Shown one piece after another: positions 1 through 64,000 of a stretch of 64,000 nt of DNA. The position numbers and the translations under genes are program-made. Positions within the stretch are counted from its first letter, which is position 1, and every line of letters begins with the position of its first letter. The stretch is taken from positions 7,212 through 71,211 of IMG/VR virus record IMGVR_UViG_3300009873_000010, one strand, 5' to 3'. Source of the stretch: a virus. Taxonomy: Duplodnaviria > Caudoviricetes. The notes under the pieces are model-generated. The model made no database searches. It was given only the letters and a program-made list of their open reading frames with translations, and was not told where the DNA came from.

Positions 1-67
1 GGAAAGCTGGGACGGTACAGGCACTTTTACAGGAGCTCCATATATTCACGTTTACTGGACAGAATAA
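1..67 (+). CDS. 3' end of an upstream gene (partial, ...ESWDGTGTFTGAPYIHVYWTE*)
   Basis: Frame open from position 2 to TAA 65-67, 7 nt before the next ATG. Confidence 0.6.
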   Translation, partial: ESWDGTGTFTGAPYIHVYWTE

Positions 68-74
68 AACAACA

Positions 75-1139
75 ATGAAGCAGAAATTATTTGCAATCTT
101 AGTATTTACTTTATTTGCGAGCATGGCATTTGCTCAGCAAGACCGCGCAATACGCGACACAGGCGGTGCAACGACAGAGCACGACACTTCTGCAACATTT
201 CATGTGCGCCTTACTTTCGGTGATGAGTATAGTCTGTCACTGGCTACTCTGGACACCGCAGACATCATATCAATCTATGGAGGCGCACAGACTGGCAACC
301 CTTCCACAATAACTTTGCCTGAATTAGGCAGTACAGGTAAATACGATGGTAAGTGGATTCACATTCGAGGCTCAGCAAGCGGCGAAGCAGGTGCAGCACC
401 TTTCGTAATAACACACGAAACTACACCGACAGACATACTTGTGTTGCATCAGCAAACAGGCTCTAAAAAAGGCAATGACACGATCTATTCTACATACGGC
501 GACAACTATCGTTACTATATAAGCAATGATCGCTACTATCGTTATGCTCAAGCGCCTGTAGTATGGCAAAAGACAAACGTAACTAACCTTACAAAAGCAG
601 ATGGACAAGTAGGCGATATTGCAATTAATGCAGCTAAAGACACAATTGCATTCTTTGCAGCCTACTATCCGTGGGTTATACTTGTACCAGTAGGCGGTGC
701 AGCTGCACCTAGTACTAGTTTCGGCATAATGTATGGCAGCGACACTGGTGACTCATTTGTAACTACTGGCTGGACTAAGATAACTGGTGGCGCTATATCC
801 GGCGCAACTTTAGGTGACTGGACGTTTAATGGCACACTTGATAGACTTGAGTACTCTGGCGTAAATGGTGTATACTACAAAGTAGACTTTCATATAGCAG
901 GTTTTGTAGCTAACTCCAATCTAGTAACAATAACTGTAAACAAAAATACTACAGCTACTAGAGCTATTAGCAAAGTAGACATGCTAAATACAGGCACACG
1001 CCACCAAATGAGTGGCTCTGACATACTCTCATTTAATAATGGTGACTATCTTGAAATTGGTGGCCAAGTTAACGCAGTAAACACAACTTTCGACACTTCT
1101 ACTTTACAATTGGTTGTTTCAAAAGTTGTAGGGCAATAA
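75..1139 (+). CDS. Signal-peptide protein with C-terminal C1q/BclA-like beta-sandwich; possible fibre/receptor-binding protein
   Basis: MKQKLFAILVFTLFASMAFA|QQ signal peptide; Thr/Gly-rich; C-terminal GVYYKVDFHI...LSFNNGDYLEI pattern. Confidence 0.5.
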   Translation: MKQKLFAILVFTLFASMAFAQQDRAIRDTGGATTEHDTSATFHVRLTFGDEYSLSLATLDTADIISIYGGAQTGNPSTITLPELGSTGKYDGKWIHIRGSASGEAGAAPFVITHETTPTDILVLHQQTGSKKGNDTIYSTYGDNYRYYISNDRYYRYAQAPVVWQKTNVTNLTKADGQVGDIAINAAKDTIAFFAAYYPWVILVPVGGAAAPSTSFGIMYGSDTGDSFVTTGWTKITGGAISGATLGDWTFNGTLDRLEYSGVNGVYYKVDFHIAGFVANSNLVTITVNKNTTATRAISKVDMLNTGTRHQMSGSDILSFNNGDYLEIGGQVNAVNTTFDTSTLQLVVSKVVGQ

Positions 1140-1159
1140 CTAACAAACTTATCCCATGA

Positions 1160-1747
1160 ATGACTATCTGGTACGTACTAGCTCATGTTACATTGAGCGT
1201 TACAACGATACTTATGCTCGTAGTCGCAAGAAACAGTATAATAAGTTATGCGAATAGAACAACTGTACGCACTATAAGTGCTATATTTGAAGTAATGATG
1301 CGGCTGTTAAACGAAACAACTTCGCATCGAGTTTTACTAATCGCGCTGCACAATGGTGGCAAAGTACTCACACTGAAGAGTAAGAAGTCTATAACTATAA
1401 TTGAGGAAGTGCACGACAGCAGTGTGAAACCTATAAAGCAAGACTTTCAAGATTATGATGTTGGCAGCGATGTTATAAGAGTTCTGGACACTTTAATGCG
1501 CGACAAACAGCTGATAAAAAACACTAATGAATTACAAGTAGGTCTGTTTCAAGATATGCAATATATAGATCAAGCGGAGTCTTTCGCTCTATTTGACATA
1601 GGCTATGCGAAAGGCTTGTATTTTTATATGCTAGTAAGTGCGCATGACACAGACCAATATTATGCGCCTGAGCAATATCGCAAATTGCATATAGGGCAGC
1701 AGAAGATAAAGAAGCTTATTTATAGTAATTCATTTTTTACAATCTAA
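1160..1747 (+). CDS. Membrane-anchored hypothetical protein (holin/antiholin-like topology possible)
   Basis: One N-terminal hydrophobic helix followed by a soluble domain. Confidence 0.4.
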   Translation: MTIWYVLAHVTLSVTTILMLVVARNSIISYANRTTVRTISAIFEVMMRLLNETTSHRVLLIALHNGGKVLTLKSKKSITIIEEVHDSSVKPIKQDFQDYDVGSDVIRVLDTLMRDKQLIKNTNELQVGLFQDMQYIDQAESFALFDIGYAKGLYFYMLVSAHDTDQYYAPEQYRKLHIGQQKIKKLIYSNSFFTI

Positions 1748-1759
1748 ATACCTTCGATT

Positions 1760-3289
1760 ATGTCACTAGCACTTAAGCTCAAAAGAGCTAAGTATGCCCG
1801 CAAACTTGCTACACTACAAAAGCAGTATGCAAGGCAGCTTGAGGAAGGTTGGGATATTGTTTTGCCTCCACCAATCGACGCTATTGTGCCAGACGAATAT
1901 CAGGCACAAGTCGGCAACTGGGCATATCAGTATTGCCAAATTCCGTTCATCGAAACTGCGTTGAAAAACGGCCACAAATTCCAACGTAAAGTCTACATCT
2001 GTACTGCTGACACAGGTGCATTGAGCAGAAACAAGTATCTGAGCCCTTACATCAATGCCGATCTGGCACATGACCATACAGGCTCAGGAGAGCTTTACGA
2101 CGAGCATGGGCATTTCAGTCACTGCAAAGGCATCAACCTTGCAAAGAAAGACGGTGCTAATCTCGGCCTGCTGCATCATCCGCTTATTCCTATTGACTAC
2201 TTTGTAGGCTTTGGGCGTAAAGTGCTAAGCAAATACGGCTCAGGCTCTTACAACTGGATTGAGCAATTCGGCGATAAGCTTATCGACGACATTCGCAAGA
2301 AGGTAATTCCGGAAGATGCTGCTGTTATTGTAAACATGTCGTTTGGCGGTGGCGGCACACATGCAGGTGTAGAGCGCGTAATGAATGAGCTGCGTAGCAT
2401 GGGTGTGTTTTTGCATGCATCTTCGGGTAATGCAAATGGCCCAGTAGGCTTTCCTGCAAAGCTAACATCAGTGTTTGCTATCGGCGCACACGACCAGGAT
2501 GAAAAGCGCGCGTCATTCTCTAACTTTGGCCCTGAGCTATTCGCTTCAGGCGCTGGTGTAGGCATCACATCTACCGGTGATGGTGAGGACGAGCTGCTGA
2601 CATGGAGCGGCACTTCAATGGCGGGCCCAACTTATGGCGCGAACATGGCGTTGCTGCTTAGCTTGGCGCCGGACATTCGCAATATGGACGATCTGGAAGC
2701 ATTTCTTGCCGACGGCAATCTTAAAGATGTAGGCGATCCTGGCCGCGACAGCTACTTTGGCCATGGTATTGCTCGGCTCGACTATCTTGTAGACGAGCCT
2801 ATAGGTGGTGACCCACCGCCGCCTCCACCGCCACCGGAGCCCGAGCCGCCTAAATATGACTATCCAACGCCGCGCGTAACCCGCCTTGAGCTAAAGGGCG
2901 ACTTCCGCATGTGGTGGAGGACTATGGGTGGCGAAACTACCGGCCAAGGCACAGCAACTACGATGCTTGAGAGCGAGCTGAGCTCTAATGAGATGCTACC
3001 GATTCATGGTTACACGAACACAGTTACTCTTGAGGACTTGGTGCTTGCGCTGGAAACAAAGTCATTCGCAGCACCTGCCGCTGAACTGCATGAAAAGCTT
3101 ACTAAAGAGTTCTTTGCAAATGGCAAGCGTGGTGTAATAATGCCACAGCCTGCTGATGCTCAGGATGCAGCAGAATGGGGTTTGTTTTTCCTTAAGCTCC
3201 TGGCTAACAAAGAGGGTGGCGAGATCGTAGCCTGCGCCGCTCGTGCTACATTCGACGGTGTAGTTACTGAGGTTACGAACAGAGTGTGA
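1760..3289 (+). CDS. Subtilisin-like S8 serine protease with poly-Pro linker and C-terminal domain
   Basis: ICTADTG (Asp), DEHGHFSHCKG (His), VNMSFGG, ASSGN, ASFSNFG, SGTSMAGP (Ser); PPPPPPPPEPEPP linker. Confidence 0.92.
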   Translation: MSLALKLKRAKYARKLATLQKQYARQLEEGWDIVLPPPIDAIVPDEYQAQVGNWAYQYCQIPFIETALKNGHKFQRKVYICTADTGALSRNKYLSPYINADLAHDHTGSGELYDEHGHFSHCKGINLAKKDGANLGLLHHPLIPIDYFVGFGRKVLSKYGSGSYNWIEQFGDKLIDDIRKKVIPEDAAVIVNMSFGGGGTHAGVERVMNELRSMGVFLHASSGNANGPVGFPAKLTSVFAIGAHDQDEKRASFSNFGPELFASGAGVGITSTGDGEDELLTWSGTSMAGPTYGANMALLLSLAPDIRNMDDLEAFLADGNLKDVGDPGRDSYFGHGIARLDYLVDEPIGGDPPPPPPPPEPEPPKYDYPTPRVTRLELKGDFRMWWRTMGGETTGQGTATTMLESELSSNEMLPIHGYTNTVTLEDLVLALETKSFAAPAAELHEKLTKEFFANGKRGVIMPQPADAQDAAEWGLFFLKLLANKEGGEIVACAARATFDGVVTEVTNRV

Positions 3290-3696
3290 TTATTTCACCT
3301 AAACATACTGCAATGACGCGTACATTTATTACCAGAGCTGCAATGCTGCTATTCGCTTTACTTACAGCTCTGCTGTGTTCTGCTCAAGGCGAGGCGCCTG
3401 AGCTGCCGACTATTCCAGATAACCCTAATGTAGGCGACCTGTTGGGCCTATATGAAGTGCTTTACGGAGCGCTCGTGGTGATCTGGGGCTACGTTGCAAA
3501 AGCCCTTGGTTGGAAAACGGAGAAAATACCATTCGTATTTGTGGTTGTGGCGGGCGCGCTAGTTGTTGGCGGCGTATTTCTGCTGCTCGACCTCAGCGAT
3601 GCTATCACACTCGTGATTTCTTTCCTGCTTTCACTGGGCATTTTCGATGCGATTTTTAAGCCTGTAGAGAAGCTTTTAAAGCAGGCGACGAGCTAA
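3286..3696 (+). CDS. Small multi-pass membrane protein with signal peptide (holin-like candidate)
   Basis: AAMLLFALLTALLCSA|Q then about 3 hydrophobic helices; last gene of the + operon. Confidence 0.45.
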   Translation: MIISPKHTAMTRTFITRAAMLLFALLTALLCSAQGEAPELPTIPDNPNVGDLLGLYEVLYGALVVIWGYVAKALGWKTEKIPFVFVVVAGALVVGGVFLLLDLSDAITLVISFLLSLGIFDAIFKPVEKLLKQATS

Positions 3697-3722
3697 TTGT
3701 ATGGGATTATGGAGTTTTGAGA

Positions 3723-3744
3723 GGGTCGCCTTTAGGGGTGACCC
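3723..3744 (+). terminator. Hairpin at the convergence of the + and - operons
   Basis: GGGTCGCC-tttagg-GGTGACCC, 27 nt after the stop at 3696. Confidence 0.55.
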
Positions 3745-3756
3745 TATCTCTATCTT

Positions 3757-3793
3757 CTAGGCTCGAGCCTGGTTAATCTGGGCTCGAGCCTAG
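3757..3793. repeat. 13-bp perfect inverted repeat whose arms each contain the palindrome GGCTCGAGCC
   Basis: CTAGGCTCGAGCC (3757-3769), 11-nt spacer, GGCTCGAGCCTAG (3781-3793); related AGGCTCGAACCTAG at 3848-3861. Confidence 0.9.
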
Positions 3794-3857
3794 TCGTTTT
3801 ATTTAATATCCTTTATAGAATAGATAGGATATAGGCGCCGAATGACCAGGCTCGAAC

Positions 3858-4178
3858 CTAGGCCTCATCGGGTTGCTCCGGAAGTAGCTCAGATTCCTCT
3901 GTGCTTTTCTTGTAGACCACACGAGTCGTGCGATATGTTTCAGTCTGCAGAGCATTGGGCTTCTCTGAGCCTATAATTTCACGAGCTTTTGCAAGAAGCT
4001 GCACGTCTGTGGGTTTCGCAGGCTGTTCAAGGATAAAGCTGACAGGCAGCATTTGCTTGCTTACAGGCAGACCTGGCGAGCTCGGCTGATCTACGAGAAG
4101 ATTTACCCAGCAGTGCCACTGATTAATGAGTGTAAGTGATGCGTCTCTTTCGAGAACTGCTTTAAGTTCATCTGACAT
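3858..4178 (-). CDS. Hypothetical protein
   Basis: 106-aa ORF with AT-rich leader, last gene of the - operon. Confidence 0.7.
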   Translation of the reverse strand: MSDELKAVLERDASLTLINQWHCWVNLLVDQPSSPGLPVSKQMLPVSFILEQPAKPTDVQLLAKAREIIGSEKPNALQTETYRTTRVVYKKSTEESELLPEQPDEA

Positions 4179-4350
4179 ATTTTTAAAATTTAAAGGTTAA
4201 TAACCGTCCTCTTTAGCCTCAAGTATGCATTGCGCCTTGCTGCTAACTAGCCTTACTGAGCAGAAAGGCATAAAAAATATTACTAAGCGCAGCAGATCGT
4301 TGCGCTCTGTCACAAATGCAAAGCCGAATAATGTGTAATACATGTGGCTA

Positions 4351-4812
4351 TTACTCATAGGACTCAAATTTTATGCTTGCTGCAACTATCATGCCATCGT
4401 CTGCAATAGTTATCTGTGCGTAAGGCAGGCCTGCAACTTCAACTACTAGTTCTTGTATATCAATACCTAGTGCTTGCAGTTGATTTACATTATGGCCATA
4501 CAAAGGTATTTGCATTGTTATGGTAGATTCTAAAGCAGGATCGCCTTGCGAAGCATACACTTTAGACTTCAAGTATAGCACAATAGACATAATGTCGCTG
4601 TGTATAATATGCCTAGGCTTTTGATGCTGCTCTACAACAACATTAATTGTGCATGCTTCATTAAAATCTACACCAGCAAAATCAATGTAGGGCACAATTA
4701 AAAGCGTGTCTAAAATTTCGCTCTCAAAAATAAACTTGCCGACTTTGTATTGCCAGCATACAGGCTTTTTAAAAGCGGCTATGAGCTTATCAATTTCTGG
4801 TGTAAATGACAT
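4351..4812 (-). CDS. Hypothetical protein
   Basis: 153-aa ORF in the - operon. Confidence 0.7.
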   Translation of the reverse strand: MSFTPEIDKLIAAFKKPVCWQYKVGKFIFESEILDTLLIVPYIDFAGVDFNEACTINVVVEQHQKPRHIIHSDIMSIVLYLKSKVYASQGDPALESTITMQIPLYGHNVNQLQALGIDIQELVVEVAGLPYAQITIADDGMIVAASIKFESYE

Positions 4813-4918
4813 TTGCCTGATAATTAATGCTTAATGATGTAAATGCGAAAGGCGATTTGCTGCCATGCCGGATAGGCCTATCTAATATAGGCAGTCGGGT
4901 CGCCAGCATGGCTCTGGC

Positions 4919-5119
4919 TCATGTCCGCACAATGGGCACATATTTTTGCATTTCGTGTAGTAGCTTGAGCGTTTCTTTATAAGCGAAAACTTTTGCATCA
5001 GTATCTGTGCAGCATTCTGCAATCTTGAGACTATAAGCAAGATTGTAACATGTAGATAGAAGCTTGTGTTCATTGCTACCAGGTTTAAATGTTAACCAAT
5101 CAAGTTCTTTTGCCGACAT
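4919..5119 (-). CDS. Hypothetical protein
   Basis: 66-aa ORF overlapping the end of 5100-5342. Confidence 0.55.
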   Translation of the reverse strand: MSAKELDWLTFKPGSNEHKLLSTCYNLAYSLKIAECCTDTDAKVFAYKETLKLLHEMQKYVPIVRT

Positions 5120-5342
5120 ATTTGTTGGGTTGATAGTCTATAGAAGCTTCAGTGAGCACTACAAAGCGCTCATTGCCTGGGCGGAACCAGCTTATGTAAC
5201 CCTTCTGCATCCAATAGCCTATAGTGGTACGGCATACAGTTGGGTGATACCGCTCAATGTATTCGTCAATTGTTATGAAGTCCTGCTTTTCATCGAGTAT
5301 GTCGCTTTTTAGCCACTCCCCCGGTTTACGTTGATTACTCAT
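5100..5342 (-). CDS. Small winged-HTH (MerR/excisionase-like) DNA-binding protein
   Basis: ITIDEYIERY...RTTIGYWMQKGYISWFRPGNERFVV pattern. Confidence 0.55.
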   Translation of the reverse strand: MSNQRKPGEWLKSDILDEKQDFITIDEYIERYHPTVCRTTIGYWMQKGYISWFRPGNERFVVLTEASIDYQPNKYVGKRT

Positions 5343-5863
5343 AGAATGCTTTTGCTTAAATCTTCGTATGTAATGTGTTCAAAGAATTGCGCCGAATCAT
5401 ATATTAGTAAATGCTCACCTTCTGCGATTGGCATTATACGTATATGCGCTATGCTTATGTGTTCTGTTGAAAAAGCTAAATGCCAAGTGCTCGCAGGCAT
5501 AGAGTTCATGCGCATAAATAGCAATGGCACTTTACCTACAGCCTTAGCGTCGCCTTTAGCTTGTTTGAATTTTGTAAAAAATACAGAGTTAGCTCTTAGC
5601 TGCTCGCTTATAGCATAAGCTTTATAGAATTTAGCTTCTACTACAAAATGCCTGTAGTCTGGATTAGTGCTAATAACATCGCCGACTATTTCGCTGCGGT
5701 TACGCCATCTTAAACCACCAGACCTAGGCACGCGGACCCACTCGGCGCCAGACCAAGCTGTCAATGCATGTGCAAGTGCACGCTCATTGCCTGCGCCTTT
5801 CACATTTACATTAATACCCTTGCGTGACAAGAGCTCGCCGAATAGATCGTCGTGTAGGCTCAT
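5339..5863 (-). CDS. Holliday junction resolvase, PD-(D/E)XK (Hjc-like)
   Basis: KGAGNERALA...RVPRSGG...GDVI...VVEAK motifs. Confidence 0.85.
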   Translation of the reverse strand: MSLHDDLFGELLSRKGINVNVKGAGNERALAHALTAWSGAEWVRVPRSGGLRWRNRSEIVGDVISTNPDYRHFVVEAKFYKAYAISEQLRANSVFFTKFKQAKGDAKAVGKVPLLFMRMNSMPASTWHLAFSTEHISIAHIRIMPIAEGEHLLIYDSAQFFEHITYEDLSKSIL

Positions 5864-6105
5864 GCCTCTTGCAGTTCCTGCAGTAAGTCAGGCTCGCCTT
5901 TCTCGGTAGGATACTGCAGCCAATGTAGCACGTCACGTATGCCTTCTTCGTAAGACATGCCATTGAACTTAGTGCCTGCATTGTTTATGATGCGCTCTGC
6001 TTCTGCTTCCAGAGTTTGTACATCGTTTAAGTTACGCACTATAACGAAAGGTAACTTGTCCATAATAAGCTTTTTGGTGAATAATGTCGTGCTATTTAAA
6101 ATCAA
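5860..6105 (-). CDS. Hypothetical protein
   Basis: First ORF of the - operon, coupled to the resolvase. Confidence 0.6.
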   Translation of the reverse strand: MILNSTTLFTKKLIMDKLPFVIVRNLNDVQTLEAEAERIINNAGTKFNGMSYEEGIRDVLHWLQYPTEKGEPDLLQELQEA

Positions 6106-6109
6106 TAAT

Positions 6110-6117
6110 CAAAATTA
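6110..6117 (-). promoter_or_regulatory. Leftward -7 box (TAATTTTG on the - strand), divergent from the 6181 promoter
   Basis: CAAAATTA on + fits TAnnTTTG on -, just upstream of the - operon. Confidence 0.5.
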
Positions 6118-6180
6118 ATTAAAATTGCATTAGAAATCAAATTTGTCGAAATTTATTTTACTTTTTCTCCTTATATATAT

Positions 6181-6188
6181 TATCTTTG
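6181..6188 (+). promoter_or_regulatory. Bacteroidota-type promoter -7 box TATCTTTG; other copies at 7592, 8569, 9761, 14924, 18140, 22506, 24993, 39385, 39514; variants at 7735, 30872, 37947 and 39094 (-)
   Basis: Copies lie in AT-rich gaps upstream of gene starts (7592 is farther upstream), often preceded by AAATTT(C/G)ACTTTTT; matches TAnnTTTG. Confidence 0.85.
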
Positions 6189-6205
6189 AATCAAAATAGA
6201 AAATT

Positions 6206-7573
6206 ATGAAATTAAGCTTTCAGGAAGATGTGTTAAAATATGTAATGCAAGAGCGCTTAGGGCACTACATAGGCTACTTAGAGAAAGACGCGTTCGACTT
6301 ACATGAGCACAGAATAATCTTGGATTTAGTAAAAGGCTACTATGCTCGCTATAAAGTAATGCCCACTAAGCATTCAATTGTGCACTTCTTTAATGAAAGC
6401 GCAGAAGCTATGGGCTTATCAGAAGAATTGGCAAGCATACTGTTAGAAACTGTGTTGAGCCTTTACACTGATAAACTAGAAGCAGACGCGCCTTATGTTG
6501 AAGATAAGCTGATAGAGTTCTGCAAAACACAAGGCGCTAGACGTATCTTTGAGGAATTTAGTGCAGAGCTCGCAGAAAACACATACGTTAGCGATGCAGA
6601 CATAGCAAAGATGTATCGTAAGATGGCGACTCTTGTTAACTTAGGGCAGCACACAGAGCAATCAGTGCAAGGGCATTGGTTGATAAAAGAAACTTACACA
6701 AAGCTAGCTCAAGAAGGCCATCCAACATATTTGCAAGCTCTTAATAATATGACAGCTGCGGGTGGCTTTCACACACCACAACTGATTATTTGGATGTCTG
6801 AACCAAAGGGTTTTAAGACAGGCTTAACTATTTCAGTCGCTGTGCAATATGTGCGAATGGGCTATAATGTGTTCTATGCAGACACAGAGAACTTTGTAGA
6901 TGATATTATTGAGCGTGCTGAGCAGGCTATGACTGAAATGACTGTTACAGAACTGCGTGATAATATGAAGTACTTGCGCAACTTAAAGCTGCAATACAGG
7001 CATACGCAAGGTGAAATGCGTGCAGAGTTTTTTATGCCTAAAAAAGCTACACTAGTAGATGTAGACATAAAACTTCAGCAGCTCAAGGAAGAACACAACT
7101 GGGTACCAGATATTATAGTGTACGACTATTTGGATAATTTCGAGCCTGCTGGCAAAGATTTGCAGAAAAGATTAGCTATTCAGGACGTATACTTTCATGC
7201 GATTAGGCTCAACGTGAAGTACGGCACGTTCGCATTCTCGCCCTCACAGGTCGGACGACAGGCGGTGAATAAGGCAGTTATAAAGATGACAGACTTTGCA
7301 GAGGATTTCGGCAAAGCAGCTAATGCACATGCAGCATTTGCATTATGTAGAACAGACGAAGAGCGCAAAGCAGGTGTAGCACGAGTAGTTGCAGTAATGC
7401 AACGTAAAGGCAAAAATGCTCAGAAGGCTATACCTTGCTTTATAGAAGTAGACGAAGATCGCATGCTTATACACGAGATAACTATGGAGCAGTGGGAAGA
7501 GCGAGTCAAGATTGCAATGCAAGAGCGCGATGACGACGACAGCGATTTTGACACAGATGTAACTGATGTTTGA
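6206..7573 (+). CDS. dnaB: Replicative DnaB-like (SF4) helicase
   Basis: Walker A-like SEPKGFKT, Walker B IIVYDYLD, SPSQVGR, DFAEDFGKA motifs; acidic tail. Confidence 0.85.
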   Translation: MKLSFQEDVLKYVMQERLGHYIGYLEKDAFDLHEHRIILDLVKGYYARYKVMPTKHSIVHFFNESAEAMGLSEELASILLETVLSLYTDKLEADAPYVEDKLIEFCKTQGARRIFEEFSAELAENTYVSDADIAKMYRKMATLVNLGQHTEQSVQGHWLIKETYTKLAQEGHPTYLQALNNMTAAGGFHTPQLIIWMSEPKGFKTGLTISVAVQYVRMGYNVFYADTENFVDDIIERAEQAMTEMTVTELRDNMKYLRNLKLQYRHTQGEMRAEFFMPKKATLVDVDIKLQQLKEEHNWVPDIIVYDYLDNFEPAGKDLQKRLAIQDVYFHAIRLNVKYGTFAFSPSQVGRQAVNKAVIKMTDFAEDFGKAANAHAAFALCRTDEERKAGVARVVAVMQRKGKNAQKAIPCFIEVDEDRMLIHEITMEQWEERVKIAMQERDDDDSDFDTDVTDV

Positions 7574-7654
7574 TTATTCAGAAAAAAGTGTTATCTTTGT
7601 GATACCACCGTGTTGGAAGCATGTGTGAACTTTTTTGAATGAAGCATTGGTCGT

Positions 7655-7682
7655 CGTGCTCGGGTAGTTTTACCCGGGCACG
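7655..7682 (+). other. 12-bp GC-rich hairpin between two promoter boxes upstream of the initiator gene
   Basis: CGTGCTCGGGTA-gttt-TACCCGGGCACG; no U-tract. Confidence 0.6.
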
Positions 7683-7767
7683 CCAGCTGTAACATTTGAT
7701 GCGAATTTATATTTGACCTTTTATAGAAATTTCATATCTTTATCTTTCATTCAAAAAATGATAGATT

Positions 7768-8517
7768 ATGCTTCCAATTCAAGTAAGACACAGCTCTGTG
7801 TCTGACTTTTCCAAAGTGCTTTACTCAGAGATATATGATTTAGCTCAGCTGAATGTACGCAGAACAGGCGATCCAGCTGCATGCTTTTGCTATGCAAAAG
7901 ACGAGCATTTCGCAGACGTACTTCATAAGTCTACTAAAACTGTTAAGCGTGGCATCAAAGAGCTAAAGGATGCAAGCTTTGTGCGTGCAATATCTACACC
8001 TATAATGGGTGGCGGCACTGCAAGACGTTTATACGTTGCTAATGCAATACTTTCAGATGCAGAAGTTGAGCGCATCAAGATGGATTTAAAGCTTCGCGGC
8101 AGGTATCTTAACCCTAAATTCCACGGAAGGGTCACCAGTGTCCCTTCGGACGGAAGGGTCACCGATGTCCCTTCGTATATAGAAAGAAACCCATATATAC
8201 TAAAAGGAAAACCTCTAAGCGAAGCCGCAGAGCGGGCTCCGCTCACAAAGCATGCATTCAAAAAAACGCTAGAAGCAAATCCAGAGCTGCTTGCTATAAT
8301 CTTTGAGTCTTTAAATGCATCTAACATCTATGCATTGACTCTATCTATCAATAAGTTTTTCCTATCTGTTAACAGTGAGCGCACTCTATCTGAGTGGTTG
8401 GTCAAACTAAATGGCTGGTTAGTGCAAGAATGCAGAGACTTAACATCTGATTTGAAGATAAGCGCACTAGATCGAATTGCAATAGCACGCCTAATTCTTT
8501 CCAATACTATATTGTAA
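7768..8517 (+). CDS. Replication initiator-like protein (N-terminal wHTH, lambda O-like organisation)
   Basis: CYAKDEHFADVLHKSTKTVKRGIKELKDASFV helix-turn-helix; internal repeats; next to dnaB. Confidence 0.65.
   Translation: MLPIQVRHSSVSDFSKVLYSEIYDLAQLNVRRTGDPAACFCYAKDEHFADVLHKSTKTVKRGIKELKDASFVRAISTPIMGGGTARRLYVANAILSDAEVERIKMDLKLRGRYLNPKFHGRVTSVPSDGRVTDVPSYIERNPYILKGKPLSEAAERAPLTKHAFKKTLEANPELLAIIFESLNASNIYALTLSINKFFLSVNSERTLSEWLVKLNGWLVQECRDLTSDLKISALDRIAIARLILSNTIL
8123..8175. repeat. Two 26-bp direct repeats with internal dyad (putative iterons), followed by an AT-rich tract
   Basis: ACGGAAGGGTCACCAGTGTCCCTTCG (8123-8148) and ACGGAAGGGTCACCGATGTCCCTTCG (8150-8175); GAAGGG...CCCTTC dyad. 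Confidence 0.85.
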
Positions 8518-8593
8518 TTATTTCAACAACATTAATGTAGAAAATTTCACTTTTTAATCAAATATCTATATCTTTGATTAAAATATTGAATCT

Positions 8594-9388
8594 ATGGAAA
8601 AATATAGCAAAGAGGAAATAGCAGATAAGATAAGAAAGTTGCGAGATACTGCAGCTTCTTACATGAAGGAAGATAATATTGCAACTGCTGAATCATTTAT
8701 GCGAGCTGCAGAAAAGCTTATGAGCAAATACAGCATCACAGCAGAAGAAGTGAGAACTGCAGATGCGCTTGAAGCTATAAGAGAGTTTGAAGCAAACGTA
8801 AAGAGGCATAAAGGTGGCAAGTATTGGACAATATCCCTTGCAGGAGCTATTGCTCGATATAATTCGTGCAAAGCAGTGCGAATGGACTACAAAGCAGAGC
8901 AGTTTTTATTTGTGGGTGAGCCACACATGAGTGAGACAGCGGCATTTATGTTTGAAGCTGCATGCATCATATTTACAAATGCTGCGAAAAAAGCATACAA
9001 AGCACATCATGCAGAAGCTAAGCTTTTAGCATCTATGGATGGCTTTAAAAAGCTCACACCTAAACAACTCTTTGACAAAGGCTACTTGCAATCAGACAGC
9101 AAGTTCATTCATGGGTTTCTTACGTCTGCTGCATCAGCTTTTTACGATAAAGTTGAGGAGCTCTTAGAAGCACGTAATTTAGTGCCTAGTACACGCGAGC
9201 TCGTTGTTGCAACAGAAGCGCTAATAAACGATTATCTTAATGCTAAGCATAGCGTAACGACTAAGAGAGTTAAAACGCGCTCGTCTAGCGGTGTAGGCGA
9301 CGAACTTGGTGCTGAGTTCGGAAGTAATTATGCGCCTAAGCACGGAGTTAGTGCTGCAGGTTCTAACAATACAAAATATCTGAAATGA
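8594..9388 (+). CDS. DUF2786-like domain protein
   Basis: KIRKLRDTA...AESFMRAAEKLMSKYSI N-terminal signature. Confidence 0.7.
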   Translation: MEKYSKEEIADKIRKLRDTAASYMKEDNIATAESFMRAAEKLMSKYSITAEEVRTADALEAIREFEANVKRHKGGKYWTISLAGAIARYNSCKAVRMDYKAEQFLFVGEPHMSETAAFMFEAACIIFTNAAKKAYKAHHAEAKLLASMDGFKKLTPKQLFDKGYLQSDSKFIHGFLTSAASAFYDKVEELLEARNLVPSTRELVVATEALINDYLNAKHSVTTKRVKTRSSSGVGDELGAEFGSNYAPKHGVSAAGSNNTKYLK

Positions 9389-9720
9389 GTAAAACAATTA
9401 AATTGCAAGAGTTTTTAGTGCTCGCGCGCTTGGTAACACAACTACCTATATCGCCAAGCAGGACTCTATTTATCGACCAGGACAGAGTTGAGCGATGCAT
9501 AATGCTCAGTGTGCCTGAGAAGCACAATGTGCTTGTAGGGCTGATACGTTTACGTAATCCTGGTGAGCATTATACTATCAAGAGTGTTGCAACAATTGTG
9601 CTAAGAGAGCATGAGCACTTGATTCCAGACACAGTTGCTGATCTTGCAGACTTGCATGACTACTTTGAGTCCATCTACACAGGCGCGCTCTATTGTAGAG
9701 ATTATTACACAGAGTGGTGA
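9385..9720 (+). CDS. Hypothetical protein
   Basis: 111-aa ORF, ATGA overlap with the upstream gene. Confidence 0.65.
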   Translation: MSKTIKLQEFLVLARLVTQLPISPSRTLFIDQDRVERCIMLSVPEKHNVLVGLIRLRNPGEHYTIKSVATIVLREHEHLIPDTVADLADLHDYFESIYTGALYCRDYYTEW

Positions 9721-9792
9721 TTTTGTTGCAGATATGTTTGACTATTAAATCAATTTTTCTTATCTTTGATTTAATAATTAAATAGATGAATC

Positions 9793-11271
9793 ATGAATCC
9801 GAGTAAACTGCAACAGAACGTTATCGACGCTATACAGAATACGGACCACAATATCGTGGTTGACGCTAAGGCTGGTAGCGGCAAGACTACGCTTCTTCGC
9901 ATGATTGCAAATGCGATACCTGCAACTGACTCCATACTTATACTTGCCTTTAACAAGTCAATAGCAACAGAGCTTAAGCAGAAAGACGATCTTAAAGGCT
10001 ACAATATCGACATTCGCACTTGCCATTCTCATGGCATGCGTACGATACTTGAAGTGTGGGGTAAAGGTGTAAAGGTAGACTCTGCAAAAATGAAGAAGCA
10101 CTACAAGGTGCTTAATGAGCAGTGGGACATACCTGCAGAAGAGAAAGACAGGCGTAAAAGCATACTCGAAGCTGCAAATCTTGCGCGGCTAAATCTTAAG
10201 AGCGATGTACAAGGCATTCGCGATATGTGCTTTCGCTATGACATACCATTACTACTTGCAGACACTGGCAAAGTGCTAGATTTGTGCAAGGCTGTACAAG
10301 ACGACAACACTTGTATAGACTTCACAGATATGGTGTTTCATCCAGCCCTTCGCAAATCAATGCAACCTCGTAAATACAAGTGGGTTTTGATAGACGAATG
10401 TCAAGACCTTAACGTCCTCCAGCAAAAGCTTATGATGAAGTCTTTGTTACCTGGAGGACGTTTTGTTGCTGTAGGCGATCCATCACAGGCAATATATGGT
10501 TTCGCTGGAGCAGACGTTGATTCGTTTAATCGGTTAAAAGCTCATCCGAACACTGTGGTAATGCCGCTTAACGAGTGTTTCAGATGTGGGCACGAGATCA
10601 TAAAACTCGCACAGCAATACGAACCAAACATAATTGCGTTCCATAAGAATGGTAAAGGTGAAATCCAGCTTGAGGCAAGTTATGCAGACCCAGTACAGGG
10701 CGACATGGTTCTTTGCAGAAATACACTACCGCTTGTTAAATTGTGCTACTCTTACATAGGTAATGGCAAGAAAGCTTACATAAAGGGCAGAGACATAGGC
10801 AAGTCTTTGATAGCACTTACAAATCGTTGGAAAACTAATGATCTTAAAGTGTTGTCTGCAAAGCTTGAAGAGTACCTATCCGATACGTATAAGCAATTGC
10901 AAAAAGCTAATCCACATCTTGAGCCTGAAGACATCTACGAACTTGGACTATATGTAAAGGTTAAAGAGCAAGTTAACATCATAAATTTGCTAATAGCTCG
11001 TAATGGCGATGTAGTGGATTGTGAGACTCTGCGTGCAAAGCTTGAGGCAATATTTAAGGATGACGGTGAGGGCATTTGCTTATCTACTATACATAAGGCT
11101 AAAGGGCTTGAGGCAGACAATGTGTATGTGCTTGAGCGGCAGCTGATGCCTTCACCTTACGCAAAGCGCGACTGGCAAAAAGAACAAGAGAACAATCTTA
11201 TCTATGTGTGCTACACAAGAGCTAAAGAGCGTCTGGCATTTATTTCCGACTGGACAACAAAAGACTCATGA
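9793..11271 (+). CDS. uvrD: UvrD/Rep-family SF1A helicase
   Basis: AKAGSGKTT, DECQD, VGDPSQAIYGFAGA, STIHKAKGLE, YVCYTRAK. Confidence 0.95.
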   Translation: MNPSKLQQNVIDAIQNTDHNIVVDAKAGSGKTTLLRMIANAIPATDSILILAFNKSIATELKQKDDLKGYNIDIRTCHSHGMRTILEVWGKGVKVDSAKMKKHYKVLNEQWDIPAEEKDRRKSILEAANLARLNLKSDVQGIRDMCFRYDIPLLLADTGKVLDLCKAVQDDNTCIDFTDMVFHPALRKSMQPRKYKWVLIDECQDLNVLQQKLMMKSLLPGGRFVAVGDPSQAIYGFAGADVDSFNRLKAHPNTVVMPLNECFRCGHEIIKLAQQYEPNIIAFHKNGKGEIQLEASYADPVQGDMVLCRNTLPLVKLCYSYIGNGKKAYIKGRDIGKSLIALTNRWKTNDLKVLSAKLEEYLSDTYKQLQKANPHLEPEDIYELGLYVKVKEQVNIINLLIARNGDVVDCETLRAKLEAIFKDDGEGICLSTIHKAKGLEADNVYVLERQLMPSPYAKRDWQKEQENNLIYVCYTRAKERLAFISDWTTKDS

Positions 11272-12209
11272 TAGCTAAAGAAAATCTGCTTGCTTATTTT
11301 GAACAATTCGATATAAAGCAGTCAACTAATGACTGGTGGCGTTTCAATAATCCACTTGAGTACTCAACTCACGACGACATATCTATGGCTGTTAATTTTG
11401 AGTACATGTGGGTTAAGGACTTCAGAGGTTGGTCGGGTCATGTATTTGCGTTTATAGCAGAATACGAAGGCATAGAGTTCTGGCAAGCGCGCAAGTTAAT
11501 CGAAGAGCTTGACTACACACCAAGCAAACGTTTACGTAAGAAGCTAGGTGTTAAGCAGAAGTTTACAAGCAAGCACTTGGAATTGCCGGAAGGCTTTAAG
11601 CTAATCACAGAGCCCACAGGTGCTCTTGGTGTAAGAGCACAAGCATACTTAAAATCAAGGCACATAAGTCTTACTGAAGCAGAGCAATTGCACATAGGTT
11701 ATTGCAGTACAGGTAGATACGCTGGCTATATAATTATACCATTTATACGCAAGGGCGAGCTAGTGTACTACAATGCAAGAGCTTTTACAAATGCAAAGCC
11801 TAAGTATTTGAATCCACGTGTAGATGATTATGGCATAAAGAAAGCTGAGTTGTTTTACAATGAGGATGCTTTACAGATACATGATACAGTATTTATATGC
11901 GAAGGTGCGATTGATGCTATAACTGTTGGCAGCATGGGTTGCGCAACAATGGGTTGGGCATTGTCTAATGTGCAAAGATCGAAACTCATGAGGGCTAAAG
12001 CATCTACATTTGTTATATGCGCAGACAGAGGCTTTTATCAAAGAGCTATTGCTACATTTGCACCGTTCATAGGCATAAAGTCTGTGCGTGTAATTGACCC
12101 AAGCTTAATGCAGGGCAAAGATGTTAATGACTGGGGTAATGATGCAGTGCATGAGCTGGCAGAAATGGCTACAAAGCTAGATCATAAAACTATACTTAAG
12201 CATATATGA
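11268..12209 (+). CDS. dnaG: DNA primase (TOPRIM)
   Basis: IIIPF...YYNARAF...KYLNP; FICEGAIDA; CAD; GKDVND. Confidence 0.88.
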   Translation: MIAKENLLAYFEQFDIKQSTNDWWRFNNPLEYSTHDDISMAVNFEYMWVKDFRGWSGHVFAFIAEYEGIEFWQARKLIEELDYTPSKRLRKKLGVKQKFTSKHLELPEGFKLITEPTGALGVRAQAYLKSRHISLTEAEQLHIGYCSTGRYAGYIIIPFIRKGELVYYNARAFTNAKPKYLNPRVDDYGIKKAELFYNEDALQIHDTVFICEGAIDAITVGSMGCATMGWALSNVQRSKLMRAKASTFVICADRGFYQRAIATFAPFIGIKSVRVIDPSLMQGKDVNDWGNDAVHELAEMATKLDHKTILKHI

Positions 12210-12427
12210 ATTATCCACGTAATCCAGATGGCAGCTATTACACTAGTGGTTTCTATTATGTTGGTGCGACTGCTATTATAATTGTTGTAGTTTTTTGCTA
12301 TAGTATATTAATATGGCATGCTAAGAGCACTGCAATACATAACCCTACCGAGCTAGAGCTGCTTGAGCAGCGTATAGAAATGCTCGAGACAAAACTGCAA
12401 GCGCATGAGAAAACTATGGGACATTAA
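12206..12427 (+). CDS. Small membrane-anchored coiled-coil protein
   Basis: Hydrophobic helix then LELLEQRIEMLETKL. Confidence 0.55.
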   Translation: MNYPRNPDGSYYTSGFYYVGATAIIIVVVFCYSILIWHAKSTAIHNPTELELLEQRIEMLETKLQAHEKTMGH

Positions 12428-12671
12428 GCAAGAGTCTTTTTACGAATGGCTCGACAATAAATATCCATATTTTTATGTAGTGGCTGTGGGCATTGGTGGA
12501 GTTGCAATCACACTAACTGCTATAGGCATAGCAATAGGTTTGTGGATATTAGATATGGCAACTATATTCTACTCATTGCTACCTACAGTATTATGGCTAG
12601 CAGCTATATGCTTTATAGTGGCAAAACTCAAAATACATTACAAATGCACAGAAAACCCTCGCTGCATGTAA
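12405..12671 (+). CDS. Small two-TM membrane protein
   Basis: Two long hydrophobic stretches. Confidence 0.55.
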   Translation: MRKLWDIKQESFYEWLDNKYPYFYVVAVGIGGVAITLTAIGIAIGLWILDMATIFYSLLPTVLWLAAICFIVAKLKIHYKCTENPRCM

Positions 12672-13486
12672 CTTTGGCAGATTTGCAAGATGCTCTGCGG
12701 GCTATGGGCCATGAGCTGTCAGACTATGAATTGAGTGAGCTGGCGTTTAGACTACGTGGCAATATTTTACAGAATAGGCAAGTTATTGTAACTAATAATG
12801 CTCGCACTGCGCATGCTGTTCAGCGCAAGCAAGTGTATTTACAAGAGCATGCAAAGATAGCTGCAGCATGCTATGCAAATTTCTCATTGAAAGAGTTTGG
12901 GCGAAATGCATTTTACGGTCATAATGATAAGATGTGGGCACACATAGAAGTATTGTCAAGATTGGTAGAGCAGTTTGCAGAGCACTTTGAGATAGATGTA
13001 TATGAAACTGCATGTAATATATTTCTAGCTACTGCATTAGCCACAATGGAGCGTAGGTTCAAGCTGCCTAAGATAAATGCATACTCTGAGTCTATATGGG
13101 AGCACTATGAAGCTCAGCTAGTAGTAAGCACTGATGTTGCTCCTGAGCTTACTGAGAAATTTATGCTTGCTTACGCAAAGCGTCTGCGTAATTTTGCTAA
13201 TGTAGATTTGAAGTATCTTGCAGATGCTAAGTACAAGATGCATCTTGTATATGGTAGGCTAGAAGCAGACGGATTCAATGCTAATTATACTGATTGGATA
13301 AAAGCTCAAGAGGAAGGCCTTGCTTTCGCAGACACATTTCCGGATGTGTATCAGATGTATGGCAATAATGCTCGTAAGCGATACATAGACTACTGTAAAA
13401 AGCATAGCCGTTCTTTCAATGGCAAAGCAACTGCAATTTCTAACGACTACATAAGTAGGCTAAAAAAGCTGCGCGATGGTAATTAA
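12644..13486 (+). CDS. Hypothetical helical protein (start probably ATG 12644)
   Basis: Long ORF between primase and SF2 helicase. Confidence 0.75.
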   Translation: MHRKPSLHVTLADLQDALRAMGHELSDYELSELAFRLRGNILQNRQVIVTNNARTAHAVQRKQVYLQEHAKIAAACYANFSLKEFGRNAFYGHNDKMWAHIEVLSRLVEQFAEHFEIDVYETACNIFLATALATMERRFKLPKINAYSESIWEHYEAQLVVSTDVAPELTEKFMLAYAKRLRNFANVDLKYLADAKYKMHLVYGRLEADGFNANYTDWIKAQEEGLAFADTFPDVYQMYGNNARKRYIDYCKKHSRSFNGKATAISNDYISRLKKLRDGN

Positions 13487-14888
13487 CGTACATAATACTT
13501 ACTCTTACATTGTGCAAGGTGGCGAGCACACAGAGTACGATCTTATAGAGGAGCTACGCATTTATAGCAGAGTAAAGAATCCTGGTGCGCGCTTTGCAAC
13601 ATACCACAATGATGGGTATAAATATTTTTGCACACCTAAAGGTAGGTTTCTTACAGGCTTTTTGCCAACTGTTATAAAGTTTTTTAGAAACGAGTTGGGC
13701 ATAGACAAGATTGATATAGTAGACGAGAGGCGCAATGTAACTATGCCTACAGGTATTGTAATTGACAAATTCCAGGGCTATAGTTTGTACGATCATCAAA
13801 GACGCGCAATTGAGAAGTCTGCGCGCACATTGGAAGGAGTTACGTGGCATAGAGGCATAATAGATTTTGCTGTAAACGCAGGTAAAACAGCTGTAATTGC
13901 AGCACTCGCTAAAGCATATACAGGCAATACTTTATTGCTAATACATAAGCAAGACTTGCTTAAACAATACATAGACGACTTCAAAGACATGTTCGATATA
14001 GGCTTAGTGCATGGCAAGCATGAAGAGTTCACTGATTTCACAATTGCTATGTACAAGACTCTTTATATACGAGCTCGCAACAATCCTAAGCTAAGACTTA
14101 AGCTTGCAAAAGTAAATACACTTATAGTTGACGAAGCTCATCATGTTACTGGCAAAGAGTATTCGTCACTAGTCAATTCTATTGATGCTTACGGTAGATT
14201 CTTTCTATCTGGCACTATCTATGATAAAGATGCTATAAACAAGATGTATGTTTATGGTATGTCTGGTGCAACTATTGCAAGCATAAAGACAAGTACACTA
14301 ATACAAGAAGGCATATCTAAAGAAACAATTGTGCACATGTATAAGTATGTAGCACCTGCAGTACCTATAGTTAATAGCTACAATGCAGAGCTAAATGTTA
14401 CATTGTATCATAAAGCACGCGCAGACGTGTTCAAGAACTACATAGCTCAAAACAGTGAACGTCAGATATTGTTGTCTGTTAATTTAGTAGAGCACGGCAT
14501 CTTTATGCTTGATGCTATAGCAGATGTATGCGAGCCACGCTGGCTAAGCGGTGAGACACCTACTGCAGCAAGAGATCAGCTAATTGCAGAGTTTAAAGCA
14601 GGTGAGTTTAAAGTGCTTGTAACTACATTATTTGAGGAAGGCCTTAATGCTCCGATAGACTCACTGCTATTAGCACAAGGAGGTAAAGCTAAGGGCTCTA
14701 TAAAGCAATATATAGGTCGTATACAGAGGCGTATGGGCAAATTCGATCAAGTGCATGTTGTAGATGTATTTGATGAAGGCGACTATCTTGCGCGGCACTC
14801 ACGAGCACGAATAAAATTATACAGAGAGGAAGGCTATGAAGTGGAGCTTCACTATGATGCAAATCGCTTTGGGACTCCAGAAAAATAA
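13476..14888 (+). CDS. SF2 DExH helicase (UvsW/XPB-like)
   Basis: LYDHQ, FAVNAGKT, DEAHH, SGT, QYIGRIQR. Confidence 0.92.
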   Translation: MVINVHNTYSYIVQGGEHTEYDLIEELRIYSRVKNPGARFATYHNDGYKYFCTPKGRFLTGFLPTVIKFFRNELGIDKIDIVDERRNVTMPTGIVIDKFQGYSLYDHQRRAIEKSARTLEGVTWHRGIIDFAVNAGKTAVIAALAKAYTGNTLLLIHKQDLLKQYIDDFKDMFDIGLVHGKHEEFTDFTIAMYKTLYIRARNNPKLRLKLAKVNTLIVDEAHHVTGKEYSSLVNSIDAYGRFFLSGTIYDKDAINKMYVYGMSGATIASIKTSTLIQEGISKETIVHMYKYVAPAVPIVNSYNAELNVTLYHKARADVFKNYIAQNSERQILLSVNLVEHGIFMLDAIADVCEPRWLSGETPTAARDQLIAEFKAGEFKVLVTTLFEEGLNAPIDSLLLAQGGKAKGSIKQYIGRIQRRMGKFDQVHVVDVFDEGDYLARHSRARIKLYREEGYEVELHYDANRFGTPEK

Positions 14889-15014
14889 GTAAGAAATTTG
14901 TTTGAATTTTTATACAAATTTCTTATCTTTGAATAAATCATAAACTCTGAAATAATATGCAATTAGGCTTCTTCGCGCTATGCGTTATCGCATTATGCGT
15001 AAAATACTGGAAAC

Positions 15015-15443
15015 ATGGATAGAGAACCACGTACTAAACAAACTAATGTGGATTTGTCAAAGCCACTTAATTTAGCTGACTTTGCAGATTCCGATGATTG
15101 CATAGGTAAGCTATATGACCCGTCGAATAATAGCTGTGCGATATGCCATGACTCGCATATCTGTGCAACTATATATCACCATACTACATTAAAGGAAAAG
15201 CGCGCTGCTACTAAGGGCGACAAAGTTTACTTAGACGAAGTCGATTTTGAGCGCGTGCCCGTAGACAAAATCTACGAGCTAATTGCAGGCAGTCCTGGCT
15301 ATTGGACAACTGTAATGCTAGTAGAAGCTGTTAAGAAGTACTCAGGAGCTGCAGACGACATACTGCCTGCGCACTTTACAAAGCTCTTTATGGCACACAA
15401 TGGTATAATTGAAAAAGAAGGTTTGCTCTATGTCGAAGATTAA
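15015..15443 (+). CDS. Hypothetical protein with four-Cys motif
   Basis: CIGKLYDPSNNSCAICHDSHIC. Confidence 0.7.
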   Translation: MDREPRTKQTNVDLSKPLNLADFADSDDCIGKLYDPSNNSCAICHDSHICATIYHHTTLKEKRAATKGDKVYLDEVDFERVPVDKIYELIAGSPGYWTTVMLVEAVKKYSGAADDILPAHFTKLFMAHNGIIEKEGLLYVED

Positions 15444-18111
15444 AACAGGCTTACTAGTAGTTGCTCCTTACCCTACATATCAAGACTATAAAGCAGGTAC
15501 AGTTTGCACTAAAGATGCAGACAAGTACATAGACCTTGTTTTGCATAGAGTGCTGCTTGATTCAGATGGCAACTCTTATGCACGTGGTGATATACACGTA
15601 GCGTATGCAATACCAGAGCCTATAAAGACTGTAACTGCTGCTAGTTTTCGTGCAGCATTTGAGCAGCATAAGCCTGATCTTGAAGTACTGATAGAGGGCT
15701 TGCAACCAAAGGCTATTGTAATTGTAGGTTCGCGACTTGTGCCTTTTATGACACCATTTCGCAAACTAGACGATGCGCTTAGGGCTGCAGGTGAGCTTAC
15801 TATAAGCTTGCATACTTGCCCTGTATTTGCAACATACTCGCCAAGACTGCTCATAGATAAATACGACGAATACATAAATGTGTTTATAAAGCGTTTTGCA
15901 GATGCTTTAGGCTATGTCAATGATGACTACGAAGATGCAGATAAGCTTCTAACACCATTTAAGATAATTAGCAGCATTGAAGAGCTTGATAAAGTGCTTG
16001 ACTATGTAGAGCAGGCAGGCATATTCTGTATGGACTTCGAGACTAGCGAGCGCGAGTGGTTTAGAGAAACTGCTTACGCTACAATTCTAGGTTTTGCTTT
16101 TCAGGCAGGCTACACTTACATAATTCCATTAGAGCATGATGACTCGCCGTTCTGGGCAGACGTTAGCACTATATGGAAGCTACTAGAGCGTCGTGTATTT
16201 GCGAATCCAAATGTAAAGAAGATAGCACAGAACCTGTGGTTTGAGATATTATGGTTACGCAAGTATGGTGTGAAAAAGTTTAAGGGCGAATGGCATGACA
16301 CTATGATTATGTCATTTCTGCTCGATGAGCATACGCCTAATGGACTAAAGGAGCTAACTCGTAAGTACTTTCCTGCATTTGCAGGTTATGAAGCATCAAT
16401 AAGAGGCACTAGCTACACGTGGGGCACAATGCCTATGGAGCTGCTGTGCCCTTATAACGCAGTTGACGTAGACATGACATTTCGTCTGTGGGTACATTTT
16501 GAGGACATGCTTATCAGCGATGACCCGCAGGGCAGGCTTTATGCAATGTATAGATCATACAGCATGCCTGGATTAAAGATGCTATCAAGAGTTACGTACT
16601 ATGGTGCTCGTATTGATGTGCCGCATCTTGAAGAGGCTATGGACCGTGCGCGGCCTGTTATAGAAGCTAAGGAGCTAGCAATGCGAGCTGACGATACGGT
16701 CAAGCGTTTTGAAGCAGACATGCGCGCAGAGGCAGATGGCAAGCGCAAGTCGCTTCTTGAAGAGCGCTTGGCTAAGGCACATGAGCGTCGCAGAACTCGT
16801 CCAGCCATGCAACGACATCGTCGTATTCTATATACGTATGTTACTGCTACAATGCAAAAATACATTGATGAGCTTGAAGCTATAGACGCAGGCGAGCTAA
16901 CAACTTATGAAGGCATAAACTTCAACTCTAATCCGCAAATGCAGATTTTGCTATATGACGAGAAGTACTTCGGATTGCCTTTAATGGTAGACGAGCGTAC
17001 TGGCGAGCGTAAGAAATCTACTGAGCGCGACTGGCTCTTAGAGTTCAATAATGTGCCTTTTATAACTCTGTATCTTGAGTACAAGAGCCTTCGTAAGATG
17101 GTTAACACTTATCTTAATGGTATCTATAAGTTGCTCTGTCCACGTGGGTATATACATACAGACTACAAGATCAATGGTACGCGCACAGGTCGTATATCCA
17201 GTAAGAATCCTAACTTGCAGAACTTGCCATGGTACACAAGACTAGAGGATGAAACGTTAAACTGGGTGCTTGGGCAAATACGCAAGATATTTATTAACTT
17301 AGAGCCAGATGAGCACGGCTCGTGGGTAATGACTCAGGCAGACTATAGCCAAGCAGAGCTCAGGCTAATCGCTAATTTCGCACAAGACAAGGGCATGATA
17401 GATGCCTACATGCACAAAATAGATATACATACAATTACAGGTGCAGAGATAGCAGGTAATACATTAGAGGAAGAACTAGCGCTGAAAGAGACAGACCCTA
17501 AAGCACATAAGAAGAACAGAACTATTGGTAAGAGTGGCAACTTCTCAATTGTATTTGGTATTTCACCAGAGGGCTATGCAGATTATGTGCGAAGAACAAC
17601 AGGCCAAATCATAGATATTAACGAGGCTATAAGGCATATAGAATCCGTTATGAGTTTATATCCAAACTTACGTAAATGGCACGAGACTTATAGAAGTAAG
17701 GCTCGAAAGTATAAATATGTACGAACTCTATTTGGCCAGAAGCGTAGGCTTCCTGATGTAGATAGCCCAGTAAGCAAGCTACGCTCTGCAGCTTTGAGGC
17801 ACTCTATAAATACACCGATTCAGGGCACAGCAGGCCAGTGGACTATATTTGCAATGACTTGTGTAGATATGGTAACTCCAGTGAATATGGCACAGCCTTT
17901 CAATACAGTGCATGACTCTGTGTTTTATTACATACGTGAGCAACACCTTAAGCCTGTCTGCGCGTCTATTAATGCTATATGCGAGATGCCGCCTTTGGAA
18001 GCATACATGCATGTAGACACAGAAAAACTCACTGTGCCCATGAAATTAGATTTTGAGTTCTCTGCAACTAATTGGACAGAAATGGCAGAAAAAGATATAA
18101 ATAGTTTGTAA
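15430..18111 (+). CDS. polA: Family A DNA polymerase with N-terminal UDG-like domain and 3'-5' exonuclease
   Basis: Exonuclease DFET, AQNLWFE, YNAVD; polymerase TGRISSKNPNLQN, DYSQAELR, KSGNFSIVFG, NTPIQGTA, VHDS; N-terminal QPKAIVIVG...VFATYSP. Confidence 0.97.
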   Translation: MSKIKTGLLVVAPYPTYQDYKAGTVCTKDADKYIDLVLHRVLLDSDGNSYARGDIHVAYAIPEPIKTVTAASFRAAFEQHKPDLEVLIEGLQPKAIVIVGSRLVPFMTPFRKLDDALRAAGELTISLHTCPVFATYSPRLLIDKYDEYINVFIKRFADALGYVNDDYEDADKLLTPFKIISSIEELDKVLDYVEQAGIFCMDFETSEREWFRETAYATILGFAFQAGYTYIIPLEHDDSPFWADVSTIWKLLERRVFANPNVKKIAQNLWFEILWLRKYGVKKFKGEWHDTMIMSFLLDEHTPNGLKELTRKYFPAFAGYEASIRGTSYTWGTMPMELLCPYNAVDVDMTFRLWVHFEDMLISDDPQGRLYAMYRSYSMPGLKMLSRVTYYGARIDVPHLEEAMDRARPVIEAKELAMRADDTVKRFEADMRAEADGKRKSLLEERLAKAHERRRTRPAMQRHRRILYTYVTATMQKYIDELEAIDAGELTTYEGINFNSNPQMQILLYDEKYFGLPLMVDERTGERKKSTERDWLLEFNNVPFITLYLEYKSLRKMVNTYLNGIYKLLCPRGYIHTDYKINGTRTGRISSKNPNLQNLPWYTRLEDETLNWVLGQIRKIFINLEPDEHGSWVMTQADYSQAELRLIANFAQDKGMIDAYMHKIDIHTITGAEIAGNTLEEELALKETDPKAHKKNRTIGKSGNFSIVFGISPEGYADYVRRTTGQIIDINEAIRHIESVMSLYPNLRKWHETYRSKARKYKYVRTLFGQKRRLPDVDSPVSKLRSAALRHSINTPIQGTAGQWTIFAMTCVDMVTPVNMAQPFNTVHDSVFYYIREQHLKPVCASINAICEMPPLEAYMHVDTEKLTVPMKLDFEFSATNWTEMAEKDINSL

Positions 18112-18164
18112 TAAATTTCACTTTTTAAATTAAAATTCTTATCTTTGGATAAAGATATAAAGAT

Positions 18165-18494
18165 ATGGCACAGACGATAGTTTATGCAGAATATGATGGC
18201 AAAGAAGCATACTTTGTGTATGCTTATGATGTTGCAAATCCATTAGACATGGGCTCTGGCTATATGCTAACACGCATGTTTGTGCCTACAGATTTTGTAG
18301 AGCACTATCTTAAGTACTTTTCTGATGGCTTTTGTGTTACAACAGAGCTGCACACACTAGCAACTAAAATGGAGGCTGCAAAAGCAGTGCGCTACACAAA
18401 AGGTGCCATAACTGCAGATTTCGTGCGTTCTACTCTTAGCATAGAGTCGTATGAAGCATTCTTCAACACGTTTTTTACTCGTTACTATTCATAA
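18165..18494 (+). CDS. Hypothetical protein
   Basis: 109-aa ORF after the promoter at 18140. Confidence 0.7.
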   Translation: MAQTIVYAEYDGKEAYFVYAYDVANPLDMGSGYMLTRMFVPTDFVEHYLKYFSDGFCVTTELHTLATKMEAAKAVRYTKGAITADFVRSTLSIESYEAFFNTFFTRYYS

Positions 18495-18512
18495 CAATTT
18501 AAAACCTAACAC

Positions 18513-19346
18513 ATGGCTCACAAGCTTGATTTAGACGCATTAGCAGCGTTGCAAAATGAAATGAGCAAAGGCGACGGTTCCTATCTTAACATCAAGAAGG
18601 TAACGGACTCTGGCGAATTCATCTTCCGGCCTCTGCCACCACGTATGAACATGCACGGCGTGTTTATCGTAGTGGAGCGTGGCTACTGGATTGATGGTAC
18701 GTTCTATGTCTCGCCGCACAATCCGCCTTACGCCAAAGGGCATGACCCGATCAAAGAAGAAATTGAGCTCGCAAGGGCTTCTGGCGATCCTGAATTGCTG
18801 GAGCTGCTCGACGGCCGCAATTTCAACGAGTCTGTCAGCTACTACATGAATGTTTTGCAACTGGAGGAAGTAATCCAGAACCGCAAAGCTTCTTACAAAG
18901 TGGTAGACGATGAGCCCAAGATTCTGCAAGCAAACAAAACGATTGCACAAGGAGTCGCAGGCTACGTTACACATCCACGGTATGGCGGCAACAGCGAGTT
19001 CGGCATTCTGGACTCTGAAACCGGCTACAACATGTCTGCAACAAAGACTGTTACCGGCAGCAACACTAAGTACAGTGTTACGCTGATACCGACTCCATGC
19101 CCTATGGATGGAAAGTACTACACCGAAGAAGCACTGCCTGATCTGCCGAAGATGCTGGTTGAAAAGCTCAAGCCAGAGGCCTATCTGCGCGGCGTAATCC
19201 GCAATTTCCTTTACGGCGAGCCTATGCCACAGGAGACTGCCCAGTCTACCGGTAAGGCTAAGAAAGGCAAAGCAAGTGCAGGTAAAGCAGGCAAAGGAAG
19301 TGCAGGTAAAGCGTCCATGGCAGACGCACTGCAGGAAGAGGAATAA
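18513..19346 (+). CDS. ssb: Single-stranded DNA-binding protein (gp32-like)
   Basis: FIFRPLPP, aromatic OB-like core, K/A-rich then acidic tail (LQEEE); followed by a terminator. Confidence 0.65.
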   Translation: MAHKLDLDALAALQNEMSKGDGSYLNIKKVTDSGEFIFRPLPPRMNMHGVFIVVERGYWIDGTFYVSPHNPPYAKGHDPIKEEIELARASGDPELLELLDGRNFNESVSYYMNVLQLEEVIQNRKASYKVVDDEPKILQANKTIAQGVAGYVTHPRYGGNSEFGILDSETGYNMSATKTVTGSNTKYSVTLIPTPCPMDGKYYTEEALPDLPKMLVEKLKPEAYLRGVIRNFLYGEPMPQETAQSTGKAKKGKASAGKAGKGSAGKASMADALQEEE

Positions 19347-19374
19347 GCACACGTAGTTTTCTCGATTCATGAAT

Positions 19375-19408
19375 GTGAGCTCACGCAAGTGGGCTCGCTT
19401 TATTCTTT
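19375..19408 (+). terminator. Intrinsic terminator
   Basis: GTGAGCTCAC-gcaa-GTGGGCTCGC then TTTATTCTTT. Confidence 0.8.
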
Positions 19409-19411
19409 ACT

Positions 19412-19963
19412 ATGCAAGAGACAAAACTAACAGGCAAAATACAAGTAGATGATGGTGAGGTGCGGCTCGTGCAGCTTGAGCCTGCGTCAATTGTGCGCTA
19501 TCTAGCTACATATAATGGCAGACTAGTGCATGTTGATGTACGTGAGGCTAAGCGTAAGCGTACAGCTAAACAAAACGCAATGTACTGGCCAGCAATAGTG
19601 CGCGCAGTGCAGGGCTATCACAAAGAAGCTACTGGCGAAGACATCAGCGAGGCTCGTGTACATGAATATAATTTGCAAGTTGTTTTAGGCATGGAGCCTA
19701 AGACGATCAAAATGGGCGGGATAAAGGAATTTACGACGTATGATATATCTCGCGACAGGCTCGATGAAATCGCATCTAGGCTCGAAGATTCTTACGGTGT
19801 CGTGATCGAAAAGGAAATATCGCGATCGTCCGACATGTCTACATATATGTACTCTGTGCTGATAGAGGCATGCATACGACATTATGCAGAAGAATACGGT
19901 TGGGAGCTCAAGCTCTCTCCGCATGGTTTTGACGATGACCCTATTATGAAAATGTTTAAATAG
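19412..19963 (+). CDS. ninB: NinB/Orf-family recombination protein
   Basis: KRKRTAKQNAMYW N-terminal motif; SSDMSTYMYSVLIE. Confidence 0.7.
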   Translation: MQETKLTGKIQVDDGEVRLVQLEPASIVRYLATYNGRLVHVDVREAKRKRTAKQNAMYWPAIVRAVQGYHKEATGEDISEARVHEYNLQVVLGMEPKTIKMGGIKEFTTYDISRDRLDEIASRLEDSYGVVIEKEISRSSDMSTYMYSVLIEACIRHYAEEYGWELKLSPHGFDDDPIMKMFK

Positions 19964-19969
19964 ATACGT

Positions 19970-20692
19970 ATGTACCATAAAGACGCTGTTTCTTTTACAG
20001 ACGCTTACATTTGGTTGATGAAGCGCATACTCAAGTCTGGCACTGATGTAAATTGCAGACTTGGTGGCATGAAGGAAGTGCTCGGCGCGTCATATACTCT
20101 GCAGTATTGTAGCAATCTTGCGCACGCACAGCCAGATAGCAAGCTAACTAAGCGCAATTTCAAGTATGATTTTGCAATTAAGCATTTTGAATGGCTTATG
20201 GCAGGCAAGACAGACATGTCTGAGCTGCTTGGCACAAATGCAAATGCTGCAAATTTCATGCCAGGTGACGAAATTCCGGAAGGCTTTACAACGGCTTATG
20301 GCCCTCGCATAACTCGCCAGTTGCCTGGCATAATTAAATTGCTTACTGACGAGTCGAACACAAGGCGCGCAGTTATGCATATACTTGAAGAGAAAGATAA
20401 GCTGATATGGGACTTGGACACAAAGCTGGAGTACCCGTGCACTAGCCATCTGCATTTCTTTGTGCGCGGCGATTTCTTACACACAATAGTTGTAATGCGC
20501 TCCAATAATGTTACAACTACTATGTGTTACGATGTGTCTGCATTTTGGTTGCTTAGCAACTATCTTTGCTATGTGCTACAATTGCGCAATGGCAACTTTA
20601 CAATGCAAATAGGCTCAGCGCACATACTGTATTCTGAGCGAGAGCTCGCTAGTGCAATTATTGACCAAGCAAAAACTCTACAACTATGTTGA
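19970..20692 (+). CDS. Thymidylate-synthase-fold dCMP-modifying enzyme (putative dCMP hydroxylase or hydroxymethylase)
   Basis: AYGPR, DESNTRRA, YPCT catalytic Cys, MRSNN, GSAHI; Asp at the ThyA Asn177 position. Confidence 0.8.
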   Translation: MYHKDAVSFTDAYIWLMKRILKSGTDVNCRLGGMKEVLGASYTLQYCSNLAHAQPDSKLTKRNFKYDFAIKHFEWLMAGKTDMSELLGTNANAANFMPGDEIPEGFTTAYGPRITRQLPGIIKLLTDESNTRRAVMHILEEKDKLIWDLDTKLEYPCTSHLHFFVRGDFLHTIVVMRSNNVTTTMCYDVSAFWLLSNYLCYVLQLRNGNFTMQIGSAHILYSERELASAIIDQAKTLQLC

Positions 20693-21390
20693 GCAAACTA
20701 TGTGTTAATTCTATGGAGTACAAAGGCAAGCTTGTTGAATATTACATGCGGCCTGGCACCTCTGATAAGTTCGTAATGGAAGAGCAAGACTACGAGTGCA
20801 TAAAGCTAAATAAAGATGATGTTTGGCTTGACATCGGAGCTAACATAGGTGCTTTTCCAATAAAGTATGCGAAGCATGTAGGGCACATTTTGTGTTTTGA
20901 GCCAAATCGTGAAAATTATGGAGTGCTTCTGCATAATCTTGAGCACCACAGATTGCTCAATGAAGCAAATGTATATTCATATAACAGTGCAGTAATTGCA
21001 ACAGGCACAGCTTTTCAGCCTTTGTATGTAAACAAAGGTGAGAATAAAGGTAAGCACAGTCTGCAGCCTGGCATTGCGAACGTGCGACCTACTTATAAGG
21101 AGCTTGTGCATTGCATACATTACAGCACTCTAATGGATGCAGACGGAGTAAAGGTGGATATTGAGGGCGGTGAGTACGAGCTACTTAGCCACATGGCTAT
21201 TGTAGGTAAGCTCAATAATACAAAGCAACTTGTGTTTGAGTATCATTACAATCCAGAGTACACAACACAGACACAAGAGCAATTTTTGCGGCTAGAGCAT
21301 ACACTGCGCAATTATGGCAAATTTAGCCATATAGAAATAGTAGCAGAGGACCCTAAGTACAAAACATATATAGTATATTGCCATGCGTAA
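20686..21390 (+). CDS. FkbM-family SAM-dependent methyltransferase
   Basis: WLDIGANIGAF, CFEPNRENY, VKVDIEGGEYELL, LVFEYH. Confidence 0.9.
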   Translation: MLSKLCVNSMEYKGKLVEYYMRPGTSDKFVMEEQDYECIKLNKDDVWLDIGANIGAFPIKYAKHVGHILCFEPNRENYGVLLHNLEHHRLLNEANVYSYNSAVIATGTAFQPLYVNKGENKGKHSLQPGIANVRPTYKELVHCIHYSTLMDADGVKVDIEGGEYELLSHMAIVGKLNNTKQLVFEYHYNPEYTTQTQEQFLRLEHTLRNYGKFSHIEIVAEDPKYKTYIVYCHA

Positions 21391-22480
21391 TTTGCGTACT
21401 ACAATAGGAACTTGCGAGTTCAATATACATAGTTGTGACCCTAGTCTATACAAAGGTGCAACTGGCTTGTTTATACCTGTTTATGGTGCAAGGAGCCATC
21501 TAACTGGTAAATATATGCTTGCTATGGAAGGCAACTTTTGGCTGTCTCTGTATAAGGCAGCTAACATGAACCTTGGCAAGCTCTATCTAACAATACCTAA
21601 GGGCGAGTTCTTGGAGCCTGGCTATATGCAATATATAGTGGACCATGTAATGCCTAAGCTGCCTTTTGAGCTAGTACTTGTGCCTACATACGGTTATGGC
21701 TCAAATGCATATGCTACTCGTGGCAATATGCAAGAGTGGCATGAGTTTGTTGCTGAGGAAAAGTTAATTTTGGAAGCTATTGACGTGCTTTTGTATGCTC
21801 CACCAGTGCTTGGTAGAATATTCGATAGTACGTATTGCAGAGCTGCAATGACATGTGTCATAGTTTACTGGGCTTATGCTATAGCGTCTCAAAATTACAG
21901 ACCTACGTTCTTTGAGGACTTTGCTGAGTATGACAAGTACAACTACAATCATTACAATATGTGGGTAGCAACTGTAGATCAATATGAGCGCTACCAAGAT
22001 GCCCGCATGGAAAACAATTTGTTTAATATAGAGTTATATGAGCAATTGTTCTTGCAGCATCTTAGGCAATCAGACAAAGTGGCAGGGCTCTATAAGCGTG
22101 TGTTTGTGCCTTTCCGCCAATCTGCAGATGGCTACAATGTTCAAGGCATTTTCAATGCTCTGCATACTATTTACCAGCATGATAACATTGAATTTGAATT
22201 GCTCTATACAGCATACAATGATGTCATTCTGGAATTGCCACATGTGCCTGCGTTTAAAGTAGATGGCAACAAAGAATCCTATGTACGCATATTGGAGAAG
22301 CGGCCTATAGTGCCTTTGCTAGCAGACATAGACGGCATATTTCATTTGAGCATATTTGAGCATGCCTACCATAGATGCGAGCTATTGATTGTAGAGAACT
22401 CTTATGTTAAAGCACAGCATACTTTGCCTAAGACTTATACGCAAGAAAATTTACATAATGCATTAAAAAGTATGCTATAA
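21383..22480 (+). CDS. Putative GT-B DNA glycosyltransferase
   Basis: 365 aa; RVFVPFR and SIFEHAY-type C-terminal Rossmann pattern; coupled to the TS homologue and FkbM (family call is inference). Confidence 0.45.
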   Translation: MRNLRTTIGTCEFNIHSCDPSLYKGATGLFIPVYGARSHLTGKYMLAMEGNFWLSLYKAANMNLGKLYLTIPKGEFLEPGYMQYIVDHVMPKLPFELVLVPTYGYGSNAYATRGNMQEWHEFVAEEKLILEAIDVLLYAPPVLGRIFDSTYCRAAMTCVIVYWAYAIASQNYRPTFFEDFAEYDKYNYNHYNMWVATVDQYERYQDARMENNLFNIELYEQLFLQHLRQSDKVAGLYKRVFVPFRQSADGYNVQGIFNALHTIYQHDNIEFELLYTAYNDVILELPHVPAFKVDGNKESYVRILEKRPIVPLLADIDGIFHLSIFEHAYHRCELLIVENSYVKAQHTLPKTYTQENLHNALKSML

Positions 22481-22538
22481 ATTTCACTTTTTAATTAATT
22501 ATTTCTATCTTTGAATAAATGATAAAAGATAGAAAACT

Positions 22539-22862
22539 ATGGTAAAGCTTGGCAAATCAGACAAAGTACAATTGCTAGTAGAGCTTAGCTCCGGCAACAA
22601 GAAACTCAAATTCTTTGTTACACGTGGCCGCACTTACCGTGCAGACCTTACAATAAGGCCAGAAGGAGCATACTATAAAATCCTGGGTACAGAAACCTCG
22701 CCTGGTCGCAAAAGCACAATCAACGAAACAATAGAGTACGACGATGTCGTTGCATGGCTGGATGAGTTCTGCAACGACACAACTGCAATTGTGCATTATA
22801 CAATTCTGAATAAAAACATACGCAGACATGGCAGACAAGAACAAAGTAGTAAAAGTAGCTAG
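22539..22862 (+). CDS. Hypothetical protein
   Basis: ORF after the promoter at 22506. Confidence 0.65.
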   Translation: MVKLGKSDKVQLLVELSSGNKKLKFFVTRGRTYRADLTIRPEGAYYKILGTETSPGRKSTINETIEYDDVVAWLDEFCNDTTAIVHYTILNKNIRRHGRQEQSSKSS

Positions 22863-23049
22863 AAAAGGTGAAGCGGGTACAGGCAAGCGCCGTTACAACA
22901 AAGCGGGCATTAGAGTACCTAGGCCGGACAAAAAAGACGGCAAAGCAATAGCAAAGGTTATTGCGCAGCACGACACAGGCAAGAAGCAAGCGCCTGCTAA
23001 AATAGTGCTAAAGCAACATCCAGATGGCACAATTGAACGCGTAGACTAA
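22828..23049 (+). CDS. Small basic hypothetical protein
   Basis: K/R-rich 73 aa; TAATG coupling to the kinase. Confidence 0.6.
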   Translation: MADKNKVVKVARKGEAGTGKRRYNKAGIRVPRPDKKDGKAIAKVIAQHDTGKKQAPAKIVLKQHPDGTIERVD

Positions 23050-23621
23050 TGGCAAAATTGTTTATACTTGACGGGCACAGCAGAACAGGCAAATCAACAG
23101 CAGCGCACGAGGTGTGTAAGCGTAATAAAGATGCACGCCTTGTTGCTCTGCAAGATAAGATGCCAATGCAGATCAGTAATTACTTTGAATATTACACAGG
23201 TTGCATTCACTCTGCACAAGCTTTTCTGAAAAGCTCGCACAAGTACGACATCTACGTAATGGATAGGTCTATTTTCAGCGACTTCATATTCGCGCCTGTT
23301 TTTAATAGGTCTACAATAGTAACTGAAGAATATGCAATTGATTTTGCTTATGAGCATGAGATAGTGTTTATAGGCACTTTTGCTGCATACAATTATTACA
23401 GAAAAACTAATAAGGATTCTTTTGCATACACACCAGAGCAATGGCATAGCATAGCACAGCGCACTCAAGAGCTGATGCGCATACTGGCTTCTAGGCCTAA
23501 CAACTATGTGCAGAGTGTTTATGTGGAGAGTGCCGAAGATGTGCATCGCACAATACAAACTGCACTTGAGCTCTATAAATTCTACTACGATGGCTACGGA
23601 CCGACTTACAGAAATTTTTGA
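23049..23621 (+). CDS. Deoxynucleoside monophosphate kinase (thymidylate-kinase-like)
   Basis: FILDGHSRTGKST P-loop; MDRSIFSDFIF motif. Confidence 0.8.
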   Translation: MAKLFILDGHSRTGKSTAAHEVCKRNKDARLVALQDKMPMQISNYFEYYTGCIHSAQAFLKSSHKYDIYVMDRSIFSDFIFAPVFNRSTIVTEEYAIDFAYEHEIVFIGTFAAYNYYRKTNKDSFAYTPEQWHSIAQRTQELMRILASRPNNYVQSVYVESAEDVHRTIQTALELYKFYYDGYGPTYRNF

Positions 23622-23937
23622 AAGGCAAGCAGCTTTTACAAGCAATTTTCATGATGCTACGCCTAGCGGCATAGACGAATGCGAAGAGCTAACAAAGAAT
23701 TACACAATAATGCTTATAAAAGAGCTGACAGAAGTTGTAGATGAGCTCAATTATAAGCTGCATGCGTCAAAGCGTAATGCTATAAACGTAGTTAATGTGC
23801 ACGAAGAGCTAATGGATGTGCAAAAGTTCCTTATAGTTATGATGCAACTATGGGATATTGACGCAGACAAATTCGTTGAGCTCTTTCATACAAAAAGCAC
23901 TATTGTTGAGCAGCGCTATAAAGACAAACAAAGATGA
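23590..23937 (+). CDS. All-alpha NTP pyrophosphohydrolase (dimeric dUTPase/dCTPase-like)
   Basis: EIFERQ, KELTEVVDE, HEELMDVQKF: ExxE...EExxD motifs. Confidence 0.8.
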   Translation: MATDRLTEIFERQAAFTSNFHDATPSGIDECEELTKNYTIMLIKELTEVVDELNYKLHASKRNAINVVNVHEELMDVQKFLIVMMQLWDIDADKFVELFHTKSTIVEQRYKDKQR

Positions 23938-24173
23938 CTATTAATCTGGAAGAACAATACAAACTATTCTTAAAGCGCATGGCACTTAGTGAGCGGCGCA
24001 TGCATCCTGTGCAGAAACTGCAGCTGAAGCAAACTTTTTATGGTGCTATAGGGCAATTGCTCGTTATTCAGCGAGACGTGTTAAGTGAGTTAGACGAGCA
24101 AACGGCCGTATACGCATTGCAAGACATGATAGAGCAGATAGATGCATTTTTTCAAAATGAGCTAAACAACTGA
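23934..24173 (+). CDS. Hypothetical protein
   Basis: 79-aa ORF, ATGA overlap. Confidence 0.7.
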   Translation: MTINLEEQYKLFLKRMALSERRMHPVQKLQLKQTFYGAIGQLLVIQRDVLSELDEQTAVYALQDMIEQIDAFFQNELNN

Positions 24174-24174
24174 T

Positions 24175-24951
24175 ATGCATATTGTAGGCATAGACTTCAG
24201 CATACTCTTGAATGCAAACTATTATGTAGCTATTAAGTGGGGTGCTCACGAAGACCCTGCTGAAGTTATTAAACTGCTTGAGCGTAGCATAGGCTCTTTG
24301 TCTTTGAGTCTGATGCCCAATCGCATAGTAATGTGTACAGACACTGGGCCATCCTGGAGGCACGACTACATACAAGGCTACAAAGCAGGCAGACCTGAGC
24401 GTAAGGACTTTAGAGATGTTGCAAAGGCTGTTACTGCACATTTCCGCGAGCACTATGGGCTTGTGGAAATAGACACAGCAGAGGCAGACGATATAGCATG
24501 GTGCGTAGCAAAATATGCACGCAGCAAAGGGTACAAGTGCACTCTAGTGTCTGCTGATGCAGACTACGAACAAATGACACTGACCGGCGCAGAGTACTAT
24601 GACTACAGGCAGAAGCGCACTTTAAGCGTAGATGCGTATAGGGCACGCTTCGACAAGCTCATGCAAGGCTGCAAAACAGACGTAGTGCCTTCATTGCTTA
24701 AGCCTAGGTTTAAGCGTGCAGACTATGACAAATTCTACGATACGTATTTGCTTGAAACAGGTGGCAAGCTAATTGAAGGCCAGAAAGAATATGACATAAT
24801 AGAGTATCTACGGCACGATTTGGCATTCTTCGTAGACTTGCCATGTTACTGGGATAATCTGTATACTGTCACTTATAGCAAGTTCGTATATGAGCACACT
24901 GTGCCCGATGTTTACGAAGCAATAAATAATTCATTGCTAAACTTTTTTTGA
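24175..24951 (+). CDS. 5'-3' exonuclease / flap endonuclease (T4 RNase H-like)
   Basis: IVGID, CTD..SWRH...YKAGR, EADD, SADADYEQM. Confidence 0.88.
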   Translation: MHIVGIDFSILLNANYYVAIKWGAHEDPAEVIKLLERSIGSLSLSLMPNRIVMCTDTGPSWRHDYIQGYKAGRPERKDFRDVAKAVTAHFREHYGLVEIDTAEADDIAWCVAKYARSKGYKCTLVSADADYEQMTLTGAEYYDYRQKRTLSVDAYRARFDKLMQGCKTDVVPSLLKPRFKRADYDKFYDTYLLETGGKLIEGQKEYDIIEYLRHDLAFFVDLPCYWDNLYTVTYSKFVYEHTVPDVYEAINNSLLNFF

Positions 24952-25017
24952 AAATAGTATGCTAAAAATTTCACATTTTAGTATAAATAGTTTATCTTTG
25001 AATTAAGAAATGAAGAA

Positions 25018-25359
25018 ATGAACATCGACGATTTTGTGAGCATACAATATGAAGATGACATACTACGTATTTCATCTTACGAAACAGATGTAGAGTATCC
25101 GTTTGAGCTAATAGGCGACGATACCTATGTTGATCTCACCGAAGCAGACGAAGTTCACTTAACTAAGGAAGAAGCTATTCATCGTATACTGGACAAGACA
25201 GAGTTCCGTATATACTATGATGCTTACTATCTAACTAAGCCAGAGTTCGATGGCTTGCACAGAATGGCAATTGATGCGTACTATACATATAGGTCGCAAT
25301 TGCAATACATTCCAAGGTCTTTAATAACACAGCATAAATTCTTTAACCGCAAAACTTAA
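25018..25359 (+). CDS. Hypothetical protein
   Basis: Acidic 113-aa ORF after the promoter at 24993. Confidence 0.7.
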   Translation: MNIDDFVSIQYEDDILRISSYETDVEYPFELIGDDTYVDLTEADEVHLTKEEAIHRILDKTEFRIYYDAYYLTKPEFDGLHRMAIDAYYTYRSQLQYIPRSLITQHKFFNRKT

Positions 25360-25363
25360 CAAC

Positions 25364-26119
25364 ATGGCAAATTATGCTAGCTTTGCAAGCGGGAAGCTCA
25401 TCGGTATGCTCGATTCAGAACTGAAGGCAGTCAACGATGAAACCGCACGCACATTTAACGATGAAGCATGTAAGGAAATGGTCCTTGTGCTTCTGAACCG
25501 TGGCAAGATCACCGAACAGATGCGTGGCCAGTACGCAGCCTGGATTCCTTCCGACGAAGAGCTCGCAGAAGCTAAAGCCGAGAAGAAAACGACCAAGGCA
25601 AAGGCCGAGAAGGCGCCGAAAGAGCCCAAGCCTAAGAAAGAGGTCAAGCCGAAAGAGCCTACCGGCAATGCTCGCTGGGGCATCGACCCTGCCCAGAACA
25701 AGCGCGATCCGCAAGCAGGCGACATCGTTCTTTGCCCACCTGCAGGCAATGCCAAGGTGCGTGAAGCACAGAACTACGAAGTTCTGCCCTACGGCAGCGA
25801 CGACGAGCCGGATGCCAAGCACGTCGAAGGCGAAGGCTGGTGGCTGAAAGTTCTGGTCGAATCAGAAACCGGCAACTGGAAGTGGAAGAAGCGCGACAAC
25901 GCCATGATTACCACTTACGTGGAGGACCGTAACCCGGACGAAGTCTACCATATCCGTGTAGAGCGCGAGAAGGCTGAAGCGAAGGCGGCTGAAGCGAAGG
26001 CGAAAGCAGACAAGGAGGCCAAGGAAGCCGAAAAAGCTGCTGAAGCGGCTGCAAAGGCTGATAAGGCTGAAAAGAAGGGCAAGAAAGCTGAGGCTGAAGC
26101 ACCAGCAGAGGAAGCGTAG
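25364..26119 (+). CDS. Lys/Ala/Glu-rich protein, probably abundant
   Basis: KAEKAPKEPKPKKE and AKAAEAKAKA tracts; GC-richer codons; followed by a hairpin. Confidence 0.75.
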   Translation: MANYASFASGKLIGMLDSELKAVNDETARTFNDEACKEMVLVLLNRGKITEQMRGQYAAWIPSDEELAEAKAEKKTTKAKAEKAPKEPKPKKEVKPKEPTGNARWGIDPAQNKRDPQAGDIVLCPPAGNAKVREAQNYEVLPYGSDDEPDAKHVEGEGWWLKVLVESETGNWKWKKRDNAMITTYVEDRNPDEVYHIRVEREKAEAKAAEAKAKADKEAKEAEKAAEAAAKADKAEKKGKKAEAEAPAEEA

Positions 26120-26140
26120 GCTTTTCATCACCGGGCCAGT

Positions 26141-26179
26141 GCAATATGTCCAAGGGCTATATGCCCAAGGGCATATTGC
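26141..26179 (+). terminator. Nested hairpin after 25364-26119
   Basis: GCAATATGTCC-aa-GGGC-tatat-GCCC-aa-GGGCATATTGC; no U-tract. Confidence 0.45.
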
Positions 26180-26200
26180 CACATAATAAAACTTGCAAAC

Positions 26201-27169
26201 ATGAAGTTCTTAGTATTTTCTGACTTACATATACATAATTATAAGCGCTTTGACGATAACGGCTCAAGACTAGACGCTACATTTGAGTGCTTAGGCTTGA
26301 TGTTCGATTATGCAGCTAAGAAAGGCTCGCGGCATATATTGTTTGCAGGCGATTTATATGATCAGCAGCGCGCTTTGCCACATGCTGTAGTTAATGGCAC
26401 TATACGCGCATTTGCCTACCTTTTCGATATTCATCCTGAGATGCAGTTCTATGCTATATCTGGTAACCATGATATGGCAACTAAGAATTTGATACATAAG
26501 CAGGCTGTGTCTGCATTAGAGCATCTTGCAGAAATTTTCGACAACTTTCATCTGTTAGACAATAGATCAGCGAGCATAACGGATAACATTCGTGTGCACG
26601 GTATACCGTATTACGACTACAAAGGCGATTATGAGGCAGCGCTGAAACAGACAATCGCAAGGCTCGCTGACTATGAGTGTATTGACATCTTGCTAATACA
26701 CCAGACTCCAAATTATGGCAATCCTATGATAGCGCACGATGTTGAGCCCTGGGACAATATATACGACTACTTTGATGTAACGTTTTGTGGGCACATACAT
26801 AAGCCTGTAGACATACGTGATGGCTGGTATATCGTAGGTTCTCCAATGCACAGAGATGCTGGCGACATAGGTGATTCAAAGCGTGTGCTACTTTACGACA
26901 CAGAAGCAGGTATTACAGAAATCAGCATGGCTGGTGTGTTTCCTGAATTTAAGAAAGTACCTGCAGAAGAGGCGGGCCTACATGATGGTTACGTTATACC
27001 TATTTACAAAGCAGACGAAGGCTCTCAAGCTTACGATGCACGCTTTGGTGCTGAAGCTAACATTGACGATATACTTGCAGCATACGCAGACTCTATGGGT
27101 CTTGCTAAGGAGTACATAAAGATAGGCACAAAGATATTACACGAAGCTCAAAAACTCACAGAACAATGA
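26201..27169 (+). CDS. sbcD: SbcD/Mre11-like nuclease
   Basis: SDLH, GDLYD, GNHD, GHIH, VGSP. Confidence 0.93.
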   Translation: MKFLVFSDLHIHNYKRFDDNGSRLDATFECLGLMFDYAAKKGSRHILFAGDLYDQQRALPHAVVNGTIRAFAYLFDIHPEMQFYAISGNHDMATKNLIHKQAVSALEHLAEIFDNFHLLDNRSASITDNIRVHGIPYYDYKGDYEAALKQTIARLADYECIDILLIHQTPNYGNPMIAHDVEPWDNIYDYFDVTFCGHIHKPVDIRDGWYIVGSPMHRDAGDIGDSKRVLLYDTEAGITEISMAGVFPEFKKVPAEEAGLHDGYVIPIYKADEGSQAYDARFGAEANIDDILAAYADSMGLAKEYIKIGTKILHEAQKLTEQ

Positions 27170-29055
27170 GGCATGTACAACTAGAATATTTACACATTGA
27201 AGGATTTCGCTCGATAATCGAGCCTAATCGTTTTTCTTTTTCTTCAAATGGTATCTATCAAATTATAGGAAGTAATGGAGCAGGCAAGACCTCTGTCTTT
27301 GAGGCTCTATCCTGGGGCCTTTATGGAAAGAATCTAAAGAATTCGTCTGTCGCAAATTTGCAGACATTTGCGCATTTACAACCTGTCGATTTTAAAGGCA
27401 CAAAAGTACAGATAGGCTTTGCTGTTGATTGCTACAATTACACAGTTGTACGCACAATAGGCTACACAGGCATGGGCAGTGTGCTGGAGTTGTATGAAGA
27501 TGATACGCTGCTTGAAGGCATGCGTAAAAAAGATACGCAGACAAACATTGAAAGCATACTTGGTGTGCCTTATAATATGTTCATAAATACTGTGCTGTTT
27601 GGCCAGCGTATGCTGCGCTTGAGCCAGATGACTGCAGTAGAGCAGCGTACATTCTTTAATCAGATGTTTGAGCTTGACTATCTGAAACATGCTAAAGATA
27701 TTGCAAGGCAGAAATGTGGCGAGCTTGTAAATAAAATAGATGGTGCTAACAACGATATTTTGCATAAGCAAAGGCTGCATGAGGCATTGCAAAGCAGGCT
27801 TGATAGCATAGAACAGTACTATGCGGCTTTTGAAGCAAAAAGGCACGATCGTGTTAAAGCTCTTGAAGCAAAACAAGCAGCAAAGACTGCAGAACTTGCA
27901 GAAGTGCGTGCGGAAAAAAGAGCTTTGACAAAAAAATTCAATGCTTTGCCACAACCAGATACAACTGCTGCATTAGAGTCAGAGCTTGAGGCGCATAAAG
28001 TTAAGTTACGCGAGGTTTGCGAGAATATTGCCTCGTGTAATGCAACAGAAAAAGAGGAAAACGGCAAAGCTAATCGAGCCGATAAAAGAATTGCAGCGCT
28101 AGAGCTGCAAATTGCAGAATATCCTGAAAACTGCCATGCATGTGGCCAAGAGCTAGATAAAGTAGCAAGAGCAACTGCATTAGAGCGTTTAGCTACAGAG
28201 ATAGCTGGGCACAAAGAAATTCTGGAAGCTACTAAGGATAAACTATTGCAATTAGCTGTTGTGCGTGCAGACTATATTGACGAGCAGGAGTTTTGCGATG
28301 CATTAATAAAGGATTTGCAAGGCAAGATAGCAGAGCATAAAAAATCGCGAGCAGAATTAAATGAGCTTGCGTATCAAATTAAGTCTTGCGAGCCAAAGAT
28401 GAAAGCAATACAAGAGCGCATAGATGAACTCGACGAAGAGATAAAGGCAGCGTGGAATGAGAAGCCTGTAAACCAAGGCGAAGATGCTATAAAAGAAGAG
28501 CAAGCAACTGTATATCAAGATATTGCAAAGCTGCAAAAAGAAGTGCAAACTGACGCAGGTGTACTAAAAGTGTACGATTGGTGGAGTCGCGTAGGCTTTG
28601 GAGCGAATGGCATTGCAATGTATATAATACAGAATAGGTTAGCGCTGCTAAATCAGCACATTGCGGAATTTGCACAGAAATTAGGCATAAGCGTAATGAT
28701 AGACGTAAACTTGGATGGCGCTACAAAAAATTTCGAGATTCACTGCTTATTGCATGGCGAATATATTAGCTACGACGATCTATCTGGTGGAGAAAAGACG
28801 CGCGTAGACTTAGCATTAACATTTGGGCTTTACAGATTACTTTCAAGCTCAGAAGTATTTATAAATGCGCTTATACTTGATGAAGCTTTTGCAGGCCTAG
28901 ATGAACAGGGCCTTGATAGTGCCTATGAAATGCTGTCTGCTTTTGCAGAAGATCGTGGTGTATACATTGTAACTTTCAACCCGCTCTTCAATCCTGTGCT
29001 GGCAAAAGAAATTGAGATACAGAAAACACATATAGGCACAATAATAATACAATGA
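27166..29055 (+). CDS. sbcC: SbcC/Rad50-like SMC ATPase
   Basis: GSNGAGKT, coiled coil with CHACG zinc hook, LSGGE, ILDE. Confidence 0.95.
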   Translation: MRHVQLEYLHIEGFRSIIEPNRFSFSSNGIYQIIGSNGAGKTSVFEALSWGLYGKNLKNSSVANLQTFAHLQPVDFKGTKVQIGFAVDCYNYTVVRTIGYTGMGSVLELYEDDTLLEGMRKKDTQTNIESILGVPYNMFINTVLFGQRMLRLSQMTAVEQRTFFNQMFELDYLKHAKDIARQKCGELVNKIDGANNDILHKQRLHEALQSRLDSIEQYYAAFEAKRHDRVKALEAKQAAKTAELAEVRAEKRALTKKFNALPQPDTTAALESELEAHKVKLREVCENIASCNATEKEENGKANRADKRIAALELQIAEYPENCHACGQELDKVARATALERLATEIAGHKEILEATKDKLLQLAVVRADYIDEQEFCDALIKDLQGKIAEHKKSRAELNELAYQIKSCEPKMKAIQERIDELDEEIKAAWNEKPVNQGEDAIKEEQATVYQDIAKLQKEVQTDAGVLKVYDWWSRVGFGANGIAMYIIQNRLALLNQHIAEFAQKLGISVMIDVNLDGATKNFEIHCLLHGEYISYDDLSGGEKTRVDLALTFGLYRLLSSSEVFINALILDEAFAGLDEQGLDSAYEMLSAFAEDRGVYIVTFNPLFNPVLAKEIEIQKTHIGTIIIQ

Positions 29056-29363
29056 AAAATCATACGAAAGTATATCTATTAGCTGTTTATGGCGAGCTAA
29101 CTCATAATTGCACATGCGAGATATGCTATGTTACTGAGCATAAAGTTGTGCGTGCTGTAGATGTGCATCATATTAATCCACGTGGCATGGGTGGCTCTAA
29201 GGATAAAGACTACATAGAGAATCTAATGGGCCTGTGCAGAGCATGCCATTTAGACTGCGAAGCTGCACAATACTCTAAGCAATTCCAGGAAGCATTCCAC
29301 AAAGACTTTTTAGACCAAAAGTACATAGACTATGACATCACAAAATTTTCTCACATCGAATGA
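29052..29363 (+). CDS. HNH endonuclease
   Basis: CEIC...DVHHINPRGMGG...NLMGLCRACH. Confidence 0.88.
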   Translation: MKNHTKVYLLAVYGELTHNCTCEICYVTEHKVVRAVDVHHINPRGMGGSKDKDYIENLMGLCRACHLDCEAAQYSKQFQEAFHKDFLDQKYIDYDITKFSHIE

Positions 29364-30774
29364 CATCAATGTATATCAGCTACCTGATGTAAAAGAGCCT
29401 ACTGTAAATAAGTACCGTGAGCTAAACAGGCCGGCTATTTCATGGTACACAGAGGGCCAACGTGCTATAGTTCATGGAGCGCAAGAGTATATACGCACAA
29501 CAGACGAATATGCATATATGCTCGTTACAGGCAGTGCTGGAACAGGTAAGACAACAGCTGCAGCGGGCATGATAGAGTCGCTATTATGGACGAACATGAG
29601 CTTGCGTGTTGCATTAGTTGCACCAACACATAGAGCAGTGCAGGTGCTAGAAACTAAAATACCATTTCGGCATAGGACTATGCAATTTATGACTGTGCAT
29701 AGCCTTTTGGGTATCGAAGGAGTTGCAGACGAAGCGAACATACGCTTTGAGTTAGTTGACGAGAACAAGGTAAAACTCAGCGGATATGATGTAGTGCTTT
29801 GTGACGAAGGCTCTATGCTGCAAAGAGACCTGCATTTGCTACTCATGAAATTTAAAGGCAGGTGTAAGCTAATCTATTTTGCAGATATTAAGCAATTACC
29901 GCCTGTAAATGAAACAACTGCACCTATATTTGAAAATCGTGTAGATGTATTGCACTTCGAGCTTACTGAAGTTCTACGGCAAGCAGATGGCAGCCCTATA
30001 ATAAAGCTAAGCAATTTTGTAGCGCAGCGCCGTAGTTTTATTAGTCTTGAAAGCCATGAGGACATGTTCACAGAGCATGGTGATGGTGTGCTACAATTAC
30101 ATTCCTCTTTGCCAGAAGAGCGTGAGCTTGCGTATGAGCTAATAGATCATTATTTTACATCTGAAAACTTCAAAAACAATCCAGACTTTGCAAAAGCTAT
30201 AAGCTATACACGCAAAAGTGCAGAACTTATGAATGCATATATACGTAAAGCTCTATATGGTGATTATTGTGAGAAGATAGTTACCGGCGAAAAGCTTATA
30301 GCTGATGGGCCTATAATGGATAAGGACATAATTCTTGTGCCTAATAATGTGCCATTTGTAGTGCGATACTATACAACTGAATATGAGCACTTGCCAAATG
30401 GCGATAAGCTAAAGTACTACGCATGCAGATGTGATGTAGGCGGCGAATATGATGCAGATGTGCGTATACTTCACGAGGACTCGCAAGCAGTATATACGCA
30501 ATATTTGGAGCTAGCATTAAAATATGCTAAGCAATTCAAGCGCGGCATGAAAGAGTACGGCAAAGCGTGGGGCCAATACTATGAGCTGAAAGAATATTTT
30601 GCAAGTGTTAATTACAATTATGCATTAACAGTGCACAAGAGCCAGGGCTCAACATTTGACAATACATTTGTGCTTACTACTGATTTTAAATATTGCAGAA
30701 GTAAAGAAGTTCGCTGGAAACTGTATTATACAGCATTTACGCGGGCAGCCCATAAGCTATTTATCATTTTATAA
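29332..30774 (+). CDS. dda: Dda/RecD-like SF1B helicase
   Basis: GSAGTGKTT, CDEGSM, EVLRQ, YALTVHKSQGST, YTAFTRA. Confidence 0.92.
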   Translation: MTSQNFLTSNDINVYQLPDVKEPTVNKYRELNRPAISWYTEGQRAIVHGAQEYIRTTDEYAYMLVTGSAGTGKTTAAAGMIESLLWTNMSLRVALVAPTHRAVQVLETKIPFRHRTMQFMTVHSLLGIEGVADEANIRFELVDENKVKLSGYDVVLCDEGSMLQRDLHLLLMKFKGRCKLIYFADIKQLPPVNETTAPIFENRVDVLHFELTEVLRQADGSPIIKLSNFVAQRRSFISLESHEDMFTEHGDGVLQLHSSLPEERELAYELIDHYFTSENFKNNPDFAKAISYTRKSAELMNAYIRKALYGDYCEKIVTGEKLIADGPIMDKDIILVPNNVPFVVRYYTTEYEHLPNGDKLKYYACRCDVGGEYDADVRILHEDSQAVYTQYLELALKYAKQFKRGMKEYGKAWGQYYELKEYFASVNYNYALTVHKSQGSTFDNTFVLTTDFKYCRSKEVRWKLYYTAFTRAAHKLFIIL

Positions 30775-30914
30775 CATAGTTGTACTTTTGGTAGTGGGCA
30801 TGTGCATTTGCATGTGTCCACTTTTTTACAATTATTGTTATCTCTATATTGACTTTTTGAATCTTTATTCATATCTTTAATATTATTAATCAGAGAGATA
30901 AAAAATCTAAGGGT

Positions 30915-31172
30915 ATGAGTAATAAATCAGATCAAGAGTTACTGCGTAATTTGGAAAGCATGGACATGACAGTGCATAAATACACTGACCCAACAGACGT
31001 GGGCTTTTTGAGCGAATTTCGAGTCATCATGAATGCAATCGGCTACGACGAAGGCAGACCATTAAGCATTGTCGAAAAAGCTGAGTATCTTGTGAAGTTT
31101 ACGCAAGAGCTTGCAGACAAAGGCTCGATAACTAATGGCAGAATGTTAGAAATAGCAATTGTGGGTATATAA
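30915..31172 (+). CDS. Hypothetical protein
   Basis: Own promoter variant (30872) and AATCTAAG leader. Confidence 0.7.
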   Translation: MSNKSDQELLRNLESMDMTVHKYTDPTDVGFLSEFRVIMNAIGYDEGRPLSIVEKAEYLVKFTQELADKGSITNGRMLEIAIVGI

Positions 31173-31183
31173 AAACTGCAAAC

Positions 31184-31378
31184 ATGAATCCAAAATTTCA
31201 CGGCGGCTATGAGCTGCTACTCTACAAAGGCCAATTTGTGTTTATAGTTAGCTATGACACAACTAATGCAAACACAGTTATTGTTGAGAACTACGATCAG
31301 CAGCCTTTCGAGCCTTACGAGGTAAATTACAAAGAGCTAGACGTGCCTTCAGCGGACGAAATGGCAGAGATCGAGTAA
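31184..31378 (+). CDS. Hypothetical protein
   Basis: 64-aa ORF. Confidence 0.6.
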   Translation: MNPKFHGGYELLLYKGQFVFIVSYDTTNANTVIVENYDQQPFEPYEVNYKELDVPSADEMAEIE

Positions 31379-31456
31379 AATACATTCTTAGATTTTTTGA
31401 TTGATTAAGTAGTGCACCGCCTATTGGCAGTGCACTTACTTTCTAATTACAACAGT

Positions 31457-32701
31457 ATGCTAGAGTTAATGACAGGTGCAATTTTCACCGACAACCCTAC
31501 GGATTACCCAGAGCAGATAAAAAAATTGAACTCTGACAAAAATAAGTTCGGCAGAGTGCATGAGCTCTATGGCTCTATGCGCGCGTCTGCAATAGGCATA
31601 CCTACAGCAAGGCCGGACTTCCGTTTGCCTGATATTTCGCGAGCCTACTTACAAAGTTACATTGAGAGTTGTCATGCTAATGGGCTTATATTCAATTATA
31701 CTGCTAATGGTCCATTGCTTGGCAATTTGGAAGATATTGATGTGGGCTACGCTAAGCTAATAACCGAACTACAATGGTTAGAGAGCATAGGCGTAGACCG
31801 CATTACAGTTTCGCATCCGCTTGTTATGCAAGCAGTTTGCAAATACACTAGTATGCCGATTGAAGTATCGACAATACTCAATGTATATCAAGCTAATGGC
31901 ATTCGCCAGCTAAAAGAGCAATATCCGAATATAAATAAAGTGTGCATGTCCATAGACCATAATAGGCATCTTGGTACAGTGCGCGCATTACAGCATACTT
32001 GTCTACAATTGGGCATACAGCTAGAAATAATAGCAACTGAGTTTTGCAAGATAGGTACAGGTAATTGCTCACAATTACATCGAGCTCAGTGTTACAATAT
32101 GCACAGCTACAATATGCCGGAAAATGTAGCACGCAAAGGTATAAACTCTGATGGTAGCAAACAACACAGAGACGTAAAAGGCTATCCCTGGAGCGGCAGC
32201 ACAGGTTGCATATTCAATCGAGCAAAAGACAGTGTTGCATGGCTTATGAGCAATACAATATGGCCCAATGACATATTGCGATTTAGCGCGCTGACAAATG
32301 TTGTAAATTTCAAAATAACTACAAGGACAGCTCCTGCTGAATACGCTTTGCAGCTAGCTAGCTTTTATCTTGATGTGAACTATGATGGGCCTTTGGCTGG
32401 CTTATGGCTGCAATTACCTGCGTCTTTGCTGTCTGCACGAGACAAGTTTGATAAAATACAAGGCTCGTTTGTAGACAAAGTGCCTTATTTCTGTGAAGAT
32501 TTGGCTAAACGTAGAACAGTGCGCACTAAGCTCCAAGGCACAATAATTGAGCAAAGCATGAATTTTATGGACTTGTTTTTCGAGTTCCCGTATATAGATT
32601 GGCATCAGATCAATTGGGTAGATAAGCCTACAGATGAATGTGATTTTTACGAGTGCAATTGGCCTTATCTATGGCATAATTACTTACAAACTTTAATATA
32701 A
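31457..32701 (+). CDS. Peptidase U32-family protein (putative Fe-S hydroxylase)
   Basis: GVDRITVSHP, IEVSTI, LEIIATEFCKIGTGNCSQLHRAQCY with E/C/C/C ligand-like pattern; start probably ATG 31457. Confidence 0.72.
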   Translation: MLELMTGAIFTDNPTDYPEQIKKLNSDKNKFGRVHELYGSMRASAIGIPTARPDFRLPDISRAYLQSYIESCHANGLIFNYTANGPLLGNLEDIDVGYAKLITELQWLESIGVDRITVSHPLVMQAVCKYTSMPIEVSTILNVYQANGIRQLKEQYPNINKVCMSIDHNRHLGTVRALQHTCLQLGIQLEIIATEFCKIGTGNCSQLHRAQCYNMHSYNMPENVARKGINSDGSKQHRDVKGYPWSGSTGCIFNRAKDSVAWLMSNTIWPNDILRFSALTNVVNFKITTRTAPAEYALQLASFYLDVNYDGPLAGLWLQLPASLLSARDKFDKIQGSFVDKVPYFCEDLAKRRTVRTKLQGTIIEQSMNFMDLFFEFPYIDWHQINWVDKPTDECDFYECNWPYLWHNYLQTLI

Positions 32702-32707
32702 ACAATC

Positions 32708-33094
32708 ATGAGTACAACTGCAAGCAAAACAAGAGTAGACGGAAGATTACGCAGAGCCGTTATCGCCGTACACAACAATGAAGCAAGTGTGGATTTTTTA
32801 CTTAGTGAAATAGCCACATGCATACCTACTACAGACCTGGGTGACAAGCTACATGAGCATGCATTATCAGAGGACTACGATCCACTGCAGCTAATGCAAA
32901 TTGCATTCACAGCTAAGCAGATTGACTTTGTGAATGCTGCAGAAGCACTTGGCATGGAAGTACGAGCATACTCCGGCAGATTCATGTATGGTGATGTATG
33001 CCCTGCAGTTGAAGTAGACTCTCCGACTGAAAGCCCTTATCCTGGAGCTAAATATGACCAGCTAGGTTTGGGCTATATTGTATATTTGCCGTAA
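32708..33094 (+). CDS. Hypothetical protein
   Basis: RAYSGRFMYGDVCPAV motif. Confidence 0.7.
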   Translation: MSTTASKTRVDGRLRRAVIAVHNNEASVDFLLSEIATCIPTTDLGDKLHEHALSEDYDPLQLMQIAFTAKQIDFVNAAEALGMEVRAYSGRFMYGDVCPAVEVDSPTESPYPGAKYDQLGLGYIVYLP

Positions 33095-33129
33095 AATAAG
33101 TTTCGCAAAATTTGAATATTTCAAGAAAA

Positions 33130-33678
33130 ATGAATATATTTGTATTAGATAGAGACCCGGATATAGCGGCAAAATATCACTGCGACAAGCATGTAAACAA
33201 GATGATAATCGAATCGTGTCAATTGTTGTCTACAGCTATAAGGCAACATTATGATGACGATTTTCTGTATAACTTTACGCGCCCTTGGGAGGCAATGCAA
33301 AATTACAATCCTAACGGGCGATTTGTTCAGTGGCTCCTAGAAAGCAAGGAGAACATGAGCTGGTTGAGTAGATTGGCGGGTAGACTCTGTGTTGAGTTTG
33401 TACATAGAAATGGCAAATCACACGGAGTCGCTCCCAGGCTAGTTGGTGTTAATCGTGTACCTTTACGGAGTTTTCCGGATGTACCTATGACGCCTTTTCG
33501 CTATGCTGTGAGTACGCCAATATTCGATGACCCAGTTTTGACATACCGCTATTACTATGTGCATCACAAACGTCATATTAAGATCTGGGCTCAGAGTGAA
33601 CCACCAATTTGGTGGCTAGACGATGATGATTTAGAGAATATGCCCGAAGATCAACAAATCTTACATTTGCTACAATGA
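33130..33678 (+). CDS. denV: Pyrimidine-dimer DNA glycosylase / endonuclease V-like
   Basis: MNIFVLDRDP..AAKYHCDKHVNKMIIESCQLLS signature. Confidence 0.82.
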   Translation: MNIFVLDRDPDIAAKYHCDKHVNKMIIESCQLLSTAIRQHYDDDFLYNFTRPWEAMQNYNPNGRFVQWLLESKENMSWLSRLAGRLCVEFVHRNGKSHGVAPRLVGVNRVPLRSFPDVPMTPFRYAVSTPIFDDPVLTYRYYYVHHKRHIKIWAQSEPPIWWLDDDDLENMPEDQQILHLLQ

Positions 33679-34442
33679 GAGATAATTACATGATAGTTGT
33701 GAGTTATTGGCTAATTGCAATAACACTGTGCATAGTGAGCTTGCGTACACACAATGCCTATTCTGTGCCTCATAAAGCGGAGTGTGATGGCGTGGCGGCT
33801 GATATATCCGCAGTTACTAAGTGCGCCGTTATTCCGGCGCCTTTACCTGTATGTAGAACCGGTGAGCGGGGAGTACAGCCGACTGCGGAACTGCCGGTAG
33901 CCTATGCCCACGAGGACCGGCTTGCAATGCTGCCCCGCCTCACCTTCGCTAAAGCCACATCAGAGGAAGAAGCTTATATACTAAAATATGCAGAAACTGC
34001 TGTAAAAGAGGCTCACAAATTTAAAATTCCTGCTGCAATAAAGTTGGCACAGGGCATAATTGAGTCTGACAGAGAACGTTCCTATATTGCAAATAAAGCG
34101 TACAACCATTTTGGAGTAAAATGGCATAGCAAACTAGGCAACGATCAAGGTCTGGCTATTGACTCTTTAGTTACTGGCACTGGCTCTTATAGAGTCTATA
34201 AATCACCATGGTTTTCATATAGAGACCATTCATACTTTTTACAACGGCCACTTTATAGGCCCATTTACACAAGGTGCGGAAAAAATTATAAGTGTTGGGC
34301 TTATCAATTGAAAGCTAAAGGTTACGCAGAGGATAAAGACTACGCGAGTAAGCTAATTTGGCTTATAGATCGCCTGGAATTATATCTATATGATGGATTG
34401 ACTAAGCAAACAACAACAAATCATATTCCTTATGCAGACTGA
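33675..34442 (+). CDS. GH73 glucosaminidase endolysin with N-terminal hydrophobic anchor
   Basis: LAQGIIES, NHFGVKW, RVYKS...SYRDH, GYAED..YASKL; N-terminal MIVVSYWLIAITLCIV. Confidence 0.9.
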   Translation: MRDNYMIVVSYWLIAITLCIVSLRTHNAYSVPHKAECDGVAADISAVTKCAVIPAPLPVCRTGERGVQPTAELPVAYAHEDRLAMLPRLTFAKATSEEEAYILKYAETAVKEAHKFKIPAAIKLAQGIIESDRERSYIANKAYNHFGVKWHSKLGNDQGLAIDSLVTGTGSYRVYKSPWFSYRDHSYFLQRPLYRPIYTRCGKNYKCWAYQLKAKGYAEDKDYASKLIWLIDRLELYLYDGLTKQTTTNHIPYAD

Positions 34443-34758
34443 AGTATTTATTCGCGAAGACTTAGGTTACTTACGTAATTATATTCGCACGCAGGGCTCC
34501 GGCGGCATGCGTGCACATGCATCTGCTAGCACACCTGGAAAGTACTTCCAAATTGTTTATCAGAGCTACACTGCAGACTATTCGCAGTCGCAGTGGCTCG
34601 CTATTCTTGATCTACTGGAAGAGCTGGTAGTTTATTTCTTTGCCACATTTATAAAGGATGGCAAATTTAAAATGCCCAGCTTTTTGAAGTGGTTCTCAAT
34701 TGGCAATTCCGTTGTAGGCTTTGTTAAGTCACTCATTGAGATTCTGCGCAATGGATAA
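34432..34758 (+). CDS. Hypothetical protein next to the endolysin
   Basis: Overlaps endolysin stop; amphipathic C-terminus. Confidence 0.6.
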   Translation: MQTEVFIREDLGYLRNYIRTQGSGGMRAHASASTPGKYFQIVYQSYTADYSQSQWLAILDLLEELVVYFFATFIKDGKFKMPSFLKWFSIGNSVVGFVKSLIEILRNG

Positions 34759-34999
34759 ATACGAAGGCATAACAAAGCTTATCTTTGAAGGCAAGCGCGA
34801 TAAAAGAAATTTCGAGCTAGCTAGAAGTTTGTGCAAAAGCCAAAAGCTCGATAGTGACCGCATAGAGAGAATGATACAGCGCGCAGAGCAATTAGCAAAT
34901 ATTGAAGAACTAACAGAGATCTTGAGAGAATTTGCAAAAGCAGCTAACTCAGCAGGCGCCTCAACTTCACAAATTGCTGCAGCTCTTAACTTAAAGTAA
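34751..34999 (+). CDS. Hypothetical protein
   Basis: 82 aa from ATG 34751. Confidence 0.6.
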   Translation: MDKYEGITKLIFEGKRDKRNFELARSLCKSQKLDSDRIERMIQRAEQLANIEELTEILREFAKAANSAGASTSQIAAALNLK

Positions 35000-35270
35000 A
35001 CTAAATTTGCTATAGGTGGCTACGTTGACTCTGCAATGAGGCAGAACATGCTTAACTCTGACTAGTACGTAATAAAAAAAAATTTAATTAGCGAGACAGC
35101 TGGCATGCATTATTTGGCTGTATTTGGCAAGCAGATTGTAGGGCATGACAAAGGCTATTTGCTAGATGCAGGATATTTGCATGGCTTTAATGATAATGCA
35201 AAAGACGAAAAGCAAGTCTAATAGACCTATAGACGGAGAGAGAGAGATATAAACCATAATCCTTACTAAC

Positions 35271-35438
35271 ATGGCACAAGATACAAAATATTTATGGTTA
35301 ATTCTAGTATTTTTAGCTGCAGCTATATTTCTGAAGCCTGAAGAGAAAGCTCCGCAGGTGCCGAAAACGCCTGAAAACGCTGCAGACACTCTTGAATATC
35401 ACAATGTACATATCAATCAACGACCAGTCTACCAATGA
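35271..35438 (+). CDS. 55-aa single-TM protein (not in ORF track)
   Basis: MAQDTKYLWLILVFLAAAIFLKPEE...; ATGA overlap with 35435. Confidence 0.55.
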   Translation: MAQDTKYLWLILVFLAAAIFLKPEEKAPQVPKTPENAADTLEYHNVHINQRPVYQ

Positions 35439-35764
35439 TTGTGCTAGCTCCATATTATCTAGTCGCAGATCAAATGATAGATGGCGAAGTGCATAGTCTG
35501 GAAGATATGCTAAATGCTTTTACTATTGACAAAAAGCAATTTATAATTGTAAGGCTTAAAAAGTTTCCAGCTACTGTACTAATGCTGCGGACTCTTGGTA
35601 TACAATTAATCGCACAAGGGCCTGTCACATTGACACAAGACCTACAAGAAGCCTACATAAAAACTTTCGAGCAAGAAACAAGCTACTTAAAGTATAAATT
35701 AAAATCGCTGTTCTCTTTGAGCTTGAAAGCAGAATTTGGTGCAATTCAATACGACGAAGAATGA
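35435..35764 (+). CDS. Hypothetical protein
   Basis: 109-aa ORF. Confidence 0.65.
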   Translation: MIVLAPYYLVADQMIDGEVHSLEDMLNAFTIDKKQFIIVRLKKFPATVLMLRTLGIQLIAQGPVTLTQDLQEAYIKTFEQETSYLKYKLKSLFSLSLKAEFGAIQYDEE

Positions 35765-35895
35765 CACCTGTTTATGTAGCAATCAGCATACTCCTTTTCT
35801 GCTTAATAATCATACCTATCTTGCTCACCATATATTTCTCCCAAAGTAAGGCTAATAATAAAGACATATTAGATATTCCAGATAAGGACATATAA
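35761..35895 (+). CDS. 44-aa single-TM protein (not in ORF track)
   Basis: MTPVYVAISILLFCLIIIPILLTIYF...; ATGA overlap; ends 3 nt before 35899. Confidence 0.5.
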   Translation: MTPVYVAISILLFCLIIIPILLTIYFSQSKANNKDILDIPDKDI

Positions 35896-35898
35896 GAC

Positions 35899-36480
35899 AT
35901 GAGAACAAGACCAAACATACTCACAGAAGGGCGAAACCTCCAACACATCCTAGACGCAGTAGGCCGATTTCCCAGGCCTGAATTAATCTTCGGTCTTTCC
36001 GATAGAGAGATAGTGGACTGGATTAACTTTCAACTGCGCAAATATAAAGCTAGTTTTAAATTGGCTCGCTCTACGTTCTCCGAATGGCGTAGGGAATGGA
36101 GAGAGGAAGGAGAGAATAGCGCGTACCTACAACGAAACCCAGAAGTCCTTGCTTTTGTTAGCTTTCTTGCAGAACTGGAAATTAATTCTAAGCTTGAGAT
36201 TCTACAACAACTCTGGGATGCTAAGGGCCACGTACAAGCAGAGAAAATGAAGTGGTTTCTGGAAAGACGTTGGAAGGACGAATTCGCAGAGGACGGCGGC
36301 AAGACAGAGGTACATATTACAGGCATACAACTTACCTATAATGCAAAGACGATTGACGTTCCATTGATTACTAGTGAACAGGAAATGCTTGAGTTAGATG
36401 CTGGAAAGCTACACGCAAGTAGAGAGCTGCATGAAAATGTAGACAGCACCTACGAAGATGCTGAGTTTGAAGATGAATAA
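35899..36480 (+). CDS. Putative terminase small subunit
   Basis: HTH-like LARSTFSEWRRE; KWFLERRWKDEF motif; acidic tail. Confidence 0.5.
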   Translation: MRTRPNILTEGRNLQHILDAVGRFPRPELIFGLSDREIVDWINFQLRKYKASFKLARSTFSEWRREWREEGENSAYLQRNPEVLAFVSFLAELEINSKLEILQQLWDAKGHVQAEKMKWFLERRWKDEFAEDGGKTEVHITGIQLTYNAKTIDVPLITSEQEMLELDAGKLHASRELHENVDSTYEDAEFEDE

Positions 36481-36524
36481 GCTGAATGTAATGGGGCGTA
36501 ATAGGGTAGGCAAAAATAAAAATG

Positions 36525-36565
36525 ACAGATAAGTGGCAGATGGTCACAGATAAGTGGCAGATAAG
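36525..36565. repeat. Tandem 17-bp direct repeat plus partial third copy
   Basis: ACAGATAAGTGGCAGAT at 36525-36541 and 36546-36562; CAGATAAG again at 36558-36565. Confidence 0.9.
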
Positions 36566-37049
36566 CAAAACGACGACGGGACGATGCCGCGCACAAAAAA
36601 AGTGCATAAAAACGGATTCTGTCGTGTCGGCTTGCAAGCCAGCAACGAAAAAAAAAGTTTTTGGCATGCTGGCTTGCAAGGCTTGTTAGGCATGCTGGCT
36701 ACATTTGCATTGTTAACGCAAGTAGGCCAGCTTGAGGTTTGCTGGATATTTGCATATCGTCATATAAGACGCAAAAGGCATAGCTTGCCCGCAGACTCGG
36801 CTAAATAGAGCAAGTTCTTTGACATACTGCAAACAAATAAGCAAACTAGCCGACAGCCTACGGATATTTCATAGAGCGAGCCTGCGAAATTCACCCCTAT
36901 GGATTAGATAGTTTATCATGCGGATAGATAAATGCCAGCAGGCTCGATCTTAGATAGGAAATTTGTGAGCCTAGGATTGACATTCTCGGAAATTCTCCAT
37001 ATATTTATATAGAGATTCAAAAATTAATTAATCAGTAAAATCTAAGCTA

Positions 37050-37475
37050 ATGCTAAAGTTCACAGACGGCGTTAATGTAGACACATCCGGCCCACTACGT
37101 AGGCTAAGATTAAAAGATGGCTTGTATGTAGTAGGGCAAGGTTCTTTGATTCCTATGAATGATATAGAGGACGCGAATGCATTCATACGAGAGCATACAG
37201 ACCCTCGCAGGCCCGATAGCATTTTCACGTTCGACCCTAATGACTTTGACTGGTCTGCTCCACCGCCTATGGTAAAAGAAATTTATGCAGACAAGCTGGC
37301 CGGCACTGAATTTCGGTATGCATCAGAAAACGAACTGGAGAAAATAAGTGAGGCTTTGAGCGAGGACTGCCCAATTGCAGAGAATACAGAGCGCGCAGTG
37401 TTGCTCTATGATACAGAGAACGGCTTTGTTATGCTCGACGAAAAAGAAGCAATGTTTCTTGTACCTATAAAATAA
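37050..37475 (+). CDS. Hypothetical protein
   Basis: 141 aa; ATTAATCA...AATCTAAG leader. Confidence 0.7.
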   Translation: MLKFTDGVNVDTSGPLRRLRLKDGLYVVGQGSLIPMNDIEDANAFIREHTDPRRPDSIFTFDPNDFDWSAPPPMVKEIYADKLAGTEFRYASENELEKISEALSEDCPIAENTERAVLLYDTENGFVMLDEKEAMFLVPIK

Positions 37476-37482
37476 AAATAGC

Positions 37483-37692
37483 ATGGATAAATTAAAATTA
37501 TTGCAAGCTGTGCTGCAAACAGAAGAATGTCGTACTGAGCTGGCTTGCGAGCTTGAAAAAGCTAAGACAACAGATTACGGGTACTCAGAAGAGGCAGAGG
37601 ACGAAGTGGCATACGATGTTTACGATATTAAATTTGCTGCTGAGCTAGCTGCAGAATATGTGCGTAAGCTTATCGCTCGTTTGCCTGAGTGA
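37483..37692 (+). CDS. Hypothetical acidic protein
   Basis: 69 aa. Confidence 0.65.
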   Translation: MDKLKLLQAVLQTEECRTELACELEKAKTTDYGYSEEAEDEVAYDVYDIKFAAELAAEYVRKLIARLPE

Positions 37693-37737
37693 CGAAAAAA
37701 AAAATAGTTTTAAGTTGGTTAATTTCATGATCTTGCG

Positions 37738-37767
37738 CAAGCTCGCCTACAAGCGGGCTTGTTTTTT
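37738..37767 (+). terminator. Intrinsic terminator
   Basis: CAAGCTCGC-ctacaa-GCGGGCTTG-TTTTTT. Confidence 0.8.
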
Positions 37768-37796
37768 AGCTGTTTTGATGCTAGCGACGAATGCCT

Positions 37797-38772
37797 GGAA
37801 TTTGCACGTATATGAGCCGACTGCGAAAGGCAGATTGCTCGCTGAGTTACGAGACTAGAAAAAGCTTGTAAGCTAGCCGACAGCCCTGGTATTTTGCGAC
37901 TTTGAAAAAAGCTGTAGAAAAATTTGACTTTTTGATTTTTTATTCATATCTTATACCCGAACTCAAAAAATTTAGGAATGACAGATTTGCAAAATTTAGT
38001 AAACGACGTGCAGTCTCGCAATGAGCTTGATGAGCTGCTAGAGACACTTTGCACAAGATACGAATTCTACTATCAGACTGTAGAGAGCGGGTTGGCTAAT
38101 GAAAAGCAGGCTGCTAGAATTTTCTACCCAGATACTGCAGAGGCATTTATTTTTTACGAGCTTGAGATTGACAGAGCCGCGTGGGGTGGCAGACCTGGAG
38201 ACGCCTATATGGCACTAGTTGTTTTGCATTATTGCAGAGGGCATTTGCAGGACATCTATGTGTCCAGAGAGACAGACCACGACGATGTAGCATTGTACAC
38301 GATGCCTTACTGACGAAAAAAAAAATTCCATATTAGATCACGTACCTGGGCATGCTGGGCAACTAGCATGCTCGTTTGCTGCAGGCCCTACAAGTAGGCC
38401 AGCTAGGAAAACTCGGAATTTGGCGAATGTATGCATGACTGCGACAGGCAGATTGCTTGTATGCTTGCAAACAAAAAAAAAGTTCGTATACTGGCCGACA
38501 GCTCCTGGCCACATAGCAAAAAAAGTACGCAGTCGGCAGGCCTACAGGCCGCGGCTTTTGCAGAATTGCTGTCTGCAGGCCTACTTTGCCCTGGCCGTTT
38601 TTGCCAGCTGCGTGGCGGCAAAAAAAATGCTATAAAAAAAAAAGTTTTGCAAGATTGCAATGCAGCACGCTGCATGTTTGCTACTTATCTGACCCTTCGG
38701 CATGCATGCTAGGCAAACTGACTTAACCTGGAATTTCGCCATGTGTGCGTTGGCTGCGAAAGGCAGATTGCT
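37797..38772 (+). repeat. Three copies of a 43-bp element GGAATTT-N17-CTGCGA(A/C)AGGCAGATTGCT
   Basis: 37797-37839, 38415-38457, 38730-38772, identical spacing. Confidence 0.9.
37978..38313 (+). CDS. Hypothetical protein
   Basis: 111 aa with its own promoter variant (37947). Confidence 0.7.
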   Translation: MTDLQNLVNDVQSRNELDELLETLCTRYEFYYQTVESGLANEKQAARIFYPDTAEAFIFYELEIDRAAWGGRPGDAYMALVVLHYCRGHLQDIYVSRETDHDDVALYTMPY

Positions 38773-38881
38773 GTCGGCTTTTAGACTTCGCGCAGAGTTC
38801 TGAAGTTTCAAAATTTATTGAAAGCTTCAGATAGAGAGGCGTGACGCCAGAGACGTCTGACGTCAAGCCTGCTCGAGTTTC

Positions 38882-39061
38882 CTACATAGTCGCGCGAATT
38901 TCTTCCATTTGACGAGTAAGTTCAGCATACTCGACGTAGCATCCATAGGAATAGAATAGAAAGAGCCCGACTATCAGCGCTATGAATAGATTGAAACAAC
39001 GCTCGAAAACAAGATGTTTGATGTCGATGAAGTAGGGAATGGGTAGGAAGCAGAGGTTCAT
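38882..39061 (-). CDS. 59-aa single-TM protein (not in ORF track)
   Basis: MNLCFLPIPYFIDIKHLVFERCFNLFIALIVGLFLFYSYGCYVEYAELTRQMEEIRATM*; - strand TATCTTTA box at 39094-39101 and conserved leader. Confidence 0.65.
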   Translation of the reverse strand: MNLCFLPIPYFIDIKHLVFERCFNLFIALIVGLFLFYSYGCYVEYAELTRQMEEIRATM

Positions 39062-39329
39062 GACTTTTAGATTTTTTGATTAATTTGATGTTATAAAGAT
39101 AAGACCTTTGATTAAAAGTTCAAAATATTTACTTAATTATTTTTAAACTTTTTTTAATTAATTCAGTTTTCTATAAATTCAAAGATGATAAAGGACATCA
39201 ATCTAGTTTTTCATAGTTTAGATCGAGCCTATTCGAGCAGAGGGGTCATCTGATATTATAATATAGGATGGATATTAGGATTGAGCCTGCTTGAACTATT
39301 ATTATAGGCGTATATAGTAACTACTTAAT

Positions 39330-39532
39330 ATGTTAAAATTTGAAAAAATATTCAAAAATTCTTGGAAAGCCCGATTAATCATCTTATCTTTGAATCATCA
39401 TTTAAAGAAATGATAAAGGGTTTTGAAAAGAGATTCAGGTCGGGTTGAAACACCTCAAATGTTAAAATTTGAAAAAAGATTCAAAATTTCTTGACAAACT
39501 CGATTATCTTTCTTATCTTTGAAACATCATTA
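39330..39532 (+). promoter_or_regulatory. Duplicated about 73-bp promoter unit (period 129 bp) with TTTGAA-N6-TTCAAA dyad
   Basis: ATGTTAAAATTTGAAAAAAnATTCAAAAnTTCTTG...CGATTA...TCTTATCTTTGAAnCATCATT at 39330-39402 and from 39459. Confidence 0.85.
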
Positions 39533-39555
39533 ATTAATCAATTAAATCTAAGATC

Positions 39556-40032
39556 ATGACTAACATTAAGGAAATGAACCAGCAGGAGCTTCAGGCCGCC
39601 ATCAATGAATTGAACGAGCGCAAGATTGAACTGAAAAACGCCAGAAAAGCGCTGGAAGACAGCCAGATGGCCTCGGACACAGAAGTCAACTGGACCTACC
39701 TGGACGAGGCTGGAGTCGAGCACGAACTGACTGAGGGCCTCTACGTCGAAACGTTCATCAATTCCAACTCTCCCGACTGGCTGAAGGCCCAGGGCTTCGA
39801 CTGCGGAATCATCGTCACGGTCTCGGCCACCTCACTCGGACTGCGTAACGCCCAAGGGCTGTGGATAAAGGTACAGAGAGCTGACGGATCGCGGGTATGG
39901 CGTAAGATGAACAGAATCTACAAAGCCCTCAAGACTGCCCCGAAAGCGTTCAAAGACCAGCAGACTGCCTACAAGAAGGAACTGGAAGCCGCTAAGGCGA
40001 ATACCGAGCCCAAGACTGACGCGAAAGCGTAA
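39556..40032 (+). CDS. Hypothetical protein, probably strongly expressed early
   Basis: N-terminal coiled coil; GC-richer codons; double promoter; downstream hairpin. Confidence 0.75.
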   Translation: MTNIKEMNQQELQAAINELNERKIELKNARKALEDSQMASDTEVNWTYLDEAGVEHELTEGLYVETFINSNSPDWLKAQGFDCGIIVTVSATSLGLRNAQGLWIKVQRADGSRVWRKMNRIYKALKTAPKAFKDQQTAYKKELEAAKANTEPKTDAKA

Positions 40033-40042
40033 CAGATGACGA

Positions 40043-40075
40043 CAGGACCCATCGGAGCAATCCGGTGGAGTCCTG
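40043..40075 (+). terminator. GNRA-tetraloop hairpin after 39556-40032
   Basis: CAGGAC-CCATCGGA-gcaa-TCCGGTGG-a-GTCCTG; weak U-tract. Confidence 0.5.
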
Positions 40076-40142
40076 GCGCTATTCAGTCTCACAGGCAAAC
40101 TTGCAGCTGAAACTGTTTATTAAACTTTTTAATATATCAGTC

Positions 40143-40466
40143 ATGTACATCATATATCACAAAGCCAAATTCACGCTATCAGACACGCCGCTTCCAGATG
40201 GTGCTAAAGTTGTCGGGGAATGCGGGCTGCACACAGAAGTGCACACCAACAAATGCGTATACGTTGCCATGGCAGCAATGGAGTTCCTTCATGAAGGCAC
40301 AGGCATAGGTTTAATGGTAGAGAACGACTTTGGTGTCTCGCAGCACGCACGTCACGCAAACCTCGTATTTCATCAACCCATGCTGTACGAGCATTTCTGC
40401 AACACATACCTGGACAAGCTAATAAAGAAGTACGTTCATGTCCCGCAGCTTCATTTCCGCTTCTGA
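40143..40466 (+). CDS. Hypothetical protein
   Basis: ATG 40143 after AT-rich leader. Confidence 0.6.
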   Translation: MYIIYHKAKFTLSDTPLPDGAKVVGECGLHTEVHTNKCVYVAMAAMEFLHEGTGIGLMVENDFGVSQHARHANLVFHQPMLYEHFCNTYLDKLIKKYVHVPQLHFRF

Positions 40467-40507
40467 AATATACCATGTGTGCGGGCTCATATCTAAATTA
40501 AGTTTAT

Positions 40508-41047
40508 ATGACAGACACTAATATTTTTGTAAATTTGCTAGACGCATGTAAAGCATGCAAGGAGCATTTGGAGAAAGAAGGCTACCCAGCAGGCTTTGCT
40601 GAAGCAGAGCATGCATTTATCGCGGCAATGTCGAGCGTCGCTAAGTTACTCAAAAGCTCTATCGAGCTGCATGACAATATAGGCGACGAATACTGGTATC
40701 GCGAAATTGTGGGTATCGTAGATGCTCAGCAGACACAAGAAACTGCAAATGAAGAGCATGCAATTGAGTTCACTGCGCAAGAGCTGGATGCGATAGAAGC
40801 TGGCGGCAGACAAGCTATGTTACTCAAAAAGCTATTGAGCAGCATTGAGCCAGGCACTAAGCATTGGGCAAACGACCCAGATCGCATTGATGCTGCAACT
40901 TACGCAGTAACAGCAGCTGCAGAAGAACGGAAACACTTAATTTACAAACTGTATGCTGCTCTTTTGACTAGCACAAAAGGCGAGACCCCTGAGTACTTGG
41001 CTACACGTGCAATTTTGGCAGCAGACACAATAATTAAGAAGCTATGA
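40508..41047 (+). CDS. Hypothetical protein
   Basis: 179 aa, helical. Confidence 0.7.
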   Translation: MTDTNIFVNLLDACKACKEHLEKEGYPAGFAEAEHAFIAAMSSVAKLLKSSIELHDNIGDEYWYREIVGIVDAQQTQETANEEHAIEFTAQELDAIEAGGRQAMLLKKLLSSIEPGTKHWANDPDRIDAATYAVTAAAEERKHLIYKLYAALLTSTKGETPEYLATRAILAADTIIKKL

Positions 41048-41250
41048 AGCGATTAACAGAAAAGCATACGTTGACACAAAAGCTACGGTTGTTAGAAGCA
41101 TTTCTTACTGAGCACGAGCTTGAGATATTTGTAGTAAGTGGCAGGCTCTACATACGTGATGACGAGCATGAAGCAGAGTACATCGACGCTGAGTCCAAAG
41201 AAGCGTGCACTGAGCTACCGCATCTGACAGAAACAACATTACGTCAATAA
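41044..41250 (+). CDS. Hypothetical protein
   Basis: 68 aa, ATGA overlap. Confidence 0.65.
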   Translation: MKRLTEKHTLTQKLRLLEAFLTEHELEIFVVSGRLYIRDDEHEAEYIDAESKEACTELPHLTETTLRQ

Positions 41251-41262
41251 AAGATTTGGAAA

Positions 41263-41499
41263 ATGGCTAAAAAATTCGTAAATTGCTCCTATTGCGATGT
41301 GTACACTACTAACCCATGCAATTGGTTCAGCTCGTGGACATGTCCGAACAACAAAAAGGAAACGCTAATCGAGTATTTACAAAATCTGCAAATATGCGAC
41401 ACGACTCACGTTCAATGGCAAACTATCTACGCGCCCACACGAATATATCTAGCGAAGCGTTGCGCGTGCTGTGCAAATTGCACGAACGCGACGACATAA
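41263..41499 (+). CDS. Small Cys-rich hypothetical protein
   Basis: CSYC...C...C; overlaps the next ORF. Confidence 0.4.
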   Translation: MAKKFVNCSYCDVYTTNPCNWFSSWTCPNNKKETLIEYLQNLQICDTTHVQWQTIYAPTRIYLAKRCACCANCTNATT

Positions 41500-41741
41500 A
41501 TACATGGTTCACTGCAGCATATAGCTCATATACGTTTTCATTTGAGCTACAATTGCCGCTAGAACATAAGCTGTATAATTTGCTATGTGAGAAAACACCT
41601 TTAAGGCATAAAGACTTCGAGTCTTTAGGCTTGAGTGTTAACACAGAGCTAGCTATAATCGAAATCATGCGGCTTGGCGCTGAGCTTAAGACTGCATTTG
41701 CTTCAGATCATTTAACACTTACAATTGAGTACAATGGCTAA
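41415..41741 (+). CDS. Hypothetical protein (start uncertain)
   Basis: MANYLRAH... in frame with track ORF 41316. Confidence 0.55.
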   Translation: MANYLRAHTNISSEALRVLCKLHERDDINTWFTAAYSSYTFSFELQLPLEHKLYNLLCEKTPLRHKDFESLGLSVNTELAIIEIMRLGAELKTAFASDHLTLTIEYNG

Positions 41742-42204
41742 CGAAAATTCAAAGCATGCTGGGTTCGAGCCGCGTCCGCACGCAAAAAAGTTCGACGGGC
41801 TGCGAGAGTACATTGCGTTCACTCGCACTACAGCTATCTACCCTCGCAAGATGGCATTTCTGGACGATGTTGTGTCTACAGAACCTGGTTTTACTACTGG
41901 GCCCATGGACGGTGAGCATCTGTTCGTAGTCGACTTTGAAGCGGCTTACGCAACTCTGGGCCTTGTCGGCGAAGCTGGCGAGATTGCGAACAAAGTGAAG
42001 AAAGTATATCGTGACCATGATGGCATGATACCACCTGTGCTAGCAGAGGAGCTGGTACGTGAGTGTGGCGATATGTTCTATTATTTTGCACGCGTTCTGG
42101 ACTGGCTTGGAGTAGACCCGCAGGAAGTTATTGACCAGAACATCAGCAAGCTGACGTCTCGCAAAGAGCGCAACGTGCTTAAAGGCTCCGGTGACACACG
42201 TTAA
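41734..42204 (+). CDS. mazG: MazG-like nucleotide pyrophosphohydrolase
   Basis: LGLVGEAGEIANKVKK, ECGDMFYY, NISKL.SRKERNVLKGSGD. Confidence 0.9.
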   Translation: MANENSKHAGFEPRPHAKKFDGLREYIAFTRTTAIYPRKMAFLDDVVSTEPGFTTGPMDGEHLFVVDFEAAYATLGLVGEAGEIANKVKKVYRDHDGMIPPVLAEELVRECGDMFYYFARVLDWLGVDPQEVIDQNISKLTSRKERNVLKGSGDTR

Positions 42205-42206
42205 AA

Positions 42207-43409
42207 ATGGATGCAAACTTACCATTTGAGGTTACTGATGTGTTTTGGATGACTGTAAAGGTCTGGGACGAGTATGATGTTATCGTACACCAGGGCGGTA
42301 CAAGCTCATCCAAAACATATTCTATTTTGCAATGGCTCGTATTGAAAGCTGTTGAGAAGCGCCGCGTCATAACGGTCATAGGTCAGGATATACCTAACCT
42401 AAAGGCAGGTGCTATGCGAGACTTAGAGACTATAGTCGCAGAGTCTGAAGTTGTGCAAGGGTGGATTACTCGCGTGCATCGTTCGGAGTTTCGCTGGGAG
42501 TTTTTTAATGGCTCCATAATGGAGTTTAAATCCTATAAGGATGGGCAGGATGCTAAATCAGGCAAGCGCGACATATCATTCTTCAATGAAGCTAATGGTA
42601 TCCTGCATGAAGTTTATGAAGAAATTGCAGTTCGTACAAAAGAGAAAGTGCTTCTTGACTTTAATGCTAACGCTGCTTTCTGGGTACACAAAAAGCTGCT
42701 TGGCGAACCAGGAGTTATTCGTTTGATTACGAACTATCGCCATAATCAGAAGATACCACCTAAAACGTTAAAGAAGATTCTACGTTATCGCTTGACTAAT
42801 GAGCATCGCTGGCGTGTTTATGGTTTAGGGCTTACTGGGCAAGTGGAAGGCATCATATTTCCTAACGTAGAATGGATAAAAGAAACAGAGTTCCCGTCAA
42901 TTGACAAATTGCAGAAGTTCGGCTACGGCTTGGACTATGGATATGCAAATGACCCACTTGCGCTTATAAGAGCTGGTATGTTTAATGGAAATGTATATGC
43001 GCAAGGTATGTTATATGGTACTGGCATAAGACTAGAAGAGATTGTACAAGCTCTTGAAACATGGCAAGTTAGCATTTACGACGAAATTGCTATGGACTCT
43101 ACGCAAGCTGCTGAGCAGGCAGAACTTCTTGCAGAAGAGCATCGTTACAATATAATAACAGCAAATCGTAGAGGTGGCTCAATCAATTCAGGCATAGGCT
43201 TATTGCTAGAGCAACCATTAATGATCGTGCACGACGAAGACTGGATTGCTGAGCAAGAGAACTACAAGTGGGTTACTAAGCGTGGTGAAACTTTACCACG
43301 GCCTGTAGACAAATACAATCACTACTGGGACGCACTACGCTACTGGGCTTTAGAAAAGCTAGGCGAACCAGAATTATCTGACTATAAACCAAGTGCTCAT
43401 GCCGTTTGA
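42207..43409 (+). CDS. terL: Terminase large subunit (PBSX/Terminase_3-like)
   Basis: HQGGTSSSKT, FFNEAN, LDFN, GLDYG, NHYWDALRY. Confidence 0.93.
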   Translation: MDANLPFEVTDVFWMTVKVWDEYDVIVHQGGTSSSKTYSILQWLVLKAVEKRRVITVIGQDIPNLKAGAMRDLETIVAESEVVQGWITRVHRSEFRWEFFNGSIMEFKSYKDGQDAKSGKRDISFFNEANGILHEVYEEIAVRTKEKVLLDFNANAAFWVHKKLLGEPGVIRLITNYRHNQKIPPKTLKKILRYRLTNEHRWRVYGLGLTGQVEGIIFPNVEWIKETEFPSIDKLQKFGYGLDYGYANDPLALIRAGMFNGNVYAQGMLYGTGIRLEEIVQALETWQVSIYDEIAMDSTQAAEQAELLAEEHRYNIITANRRGGSINSGIGLLLEQPLMIVHDEDWIAEQENYKWVTKRGETLPRPVDKYNHYWDALRYWALEKLGEPELSDYKPSAHAV

Positions 43410-43758
43410 ACCGTATTACGAACAATTCGATGATAGCTCTAAAAGTGCCATTAAAAGACAGCTAGATAAAGCATCAAGCGAATGGGGCATTACAAGCGAT
43501 GTAGACCCAGAAGGCTTAGGTGCACACGCTGCTGAGCCTGATGTTGTGCATGAAGGCATAGAGCTTACAGAGTTTGACAAATGGTATAACGAAGCTACGC
43601 AGCTTGTGCTTAAGATGCAGCAGCATCCATTTGCAGACTATCGTAAAAACAAATGGAAAAAGAAGCGCGGAGTTTGGTTACAAATGTACAATGAAGGCGC
43701 TACACCAGCTCAAGCTGCAAATTTGTGGGGCCTAAACCATCAAAAACCATTAAGATGA
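43399..43758 (+). CDS. Hypothetical protein
   Basis: Overlaps terL stop. Confidence 0.6.
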   Translation: MPFEPYYEQFDDSSKSAIKRQLDKASSEWGITSDVDPEGLGAHAAEPDVVHEGIELTEFDKWYNEATQLVLKMQQHPFADYRKNKWKKKRGVWLQMYNEGATPAQAANLWGLNHQKPLR

Positions 43759-44084
43759 AACACTTTATGCTCTGTGTATGTCTGCTTATGCTATGTAGCT
43801 GCAAAAGTAACTATTATTCAAAGCAGTACTTTAATCGCACTGTGCGGCATGCTTCGCCTGAGCTAAGATTGCAGATGCGAGACGTTATCGACTGTCTATG
43901 GACTAATTATGCAGAACAAGGATATTCTGATACAGAAATATTTGGAAAATTGTGCAAAGAGGTTTATATTGCGGAATTAAATATGTATAACGCAATTAAA
44001 ACTTCACCTTATGAAACTGTATCTCATGCTTATGCTGTTTTTGGCAGCACTCGTATCATGCAATACAAGCACATCCGGCCCTAA
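43755..44084 (+). CDS. Putative lipoprotein
   Basis: MKHFMLCVCLLMLCS|C lipobox-like. Confidence 0.55.
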   Translation: MKHFMLCVCLLMLCSCKSNYYSKQYFNRTVRHASPELRLQMRDVIDCLWTNYAEQGYSDTEIFGKLCKEVYIAELNMYNAIKTSPYETVSHAYAVFGSTRIMQYKHIRP

Positions 44085-44490
44085 TGTAGCTTCTGCACCA
44101 ACAGCTGTAGACACTCTGCAAGCAAACAAAGACACGCTGGTCACGCAAGTGCGAGCTTTGTATAAAGCTGCAAAGCAATTGCAAGCTACAAAGCAAACTT
44201 TTGAAGAGCGCATCTTGCGTGACTCCTTCCTGCTGTCTAAAAGGCCACTTCTTCACACAGTAAAATTTCGCGTGATTCAGGATGCAATCCAGTGCGATTC
44301 GTCTGCGACAGCCTCGCGAAACACAATCGTCTTTGACTTACCCGTTGACTTACACTTTTACGACAAATGCTCTGTAGGCCAGGTCATAGCAGCTGACATG
44401 GACCTTGGCCAGGGCTTTACGTTCTCCGGCGAGCTCGAAGGGTGGTCGATCATTATCGTTGACAAGAAAATCCTTACTAAGAATGACTAG
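44011..44490 (+). CDS. Putative lipoprotein
   Basis: MKLYLMLMLFLAALVS|C lipobox; coiled coil then beta domain. Confidence 0.65.
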   Translation: MKLYLMLMLFLAALVSCNTSTSGPNVASAPTAVDTLQANKDTLVTQVRALYKAAKQLQATKQTFEERILRDSFLLSKRPLLHTVKFRVIQDAIQCDSSATASRNTIVFDLPVDLHFYDKCSVGQVIAADMDLGQGFTFSGELEGWSIIIVDKKILTKND

Positions 44491-45043
44491 CCTAGCAAGC
44501 ATACTCAAAGAAAAGCGTAGTAGCTTTGCAAATGAGCTTGTGTACAATGTAGCGCTTGCACATGCAGAGCTCGAAGAGCAATACACGCAAGCTCGCCAGG
44601 GCAATGTGCTCGTAGGTCATTTCATTGGGCTAGCGCAAACGTTCACAACAGATTCTACAGTGCTGCTCGAAGCGCTACAGGAGTACGATAAGCGTATTGC
44701 TGCTGCAGCCGCAATGGCAAAGCCTAATGTAAGCAGGCTCACTCGCGTTGTAGATCGCAATCCAGGCAACACTCGCTCAGCTTTGTCTGGCACTAACAGC
44801 GATCCAGGCTGTAGAACTTGCGGAAAGGCTAAAGAGCAGTCGGCCAGCGTGCGTGCCAGTAAAGAAGCAGCAGAGGACTGGGGCTTCACTCCTAAAACTA
44901 CTGATGACGTGTTAAAAGAGTTCGGAGGTGATCTTGAGTCTCTGCAAGAGTTCACTAAAGCTTACGACATTGACGTAGGTAAGTGCAAAACTCCAGACTG
45001 CATTGCTGCAAAGATACTCGAAGCTCATGAAGCTAAGAATTAA
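44483..45043 (+). CDS. Hypothetical protein
   Basis: Start ATG 44483; CRTC motif; C-terminal short helical domain. Confidence 0.65.
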   Translation: MTSLASILKEKRSSFANELVYNVALAHAELEEQYTQARQGNVLVGHFIGLAQTFTTDSTVLLEALQEYDKRIAAAAAMAKPNVSRLTRVVDRNPGNTRSALSGTNSDPGCRTCGKAKEQSASVRASKEAAEDWGFTPKTTDDVLKEFGGDLESLQEFTKAYDIDVGKCKTPDCIAAKILEAHEAKN

Positions 45044-45845
45044 GCACGGCTCACGCGAGCTAGCACTAGACGTACCTTTAAGTATCGACGAGCTAACGTT
45101 TGAGACAGTCATAGACTTCAAAGCTGCTCGTGAACGATACTTAAAGGAGTCTGTGTTACCCGAATTGGAGGAAGGCGAAGAGCATTCTTACACTACATTA
45201 GTAGGCAGCCTTGAAAAAGTGCTTGCTCATAAGCTAAATGCAATCAAGCTTGTATGCTCTGGGCCTATACACATACTACCTTGGTCGCTTGAGGGTGATG
45301 GCGATCTAATAGGCGAGAACTTTCAGCTTAACTTAGGCGATGAGCTATCTTTAGATAGACTATATGCGCATATAGTTAACATGATTGAACTGTATGAACC
45401 TACAGTTGTACCTGCGGACTTCTCTATTGTACATCATGGTGTAAAATACACAATTGACCCGCGTGAAGCCTTTAACACGCTCATGGGTGTGTCTTACACA
45501 GCTGGCGAAGCGCTTACTATTCTTGAATTACGACGGCAAGCATATAAAGTTATAGACGAAAAGGGTGACTTGGATGGCAATCTCGCATTTAACCTTGGCA
45601 TTCGCGAAGTATGCCTGCTTTTGCGCGAGCCTGGTGTTGAGGTGCCCGCATTTAAGGCAGAGCGCAATGCTTTCATAGATGCACATGCGCCTAAGTTCCG
45701 CGATCTGTCCTACGACATTGTTCTTAACATCAGATTTTTTTTTCTGTTTACTATTCAAAAATACGCGAGAACAAAACTTATCAGTTCTTTTTTGAAGGCA
45801 CAGGTAGACAAGGAAAAGATGCTGCAGAAAACAAAGCGATACTAG
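45027..45845 (+). CDS. Putative tail assembly chaperone (G-like)
   Basis: Acidic helical protein containing a T9 slippery run with an open -1 frame. Confidence 0.5.
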   Translation: MKLRIKHGSRELALDVPLSIDELTFETVIDFKAARERYLKESVLPELEEGEEHSYTTLVGSLEKVLAHKLNAIKLVCSGPIHILPWSLEGDGDLIGENFQLNLGDELSLDRLYAHIVNMIELYEPTVVPADFSIVHHGVKYTIDPREAFNTLMGVSYTAGEALTILELRRQAYKVIDEKGDLDGNLAFNLGIREVCLLLREPGVEVPAFKAERNAFIDAHAPKFRDLSYDIVLNIRFFFLFTIQKYARTKLISSFLKAQVDKEKMLQKTKRY

Positions 45846-46021
45846 AAGCTGAAGCGAAAATGAAGAAAGTTTTTGCAATAGTAGGCTGGGACATATATTA
45901 CGACTACGCAATGGAGCAAGGCTGGTATGAAGGCCTGCGTAGAAGCAAATTTGAGAGTGTATTTTACGCTGATTTTGAAGATTTAGTTTATAGGCTTAAC
46001 AACTTAATAGTGATGTCATGA
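45735..46021 (+). other. -1 frameshift site (T9 at 45735-45743) and GT-like extension ending at TGA 46019-46021
   Basis: The -1 frame has TAA at 45725-45727, is then open to 46021 (FFSVYYSK...GWDIYYDYAMEQGW...IVMS*), and ends in an ATGA overlap with 46018. Confidence 0.7.
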
Positions 46022-46728
46022 ATATAACACACGACGAGATAATTTCTGTGTTTCGCAAACTAGCACAATATACTCCTATATCCCAGCGCATAAACGCATT
46101 CACAGTAGTTGATGAAGGCAAGTATTTTACGAGCGACGCTTTAGTACGTAGCTACGAGGATTATAAGCTAGGCTACTACTGGTCACGTGACTGGGAGCTC
46201 AGTGGTGCTGATCCGTCCACTATGCGCAAGGAGTGGCCAGTGCTGGGAGTAGAGCACAAAGTTTCACATATTACGGATATTGGCAAGAACAGCCAGCTTG
46301 AGGACTGGTGGGTAATTGTTGGTGATGTGCCTAATCGGCTTACTCAAGAAGCTCGCAGAACTATCTTTGAAGTGGATAAAGCAGTGCATGATTTAATGCG
46401 CTACGTACTATTTAGCTTGAAGCAATTTGAGCGTGCTAGCGTTCTTGTAGATAGTTTATACTACACAGTGTGGGACACACACGCAAGGTTAGTGTATTTG
46501 AGAGACAAAGGTGTAATACAGAGCTTTACAATGCAAAGCATGACATTCTATGATATGCTGTTTGCTCATGGCGGCTCTATTACTCCTGTACGCTCTGGGT
46601 TTGCATCAGATGCGCGTGTAGCTGCTTACAAATTGCAGATACCTACGTGTATTACAGACGTGCCTGCATTGGACGTAACATACTTACCAACTGCAAAAGC
46701 TGCAATTTCTAACTGTAATAACTGCTAA
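46018..46728 (+). CDS. Hypothetical tail-module protein (terminator/completion candidate)
   Basis: Position and size; Cys-rich C-terminus. Confidence 0.4.
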   Translation: MNITHDEIISVFRKLAQYTPISQRINAFTVVDEGKYFTSDALVRSYEDYKLGYYWSRDWELSGADPSTMRKEWPVLGVEHKVSHITDIGKNSQLEDWWVIVGDVPNRLTQEARRTIFEVDKAVHDLMRYVLFSLKQFERASVLVDSLYYTVWDTHARLVYLRDKGVIQSFTMQSMTFYDMLFAHGGSITPVRSGFASDARVAAYKLQIPTCITDVPALDVTYLPTAKAAISNCNNC

Positions 46729-46730
46729 AT

Positions 46731-47129
46731 ATGCAATTTCGTAAAGTTGAAAAACAAACGCCATTAAGCTTTACTAAGCTTGTACAATGGTTTCCAGACA
46801 CACATGGTTTTAAAGGCGCCCAGTTTCAGGGCACTAATAAAGCAGACACGCACCTTGTCTACCACATAAAGGGCTCTTCGATACAGGTCGACGACAATAT
46901 GCTCGATGAGTTCTTTGCTGCACATGGTATAGCTGTATGCTTTGAAGGCACTGCAGACTTGCAAAATCGCTGCAGCTTCAAAGTAGCATACTACATAGGT
47001 GCGTATGGCAAGAAGTATCATGTACCAGGTTCATATAACAAACTTAGCTCTGCAAAAACAGCTCTATATAAAGCGTGTTTTCGCGAGCTCGAAAAAATAC
47101 TGACAAATGCTGGAGCAAGTATTGGTTAG
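46731..47129 (+). CDS. Hypothetical protein
   Basis: 132 aa. Confidence 0.65.
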   Translation: MQFRKVEKQTPLSFTKLVQWFPDTHGFKGAQFQGTNKADTHLVYHIKGSSIQVDDNMLDEFFAAHGIAVCFEGTADLQNRCSFKVAYYIGAYGKKYHVPGSYNKLSSAKTALYKACFRELEKILTNAGASIG

Positions 47130-47574
47130 CGTATTGTTTACTGTAGGTTTTGCTATACGCAACTCTTATCAGTTTCGTGAAAATGCTGCACGTAATGCTA
47201 AAGACTTTACAAAGGCTTCGCATTACAATAGTTTGTGGCATTTTGCACAGGCAGGTGTGCAGCTTGTTGTTATTTATACAATTGCACGCTATGATGGCTA
47301 CACAATGGAGGCTTTTGTTAAAGGCACATTGTTTGCAGGCATATTTTGGCTGCTCTTCGATGGCATTGTGAATACGCTAGGATTGCAGAGAAGCTTTTTC
47401 TATGTAGGTCAGACAGCTGCAATTGACAAGTTCTTTAGGCGTGTCGCACCGAACCGCACATCGCGAGCAATGGCGATAGCTAAGATATTCTTTGTCGTTA
47501 TGCCTATCATTATCTTGGTCACACTCTTTAATCCTTATAAAGATGATAAGAAAAGGATCGCAGGCTCGAAATAA
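47107..47574 (+). CDS. Multi-pass membrane protein
   Basis: 3-4 hydrophobic helices. Confidence 0.65.
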   Translation: MLEQVLVSVLFTVGFAIRNSYQFRENAARNAKDFTKASHYNSLWHFAQAGVQLVVIYTIARYDGYTMEAFVKGTLFAGIFWLLFDGIVNTLGLQRSFFYVGQTAAIDKFFRRVAPNRTSRAMAIAKIFFVVMPIIILVTLFNPYKDDKKRIAGSK

Positions 47575-47830
47575 AGGACCGCAGGCTACAAAATTTTGGC
47601 GTGTCTATCTATTCTCATTAATGATAATCGCCACAGTGCTTAGTTTTCTTAGCTTCTGCGCTTACGGCTTGTACTTGCTCTATGCTTTTGACAAGCTCCT
47701 CGGCGCTTTTGCTATACTCACTGTGTTATTTGCAATATTATCGCTCATAACATTCAACGAAGATGCCATACGAAGAAATACGGTTTCGCCTGGACAAAGC
47801 AGCGACGAATCTGGTGAACCTAATTCGTGA
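47543..47830 (+). CDS. Two-TM membrane protein (holin-like candidate)
   Basis: Basic N-terminus, two hydrophobic helices, charged C-terminus. Confidence 0.5.
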   Translation: MIRKGSQARNKGPQATKFWRVYLFSLMIIATVLSFLSFCAYGLYLLYAFDKLLGAFAILTVLFAILSLITFNEDAIRRNTVSPGQSSDESGEPNS

Positions 47831-48308
47831 AGAGCTTATTGCAGAAGGCCATGATGCATCTGGCGAATTAGTTAACTCTATGAGCTATACTATAACAGTT
47901 ACGTCTGAGCGAGTATTTGCAGAGGTGCGTATACTTGATTATGCGCTAATACTAGATGCAGGTGTTCCGGCTAGTAGTGTTCCTTTCAGTGCTGATGAGC
48001 TAGGTAGACGTGGAGGCACTAGTGCGTATATTGCAGGCTTGCTTGACTGGATGGGCGATATAGGTATTGTAGGCGAACAAGAGAAGCTTGGTTTTGCAAT
48101 GCGAATAGCTCGTGCAGCTGCTACTGAAGGCCACCCAACATCTGGTGCCTATGCTTTTACAAGCAATGGCAGACGAACTGGTTGGATTGAAGAAATTGTG
48201 CAAACAACTGCACCATCTATGGAACGTGATCTGGACATACCAGGTATAGTACGCAGAGCATACGATAGACTTACAGAACGTTTGGCTAAGCTCTTTGGCA
48301 AAAGGTAA
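47763..48308 (+). CDS. Putative tail completion/neck protein (HK97 gp10-like)
   Basis: ASGELVNS...YALILDAG..VPF...LLDW...AMRIARAAATEG; directly before the tape measure. Confidence 0.55.
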   Translation: MPYEEIRFRLDKAATNLVNLIREELIAEGHDASGELVNSMSYTITVTSERVFAEVRILDYALILDAGVPASSVPFSADELGRRGGTSAYIAGLLDWMGDIGIVGEQEKLGFAMRIARAAATEGHPTSGAYAFTSNGRRTGWIEEIVQTTAPSMERDLDIPGIVRRAYDRLTERLAKLFGKR

Positions 48309-48356
48309 TAATGTGCACTTTTTTGCATTGTAGGCTAGCAAGTATAGCATATAAAC

Positions 48357-48378
48357 TAGTTTTTATTCTTATATTGCA
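48357..48378 (+). promoter_or_regulatory. Second promoter class TAGTTTTT-N4-TTATATTGCA (copy 1)
   Basis: Same motif and spacing at 56583-56604; both precede structural operons. Confidence 0.6.
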
Positions 48379-48380
48379 TA

Positions 48381-51300
48381 ATGGCCACCCGTATAATAGC
48401 TTTCGAGATTGAAGTTGACGGTGTAACTCGTGTCATTGATAGCTTTGAAAAGCTTGAGAGTGTTGTAGGTGATGTTAGTAAGCTTTTTAGGCAGTCTGAT
48501 TTCGGCACCGACACATATAGGGCGCTCAATAAGGAACTTGGGCGCCTTAAGCAGCTTCAGATAGATGGTAGAGCTGAAATACGCAAAAGTGCACGTGAAA
48601 GTGTCATAGCCGCAGACAGTGGCCGACGCAGTTATGAAGCACTAAATGCGCAGCTTGTTAATTTACGTAATCAGTACAGGCAATTGTCAGAAGCTGAGCG
48701 CAATGCAATTGGTGGCGCAAAGCTACGCAATGAAATAAATGCGCTAGATAAAGAGCTAAAGAAGATTGACAAGTCCATAGGTTTGTATCAGCGTAACATA
48801 GGTGCTTACGGCCAAGCATTCAAGAGCTTAGGCGATATTGTTACAGCTGGTATCATTACAGGCGGAGTAACACGAGCTATAGAAGTTGCTGCAGCGGCAA
48901 TACAAGACGCAGTGCTTGTAACAGCTGACTTCAATCGACAAATGGGCATAGTAAAGCAAGTGTCTGGTGCTACAGCTCAGGAATGGGATATGTTAACAAC
49001 ACTTGCACGAGACTTAGGAGCTAGCACAGAATTTACAGCATCACAAGTTGCACAGCTAGAGATAGAATACTCAAAACTCGGCTTTTCAGCTAAGCAGATT
49101 GAAGAGCTACTGCCTGCATCTTTGAATGCTGCTACAGTGTCTGGTGAAAGCCTAGGCCGTACAGCAGAAGTTGTTGGTGCTACAGTTCGTGCTTTTGGCC
49201 TTGAGGCTAGCGAAACAGGCAGAGTTGTTGATGTTTTGGCTAAAACTTTTGCCAGCTCTGCACTTGATTTATCCAAGTGGGACACTGCAGTATCGCAAGT
49301 AGGCGCTGTGTCTGTAGCGACTGGTAAAGAGATTGAAGAAATAGCAGCTTTGCTTGGCGTGCTTGCAAATAGCGGCTTTGATGCGTCTGTTGCATCTACA
49401 TCTTTACGTAACATATTCTTAGAGACTGCACAAGAGGGCATAACATTAGAGGAAGCTTTGGACGATGTTGCTGGTGCAGAAAACTCGCTAGTGCGTGCTT
49501 TTGAATTGTTTGGAAAACGTGGAGCTGCTGCCGCTGTTGCATTATCACGCCAGCGTGAAGAGGCAGCTCGCTTGAATGCTGTCATAGAGGACTCCGAAGG
49601 ATTTGCAAAGCGTTCTGCAGAAGCTATACGCCAAGACTTACGTGGCGCGCTTGATTCTGCATTATCTGCAGTTGAAGCATTGCAAATATCGTTTGTGTCT
49701 ACATTCGGCGATGCGTTAACTAATGGTATTAATAATTTTGCTACATTAGTAAGGCTTATAGCTGGCTTAATCAGTGGCAGCGAAGAAGCAACTAAGCAAT
49801 TTGCTGCACTTAAGCGAGAGTTTGTAACATTCTTGCCTTTAGTTGCTAGTTTTGCAGTTGCTCTAGGTATACTAAACTTCCAGTTATTAGCTGCTGCATT
49901 GCGTGCGTTACCTGCGTATATACTGCAGACACGCTTAGCGGCTATTGCAAGCAGAGGTTTTGCGCTTGCATCTGCTGCATTGACAGTTGTATTAAATGCC
50001 AATCCTTTTGTGCTCGCTGCTTCAGCTATAGCACTTATAATAGGAGCATTAACAACAGCTTATCAGCGTTCTGAAACATTTCGTGCTACTTTGTCAGCAC
50101 TTGCAAGTGTTGCTTCAGAGTTCTTCAAGATAATTAAAGAGTCTGTAGGTGGATTTGTAACAGCATTCACAGAATTAGCAAAAGGTAATTTTCAAAATGC
50201 TGCTGAAGCATTCTCAAAGTCCTTTGTTGCTGCTAATCCTGTGCAACTGTTTGCTTCTGAAGGTGGCAGACTTGCAAAGGCTTATGCCGAAGGCTATCAG
50301 GCAGAACTTGAGCGTAGTGGTGAGTTTGCTGTAGATGCTACAGGCCCTGGAGGCGAGAGTATAGGTGTAGATGCAGTGTCTGGAGCTGCTGTTACTGCTA
50401 CTTCAAATACAAGCAATGTAACTGCAGAAGAGCTACAAAGGCAAGTTGAGGAATTAGCAAAAGAGCTTGGCGAAGGTGGTGAACAAGCTGGCGAAGACCT
50501 TATGGGAGGCGTAGGCGAAGGTGTAGACAAAGCAACTGTAGAAACTATAAGCAAACTAAAGAAGCAAAAGCAAAAGCTAAAGAAAGAGCTAGCAGGCCTT
50601 GACACTGACTCTGCAGAGTTTGCTAAAGTAAGAAGTGAATTAGTAGAGGTAACTCGTAGATTAAATGAGCTTAATGTAACTTCGCGCAATGTAGGCGACA
50701 GGAAAGTAGCTGTAGGCTTTGAGCGTTTAACTGAGCTGCAGAGCTCACTAGCGTCTAGCATAAAAGATGCAATTGCTGCAGGCGAGCCTTACGATGATCT
50801 TTTAGCGAGTTATGCAGATGTAACTCAGCGTGTAAACGATGCTAACTCGGAGTTCGAGCAAGCTATGGAGTCCATTGCAGACAAGACTGGCCCAGCAACT
50901 ACGTCTGTGTCTGCTCTGCGTGATGCTGTTAGGTTGCTGCAAACAGCATTGGAAGAATCCGACGGCACAAATGTAGAGCAACTAACTAATGATCTTGTAG
51001 CTGCAGAGGAAAAGTTAAAGGCCGCAGAGGACGCAATCGAAAGAGCTCGTATACGCGCAACTGAGCCTAGCCGCACAGGTGTGCTAGAGACAGACATAGA
51101 GGACGCACTACAGTCGATAGATACAAGAGAGCAACAGAGATTGCAATCGCTAGAGCGCTTAAAGCTAGCGGAAGATGACTTAGCGCAAGCTCGTAAGCAG
51201 ATTGAGCTTGAAACAGACATTGAGATTGCAGAGCAAAGGTTGCTATTATACAGAGAGGGTAGTGCAGAAGCCATAGAGCTAGAACGGCAAATAGCTGCTG

Positions 51301-52445
51301 CACGTCAAGAGCTTGCAGATTTAGGCGTTGAAGGCGCCGTGCGTAATTCACTTGAAGCTATAGAGCTGCAAAAAGAACGTCGCATAGCTGCTATAAATGC
51401 TATAATTACTAATGAGAAGCAGGCTGAAGCAGAGATTGAAGCAATACGTACTGAAGCGAATCTTGAAGCATTGCGTGTAAGGCTAAATAACGAGGAACTC
51501 ACAGAGCGCCAGCGTTTAGCTTTGAAGAACGAAATTGCAGAGCAGGAAATTCAGCTAGAAAAAGATAAGCTTGATGCAATTAAGCAAGCTAATATACTAC
51601 TGAACCAAGAGTTACAAGATAGGCTTGAGGCAGGGCTCGAGTCACTTGAGACTATTGTTAATGTTGTAGAAAATAGCACTGAAGCACGCGCAAACAGAGA
51701 AGTTGCTGCAATTGAAAGCAGATACGCGCGTGAAATAGAACTAGCAGAAGGTAATAAGGAGCGCATAACTGCTTTAGAGGAAGAACGCGATAAGCAAGTG
51801 GAAGAAATCGAGCGTGCTCAATTCGAGCGTGCTAAGCGTTTGCAAATTGCGTCTGCTTTAATATCGCAAGCACAAGGTATTGTTAATATTCTATCAGCGC
51901 CGACAACTATACCCGACCCACTCGGGCGTGTCTATAAAGGTGTGCAAATTGCTTTGCTGCTTGCGCAGACAGCTTCTCAAATATCCAAGATTTCTTCGCA
52001 GTCATTTGCAGGTGGCGGTTTCACAGGCAGTGGCGAAGGTAAGCCTGACCACACAGGGCATAGACCTGTGGGTGTAGTGCATGAGCATGAGTATGTAGTG
52101 CCTAAAGACGTGTTAATGAGTTATAGAGGCGCGCAACTAGTTGCACAACTAGAAATGCTACGCCGCAGACGTGCTCGGCCCGGCGCAAGCTCAGCTCGAG
52201 GCTACGTTGATGGAGGCTTAGCAATCGCAGCTGCTAATCCAGTTCTACCTGGTGCAGGCGGAGGAGCAGGTATACTTACAGTACGTGCAGAGGCAGAAAT
52301 TTCAGAAAGCTCGATAACTAAGATTGCAGAAGCAGTTAGCAATGCTACACAGCAAGGCTCACGCTTGGGTATAATTGAAGGAGCTGAAGATCGCAATAGA
52401 CTTGCAGAAAGGCAGCAATTATTAGATAATACATCATCGTCATAA
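48381..52445 (+). CDS. Tail tape measure protein
   Basis: 1354 aa, Ala-rich; TP901-type core SGATAQEWDMLTTLARDLGASTEFTASQVA; hydrophobic middle; coiled coils. Confidence 0.95.
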   Translation: MATRIIAFEIEVDGVTRVIDSFEKLESVVGDVSKLFRQSDFGTDTYRALNKELGRLKQLQIDGRAEIRKSARESVIAADSGRRSYEALNAQLVNLRNQYRQLSEAERNAIGGAKLRNEINALDKELKKIDKSIGLYQRNIGAYGQAFKSLGDIVTAGIITGGVTRAIEVAAAAIQDAVLVTADFNRQMGIVKQVSGATAQEWDMLTTLARDLGASTEFTASQVAQLEIEYSKLGFSAKQIEELLPASLNAATVSGESLGRTAEVVGATVRAFGLEASETGRVVDVLAKTFASSALDLSKWDTAVSQVGAVSVATGKEIEEIAALLGVLANSGFDASVASTSLRNIFLETAQEGITLEEALDDVAGAENSLVRAFELFGKRGAAAAVALSRQREEAARLNAVIEDSEGFAKRSAEAIRQDLRGALDSALSAVEALQISFVSTFGDALTNGINNFATLVRLIAGLISGSEEATKQFAALKREFVTFLPLVASFAVALGILNFQLLAAALRALPAYILQTRLAAIASRGFALASAALTVVLNANPFVLAASAIALIIGALTTAYQRSETFRATLSALASVASEFFKIIKESVGGFVTAFTELAKGNFQNAAEAFSKSFVAANPVQLFASEGGRLAKAYAEGYQAELERSGEFAVDATGPGGESIGVDAVSGAAVTATSNTSNVTAEELQRQVEELAKELGEGGEQAGEDLMGGVGEGVDKATVETISKLKKQKQKLKKELAGLDTDSAEFAKVRSELVEVTRRLNELNVTSRNVGDRKVAVGFERLTELQSSLASSIKDAIAAGEPYDDLLASYADVTQRVNDANSEFEQAMESIADKTGPATTSVSALRDAVRLLQTALEESDGTNVEQLTNDLVAAEEKLKAAEDAIERARIRATEPSRTGVLETDIEDALQSIDTREQQRLQSLERLKLAEDDLAQARKQIELETDIEIAEQRLLLYREGSAEAIELERQIAAARQELADLGVEGAVRNSLEAIELQKERRIAAINAIITNEKQAEAEIEAIRTEANLEALRVRLNNEELTERQRLALKNEIAEQEIQLEKDKLDAIKQANILLNQELQDRLEAGLESLETIVNVVENSTEARANREVAAIESRYAREIELAEGNKERITALEEERDKQVEEIERAQFERAKRLQIASALISQAQGIVNILSAPTTIPDPLGRVYKGVQIALLLAQTASQISKISSQSFAGGGFTGSGEGKPDHTGHRPVGVVHEHEYVVPKDVLMSYRGAQLVAQLEMLRRRRARPGASSARGYVDGGLAIAAANPVLPGAGGGAGILTVRAEAEISESSITKIAEAVSNATQQGSRLGIIEGAEDRNRLAERQQLLDNTSSS

Positions 52446-53638
52446 TGGCTACTGTAAACTTAATTAGCGTACCATCCGGTGTTTCACCATTGAACTGTGC
52501 AGTGTACACTGTGGAGCTGCTAAATCCTGTAACAGGCACAGTGACTACTAAGCTAGCATACAAAATAGGGCTTATATCTGGTGGTGCGCCTGCTGGCGAT
52601 CTTACTGATGTTGGTATTATACCATATCTGGGCCAGCAGTTGGACATTAATGTGGGCATACTTGTTGATGCACTAGTGGATACACCTTTGCCTGACCCTA
52701 ACGCATTAGGTTTACAATCGCTTGCAGGCTTTGGCGCAGAGATAAACATACAACTCGGTAGACTTGAGCAAGATAGTGCATCATGCGACTCTACATTAAC
52801 GTTTGATATTAATAGTGCCAGTACTATAGTTATAAACAGCATATTGCCAATATATATGGACGGCGACTACTTTGGCCCTCCTGGCGGAGGCACTCGCTAT
52901 GGTGCTGTCTTAACTGCTCGACCTTACAGGTACACTATTTGCCAAGACCAATTCGACTTCATATATGTGTATAGGCCCTTAACTGGCAGTGCTGGGCCTA
53001 TCAATGCTACATACAGAGCTTACAATAAAGCTAATGTGCTTATATCGACTACTGCTACAAGCATACCTGCAAACGATACAGCTGTTACAGCTATACCTGC
53101 AGGCGCTTTGAACTTCCCAGGCGTTGTGCCTAATCCATTCGAGATACATACTATTGAGATAGACATCACTGGCGCAGGCTTAGCAGAAGAAAAGATTTAT
53201 AGCATCGCAGTGCGCGGATGTGGATATAATGATTTTGATGAAGCCACGCTTTACCTGTTAGAGCCTATTGGCGGATATTCGTCGATCAAAGGAAAGATTC
53301 AATTTGGTGTCGCGCGTTCAGGAGGCTTGATTAGAAAAGGGTATAGCTGCGGAGCATCTGGTGATACTAAATTGCTTGCAGGTGGTGTTAGGCGTGCGGG
53401 TTCGTCTGCTCATAGAACTTTCACACTGACTGCAAAAGTGCCTGTAAGGCAACATGAACATGTGCCTTGGTTAGAGAGCATGTTTGCTGCTAACGCAGGT
53501 GGCATATTTTATCTTGGCAGAATGTACCCTATAGCTCTTGCTGACTTTGACGTAACTGTTACAGAGATAGATGCTGTAGCTACGTTTGAAGTTACAGGCA
53601 GATTTGGTTATTCGCTAATGGGGCAAAACGTTAAGTAA
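52445..53638 (+). CDS. Putative tail tip / distal tail protein
   Basis: Beta-rich, coupled to the tape measure (TAATG). Confidence 0.5.
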   Translation: MATVNLISVPSGVSPLNCAVYTVELLNPVTGTVTTKLAYKIGLISGGAPAGDLTDVGIIPYLGQQLDINVGILVDALVDTPLPDPNALGLQSLAGFGAEINIQLGRLEQDSASCDSTLTFDINSASTIVINSILPIYMDGDYFGPPGGGTRYGAVLTARPYRYTICQDQFDFIYVYRPLTGSAGPINATYRAYNKANVLISTTATSIPANDTAVTAIPAGALNFPGVVPNPFEIHTIEIDITGAGLAEEKIYSIAVRGCGYNDFDEATLYLLEPIGGYSSIKGKIQFGVARSGGLIRKGYSCGASGDTKLLAGGVRRAGSSAHRTFTLTAKVPVRQHEHVPWLESMFAANAGGIFYLGRMYPIALADFDVTVTEIDAVATFEVTGRFGYSLMGQNVK

Positions 53639-56097
53639 TGGCGGACACTATAATAGTACATGACTTACCTGCAAATACACCAGCGCCATTCTACGGAGGC
53701 GGCAATAACGTTACGCTTGATGTATACGACAATTTTGCTTTTAGTAGAACACGCAAACGCGAGGAGTACACTCAGCTTGATAAAATACAAGGCGCAGGCG
53801 TTCTAGGCTTTGACATACCATATACACCTAAGAACACATTCTTACTGCAGCGTTTTGTAGCGCCTAATGTGCTAGACAATGATTACTTACCTCTGCGTAT
53901 CACAGCTTTGTCTGGTGGCGAAGCATTACCGCAAACTCTTCTGTTTGTTGTTCGTACAGACGATGCAAAAAGGCAGTTTTCAATAGAGATAAGTGACTCT
54001 GACGAGTTTTGGAAAAAGCAAGCTGAAGCTTTAAGGTTATGCGACATTGATCTTGGGCAGTATTTGTTTAATAAAGCTGCAATAGAAGCTGGTTGGGCAA
54101 ATACTAACTGGCGAACTAATGGTAATATTCCAGTGCAAGTGCCACCTGCGCATTTTGGTAAAATTTACAATGGCATTGAAGGCCCATTTGTAATAACTGA
54201 CTGGCGGCCATGGATAAGTCTGCCTGCTATACTTGAAGCAGGCTTTTGCCAGATGAATTGGACATTTGAGTCGCCTTTGCAAGAGAACGACTGGTGGTGC
54301 AAGCTATATTTATACATACTTGCAAAAGACTTTTATAAAGCGCCGCAAAAAGTAGATGACTACTACTTTCATGCTACTAAGCTGCCTACGATATATAGCT
54401 GGGACGATTTTACACCGCCAAATCAGGACCCGCAAAACTATTTTGATGCTGCTAACGGTGTATATACCAATAAAAACGAAGACCCTATACAGTTGAGCTT
54501 TTGCTTTGAAGCTATTTATGATACTAATTGTATAGGTATTACGCCTACTCAAGACTATTGGATAAAGTGGTATCTAGCATTACGCGACCCAGATGATGTA
54601 GTTATAGAATGGTATAATGGCTATCAATATTTAGTGCCTGCTGGTCCGCAAAGTCTAACTTTTGAGTTTTGTACAGAGCTCATAGAGATACCGCCCGACT
54701 GGGATGTAATTCTATATTCTGCTATAGGTCCAGAATTTAGTAACATAGCAGGGCTGGGCCCAAACGACTTTCAGGTAGCTGTGTGCGAAGGTACGACATG
54801 GGAAGCTAGGCTTGATGGCGAAATGTTATATCCTGGAGCTACGATACAGGTTGGTAATTTACTAACATGCGATAAAACTTTCCTTGATTTACTAGAAGGC
54901 TTAGCGCATTTTGGCTTGCTATTCGATACTAACCATGGCGAGCGTATAGTTACAATGTGGCCGCCGGAAACAACGGATATACATGGCAGTGATGTTGAAG
55001 GCTTTTTGCTTGATGGTAGTTTAGCTGTTGCATTATCTGATGCATTAGAGATTGTGCCAGAGTCTGAAAAGAAAGAGCTGCCACGTGAGCGCACAACGCG
55101 CTTTATACGTTATGAGTTCAAAGACTCAAAGGATGACTTTATTCGTATACAGAAATTGCCGGACGACAGACCACCTTTTTACAGACTTGTAGACTTAGGC
55201 CCTGGGTTGAAAAACCAGCTGCGTAGATCGCGCAATAAGTTCTTTGCAGCTACACTTAATATAGAGCATGCATTAGTTACACTGCCTGCTTTGTGGGACA
55301 ATAGCGATGGCAGATATTCTTTCGATATTGACCCACGTATAATATACTTTGAGGGGCTTGTCGAGCAAGTGAATAGTCTTGGTGAGCCAATTTACTTTAA
55401 CTACAATTCTGTAGCTGCTCTAGGCGATAACATACCAACATCAGGTCAGGTTATAACAAAACTTGTTAATGACGGTAGTGGTGTGCGTAAAATAGAGCAA
55501 AACATAGCGTATGGTTACAAGCGCTATGACATCTACACGATGTTTTTGCGCTATTCGCAAGAGTTGCAGTTAGCTGTGCCAGACATAGAATATTTAATGC
55601 ACGTAAATCATGCACTTAATAGAGCTATGACTTTTCGTGTACCTTTAGCAATACAGTATAAGCATTATGCTTATATGGCGTTGCTATTAGAAATGAATGA
55701 CTATAGGGCAGGCACACGTTTAAGCACACCAGTAGTTGTAAGGCCTCTTGCACAACGTACAGACTTTCCGTGCGCTACACTTTGCTCCTATGATATTATT
55801 GCACCTAACAAATATATACTTGATATCGTAATGGAAGATGGCAGGAATCTAAGAACTCTACAAGTTTTCTCATTCCCATACGATGTTACAGACCCAGATC
55901 AATTGACTGCTTTGCAAGATGAGCTGGATGCATGGCTTGCTATTGAGGACTCTGTAGCTAATCATACAGTTGCAGTAAGTGCAGGTACGTCAATAACTAT
56001 AACTAACACAGATCAGCTTTTCTACTCTGTAGTTACAAATGCTGTTGCTAACTTATTAGGCTCAACTGAAACATTATTTAATAAAGTTTGTAACTAA
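53638..56097 (+). CDS. Putative tail hub / baseplate protein
   Basis: 819 aa, aromatic and acidic; second gene after the tape measure. Confidence 0.55.
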   Translation: MADTIIVHDLPANTPAPFYGGGNNVTLDVYDNFAFSRTRKREEYTQLDKIQGAGVLGFDIPYTPKNTFLLQRFVAPNVLDNDYLPLRITALSGGEALPQTLLFVVRTDDAKRQFSIEISDSDEFWKKQAEALRLCDIDLGQYLFNKAAIEAGWANTNWRTNGNIPVQVPPAHFGKIYNGIEGPFVITDWRPWISLPAILEAGFCQMNWTFESPLQENDWWCKLYLYILAKDFYKAPQKVDDYYFHATKLPTIYSWDDFTPPNQDPQNYFDAANGVYTNKNEDPIQLSFCFEAIYDTNCIGITPTQDYWIKWYLALRDPDDVVIEWYNGYQYLVPAGPQSLTFEFCTELIEIPPDWDVILYSAIGPEFSNIAGLGPNDFQVAVCEGTTWEARLDGEMLYPGATIQVGNLLTCDKTFLDLLEGLAHFGLLFDTNHGERIVTMWPPETTDIHGSDVEGFLLDGSLAVALSDALEIVPESEKKELPRERTTRFIRYEFKDSKDDFIRIQKLPDDRPPFYRLVDLGPGLKNQLRRSRNKFFAATLNIEHALVTLPALWDNSDGRYSFDIDPRIIYFEGLVEQVNSLGEPIYFNYNSVAALGDNIPTSGQVITKLVNDGSGVRKIEQNIAYGYKRYDIYTMFLRYSQELQLAVPDIEYLMHVNHALNRAMTFRVPLAIQYKHYAYMALLLEMNDYRAGTRLSTPVVVRPLAQRTDFPCATLCSYDIIAPNKYILDIVMEDGRNLRTLQVFSFPYDVTDPDQLTALQDELDAWLAIEDSVANHTVAVSAGTSITITNTDQLFYSVVTNAVANLLGSTETLFNKVCN

Positions 56098-56315
56098 TGT
56101 GGCAATTTAATGCAATACCTACTGTGTTATATGCTAATGTGCGTAAAGCAATAGCAGAGAACAATGTACGCTACTTGCGCGACATTACAATACGCTATGG
56201 AGTGCGTAATGGCGCTAAGTGTAATTGTGGTTCAGACACTGATTTATTACATAGCTATAAAACTGCAAACGAAGATGGCAAATTTACCGTGCAAATCCAT
56301 AGCACAACGACATGA
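56097..56315 (+). CDS. Small hypothetical protein (KCNCG)
   Basis: TAATG coupling. Confidence 0.55.
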   Translation: MWQFNAIPTVLYANVRKAIAENNVRYLRDITIRYGVRNGAKCNCGSDTDLLHSYKTANEDGKFTVQIHSTTT

Positions 56316-56550
56316 GTATATTGTTAAGTTTTACAATAGAGTTGCATTAGCAAATGTAGCTACTGTTGAAGAGATTCCGCAAGAGTCGCTTGTGTTTTTG
56401 TGCAGACTCAGTTATAAGTCATTAGTAGAGCCTTTTGTAAAAGACTATATTTTGGAAGGTAAGTCTATGGACAGAATAGCACGCATTACAGGTCTTACTA
56501 AACATCAAGTTAGAGGCATAGGCACTAGAGCACTTATGTATGCAAAATAG
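56275..56550 (+). CDS. Small HTH protein, possible Mor-like late transcription regulator
   Basis: YILEGKSMDRIARITGLTKHQVRGI HTH; ends 33 nt before promoter copy 2. Confidence 0.5.
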   Translation: MANLPCKSIAQRHEYIVKFYNRVALANVATVEEIPQESLVFLCRLSYKSLVEPFVKDYILEGKSMDRIARITGLTKHQVRGIGTRALMYAK

Positions 56551-56582
56551 TGCATAAAAAGTATGCTATAATTACATTAAAT

Positions 56583-56604
56583 TAGTTTTTTGTGTTATAT
56601 TGCA
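56583..56604 (+). promoter_or_regulatory. Second promoter class TAGTTTTT-N4-TTATATTGCA (copy 2)
   Basis: Matches 48357-48378; upstream of the head operon. Confidence 0.6.
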
Positions 56605-56619
56605 AAATAATTCAACAAG

Positions 56620-57969
56620 ATGCCGCAATTAGACTTACGCTTCAATAAAGCTATAGAGCAATTCATAGCTACTGGCACATTCTTAATTGACGAAGACTGG
56701 GCTATAGAGCAATATGCTCAGTACTTGAATGAGATTATGCTGGTTACTTCTGGTGTGCCCTACAGCGAATTGGGCATTAAGGAACGTAAAGTTGCAGCTC
56801 AAACAACTTTCGCTTTCTTGCAAAATGGTAGCATTTTGCAGTATTCAGAAGATGAGCTTGATGGTCAAGGCGTAGGCAAAGAACCACGAGTTGCAGTAAT
56901 GCGTTTGAATGGTGTAATGCGTAGCCAAGATTCACTCTCTACACAAGGCATGCAGAGCAAAGCAGACGAAGTGTACTCTCTGAATGCTCGCCCAGAAATA
57001 GCAGGCCTAGTATTGGAAGTTAACTCAGGCGGTGGCGAAGCGCTTGCTGCAACTATATTGCAGACAGCGCTTAAGCATTTTTCAAAGCCTCTGTATGTAG
57101 TTAATCATTTTAGTGGTTCTGCTGCAGTAAAAGCTAGTTTGCCTGCTAAAGGCATCTATATGTCGTCTGAGTCGAGTCGCATGGGCTCTATCGGCTCTAT
57201 GATGCAAATCAGCAATGAAGCATTACGCACACTGCGTGAAGAGTACACAACAATTTACTCTAATGCATCAGTTGATAAAAACGCAGCATTGCGGCAATTG
57301 CTTAAAGGCAAAACAGACTTGCTAGTTAAAGAACTGGACGAGTCTGCAGTGCAATTCCAGAATGAAGTTAAGCTCTATCGTAATTTAGCTCCTGACTTAG
57401 TGGAGTCTACACTTGCTGGTGGAGTATTTTATACACAAGACGCAATCAAAAGAGGCCTTGCAGATGGTGTTATGAATCCCTACGAGGCTGTTGACAACAT
57501 CTTATCACAACTAAAATCTGACACGATGTCTAGCACAAACACAGGCGCACCTACGTTTTTTCAGCGCCTTACCACGCAGCTTCAGCGGGCCTTCAATATC
57601 ACTGTGCCCGAAAATGCGACCGAAGAGCAGGTGCTGCAAATGCTCGAAGCTCAACCTGCAATTGATGCGCAGATCAGCAATGCTGTAGAAGCGCAAACAA
57701 TGCAATTGCGTTCAGCTCTTACAGCAGCACAAACCGATATTGCGAGTCTGCAGCAGCAGCTTGCAGATGTGCAAAACGTTTCCGCAACAACGGAAGCGCT
57801 TAGCGCACTGGAAGCACAGTTTGCAGATATGCAAAAAGCCATTGCAGAATTACAGGCAGGTCCGAATCCAGCCGGCGAGGACAACTCATTCGGTGAAAAC
57901 TCCACAGTTGGCCAGTTTGCCAATCGCCTTTCCGCCTTCAGCGCAGCTGCCGGCGAATCGGAGTATTGA
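56620..57969 (+). CDS. S49 (SppA/ClpP-like) prohead protease fused to a scaffold-like coiled coil
   Basis: VAVMRLNGVM, LEVNSGGG, GSAA, GSIG; heptad-rich C-terminus. Confidence 0.85.
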   Translation: MPQLDLRFNKAIEQFIATGTFLIDEDWAIEQYAQYLNEIMLVTSGVPYSELGIKERKVAAQTTFAFLQNGSILQYSEDELDGQGVGKEPRVAVMRLNGVMRSQDSLSTQGMQSKADEVYSLNARPEIAGLVLEVNSGGGEALAATILQTALKHFSKPLYVVNHFSGSAAVKASLPAKGIYMSSESSRMGSIGSMMQISNEALRTLREEYTTIYSNASVDKNAALRQLLKGKTDLLVKELDESAVQFQNEVKLYRNLAPDLVESTLAGGVFYTQDAIKRGLADGVMNPYEAVDNILSQLKSDTMSSTNTGAPTFFQRLTTQLQRAFNITVPENATEEQVLQMLEAQPAIDAQISNAVEAQTMQLRSALTAAQTDIASLQQQLADVQNVSATTEALSALEAQFADMQKAIAELQAGPNPAGEDNSFGENSTVGQFANRLSAFSAAAGESEY

Positions 57970-58024
57970 TTCAAGCTGCATTCACTCATAACATTATTTA
58001 AAACAACAACTCAAAACGTTTCCT

Positions 58025-59233
58025 ATGGCCACGTACAAGGTTACTCCGAGCTTCAATCGGATTACCAACCAAGCAACCTTTCCGGCGGATAGTGTGAATG
58101 CGTTTATGCGTGAAGAAATTTACGACAGCTTCAACTTCTATCAGTCGCAATTCGGCGTGTATAACTATATGCGTCTTACAGACGAGAAGAAATATGTCCT
58201 GCACACCATGCATGGTACTCCGCTTCTCTGGCAACCGCACAACAGCTGCTCTTGGGATGAAACCGGTTCTATCCGGATGGGCCGGCGTGAAATTACGCCT
58301 GTTAAAGCAAAGATCAACGAGCAGTTCTGTTACGACGAAATGTTCAACTCGGCATTCAAGCACTTCCTACAGTGGAACGGCCGTGGGCCTCTGAGCCTGA
58401 ACGCAAACGGTATCGCAGTTATCAATGCGCTTTCACGCACTCTGGCAGAAAATGCCACACTCGGTGCGCATGTAACGCTGACTGCCGGCCAGATGTACGA
58501 TGTTAGTGCAGTTACGTTCAATAGCCAAACTCCTGCCACTATCCGCGACTTGTTCGCTCGGACTATAGGCACTACTAAAGGCTGGCTCGAGCTACTGCGC
58601 ACACAGGGCCTAGTGCCTGAGTACTCGCATCTCAATGTTTCCGGAGCAATCGACACGCTCAATGACATTAACGGCAAGCGCTACATCGGCGATCCCATCG
58701 TGCTTTTCGACAACCTGCGCGAAGCTGCTCCGTTCGACCTTAAGGCCTTCATGGACGAAGGTGGAGTTATTGGCAGCGCTTCTGGCGACTACACGCCTAT
58801 TTTCCTGGTGTCCCTATCAGTCTATGCCGCAGTGGCAGAGAGCTATCGCAAGCAGTGCGTATCCGTTACCTGTATCAATCCGCGTTTGAGCCGTCGTGAG
58901 TTCACTCAGAACACCAACCGTGGTAATAAGCCTGTATATGTGTACTACATCGACGATGTGCCTGTTGTGCCGATCGCTGCAGTCAATCAGTACGATAAGT
59001 ACCTTGAGGGCTCCACACACTTCGCAGGTATTGTGTCCTCTGGCAACATCAATCTCGGCGCCAGCTTCGACGAACTACCTGACGTTGGTACCGGCCGCAA
59101 TGTAGGTATGCTGATGGAACTGGACACAAGCGCCAAGAACTACGGCAACTACTACTTCCTGGCCCATTCGTTGTTCGGCACTCACATCAGTGACACGAAC
59201 TTCATTTCTGCCACACAAGTATATGCTGAATAA
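58025..59233 (+). CDS. Putative major capsid protein
   Basis: 402 aa directly after the protease/scaffold; strong codon bias. Confidence 0.7.
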   Translation: MATYKVTPSFNRITNQATFPADSVNAFMREEIYDSFNFYQSQFGVYNYMRLTDEKKYVLHTMHGTPLLWQPHNSCSWDETGSIRMGRREITPVKAKINEQFCYDEMFNSAFKHFLQWNGRGPLSLNANGIAVINALSRTLAENATLGAHVTLTAGQMYDVSAVTFNSQTPATIRDLFARTIGTTKGWLELLRTQGLVPEYSHLNVSGAIDTLNDINGKRYIGDPIVLFDNLREAAPFDLKAFMDEGGVIGSASGDYTPIFLVSLSVYAAVAESYRKQCVSVTCINPRLSRREFTQNTNRGNKPVYVYYIDDVPVVPIAAVNQYDKYLEGSTHFAGIVSSGNINLGASFDELPDVGTGRNVGMLMELDTSAKNYGNYYFLAHSLFGTHISDTNFISATQVYAE

Positions 59234-59289
59234 GCGTATATAGGAGCTGCAACATACAACATTTTTTAATCAGATAAATTCAGATAGCA

Positions 59290-60009
59290 ATGATAAACGC
59301 ATCAAAAGTATTTCTGCAAGTTCTGCTCGGAGTGTTTACTCTGGCACTATTGCAGAATGGCGACTTTACAACCGCTATGTTGCTTGGTGCATTGTCCGCG
59401 CCACTTGGAGCTCTGATGTTTGGTAGCAGCTCTACGCTCACTGCGTGTGTAACTACCTGCGCTACGGCCGACATCACAAGCTCTGACGAGTGTAACCTGC
59501 GCGGCGGTATGAAAACTGTGTACTGGTGCCAGTATGCAGACATCGACTGGGCAACAATGGCTGCAGACCCTCTGCAATTCAGCACTGCTAACCAGGAAAT
59601 TCTGGACTACACTATGGTTGGCGCCGCAGTATTTAATAAGCTTACCTTCGACCGTAAGCAAGGCACCTATTCGTTTACTTACACGGAAGATGCCGGTGTT
59701 TACGAGCAAGTCATTACGATGATCTTTGAAGGCAAGTCTCGCGACATCCGTAACGCATTTGCCGGCGCTGTCGGATGCTGCAAGCTGATCTGCCATATCT
59801 TCGACAATAACTGCCTTGAGCGAGTTGTAGGTGTAGAGTGGGACGGCTCCACTTTCGAGCCCCAGGTAAAGACCTTGCGCATGACGCGCCATGCAGACGA
59901 ATCCGGCGAGTTCGGCGCGTCAGTAGCACGCGACGAAATGGACATTGGCGGAGAGTCCATCACACCGCCTCTTTTTGCCAGTGTAGGCGAAACAAACATT
60001 CCTGTTTAA
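59290..60009 (+). CDS. Putative major tail tube protein with hydrophobic N-terminal extension
   Basis: RGGMKTVYW, FNKLTFDRKQGTYSFT, VYEQVITMIF, LICHIFDNN; followed by a terminator. Confidence 0.6.
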   Translation: MINASKVFLQVLLGVFTLALLQNGDFTTAMLLGALSAPLGALMFGSSSTLTACVTTCATADITSSDECNLRGGMKTVYWCQYADIDWATMAADPLQFSTANQEILDYTMVGAAVFNKLTFDRKQGTYSFTYTEDAGVYEQVITMIFEGKSRDIRNAFAGAVGCCKLICHIFDNNCLERVVGVEWDGSTFEPQVKTLRMTRHADESGEFGASVARDEMDIGGESITPPLFASVGETNIPV

Positions 60010-60043
60010 CAATAAACGCATTAGGCAATAATTGTTTACAATG

Positions 60044-60080
60044 GAGAGTGCTAATTAAACTGAGCACTCTTCAATTTTTT
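60044..60080 (+). terminator. Intrinsic terminator
   Basis: GAGAGTGCT-aattaaactg-AGCACTCTT then CAATTTTTT. Confidence 0.7.
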
Positions 60081-60100
60081 AACATGTAAAACTTACAAAC

Positions 60101-60343
60101 ATGTACATTCTCACTCATAAGGCTAAGCAAAAGCCTGTACGTGTGCCAATGTTCGATGCTGCAGGTAACCGTACTCATCATGTCGCAGTAGGCGGCCCGA
60201 TTGTTGTGCAGCGCGAAGGCCAAGAAGATGAAGTAATTCAAGAAGCAACTCAAGCAGAGCTGGAAGTGCTCTACATCGACAGGGGCCTTACGCACTTGAT
60301 TCAATTTGTCGACGACAAAGCGAAGAAAGCAAAAGTAGAATAA
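60101..60343 (+). CDS. Small hypothetical head-module protein
   Basis: 80 aa; IQEATQAELEVLY. Confidence 0.65.
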   Translation: MYILTHKAKQKPVRVPMFDAAGNRTHHVAVGGPIVVQREGQEDEVIQEATQAELEVLYIDRGLTHLIQFVDDKAKKAKVE

Positions 60344-60375
60344 TAATCCGAGTAACAACCTGAAAGCACGCAAGC

Positions 60376-61737
60376 ATGCTATTTGACTTTATATCACCAA
60401 TTGTAGAAGCTTCCATTGATCGTGAGGAGCTTACTAGGCTGCTTAAGAAGTACTCTATTATGCCGTATTACGGTACTAATGAGTCTAGCAGCCATAGCAT
60501 GTTGCAATTGTTGCATGATCTTGCAGAAGTGTGCCCGAGCCACAATGCGTGCAAGGTTGACGTTTATAAATACACATTCGGTAGCTCTTTGGATATTGTG
60601 CGCAGACCTGAGCCTGGGTTTGCTGATGACTTTGAGCAAGAGCAACTTGAGCGTGCAGAGAAACTGGCCTTTATAAAATGGTTGCGCAGCATAGGCATCA
60701 CCATGATTCAGATACATGGGCTGCTCAAAGATTTAGCTAGCTCATTAGATGACTCTGGTAATGCCTATCTCGCAATACGTATTGACTACTTCGGCAATAA
60801 GCCTATTGTTACACTTAAGCAATGGGATTTTCGATATGCAGCTTATTTAGCTACTAAGCCACTTGAATCGCCGTGGATAGTTTGTACTACAAAATGGGAT
60901 GAGCAATACTGGCGTGACAATCCGCCATCACTATATACTGCATCAGAGCTACACAAGCCTTTTAATTGGCGGCAGCTGCGCAGAGGTAAAACTTACGAAA
61001 CAATAGTGCATTTCCACACTAATCGTAAGCCTAACGCTGTTTATGGGCGACCTGCTATACTGTCTGCTATGAACTGGATGTACACAGAATATATGCTCGG
61101 TGATTTAGCAGGTAAAACATCCGGCACAGAGTTTGTATCTAAGTATGTGTTTTTATTTGAGGAAATTGACCCTAAGCGTTTTGCAGGTACACCAACAGAA
61201 AAAGACGCAGCATTCAAAATACGCATGAACGAGCTGCGGACACTTACAACTGTTGAAGGCCATCAGCCAAAGGGTTTTGCAGGGCTCGACTATCCGTTTA
61301 AAGGCAATAAGCCTGAGCTGCTTAAGCTTGATGTCAACAGAGACACTAAGCATTTGCAATTTTTGTCTGACACAGCAGCTGCTGAAATCTATCAGCTGTG
61401 GCAATGGGACAGGCAATTAACTGGCTTCAGTTTGGCACATGCTAACTTGGGCGGCAACATTATTATAGATGCGTTCACTACACGTAACATAAGCACTGTT
61501 GAGCCTAGGCAAGCATACTGGGAAAATGCGTTTGCACATATATTCCAGCAAATAGCAGATGTTGTTGCGCCAAGGCAAGAGGTTCATACGATTCAATGTC
61601 CTAATTTGATCGACCGTCTCGTTGAAGCCCTGGCGAAACAATCAGGCTCTACTACGCCTATATCGCAAGTTGGCAGAAGCAATAGCCCAGTGAAGGCTGG
61701 CAATTTGGAAGATAACACAAGCGAGGAAGATGAATAA
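60376..61737 (+). CDS. Putative portal protein
   Basis: 453 aa; SSLDDSGNAYL, VYGRPAILSAM, IYQLWQW..QL, STVEPRQ; precedes an adaptor-like gene. Confidence 0.65.
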   Translation: MLFDFISPIVEASIDREELTRLLKKYSIMPYYGTNESSSHSMLQLLHDLAEVCPSHNACKVDVYKYTFGSSLDIVRRPEPGFADDFEQEQLERAEKLAFIKWLRSIGITMIQIHGLLKDLASSLDDSGNAYLAIRIDYFGNKPIVTLKQWDFRYAAYLATKPLESPWIVCTTKWDEQYWRDNPPSLYTASELHKPFNWRQLRRGKTYETIVHFHTNRKPNAVYGRPAILSAMNWMYTEYMLGDLAGKTSGTEFVSKYVFLFEEIDPKRFAGTPTEKDAAFKIRMNELRTLTTVEGHQPKGFAGLDYPFKGNKPELLKLDVNRDTKHLQFLSDTAAAEIYQLWQWDRQLTGFSLAHANLGGNIIIDAFTTRNISTVEPRQAYWENAFAHIFQQIADVVAPRQEVHTIQCPNLIDRLVEALAKQSGSTTPISQVGRSNSPVKAGNLEDNTSEEDE

Positions 61738-62398
61738 CGGCTTTATAAACGCATACGACATCATCACTTACGGTGCATTGTCGCCAGACTTCTACAAAGT
61801 GCCTACACGCGCATTGTTTCGCACAGAGCAGTACTTGTTTAACAAGTACATAGGCAAAGATTTGTATACAGATATGCGTAATGCACTTGCTGATTATTCT
61901 TCAGCTGCAGCATACGACAATACAACAGCATATACTATAGGCACAGTTGTAAAATACAATGGTATATACTACAAGTGCAAGAGCCCGTCTACTGGTAATA
62001 TACCAACGGACACAACATACTGGGAGCTTGCACCGCGCTTTACAAATATACATTACGAAGAGCTGTGGTGCCTATATCTTGCTGAGTACATAACTTGGCG
62101 AGTTTTGGCAGATCAACTGCCTACTATAGTAACTGAGCTCGGAGCAAGCGGTGCGACAAAGGCATTTGGTGCACACTTCAGGCCCGCAGACGATAGTGCA
62201 GTACGCGATCTACAAAAAGCATACTTTAAAAGGGCTCAAGAGACATGGTACAACATGGAGTACTACATATTCAGTCATGCTGAAGTTGCTGGTGTTTTCA
62301 AAAATTTTAAGCCAATACTGGATAGTGGCACTTCTGACTATACTAAGCTTGAGCCTAAATCTGCAAACGACAGCAATTATGGCTACAGTGTTGGATAA
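61730..62398 (+). CDS. Putative head-tail adaptor with inserted CBM5/12-like module
   Basis: EQYLFNKYIGKDLY adaptor-like N-terminus; AYDNTTAYTIGTVVKYNGIYYKC...PTDTTYW. Confidence 0.6.
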   Translation: MNNGFINAYDIITYGALSPDFYKVPTRALFRTEQYLFNKYIGKDLYTDMRNALADYSSAAAYDNTTAYTIGTVVKYNGIYYKCKSPSTGNIPTDTTYWELAPRFTNIHYEELWCLYLAEYITWRVLADQLPTIVTELGASGATKAFGAHFRPADDSAVRDLQKAYFKRAQETWYNMEYYIFSHAEVAGVFKNFKPILDSGTSDYTKLEPKSANDSNYGYSVG

Positions 62399-62753
62399 AG
62401 CAAAATCATGGGCAGCTCGTAAGATTCTAAATGCTGTATTAGTTGGTGCTAAAACAGTTCCATTAGATCAAGCTGAGGCTCGTAAAGCTATATGTAGAAA
62501 ATGCCCATACATAGGCACTGTTGAACCTGTATATGGTATTGCTATGGAAGGTTGCACAATCTGTGGGTGCCCATTAGCAACTAAAGCACACTATTTGCAA
62601 ATACCTAGGCTCGCAGAGCACAAAGGCGAGCCATTAAGCATAGACGAATTGCTCGAAATGAAACGAGCTTCTAAAGATATAGAGCTTGTGCTCGAAGACG
62701 TAATTTGCCCAGATGAAGTCAATCGCTGGGCTGCTATTGATTCATCCTATTAA
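62379..62753 (+). CDS. Cys-rich putative zinc-binding protein
   Basis: RKAICRKCP...CTICGCPL..KA; start ATG 62379. Confidence 0.65.
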   Translation: MATVLDKAKSWAARKILNAVLVGAKTVPLDQAEARKAICRKCPYIGTVEPVYGIAMEGCTICGCPLATKAHYLQIPRLAEHKGEPLSIDELLEMKRASKDIELVLEDVICPDEVNRWAAIDSSY

Positions 62754-62764
62754 TTTATGTAACT

Positions 62765-63508
62765 ATGAAAGCTTTTGGCTTAGCAATCTTGCATTTGATG
62801 GCCATGGTAACAGACTTTGGTCGTCCACGTGCAAACACCGCAACTTATGCGAAAAACAACCTCGAGCTTGAGGACTACGAGGCTGTGACCACACCTGGGC
62901 GCGACGTAATCACGAAAGGCACTGCAGCAGCGCTTAGCGTGAGCTCCGTTGTTTTTGCCGGCACCACATATACGGCAGGCCCGGGCGAAGCACTGCCCGC
63001 AACAAATCCGGACGCAATCTTTGATTGGCTGATAGCCCGTATCACCAAATTCGAGATTGACCCGTATCTGACTGTAGTCTACGACTCCGGCACTCTGACT
63101 GTAACGCACATGGGGCATTACACCCTCACCAGCATTACTTTCGATGACGCATCTACGGCTAACGGCACTCGCACAACTACTACAGTTGTAAACTGCACCT
63201 ACGGCTTCAGTGTTGATGGCGACCCGGGCAACTTCACGGATGGCACCTTTACGCCTGCCGCCCTTGCAAATGCGCCTTATGCATTTACCGGCGTTGTGGC
63301 TGCAGACGAAGCTACTCGTGCACAGCTCGAGACCGACATTATCGCAAAGCTCGACCTGGAGTCTACACCTTACGTTTCAGCCAATGTGTACACTAATCAG
63401 ATCACTGGTGCATTCGACGTCGAGATTGTTGCAGAGCAGGGAGTGAGCAGCTTTTCCCTGGGTACTGTGCCTTTTATCGAGTCCAAGTGCAAAACGATGT
63501 TTGGGTAA
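62765..63508 (+). CDS. Putative abundant virion protein
   Basis: Thr/Ala/Gly-rich beta protein; capsid-like codon bias; followed by a perfect hairpin. Confidence 0.55.
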   Translation: MKAFGLAILHLMAMVTDFGRPRANTATYAKNNLELEDYEAVTTPGRDVITKGTAAALSVSSVVFAGTTYTAGPGEALPATNPDAIFDWLIARITKFEIDPYLTVVYDSGTLTVTHMGHYTLTSITFDDASTANGTRTTTTVVNCTYGFSVDGDPGNFTDGTFTPAALANAPYAFTGVVAADEATRAQLETDIIAKLDLESTPYVSANVYTNQITGAFDVEIVAEQGVSSFSLGTVPFIESKCKTMFG

Positions 63509-63529
63509 GCGATACCATCTTTTGTCCAC

Positions 63530-63557
63530 AAGTAGGCGGCCCATGTGCCGCCTACTT
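63530..63557 (+). terminator. Perfect 11-bp hairpin
   Basis: AAGTAGGCGGC-ccatgt-GCCGCCTACTT. Confidence 0.75.
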
Positions 63558-63572
63558 ACACACTCCTATTCT

Positions 63573-64000
63573 ATGCGCTACTTACTTTTTACATTTCTGC
63601 TTTCTCTGCTCACATTCGCATCAACTGCACAGCTCTCTACGTATGAGCTAGAATGTGTTAAATGTAATAAGCTCGATAGGTCGGATTGCGATCTTTGTGA
63701 GTCTGACTCACGTATCTATCAGTATTTCGACGGTTTAGTAGTGCGTCAGAGCAATACTTACCCACGTTTGATACGTCGCCCTTTTGATATGTGGACTAAA
63801 GGCACGTATGTTTATTTAGAGGACTGGAAAGGCGGTAAAGCAACTATACCTTATCATCGCACTACGAACGGTTTCCTTAGCTTCCAGCACATGATGTCAT
63901 TTTTGATGACATGTCAGTGTGGTGATGCTGCAAGTGTTACGCTGATCGACCTAGGCAATGGTACATATCAGCTTGACAATGGCATAGTGCAAGTAATAAT
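63573..64000 (+). CDS. Partial signal-peptide, Cys-rich protein running off the window (not in ORF track)
   Basis: MRYLLFTFLLSLLTFASTA|QLSTYELECVKC...CDLC...CQC; no stop before 64000. Confidence 0.75.
   Translation, partial: MRYLLFTFLLSLLTFASTAQLSTYELECVKCNKLDRSDCDLCESDSRIYQYFDGLVVRQSNTYPRLIRRPFDMWTKGTYVYLEDWKGGKATIPYHRTTNGFLSFQHMMSFLMTCQCGDAASVTLIDLGNGTYQLDNGIVQVI

Follow-up and report, generated by a model that had tools for sequence, protein, structure and literature searches.

In the DNA of this phage, glycosyl-5-hydroxycytosine probably occurs in a new, methylated form. The core of the gene cassette that would be responsible represents a diverged form of the glycosyl-5-hydroxycytosine (5hoC) system reported in 2025–2026 for phages RB69, DLP3 and RL38JI (PMC13326640), and is not a new pathway; its conserved new element is an FkbM-family methyltransferase, which no described 5hoC cassette has. 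Our main reading, to which we give a probability of roughly 0.45, is that the phage replaces DNA cytosine with a decorated 5-hydroxycytosine bearing a single host-derived, O-methylated sugar, and that a U32-family protein acts as a second hydroxylase. Homology, signature residues, folds and gene linkage are what the analysis shows, and from these we infer all of the chemistry. A preliminary description of the window (the whole 64,000-nucleotide stretch of DNA that was analysed) had proposed a new pathway; that claim survives as a new variant, through FkbM, of a core already in print.

Organization and conservation of the cassette

The complete phage genome is 71 kb and carries PolA and tape-measure genes. 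Its host is probably a member of the Bacteroidota, a call made earlier and consistent with leaders that lack Shine–Dalgarno sequences. All six genes of the preliminary description are present as open reading frames where it placed them (Table 1). The TS and FkbM frames overlap by 7 bases and the FkbM and GT frames by 8 bases; the first overlap would disappear if FkbM began instead at an alternative start, 20713. The two small open reading frames within the cassette have no family match and no counterpart in the relatives L007 or L008, and are probably outside the pathway. The second MazG-domain protein is possibly a further, putative dNTP-pool enzyme.

Table 1 Features of the cassette and associated loci in the window.
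Feature	Coordinates	Strand	Remarks
Terminator-like hairpin upstream of cassette unit	19375..19398	+	10-bp stem, 6 GC pairs, T-run; intergenic; consensus match only
TS-fold enzyme, predicted flavin/O2-dependent 5-hydroxy-dCMP synthase	19970..20692	+	240 aa; PF00303, phrog_160
FkbM-family SAM-dependent methyltransferase	20686..21390	+	234 aa; PF05050, TIGR01444
GT-B glycosyltransferase, predicted base-proximal 5hoC DNA glycosyltransferase	21383..22480	+	365 aa; AlphaFold2 fold
Two small ORFs, function unassigned	22539..23049	+	107 + 73 aa; within cassette
P-loop nucleotide kinase, RB69 gp45 type, predicted modified-dCMP kinase	23049..23621	+	190 aa; phrog_761, Walker A
All-alpha (MazG/dUTPase_2-like) NTP pyrophosphatase, candidate dCTPase	23590..23937	+	dUTPase_2, phrog_173
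Terminator-like hairpin between TS...helicase unit and U32 unit	30793..30822	+	13-bp stem, 6 GC pairs, T-run; intergenic; consensus match only
U32-family Fe-S protein, predicted O2-independent pyrimidine C5 hydroxylase	31457..32701	+	PF01136, phrog_5757
Second MazG-domain pyrophosphatase, directly 5' of terminase	41725..42204	+	PF03819 1.6e-5

L007 and L008 retain the TS–FkbM–GT–kinase–pyrophosphatase block, with identities of 22–43%, and a fourth contig, P0025, has TS–FkbM–GT together with a kinase-sized gene. U32 was found neither in L007 nor in the part of the L008 contig that was covered (27 kb).

The TS homologue (PF00303, 3.8e-13; phrog_160, 1.7e-27) is predicted from its sequence to be a 5-hydroxy-dCMP synthase. 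The residues L143E, C146, D169N and N177D are present and E58 is lost, a combination diagnostic of verified 5hodCMP synthases (PMC13326640). The closest solved structures, 9iqu and 9iqc (1e-27), are both near-identical to RB69 gp48, and in a TS tree the window enzyme groups with the verified RB69 gp48 and the Thanatos enzyme with support of 100/99, in a clade that leaves out the T4 gp42-type and hmU-type enzymes. In addition, the homologue from phage HY126 is reported to contain a flavin in its crystal structure (He et al., as cited in PMC13326640). These observations argue against a dCMP hydroxymethylase whose product would be glycosyl-5hmC as in T-even phages, instead of the 5-hydroxy base. 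That identity is very improbable, although homologues are annotated as 'dCMP hydroxymethylase' in databases and the L007 enzyme retains Asp169, like T4 gp42, so that the D169N rule is not absolute within the clade.

The 365-aa GT-like protein has no Pfam family match. Its AlphaFold2 model (pLDDT 93.4) has a GT-B fold, with 3c4q (MshA), 7qsg and 8ixp as best Foldseek matches, the same entries that are listed for RB69 gp46:47, DLP3 gp79 and RL38JI gp215/237 (PMC13326640). It is homologous to the TS-adjacent genes of LC53 (23% over 85%) and Acj9 (family profile, 1.5e-56), and is predicted to be the base-proximal 5hoC DNA glycosyltransferase. In the complete genome, the NTP_transferase, epimerase, GT1 and GT2 families have no member and there is no second GT; since sugar-activation genes are absent from it, the sugar donor would be a host NDP-sugar.

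The kinase matches phrog_761 'thymidylate kinase' (2.4e-9), has Walker A and DR motifs in common with RB69 gp45 and its LC53, Thanatos and Rgz1 counterparts, and lies 3' of the GT in L007 and L008 as well. Like the GT and U32 genes it is homologous to an RB69-type cassette gene, and the earlier statement that RB69-like loci combine a TS homologue, a U32 gene and a kinase was right. The pyrophosphatase frame is open from 23506, and the ATG at 23590 agrees with the 115-aa L008 orthologue. The metal-binding motif ExxE...ExxD is present and conserved in three orthologues; the protein matches phrog_173 (1e-5), and its profile matches iMazG 2q73 (E 0.002). The match with dUTPase_2 (7.7e-4, 20.2 bits) falls under the 22.9-bit cut-off; the assignment as a dCTPase is weak, and dCTP specificity is a guess.

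FkbM and the proposed methylation step

FkbM exceeds the cut-offs of PF05050 (1.2e-9) and TIGR01444 (7e-17) and retains the motifs LDIGANIG, EP and KVDIEGGEYE. The best PDB match of its AF2 model (pLDDT 90.8) is 2py6, an FkbM; neither sequence nor fold points to a particular substrate, and only generic class I methyltransferases rank below that entry. The gene adjoins TS in L007, L008 and P0025; with the present genome, four diverged genomes have it between TS and GT. The earlier view of FkbM as an addition absent from all described cassettes is borne out.

In the pathway that we favour, the all-alpha pyrophosphatase would lower dCTP before replication, and the TS-fold enzyme would hydroxylate dCMP at C5 with flavin and O2, like its RB69 relatives. 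The gp45-type kinase would help to convert 5-hydroxy-dCMP to the triphosphate for incorporation by the phage PolA, each of these roles being assigned by homology. After replication, the sole GT-B enzyme would attach one sugar to the 5-hydroxyl, and FkbM, whose gene overlaps those of TS and GT, would then O-methylate the attached sugar, a step that would replace the chain extension carried out by extra sugar transferases of RB69 and DLP3. The U32 Fe-S protein, encoded in the next transcription unit, may yield the same 5-hydroxy base without O2, from host prephenate.

The main rival to an O-methylated sugar is direct methylation of the base 5-hydroxyl, at the nucleotide or DNA level, giving 5-methoxycytosine at all sites, or at some of them with the others left to the GT; if true, this would be the DNA counterpart of the conversion of ho5U to mo5U in tRNA, an O-methylation that in Bacillus subtilis involves an operon that includes U32 genes. 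The overlap of FkbM with the 3' end of TS would suit it, as would FkbM homologues (~36% identical) in clusters with hmU-type TS (HMUDK/TAGT) and hmC-type TS (ADDT/HMUDK), in which a base hydroxyl could be the common feature. No GT was seen among the open reading frames scanned in the hmC-type cluster, so a sugar is not the sole possible target of FkbM. However, all relatives within this clade have the GT along with FkbM, and a methylated 5-hydroxyl accepts no sugar. Characterised FkbM-family enzymes (FkbM, NoeI, RfbT) methylate sugar or alicyclic hydroxyls, and TrmR belongs to a different family. Viral GT–FkbM fusions also occur, including a cluster of 908-aa GT1+FkbM proteins in the Atlas; some viral FkbM clusters additionally match the O-antigen methylase RfbT, and viral FkbM genes lie beside TAGT in the hmU-type clusters and beside GT4 in L003. 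We therefore consider direct base methylation unlikely. Less probable again is a plain glycosyl-5-hydroxycytosine as in the known phages, with FkbM acting elsewhere on a host glycan, a small molecule or a protein. Viral FkbM genes are indeed common, and many of the settings in which they occur lack TS or GT (73 of 80 viral loci have no TS within 6 kb), with Pelagibacter phage HTVC112P and the FkbM–GT4 pair in the L003 structural module as examples; against this stand the overlapping frames and conserved TS–FkbM–GT placement described above, and the recurrence of FkbM next to base-modifying enzymes of the TS superfamily, three kinds of which are represented.

The U32 protein

The U32 frame is open from a GTG at 31412, with the ATG at 31457 a plausible start. 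The protein matches PF01136 (29.9 bits, cut-off 22.4) and phrog_5757 (1.6e-43), is homologous to RB69 gp50 and shares 36% identity with its LC53 counterpart (1e-47). Eight cysteines are invariant across six phage U32 proteins, those of EFC...CS...CY...CI included, and no NCBIfam model of RlhA-, TrhP-, UbiU- or UbiV-type enzymes matched the phage protein. RlhA, TrhP and UbiU/V are prephenate-dependent, O2-independent U32 hydroxylases, each with an O2-dependent analogue.

The preliminary description had implied that hydroxylation depends on U32. That requirement falls, as in the published work the TS homologue with flavin and O2 is sufficient for 5hodCMP, and TS alone suffices in E. coli (PMC13326640); U32 is therefore not needed for hydroxylation. 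A better reading makes U32 a parallel, O2-independent second hydroxylase, which fits two near-complete ~49-kb phages that have pyrophosphatase–kinase–GT–U32 and no TS, TET/JBP or C5-methylase. It is somewhat unlikely that U32 is instead unrelated to DNA modification, with host tRNA, rRNA or quinones as its substrates or with the activity of a sugar or heterocycle reductase, the label given to RB69 gp50 (PMC13326640). Its distance of ~9 kb from the cassette in a separate transcription unit, its absence from the relatives' contigs searched, the sufficiency of TS and the production of 5hoC by DLP3 and RL38JI without U32 would all accord with such a role. Conversely, among the phages in the collection, U32 homologues occur in Straboviridae with a 5hoC cassette, and those of the TS-less phages lie beside a GT and a kinase; the invariant cysteines also speak for a role in modification. 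Furthermore, a CM_2 chorismate mutase directly adjoins U32 in LC53, EcS1, Rgz1 and Thanatos-2 (four of the five Straboviridae genomes checked); there is none in this genome.

Comparison with known modification systems

Among the closest systems is that of arabinosyl-5-hydroxycytosine in RB69, DLP3, HY126 and LC53, comprising gp45–gp55 and gp3 in RB69 (PMC13326640; Mahler et al. 2025 as cited there). It shares with this phage the TS signature residues, a GT-B transferase directly after TS, the gp45-type kinase and the all-alpha pyrophosphatase; the U32 gene is shared with RB69 and LC53 but not with DLP3. By contrast, this phage lacks the arabinose-5-P isomerase, NTP-transferase/kinase, HAD phosphatase and chorismate mutase genes, has only one GT and an unlinked U32, and carries FkbM inserted between TS and GT. 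It is also a PolA phage with a tape-measure gene rather than a T4-like myovirus, and protein identities are only 21–38%. Rhizobium phage RL38JI (Pootjesviridae) makes hexosyl-5-hydroxycytosine, with the sugar ether-linked to 5hoC (PMC13326640). It has the same kinase–GT–TS core, and its GT1 (gp215) and the GT described here have LmbT (8ixp) as a common structural neighbour; however, it encodes three GTs and a UDP-galactopyranose mutase, and neither a methyltransferase nor U32.

Thymidine hypermodification clusters combine a 5-hmdU synthase, HMUDK and ADDT/TAGT (PMC8989533), and in metagenomic phages such clusters contain the ~36% identical FkbM genes, for which no role was described in the literature searched; there, the base is hmU and activation is by a DNA kinase. 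The T4 glucosyl-5hmC system (gp42, gp1, gp56, alpha/beta-GT) follows the same logic: the pool is depleted, a TS-fold enzyme modifies dCMP at C5, and the product is phosphorylated, incorporated and, after replication, glycosylated. However, T4 adds a hydroxymethyl group by folate chemistry, with Asp169 and Glu58 kept, rather than the hydroxyl predicted here; its GT families are unlike, and the adduct is not methylated.

In tRNA, ho5U is made by TrhO or TrhP and O-methylated to mo5U by TrmR, and RlhA and UbiU/UbiV are related enzymes. The pairing of a U32 Fe-S pyrimidine-C5 hydroxylase with an O2-dependent analogue, followed by O-methylation, resembles the arrangement proposed here, and the prephenate dependence matches the chorismate mutase adjoining phage U32 genes. 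The substrates of these enzymes are RNA or quinones rather than DNA precursors, and the methyltransferase is of the TrmR type there and of the FkbM type here.

The cassette and its genome

The cassette is real and conserved; its chemistry is predicted. The six genes singled out in the preliminary description were confirmed in place as open reading frames, and they lie in a virus record of 71,211 bp with direct terminal repeats that is rated complete. Almost all genes of the window are on the plus strand. The replication module comprises a UvrD-like helicase, a primase-like gene, an SF2 helicase, PolA, a gp32-like SSB, a FEN nuclease, SbcCD-like proteins and an SF1 helicase, and the structural module includes a terminase, a 1354-aa tape-measure-like protein and a prohead protease. 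A second pyrophosphatase, with a MazG domain, immediately precedes the large terminase. Outside the window lie 7.2 kb of the genome, nearly all of it taken up by one very large open reading frame.

Locations of the features discussed
Feature	Location	Strand	Remark
TS-fold enzyme	window 19970-20692	+	
FkbM methyltransferase	window 20686-21390	+	frame overlaps TS and GT
Glycosyltransferase (GT)	window 21383-22480	+	365 aa
Kinase	window 23049-23621	+	190 aa
Pyrophosphatase	window 23590-23937	+	
Terminator-like hairpin	window 30793-30822		strong
U32 protein	window 31457-32701		
Second MazG-domain pyrophosphatase	window 41725-42204		PF03819, 1.6e-5
Large open reading frame outside the window	L011:35-6562 (G000 bases 35-6562)		2175 aa
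TS of a diverged relative	L007:4045-4758		
Chorismate mutase and U32, Serratia phage LC53	L009:2802-4312		
PPase-kinase-GT-U32 block	L038:7910-11026		record 48.9 kb
PPase-kinase-GT-U32 block	L040:7888-11026		record 49.3 kb
TS and neighbours, Tenacibaculum phage PTm1	L122:1719-4657		
TS and neighbours, Sphingomonas phage PAU	L123:3968-8660		
FkbM in other pyrimidine hypermodification cluster	L048:4844-8442		IMG/VR
FkbM in other pyrimidine hypermodification cluster	L052:1127-4623		IMG/VR

The order TS-FkbM-GT-kinase-pyrophosphatase recurs in two diverged relatives, L007 and L008/L010, at an identity to the window of only 22-43%, and the order PolA-...-TS-FkbM-GT-186aa is found in one further contig. 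Neither L007 nor the 27 kb covered of the L008 contig showed a U32 gene. At the DNA level, a search with the cassette of 50,697 phage records returned no match, and no similar phage is present in that collection; another sample holds a variant of the region that is 97% identical. The TS protein used alone as a query in the locus search retrieved no close relative. A Shine-Dalgarno-like motif is present at only 4 of the 69 gene starts in the window, and many leaders carry CTTTG(A/G)AT followed by A-rich sequence, the TTTG lying some 20 nt ahead of the ATG, an expression signal resembling that of Bacteroidota. Both features fit the proposed Bacteroidota host and stop short of proving it.

Predicted synthesis and glycosylation of 5-hydroxycytosine

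The TS homologues RB69 gp48 and DLP3 gp80, together with nine others, convert dCMP to 5-hydroxy-dCMP using O2 and flavin (Lee et al., NAR 2026, PMC13326640). Numbered as in E. coli ThyA, the residues diagnostic of them are N177D, L143D/E and, uniquely, D169N (PMC13326640). In an alignment of the window TS with E. coli ThyA, T4 gp42, RB69 gp48 and LC53, the motif LEYPC provides L143E and the catalytic Cys146, MRSNN provides D169N, and an Asp eight residues further on provides N177D, the determinant of cytosine specificity; Glu58 is replaced by His. The TS of L008 also has MRSNN. The best solved relatives are 9iqu and 9iqc (E 1e-27), with a sequence nearly that of RB69 gp48. In a maximum-likelihood tree of 20 sequences, some of them on long branches, the window TS falls in a clade with 100/99 support together with RB69 gp48, Thanatos, LC53, EcS1, Rgz1, Acj9, PTm1 and PAU, and the T4 gp42-type, hmU-type and ThyA sequences lie outside it. 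The window TS thus groups with experimentally verified 5-hydroxy-dCMP synthases, apart from the hydroxymethylases, and is predicted from its sequence to hydroxylate dCMP with flavin and O2.

The TS of L007, which lies in a TS-FkbM-...-GT cassette, departs from the D169N diagnostic as published: it retains Asp169 (MRSND), lacks Glu58, has L143E and N177D, and is placed inside the hydroxylase clade. Two jumbo phages encode a TS with the full signature among other neighbours. In PAU it is beside RmlB, RmlC and RmlA (dTDP-rhamnose) and several proteins of about 390 aa without assignment, and in PTm1 beside a 'guanylyltransferase' and a histidine phosphatase, neighbourhoods that suggest further sugar variants of 5-hydroxycytosine (5hoC).

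The 365-aa protein matches no Pfam family, and its relatives amount to only 59 representative clusters. Its predicted model (pLDDT 93.4) has a GT-B fold, with 3c4q (MshA), 7qsg and 8ixp (LmbT) as top Foldseek matches (E 1e-7), the same entries that are listed for RB69 gp46:47, DLP3 gp79 and RL38JI gp215/237 (PMC13326640). It aligns with the LC53 gene directly after TS at 23% identity over 85% of the query (tblastn, E 1e-6 to 7.5e-11); the CHI14 counterpart is likewise homologous, and the family profile matches the TS-adjacent gene of Acj9 at 1.5e-56. The order TS-GT-kinase of known 5hoC phages is retained here as TS-(FkbM)-GT-...-kinase. Homology, fold and gene order agree in predicting a base-proximal 5hoC DNA glycosyltransferase of the RB69 gp46:47 / DLP3 gp79 type, and sugar transfer to 5hoC is itself a prediction for those two proteins (PMC13326640, Table 1). 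The charge and isoelectric point of GT and FkbM do not discriminate DNA-acting enzymes; the LC53 GT is acidic too. Two genes of about 370 aa beside an FkbM homologue in another locus (L005) were considered as GT relatives and proved unrelated to the window GT.

The 190-aa P-loop protein aligns with the RB69 gp45 kinase and its orthologues. The pyrophosphatase scores 20.2 bits with dUTPase_2, under the 22.9-bit Pfam cut-off, and has the metal motif ExxE(12-28)ExxD and a match to iMazG 2q73 (E 0.002); the family of its L008 orthologue is on record, and the window protein is a candidate dCTPase. Sequence searches of solved structures with FkbM, U32, the kinase and both pyrophosphatases yielded nothing useful.

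FkbM and its candidate substrates

The protein encoded between TS and GT belongs to the FkbM methyltransferase family (PF05050, 38.9 bits against a cut-off of 22.7; TIGR01444, 62.2 against 37.7) and is predicted to catalyse O-methylation. Residues D49, G51, G55, E72 and D158-E160-G161-E163, which make up the SAM-binding motifs, are invariant in 22 FkbM sequences, and the top match in the fold search is 2py6. In the isolate-phage collection, only Pelagibacter phage HTVC112P and Synechococcus phage DSL-LC02 matched the window FkbM, and no 5hoC phage did. FkbM is also found inside other pyrimidine hypermodification clusters, in L048, L052 and the P0002 contig, with the arrangements HMUDK_hel-FkbM-TAGT-TS (hmU type) and ADDT-HMUDK-FkbM-kinase-TS (hmC type by residues).

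Provided that the cassette works as described, there is an even chance that FkbM methylates the sugar. Related FkbM genes elsewhere in phages adjoin sugar transferases, namely TAGT in hmU clusters and GT4 in one locus (L003); the ESM Atlas contains a viral cluster in which 85 proteins of about 908 aa combine a Glycos_transf_1 domain with an FkbM domain in one fusion, as well as FkbM clusters with RfbT-like matches, and all of these were counted in favour of a sugar target. On the same proviso, methylation of the base hydroxyl, which would give 5-methoxycytosine, is rather unlikely. A TS-superfamily gene lies within 6 kb of FkbM at 7 of 80 viral FkbM loci (four hmU-type, two hmC-type and one plain ThyA), and the two hmC-type loci carry ADDT and HMUDK, with no GT seen among the open reading frames scanned. 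Because FkbM stands beside several TS types that produce hydroxylated bases, the hydroxylated base could be the common denominator. A target unrelated to DNA, again on that proviso, is improbable. Neither the fold search, which identified no substrate class, nor the predicted complex of GT with FkbM, which scored 0.00 and gave no verdict, separates these targets. In the literature covered, with many subscription papers outside the search, no paper was found on FkbM in DNA hypermodification or on 5-methoxycytosine. The recurrence of FkbM beside hmU-, hmC- and hoC-type TS enzymes points to a general, unstudied tailoring enzyme of phage DNA hypermodification.

U32 layouts and comparison with known systems

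Enzymes of the U32 family hydroxylate in a prephenate-dependent manner without O2, and each has an O2-dependent counterpart. The window protein matches PF01136 (29.9 bits against a cut-off of 22.4) and shares 36% identity (1e-47) with the U32 protein of LC53, an orthologue of RB69 gp50, which is labelled only 'sugar or heterocycle reductase' (PMC13326640). The combination of TS, U32 and kinase that the preliminary description gave for RB69-like loci is thereby borne out. None of the NCBIfam models of RlhA, TrhP and UbiU/V matches the window U32, which therefore represents a distant branch. Eight Cys residues, including those of EFC-x-CS-x-CY and CI, are invariant in an alignment of six phage U32 proteins and are candidate ligands of a 4Fe-4S cluster. 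The gene lies beyond the hairpin, apart from the rest of the cassette.

A CM_2 chorismate mutase directly adjoins U32 in LC53, EcS1, Rgz1 and Thanatos-2, four of the five arabinosyl-5hoC Straboviridae checked, an arrangement that would indirectly support prephenate-dependent hydroxylation. RB69 gp49, in the corresponding slot, has no CM_2 match, and a comparison with the LC53 chorismate mutase detected no similarity; the genome of the window phage has no chorismate mutase, fused or nearby. A scan of IMG/VR with the U32 alignment recovered T4-like loci arranged as isomerase-NTP transferase-HAD-U32-CM-TS-GT-kinase and five non-T4 contigs. In two of the records, L038 (rated 100% complete) and L040 (98%), pyrophosphatase, kinase, a GT of the 5hoC type and U32 follow in a row, with PolIII alpha as the next gene in L040. 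Neither whole record contains a TS homologue (PF00303, E <= 0.1; custom TS profile, E <= 1), a TET/JBP protein, a C5-methylase or a chorismate mutase. L034 has kinase-GT-U32, with no pyrophosphatase detected, along with Gly_transf_sug and TAGT transferases.

Three layouts are thus seen: TS only (DLP3, RL38JI), TS with U32 (enterobacterial Straboviridae, Thanatos and the window phage) and U32 only (TS-less phages such as L038 and L040). Such a distribution would be expected if two analogous hydroxylases fed one transferase, and we infer this role for U32. The TS-less phages and the unrelated window phage add support for it. The pattern bears directly on a possible anaerobic phage route to a hydroxylated base. 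No paper on U32 or prephenate in phage DNA modification was found, although many subscription papers lay outside the search and a published role is possible.

The best explanation as a whole is decorated 5hoC carrying an O-methylated sugar, with U32 as a second hydroxylase, to which we assign a probability of roughly 0.45. More tentatively, the modification may be a methyl ether undescribed in any DNA, either O-methyl-glycosyl-5-hydroxycytosine or 5-methoxycytosine, on a base made both by an O2/flavin TS-type synthase and by an O2-independent, prephenate-dependent U32 Fe-S enzyme, which would be the sole hydroxylase in some phages of about 49 kb. Such a modification, if true, would be relevant to how phages evade restriction enzymes, CRISPR and type IV defence systems that sense glycans, and also to nanopore basecalling and enzyme tools.

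The preliminary description had proposed a new pathway. Its core is instead the published glycosyl-5-hydroxycytosine pathway (PMC13326640): the TS carries its signature residues, and GT, kinase and U32 have homologues in its RB69-like phages. The first descriptions of that modification date from 2025-2026 and concern large myoviruses of Proteobacteria, and the window locus extends the 5hoC system to an unrelated 71-kb phage, probably of Bacteroidota. The conserved methyltransferase adds a predicted step, and sugars capped by a methyl group, or a methoxy base, would represent new DNA chemistry. NTP-transferase, epimerase, GT1 and GT2 genes are lacking from the complete genome, and the arabinose genes present in RB69 are absent, which leaves one sugar transferase and no sugar activation. 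Whereas RB69 and DLP3 encode chain-extending transferases, the window phage has a methyltransferase in their place.

Follow-up and report, generated by a model that had tools for sequence, protein, structure and literature searches.

What reaction can be expected from a thymidylate synthase (TS) homologue in which two folate-handling residues are replaced? The question is raised by an open reading frame at positions 19970–20692 (+ strand, 240 aa, ATG start, TGA stop) of the window, i.e. the whole stretch of 64,000 nucleotides of viral DNA analysed here. A preliminary description, made from the DNA letters, had proposed that the encoded enzyme is cytosine-specific and activates C5 of dCMP through a cysteine adduct for a folate-independent reaction such as hydroxylation. 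We find it very probable that the frame encodes a 5-hydroxy-dCMP (5hodCMP) synthase, a predicted enzyme in which the TS fold is kept and folate is swapped for flavin. This assignment is based on the residue signature, the clade, the fold match and the gene context; substrate, product, cofactor and the later steps are put forward by homology. 5-Hydroxy-dCMP is the first step to sugar-decorated cytosine, which shields phage DNA from host nucleases.

Family membership and residue signature

The frame encodes a thymidylate-synthase-fold protein. It matches Pfam family PF00303 (Thymidylat_synt) with an E-value of 3.8e-13 and 49.6 bits (cut-off 24.3), and phrog_160 among the thymidylate synthase families of PHROG with E 1.7e-27. 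A HMMER scan of 1.84 billion representatives yielded 3,156 relatives, and 584 library proteins were recovered at E<1e-10. Among 5.8 billion proteins there was only a single close homologue, which is 97% identical and is encoded on a contig of 12.6 kb. When 8.8 kb of DNA surrounding the frame were compared to 50,697 phage records by Megablast, zero matches were obtained, and the IMG/VR scan with a back-translated pattern of the protein gave zero relatives. Identity to the verified 5hodCMP synthases is approximately 30%.

The 5hodCMP synthase family was published in 2025–26 with RB69 gp48, DLP3 gp80 and HY126 AfhB. RB69 gp48 and DLP3 gp80 convert dCMP to 5-hydroxy-dCMP, and the combination of D169N, N177D and L143E (E. 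coli ThyA numbering) is the published signature of these enzymes (Lee et al., NAR 2026, PMC13326640). D169N is diagnostic of the family, and the nine other, metaviromic D169N homologues that were tested all made 5hodC (PMC13326640).

Reference sequences (E. coli ThyA, T4 gp42, RB69 gp48, Acj9, JS10 and Atu_ph04) were taken from annotated records and aligned with MAFFT in two sets, one of 14 and one of 163 sequences; the register was confirmed by the HMMER alignment of the window protein to PDB 9IQU. More specifically, Cys146 of E. coli ThyA is Cys157 in the window protein (motif YPCT, codon 20438–20440, + strand), Asn177 is Asp188 (MCYD, 20531–20533, +), Asp169 is Asn180 (RSNN, 20507–20509, +), Glu58 is His72 (KHFEW, 20183–20185, +) and Leu143 is Glu154 (20429–20431, +). 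The cysteine (EYPCT) is invariant in 163/163 aligned sequences. The preliminary description had assigned four of these positions by eye: a kept catalytic cysteine, Asp at position 177 as in T4 dCMP hydroxymethylase, Asn in place of Asp169 and His in place of Glu58. All four assignments hold in the alignments with ThyA, T4 gp42 and RB69 gp48, which place no Glu or Asp at positions 58 and 169.

Glu58 and Asp169 in ThyA handle methylene-THF. The window protein resembles E. coli ThyA in its fold, in the Cys146 nucleophile and in the dNMP-binding residues Arg21, Tyr94, Arg126, Arg127, Arg166, Ser167 and His207 (E. coli numbering), which are all retained and include, in the MAFFT alignments, all phosphate-binding arginines of the dNMP site. 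It differs from ThyA by N177D, D169N, E58H, L143E, W80A and G173T, and the C-terminal segment that closes over folate is missing. The ThyA equivalogs of NCBIfam score it at 30–41 bits, as compared to cut-offs of 108–405 bits. With Asp188, Asn180 and His72 at the key positions and equivalog scores below the cut-offs, the protein does not appear to be an enzyme converting dUMP to dTMP.

The histidine at position 72 deserves separate mention. In the clade of Asn169 proteins the corresponding position 58 is occupied by Phe in approximately 80% of the sequences and by other residues, including Met, Leu and Tyr, in the rest; Glu is gone in the window protein too. His at position 58 together with Asn169 was seen in the 163-sequence alignment only in the window protein and its 97% twin. 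Judged by these columns, His72 is a lineage-specific variant, since 80% of the family has Phe there, and therefore the flavin pocket may differ. Natural variation is also seen at the D169 position, where four library proteins inside the 5hodCMP synthase clade (P0018, P0037, P0087 and P0059) have Cys, Ser or His.

Phylogenetic trees place the window protein in one clade with RB69 gp48. In the FastTree tree of 163 sequences it falls into a clade of 78 rows (support 99) together with RB69 gp48, Acj9, JS10, p000v and Atu_ph04. The IQ-TREE analysis (LG+C20) of 58 sequences, a subset from which p000v was left out, gives a clade of 37 rows (SH-aLRT 100) with RB69 gp48, Acj9, JS10 and Atu_ph04. The clade also includes relatives of DLP3 and RL38J1. 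All residues that are invariant in the clade are present in the window protein (Y110, R132, D143, E154, C157, R177, S178, N180, D188 and H218 in its own numbering). RB69 gp48 and DLP3 gp80 have D169N, N177D, L143E and the catalytic Cys in common with the window protein, and belong to the same clade.

TS is a textbook case of a homodimer. The AF2 model of the window protein, for which clade members were aligned as input, reached a pLDDT of 94.2. It superposes best on HY126 AfhB. Foldseek matched it to 9IQC with an E-value of 1.6e-24, TM scores of 0.88/0.90 and an rmsd of 2.0 Å. 9IQC carries the title 'monooxygenase dependent on riboflavin with dCMP and FAD', and 9IQU, which is also among the best Foldseek matches, the title 'phage HY126 dCMP hydroxylase AfhB'. 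Both entries rank above MilA and all ThyA structures; Foldseek probability is 1.00 to AfhB, MilA and ThyA alike. The same two entries are the top PDB sequence matches, and with E 1e-27 to these chains the strength of the family match is well above chance. PMC13326640 refers to He et al. (Nat Chem Biol 2026) for the crystal structure of HY126 AfhB with bound flavin.

HY126 AfhB (9IQC, 9IQU and 9IR2) is similar to the window protein in its TS fold, in length (234–238 aa as compared to 240 aa) and in having the RSxN...D and (L)EYPCT motifs. The two proteins are 26–28% identical; AfhB has Phe where the window protein has His72, and RSQN instead of RSNN. The phage that encodes AfhB is, unlike the one studied here, a T4-like myovirus equipped with the complete arabinose pathway. 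The window gene is a divergent new member of the 5hodCMP synthase family, and its novelty lies in the lineage and the accessory genes and not in the enzyme class.

Proposed reaction and origin of the oxygen

On the basis of this homology the following course of the reaction can be proposed. dCMP would be held by the conserved phosphate arginines, and Asp188 would read the N3/N4 face of the base, thereby selecting cytosine. Addition of Cys157 to C6 of dCMP would make C5 nucleophilic. An oxidant derived from reduced flavin and O2, bound in the site that methylene-THF occupies in ThyA, would then hydroxylate C5, and elimination of the thiol would free 5hodCMP. His72 and Asn180 take the places of the folate-handling Glu58 and Asp169. 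The expectation of cytosine-specific, folate-independent hydroxylation of C5 via a Cys adduct is supported in that the D169N homologues carry out this reaction and the window protein shares their signature, clade and fold.

Two refinements may be added to the preliminary description. By homology with the characterised members, the oxygen donor is expected to be flavin plus O2: oxygen in 5hodCMP comes from O2, according to 18O2 labelling, and RB69 gp48 and DLP3 gp80 co-purify with an FMN-like flavin (PMC13326640). In addition, a U32-family protein encoded in the window is probably not required for hydroxylation, because RB69 gp48 with or without the kinase is enough for 5hodC formation in E. 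coli (PMC13326640).

There is no flavin reductase gene in the complete genome, and therefore the phage must rely on its host for reduced flavin. If this host were a strict anaerobe, a reaction that needs O2 would pose a problem. On unrelated metagenomic contigs, genes for FMN reductase (PF03358) were observed beside Asn169-type TS genes, with one strong match (L014:12453–12998) and two weak ones (L002:2737–3120 and L003:2681–3064), which fits the need for reduced flavin. At the L014 locus there is also a gene for a SIS isomerase, and the TS protein encoded there has an extension and is 394 aa long.

The oxygen could instead be delivered without O2 by the U32-family protein (31412–32701, + strand, 429 aa; PF01136 E 4.3e-7, phrog_5757 E 1.6e-43), acting like RlhA, TrhP and UbiU/V either in concert with the TS homologue or by a separate anaerobic route that runs in parallel. 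RlhA, TrhP and UbiU/V are prephenate-dependent, oxygen-independent hydroxylases of the U32 family. Homology of the window's U32 protein to RB69 gp50 is clear (34% identical over 293 aa, E 1e-44), and U32 genes are tightly linked to Asn169-type TS genes. The TS gene is located 0.3–1.0 kb downstream of the U32 gene in 14/14 IMG/VR loci (L019–L032), and the spacing between the U32 and TS matches is approximately 0.55 kb in all seven phage records among the matches listed for both. As for the hosts, organism names were listed for 210 of the 222 phage records in which this U32 subfamily occurs, and all of them are from Enterobacterales, a group of facultative anaerobes; the records that were sampled are all T4-like in size. 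U32 homologues were not found in T4, JS10, Acj9 and Atu_ph04, and the hosts of Acj9 and Atu_ph04 are aerobes. Moreover, a Cys that is conserved in the family, located in the RCY motif, can be aligned with UbiU/UbiV, and both phage U32 proteins have a further three Cys residues in common.

Nevertheless, we consider U32-dependent hydroxylation an unlikely explanation. Since RB69 gp48 alone or with the kinase makes 5hodC in E. coli with oxygen from 18O2, U32 would be dispensable aerobically. JS10 is an E. coli phage that has an Asn169 enzyme and lacks U32, which also weakens the idea that U32 strictly tracks facultatively anaerobic hosts. The canonical Cys spacing of the U32 family is absent from the phage proteins, in the window genome the U32 and TS genes are 10.7 kb apart, and no solved-structure match (PDB sequence search) and no specific NCBIfam match was obtained that would back a specific activity. 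The published guess for the phage U32 proteins is 'sugar or heterocycle reductase'. In the window genome the gene is retained despite the missing arabinose-nucleotide genes, and therefore its role should be tied to the chemistry of the base or of the transfer and not to sugar synthesis. This suggests that the function of phage U32 belongs to the core chemistry of 5-hydroxycytosine (5hoC). Flavin- and O2-dependent hydroxylation by the TS homologue remains our preferred reading.

Comparison with folate-dependent dCMP enzymes

It is also necessary to consider that the protein could be a folate-dependent dCMP hydroxymethylase of the T4 gp42 or MilA type, or a dCMP methyltransferase, which would lead to DNA with derivatives of 5hmC or 5mC. 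T4 gp42 has the TS fold, the catalytic Cys, Asp at N177 and an acidic residue at L143, as does the window protein, and its substrate dCMP is the predicted substrate of the window enzyme. The best annotated tblastn matches are T4-like gp42 homologues, some of which are labelled dCMP hydroxymethylase, and in the fold comparison MilA comes directly after AfhB. However, T4 gp42, which uses methylene-THF and produces 5hmdCMP, keeps Glu60 and Asp171 (E58 and D169 in E. coli).

Two residue classes can be distinguished among the best 150 of the 3,156 relatives. Approximately 77 sequences are T4 gp42-like with E58/D143/D169/D177, and approximately 70 are RB69 gp48-like with a hydrophobic residue at 58 and E143/N169/D177. 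The window protein sides with the second class at columns 92, 127, 133, 143, 169, 173 and 209, four of which (92, 133, 173 and 209) are class-discriminating columns in addition to those of the signature. In the Asp169 class, Glu58 is present in 93% and Asp169 in 100% of the sequences; both are missing in the window protein. Gly173, located beside the folate site in E. coli ThyA, is Thr in the window protein. T4 gp42 is outside the window clade (support 99–100) in both trees, and in the IQ-TREE subset so is every Asp169 row. With Glu58 and Asp169 replaced and a different clade, the window protein does not look like a dCMP hydroxymethylase of the T4 gp42 type, and we regard folate-dependent hydroxymethylation or methylation as very improbable.

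The labels of the database matches also need caution, for several 'hydroxymethylases' (Acj9, p000v) are Asn169-type proteins. The proteins of p000v (L007:283–999) and Acj9 (gp42, L005:292–996) are annotated as dCMP hydroxymethylase or 5-hydroxymethyltransferase. Their F58/E143/N169/D177 residues and their grouping with RB69 gp48 make it probable that both are misnamed 5hodCMP synthases.

It is hardly to be expected that the enzyme is AfhB-like with an altered substrate or product (hydroxylation of dUMP or CMP, or other C5 chemistry via His72) or a weak paralogue: His72 is unique within the clade to the window protein and its twin, the branch of the window lineage is long (1.4 substitutions per site in IQ-TREE) and natural variants at position 169 occur inside the clade, but Asp188 favours cytosine, the deoxynucleotide context (PolA, kinase and NTP pyrophosphatase) favours dCMP and every clade-invariant residue is in place.

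Neighbouring genes and the phage

The gene of the putative 5hodCMP synthase is part of a replication and nucleotide-metabolism module, where it follows the genes for a family-A DNA polymerase, a gp32-like SSB and a NinB-like protein. It is followed by a gene for an FkbM-family SAM-dependent methyltransferase (20686–21390, + strand, 234 aa; PF05050 E 1.2e-9, TIGR01444 E 7e-17, above cut-off) and by a gene for a predicted GT-B-fold glycosyltransferase (21383–22480, + strand, 365 aa; phrog_3891 E 1.8e-11). The start of the FkbM gene overlaps the stop of the hydroxylase gene by 7 nt, and its own stop overlaps the start of the glycosyltransferase gene by 8 nt. The order hydroxylase–FkbM–glycosyltransferase is also found on the contig of the 97%-identical homologue, and there is no FkbM gene in the other Asn169 loci examined. 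The PDB sequence search with the FkbM protein gave nothing. Pelagibacter phage HTVC112P encodes the nearest phage FkbM homologue; it has no TS homologue nearby and therefore gives no hint on the substrate of FkbM.

As judged from profile comparison, the 365-aa protein belongs, distantly but securely, to the RB69 gp46:47 / DLP3 gp79 / JS10_0038 family. Comparison to the RB69 gp46:47 / JS10_0038 family by hhalign gave a probability of 98.8% (E 4.8e-17, 293 columns), and JS10_0038 matches the same phrog_3891 at 3e-159. The RB69 gp46:47 family is the predicted base-proximal 5hoC glycosyltransferase. The tblastn matches of the 365-aa protein adjoin the TS homologue in arabinosyl-5hoC phages, e.g. 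Serratia phage LC53. Its AF2 model (pLDDT 69) matches GT-B enzymes only, among them MshA (3c4q); for RB69 gp46:47, too, 3c4q is the reported best match.

Further downstream are genes for a P-loop nucleotide kinase (23049–23621, + strand, 190 aa; phrog_761 E 2.4e-9, BLASTP to RB69 gp45 E 7e-6) and for an all-alpha NTP pyrophosphohydrolase of the MazG / dimeric-dUTPase-like type (23506–23937, + strand, with an uncertain start at 23506 or 23590). The kinase is likely a 5hodCMP kinase. The pyrophosphohydrolase matches PF08761 with E 7.7e-4, which is below the cut-off, and phrog_173 with E 9.9e-6; the PDB sequence search gave nothing. We regard it as a candidate for a dCTPase that provides dCMP, and we go no further than that because similarity to the dCTPases of T4 and RB69 is not detectable.

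Taken as a pathway, dCMP for hydroxylation would probably be formed from dCTP by the NTP pyrophosphatase, the neighbouring kinase and the host NDP kinase would convert 5hodCMP to 5hodCTP, and the phage PolA would put 5hodCTP into DNA in place of dC. The 5-OH group could serve as the acceptor for the downstream glycosyltransferase, and FkbM might methylate either this group or the sugar. The module resembles that of RB69 in having homologues of the adjacent glycosyltransferase (gp46:47), the kinase (gp45) and U32 (gp50). It differs from RB69 and DLP3 by the absence of arabinose-5-P isomerase, sugar kinase/uridylyltransferase and HAD phosphatase and by the FkbM methyltransferase located between hydroxylase and glycosyltransferase. 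No SIS isomerase, NTP-transferase or homologue of RB69 gp51 or gp52 is encoded in the complete 71-kb genome, and with the sugar-nucleotide genes absent the sugar donor must come from the host.

The pathway possibly leads to a new derivative of 5-hydroxycytosine. A more specific and speculative proposal, which we put forward as a possibility to which we give rather less than even weight, is that the translationally coupled hydroxylase–FkbM–glycosyltransferase operon produces an undescribed cytosine hypermodification (O-methylated glycosyl-5-hydroxycytosine or 5-methoxycytosine) and that U32 is an O2-independent hydroxylase or redox partner for low-oxygen hosts. U32 is co-inherited with the 5hodCMP synthase family in two unrelated phage lineages. 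It seems that the core module of hydroxylase, base-proximal glycosyltransferase, kinase and U32 moves between unrelated phages without the arabinose genes and that it can gain new tailoring enzymes, here the FkbM methyltransferase. The locus thus offers a starting point for finding a new DNA modification and for assigning a role to phage U32.

Formation of the 5-hydroxycytosine precursor by a TS homologue switched from folate to flavin was described in 2025–26 mainly for T4-like phages and Pootjesviridae. The present analysis puts a predicted 5hodCMP synthase into a PolA-type phage that probably infects Bacteroidota, and the D169N signature was recognisable from the raw sequence alone. The IMG/VR record is complete, with 71,211 bases and direct terminal repeats (CheckV completeness 100%), and the window covers 64,000 of these bases; the terminal repeat is an exact direct repeat of 144 bp. 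The DNA polymerase is at most approximately 26% identical to that of any isolate. Unlike RB69 and DLP3, which have T4-like genomes, this phage has a PolA-type replisome and a 71-kb genome with a tape-measure gene. There are no tRNA genes in the complete genome.

The host is probably a member of Bacteroidota, because a Shine–Dalgarno-like motif is found upstream of only 4 of the 59 genes, which is the background rate, the leaders are A-rich (45% A) and the nearest atlas clusters of the endolysin are mostly from Bacteroidota. A search of genome contigs with the endolysin for the host gave nothing. Bacteroides phage BF503P1, a phage of a strict anaerobe, was considered as an example of an Asn169-type enzyme under anaerobic conditions and rejected, as both of its TS homologues are Asp169-type. 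These two TS-fold paralogues (L017:3098–3904 and 5977–6657) differ at position 58, and the full folate-type pattern of Glu58 and Asp169 is found in the 5977–6657 copy only. Upstream of the window, at genome bases 35–6562, an ORF of 2,175 aa has a sub-threshold match to a T9SS C-terminal sorting domain in its middle part.
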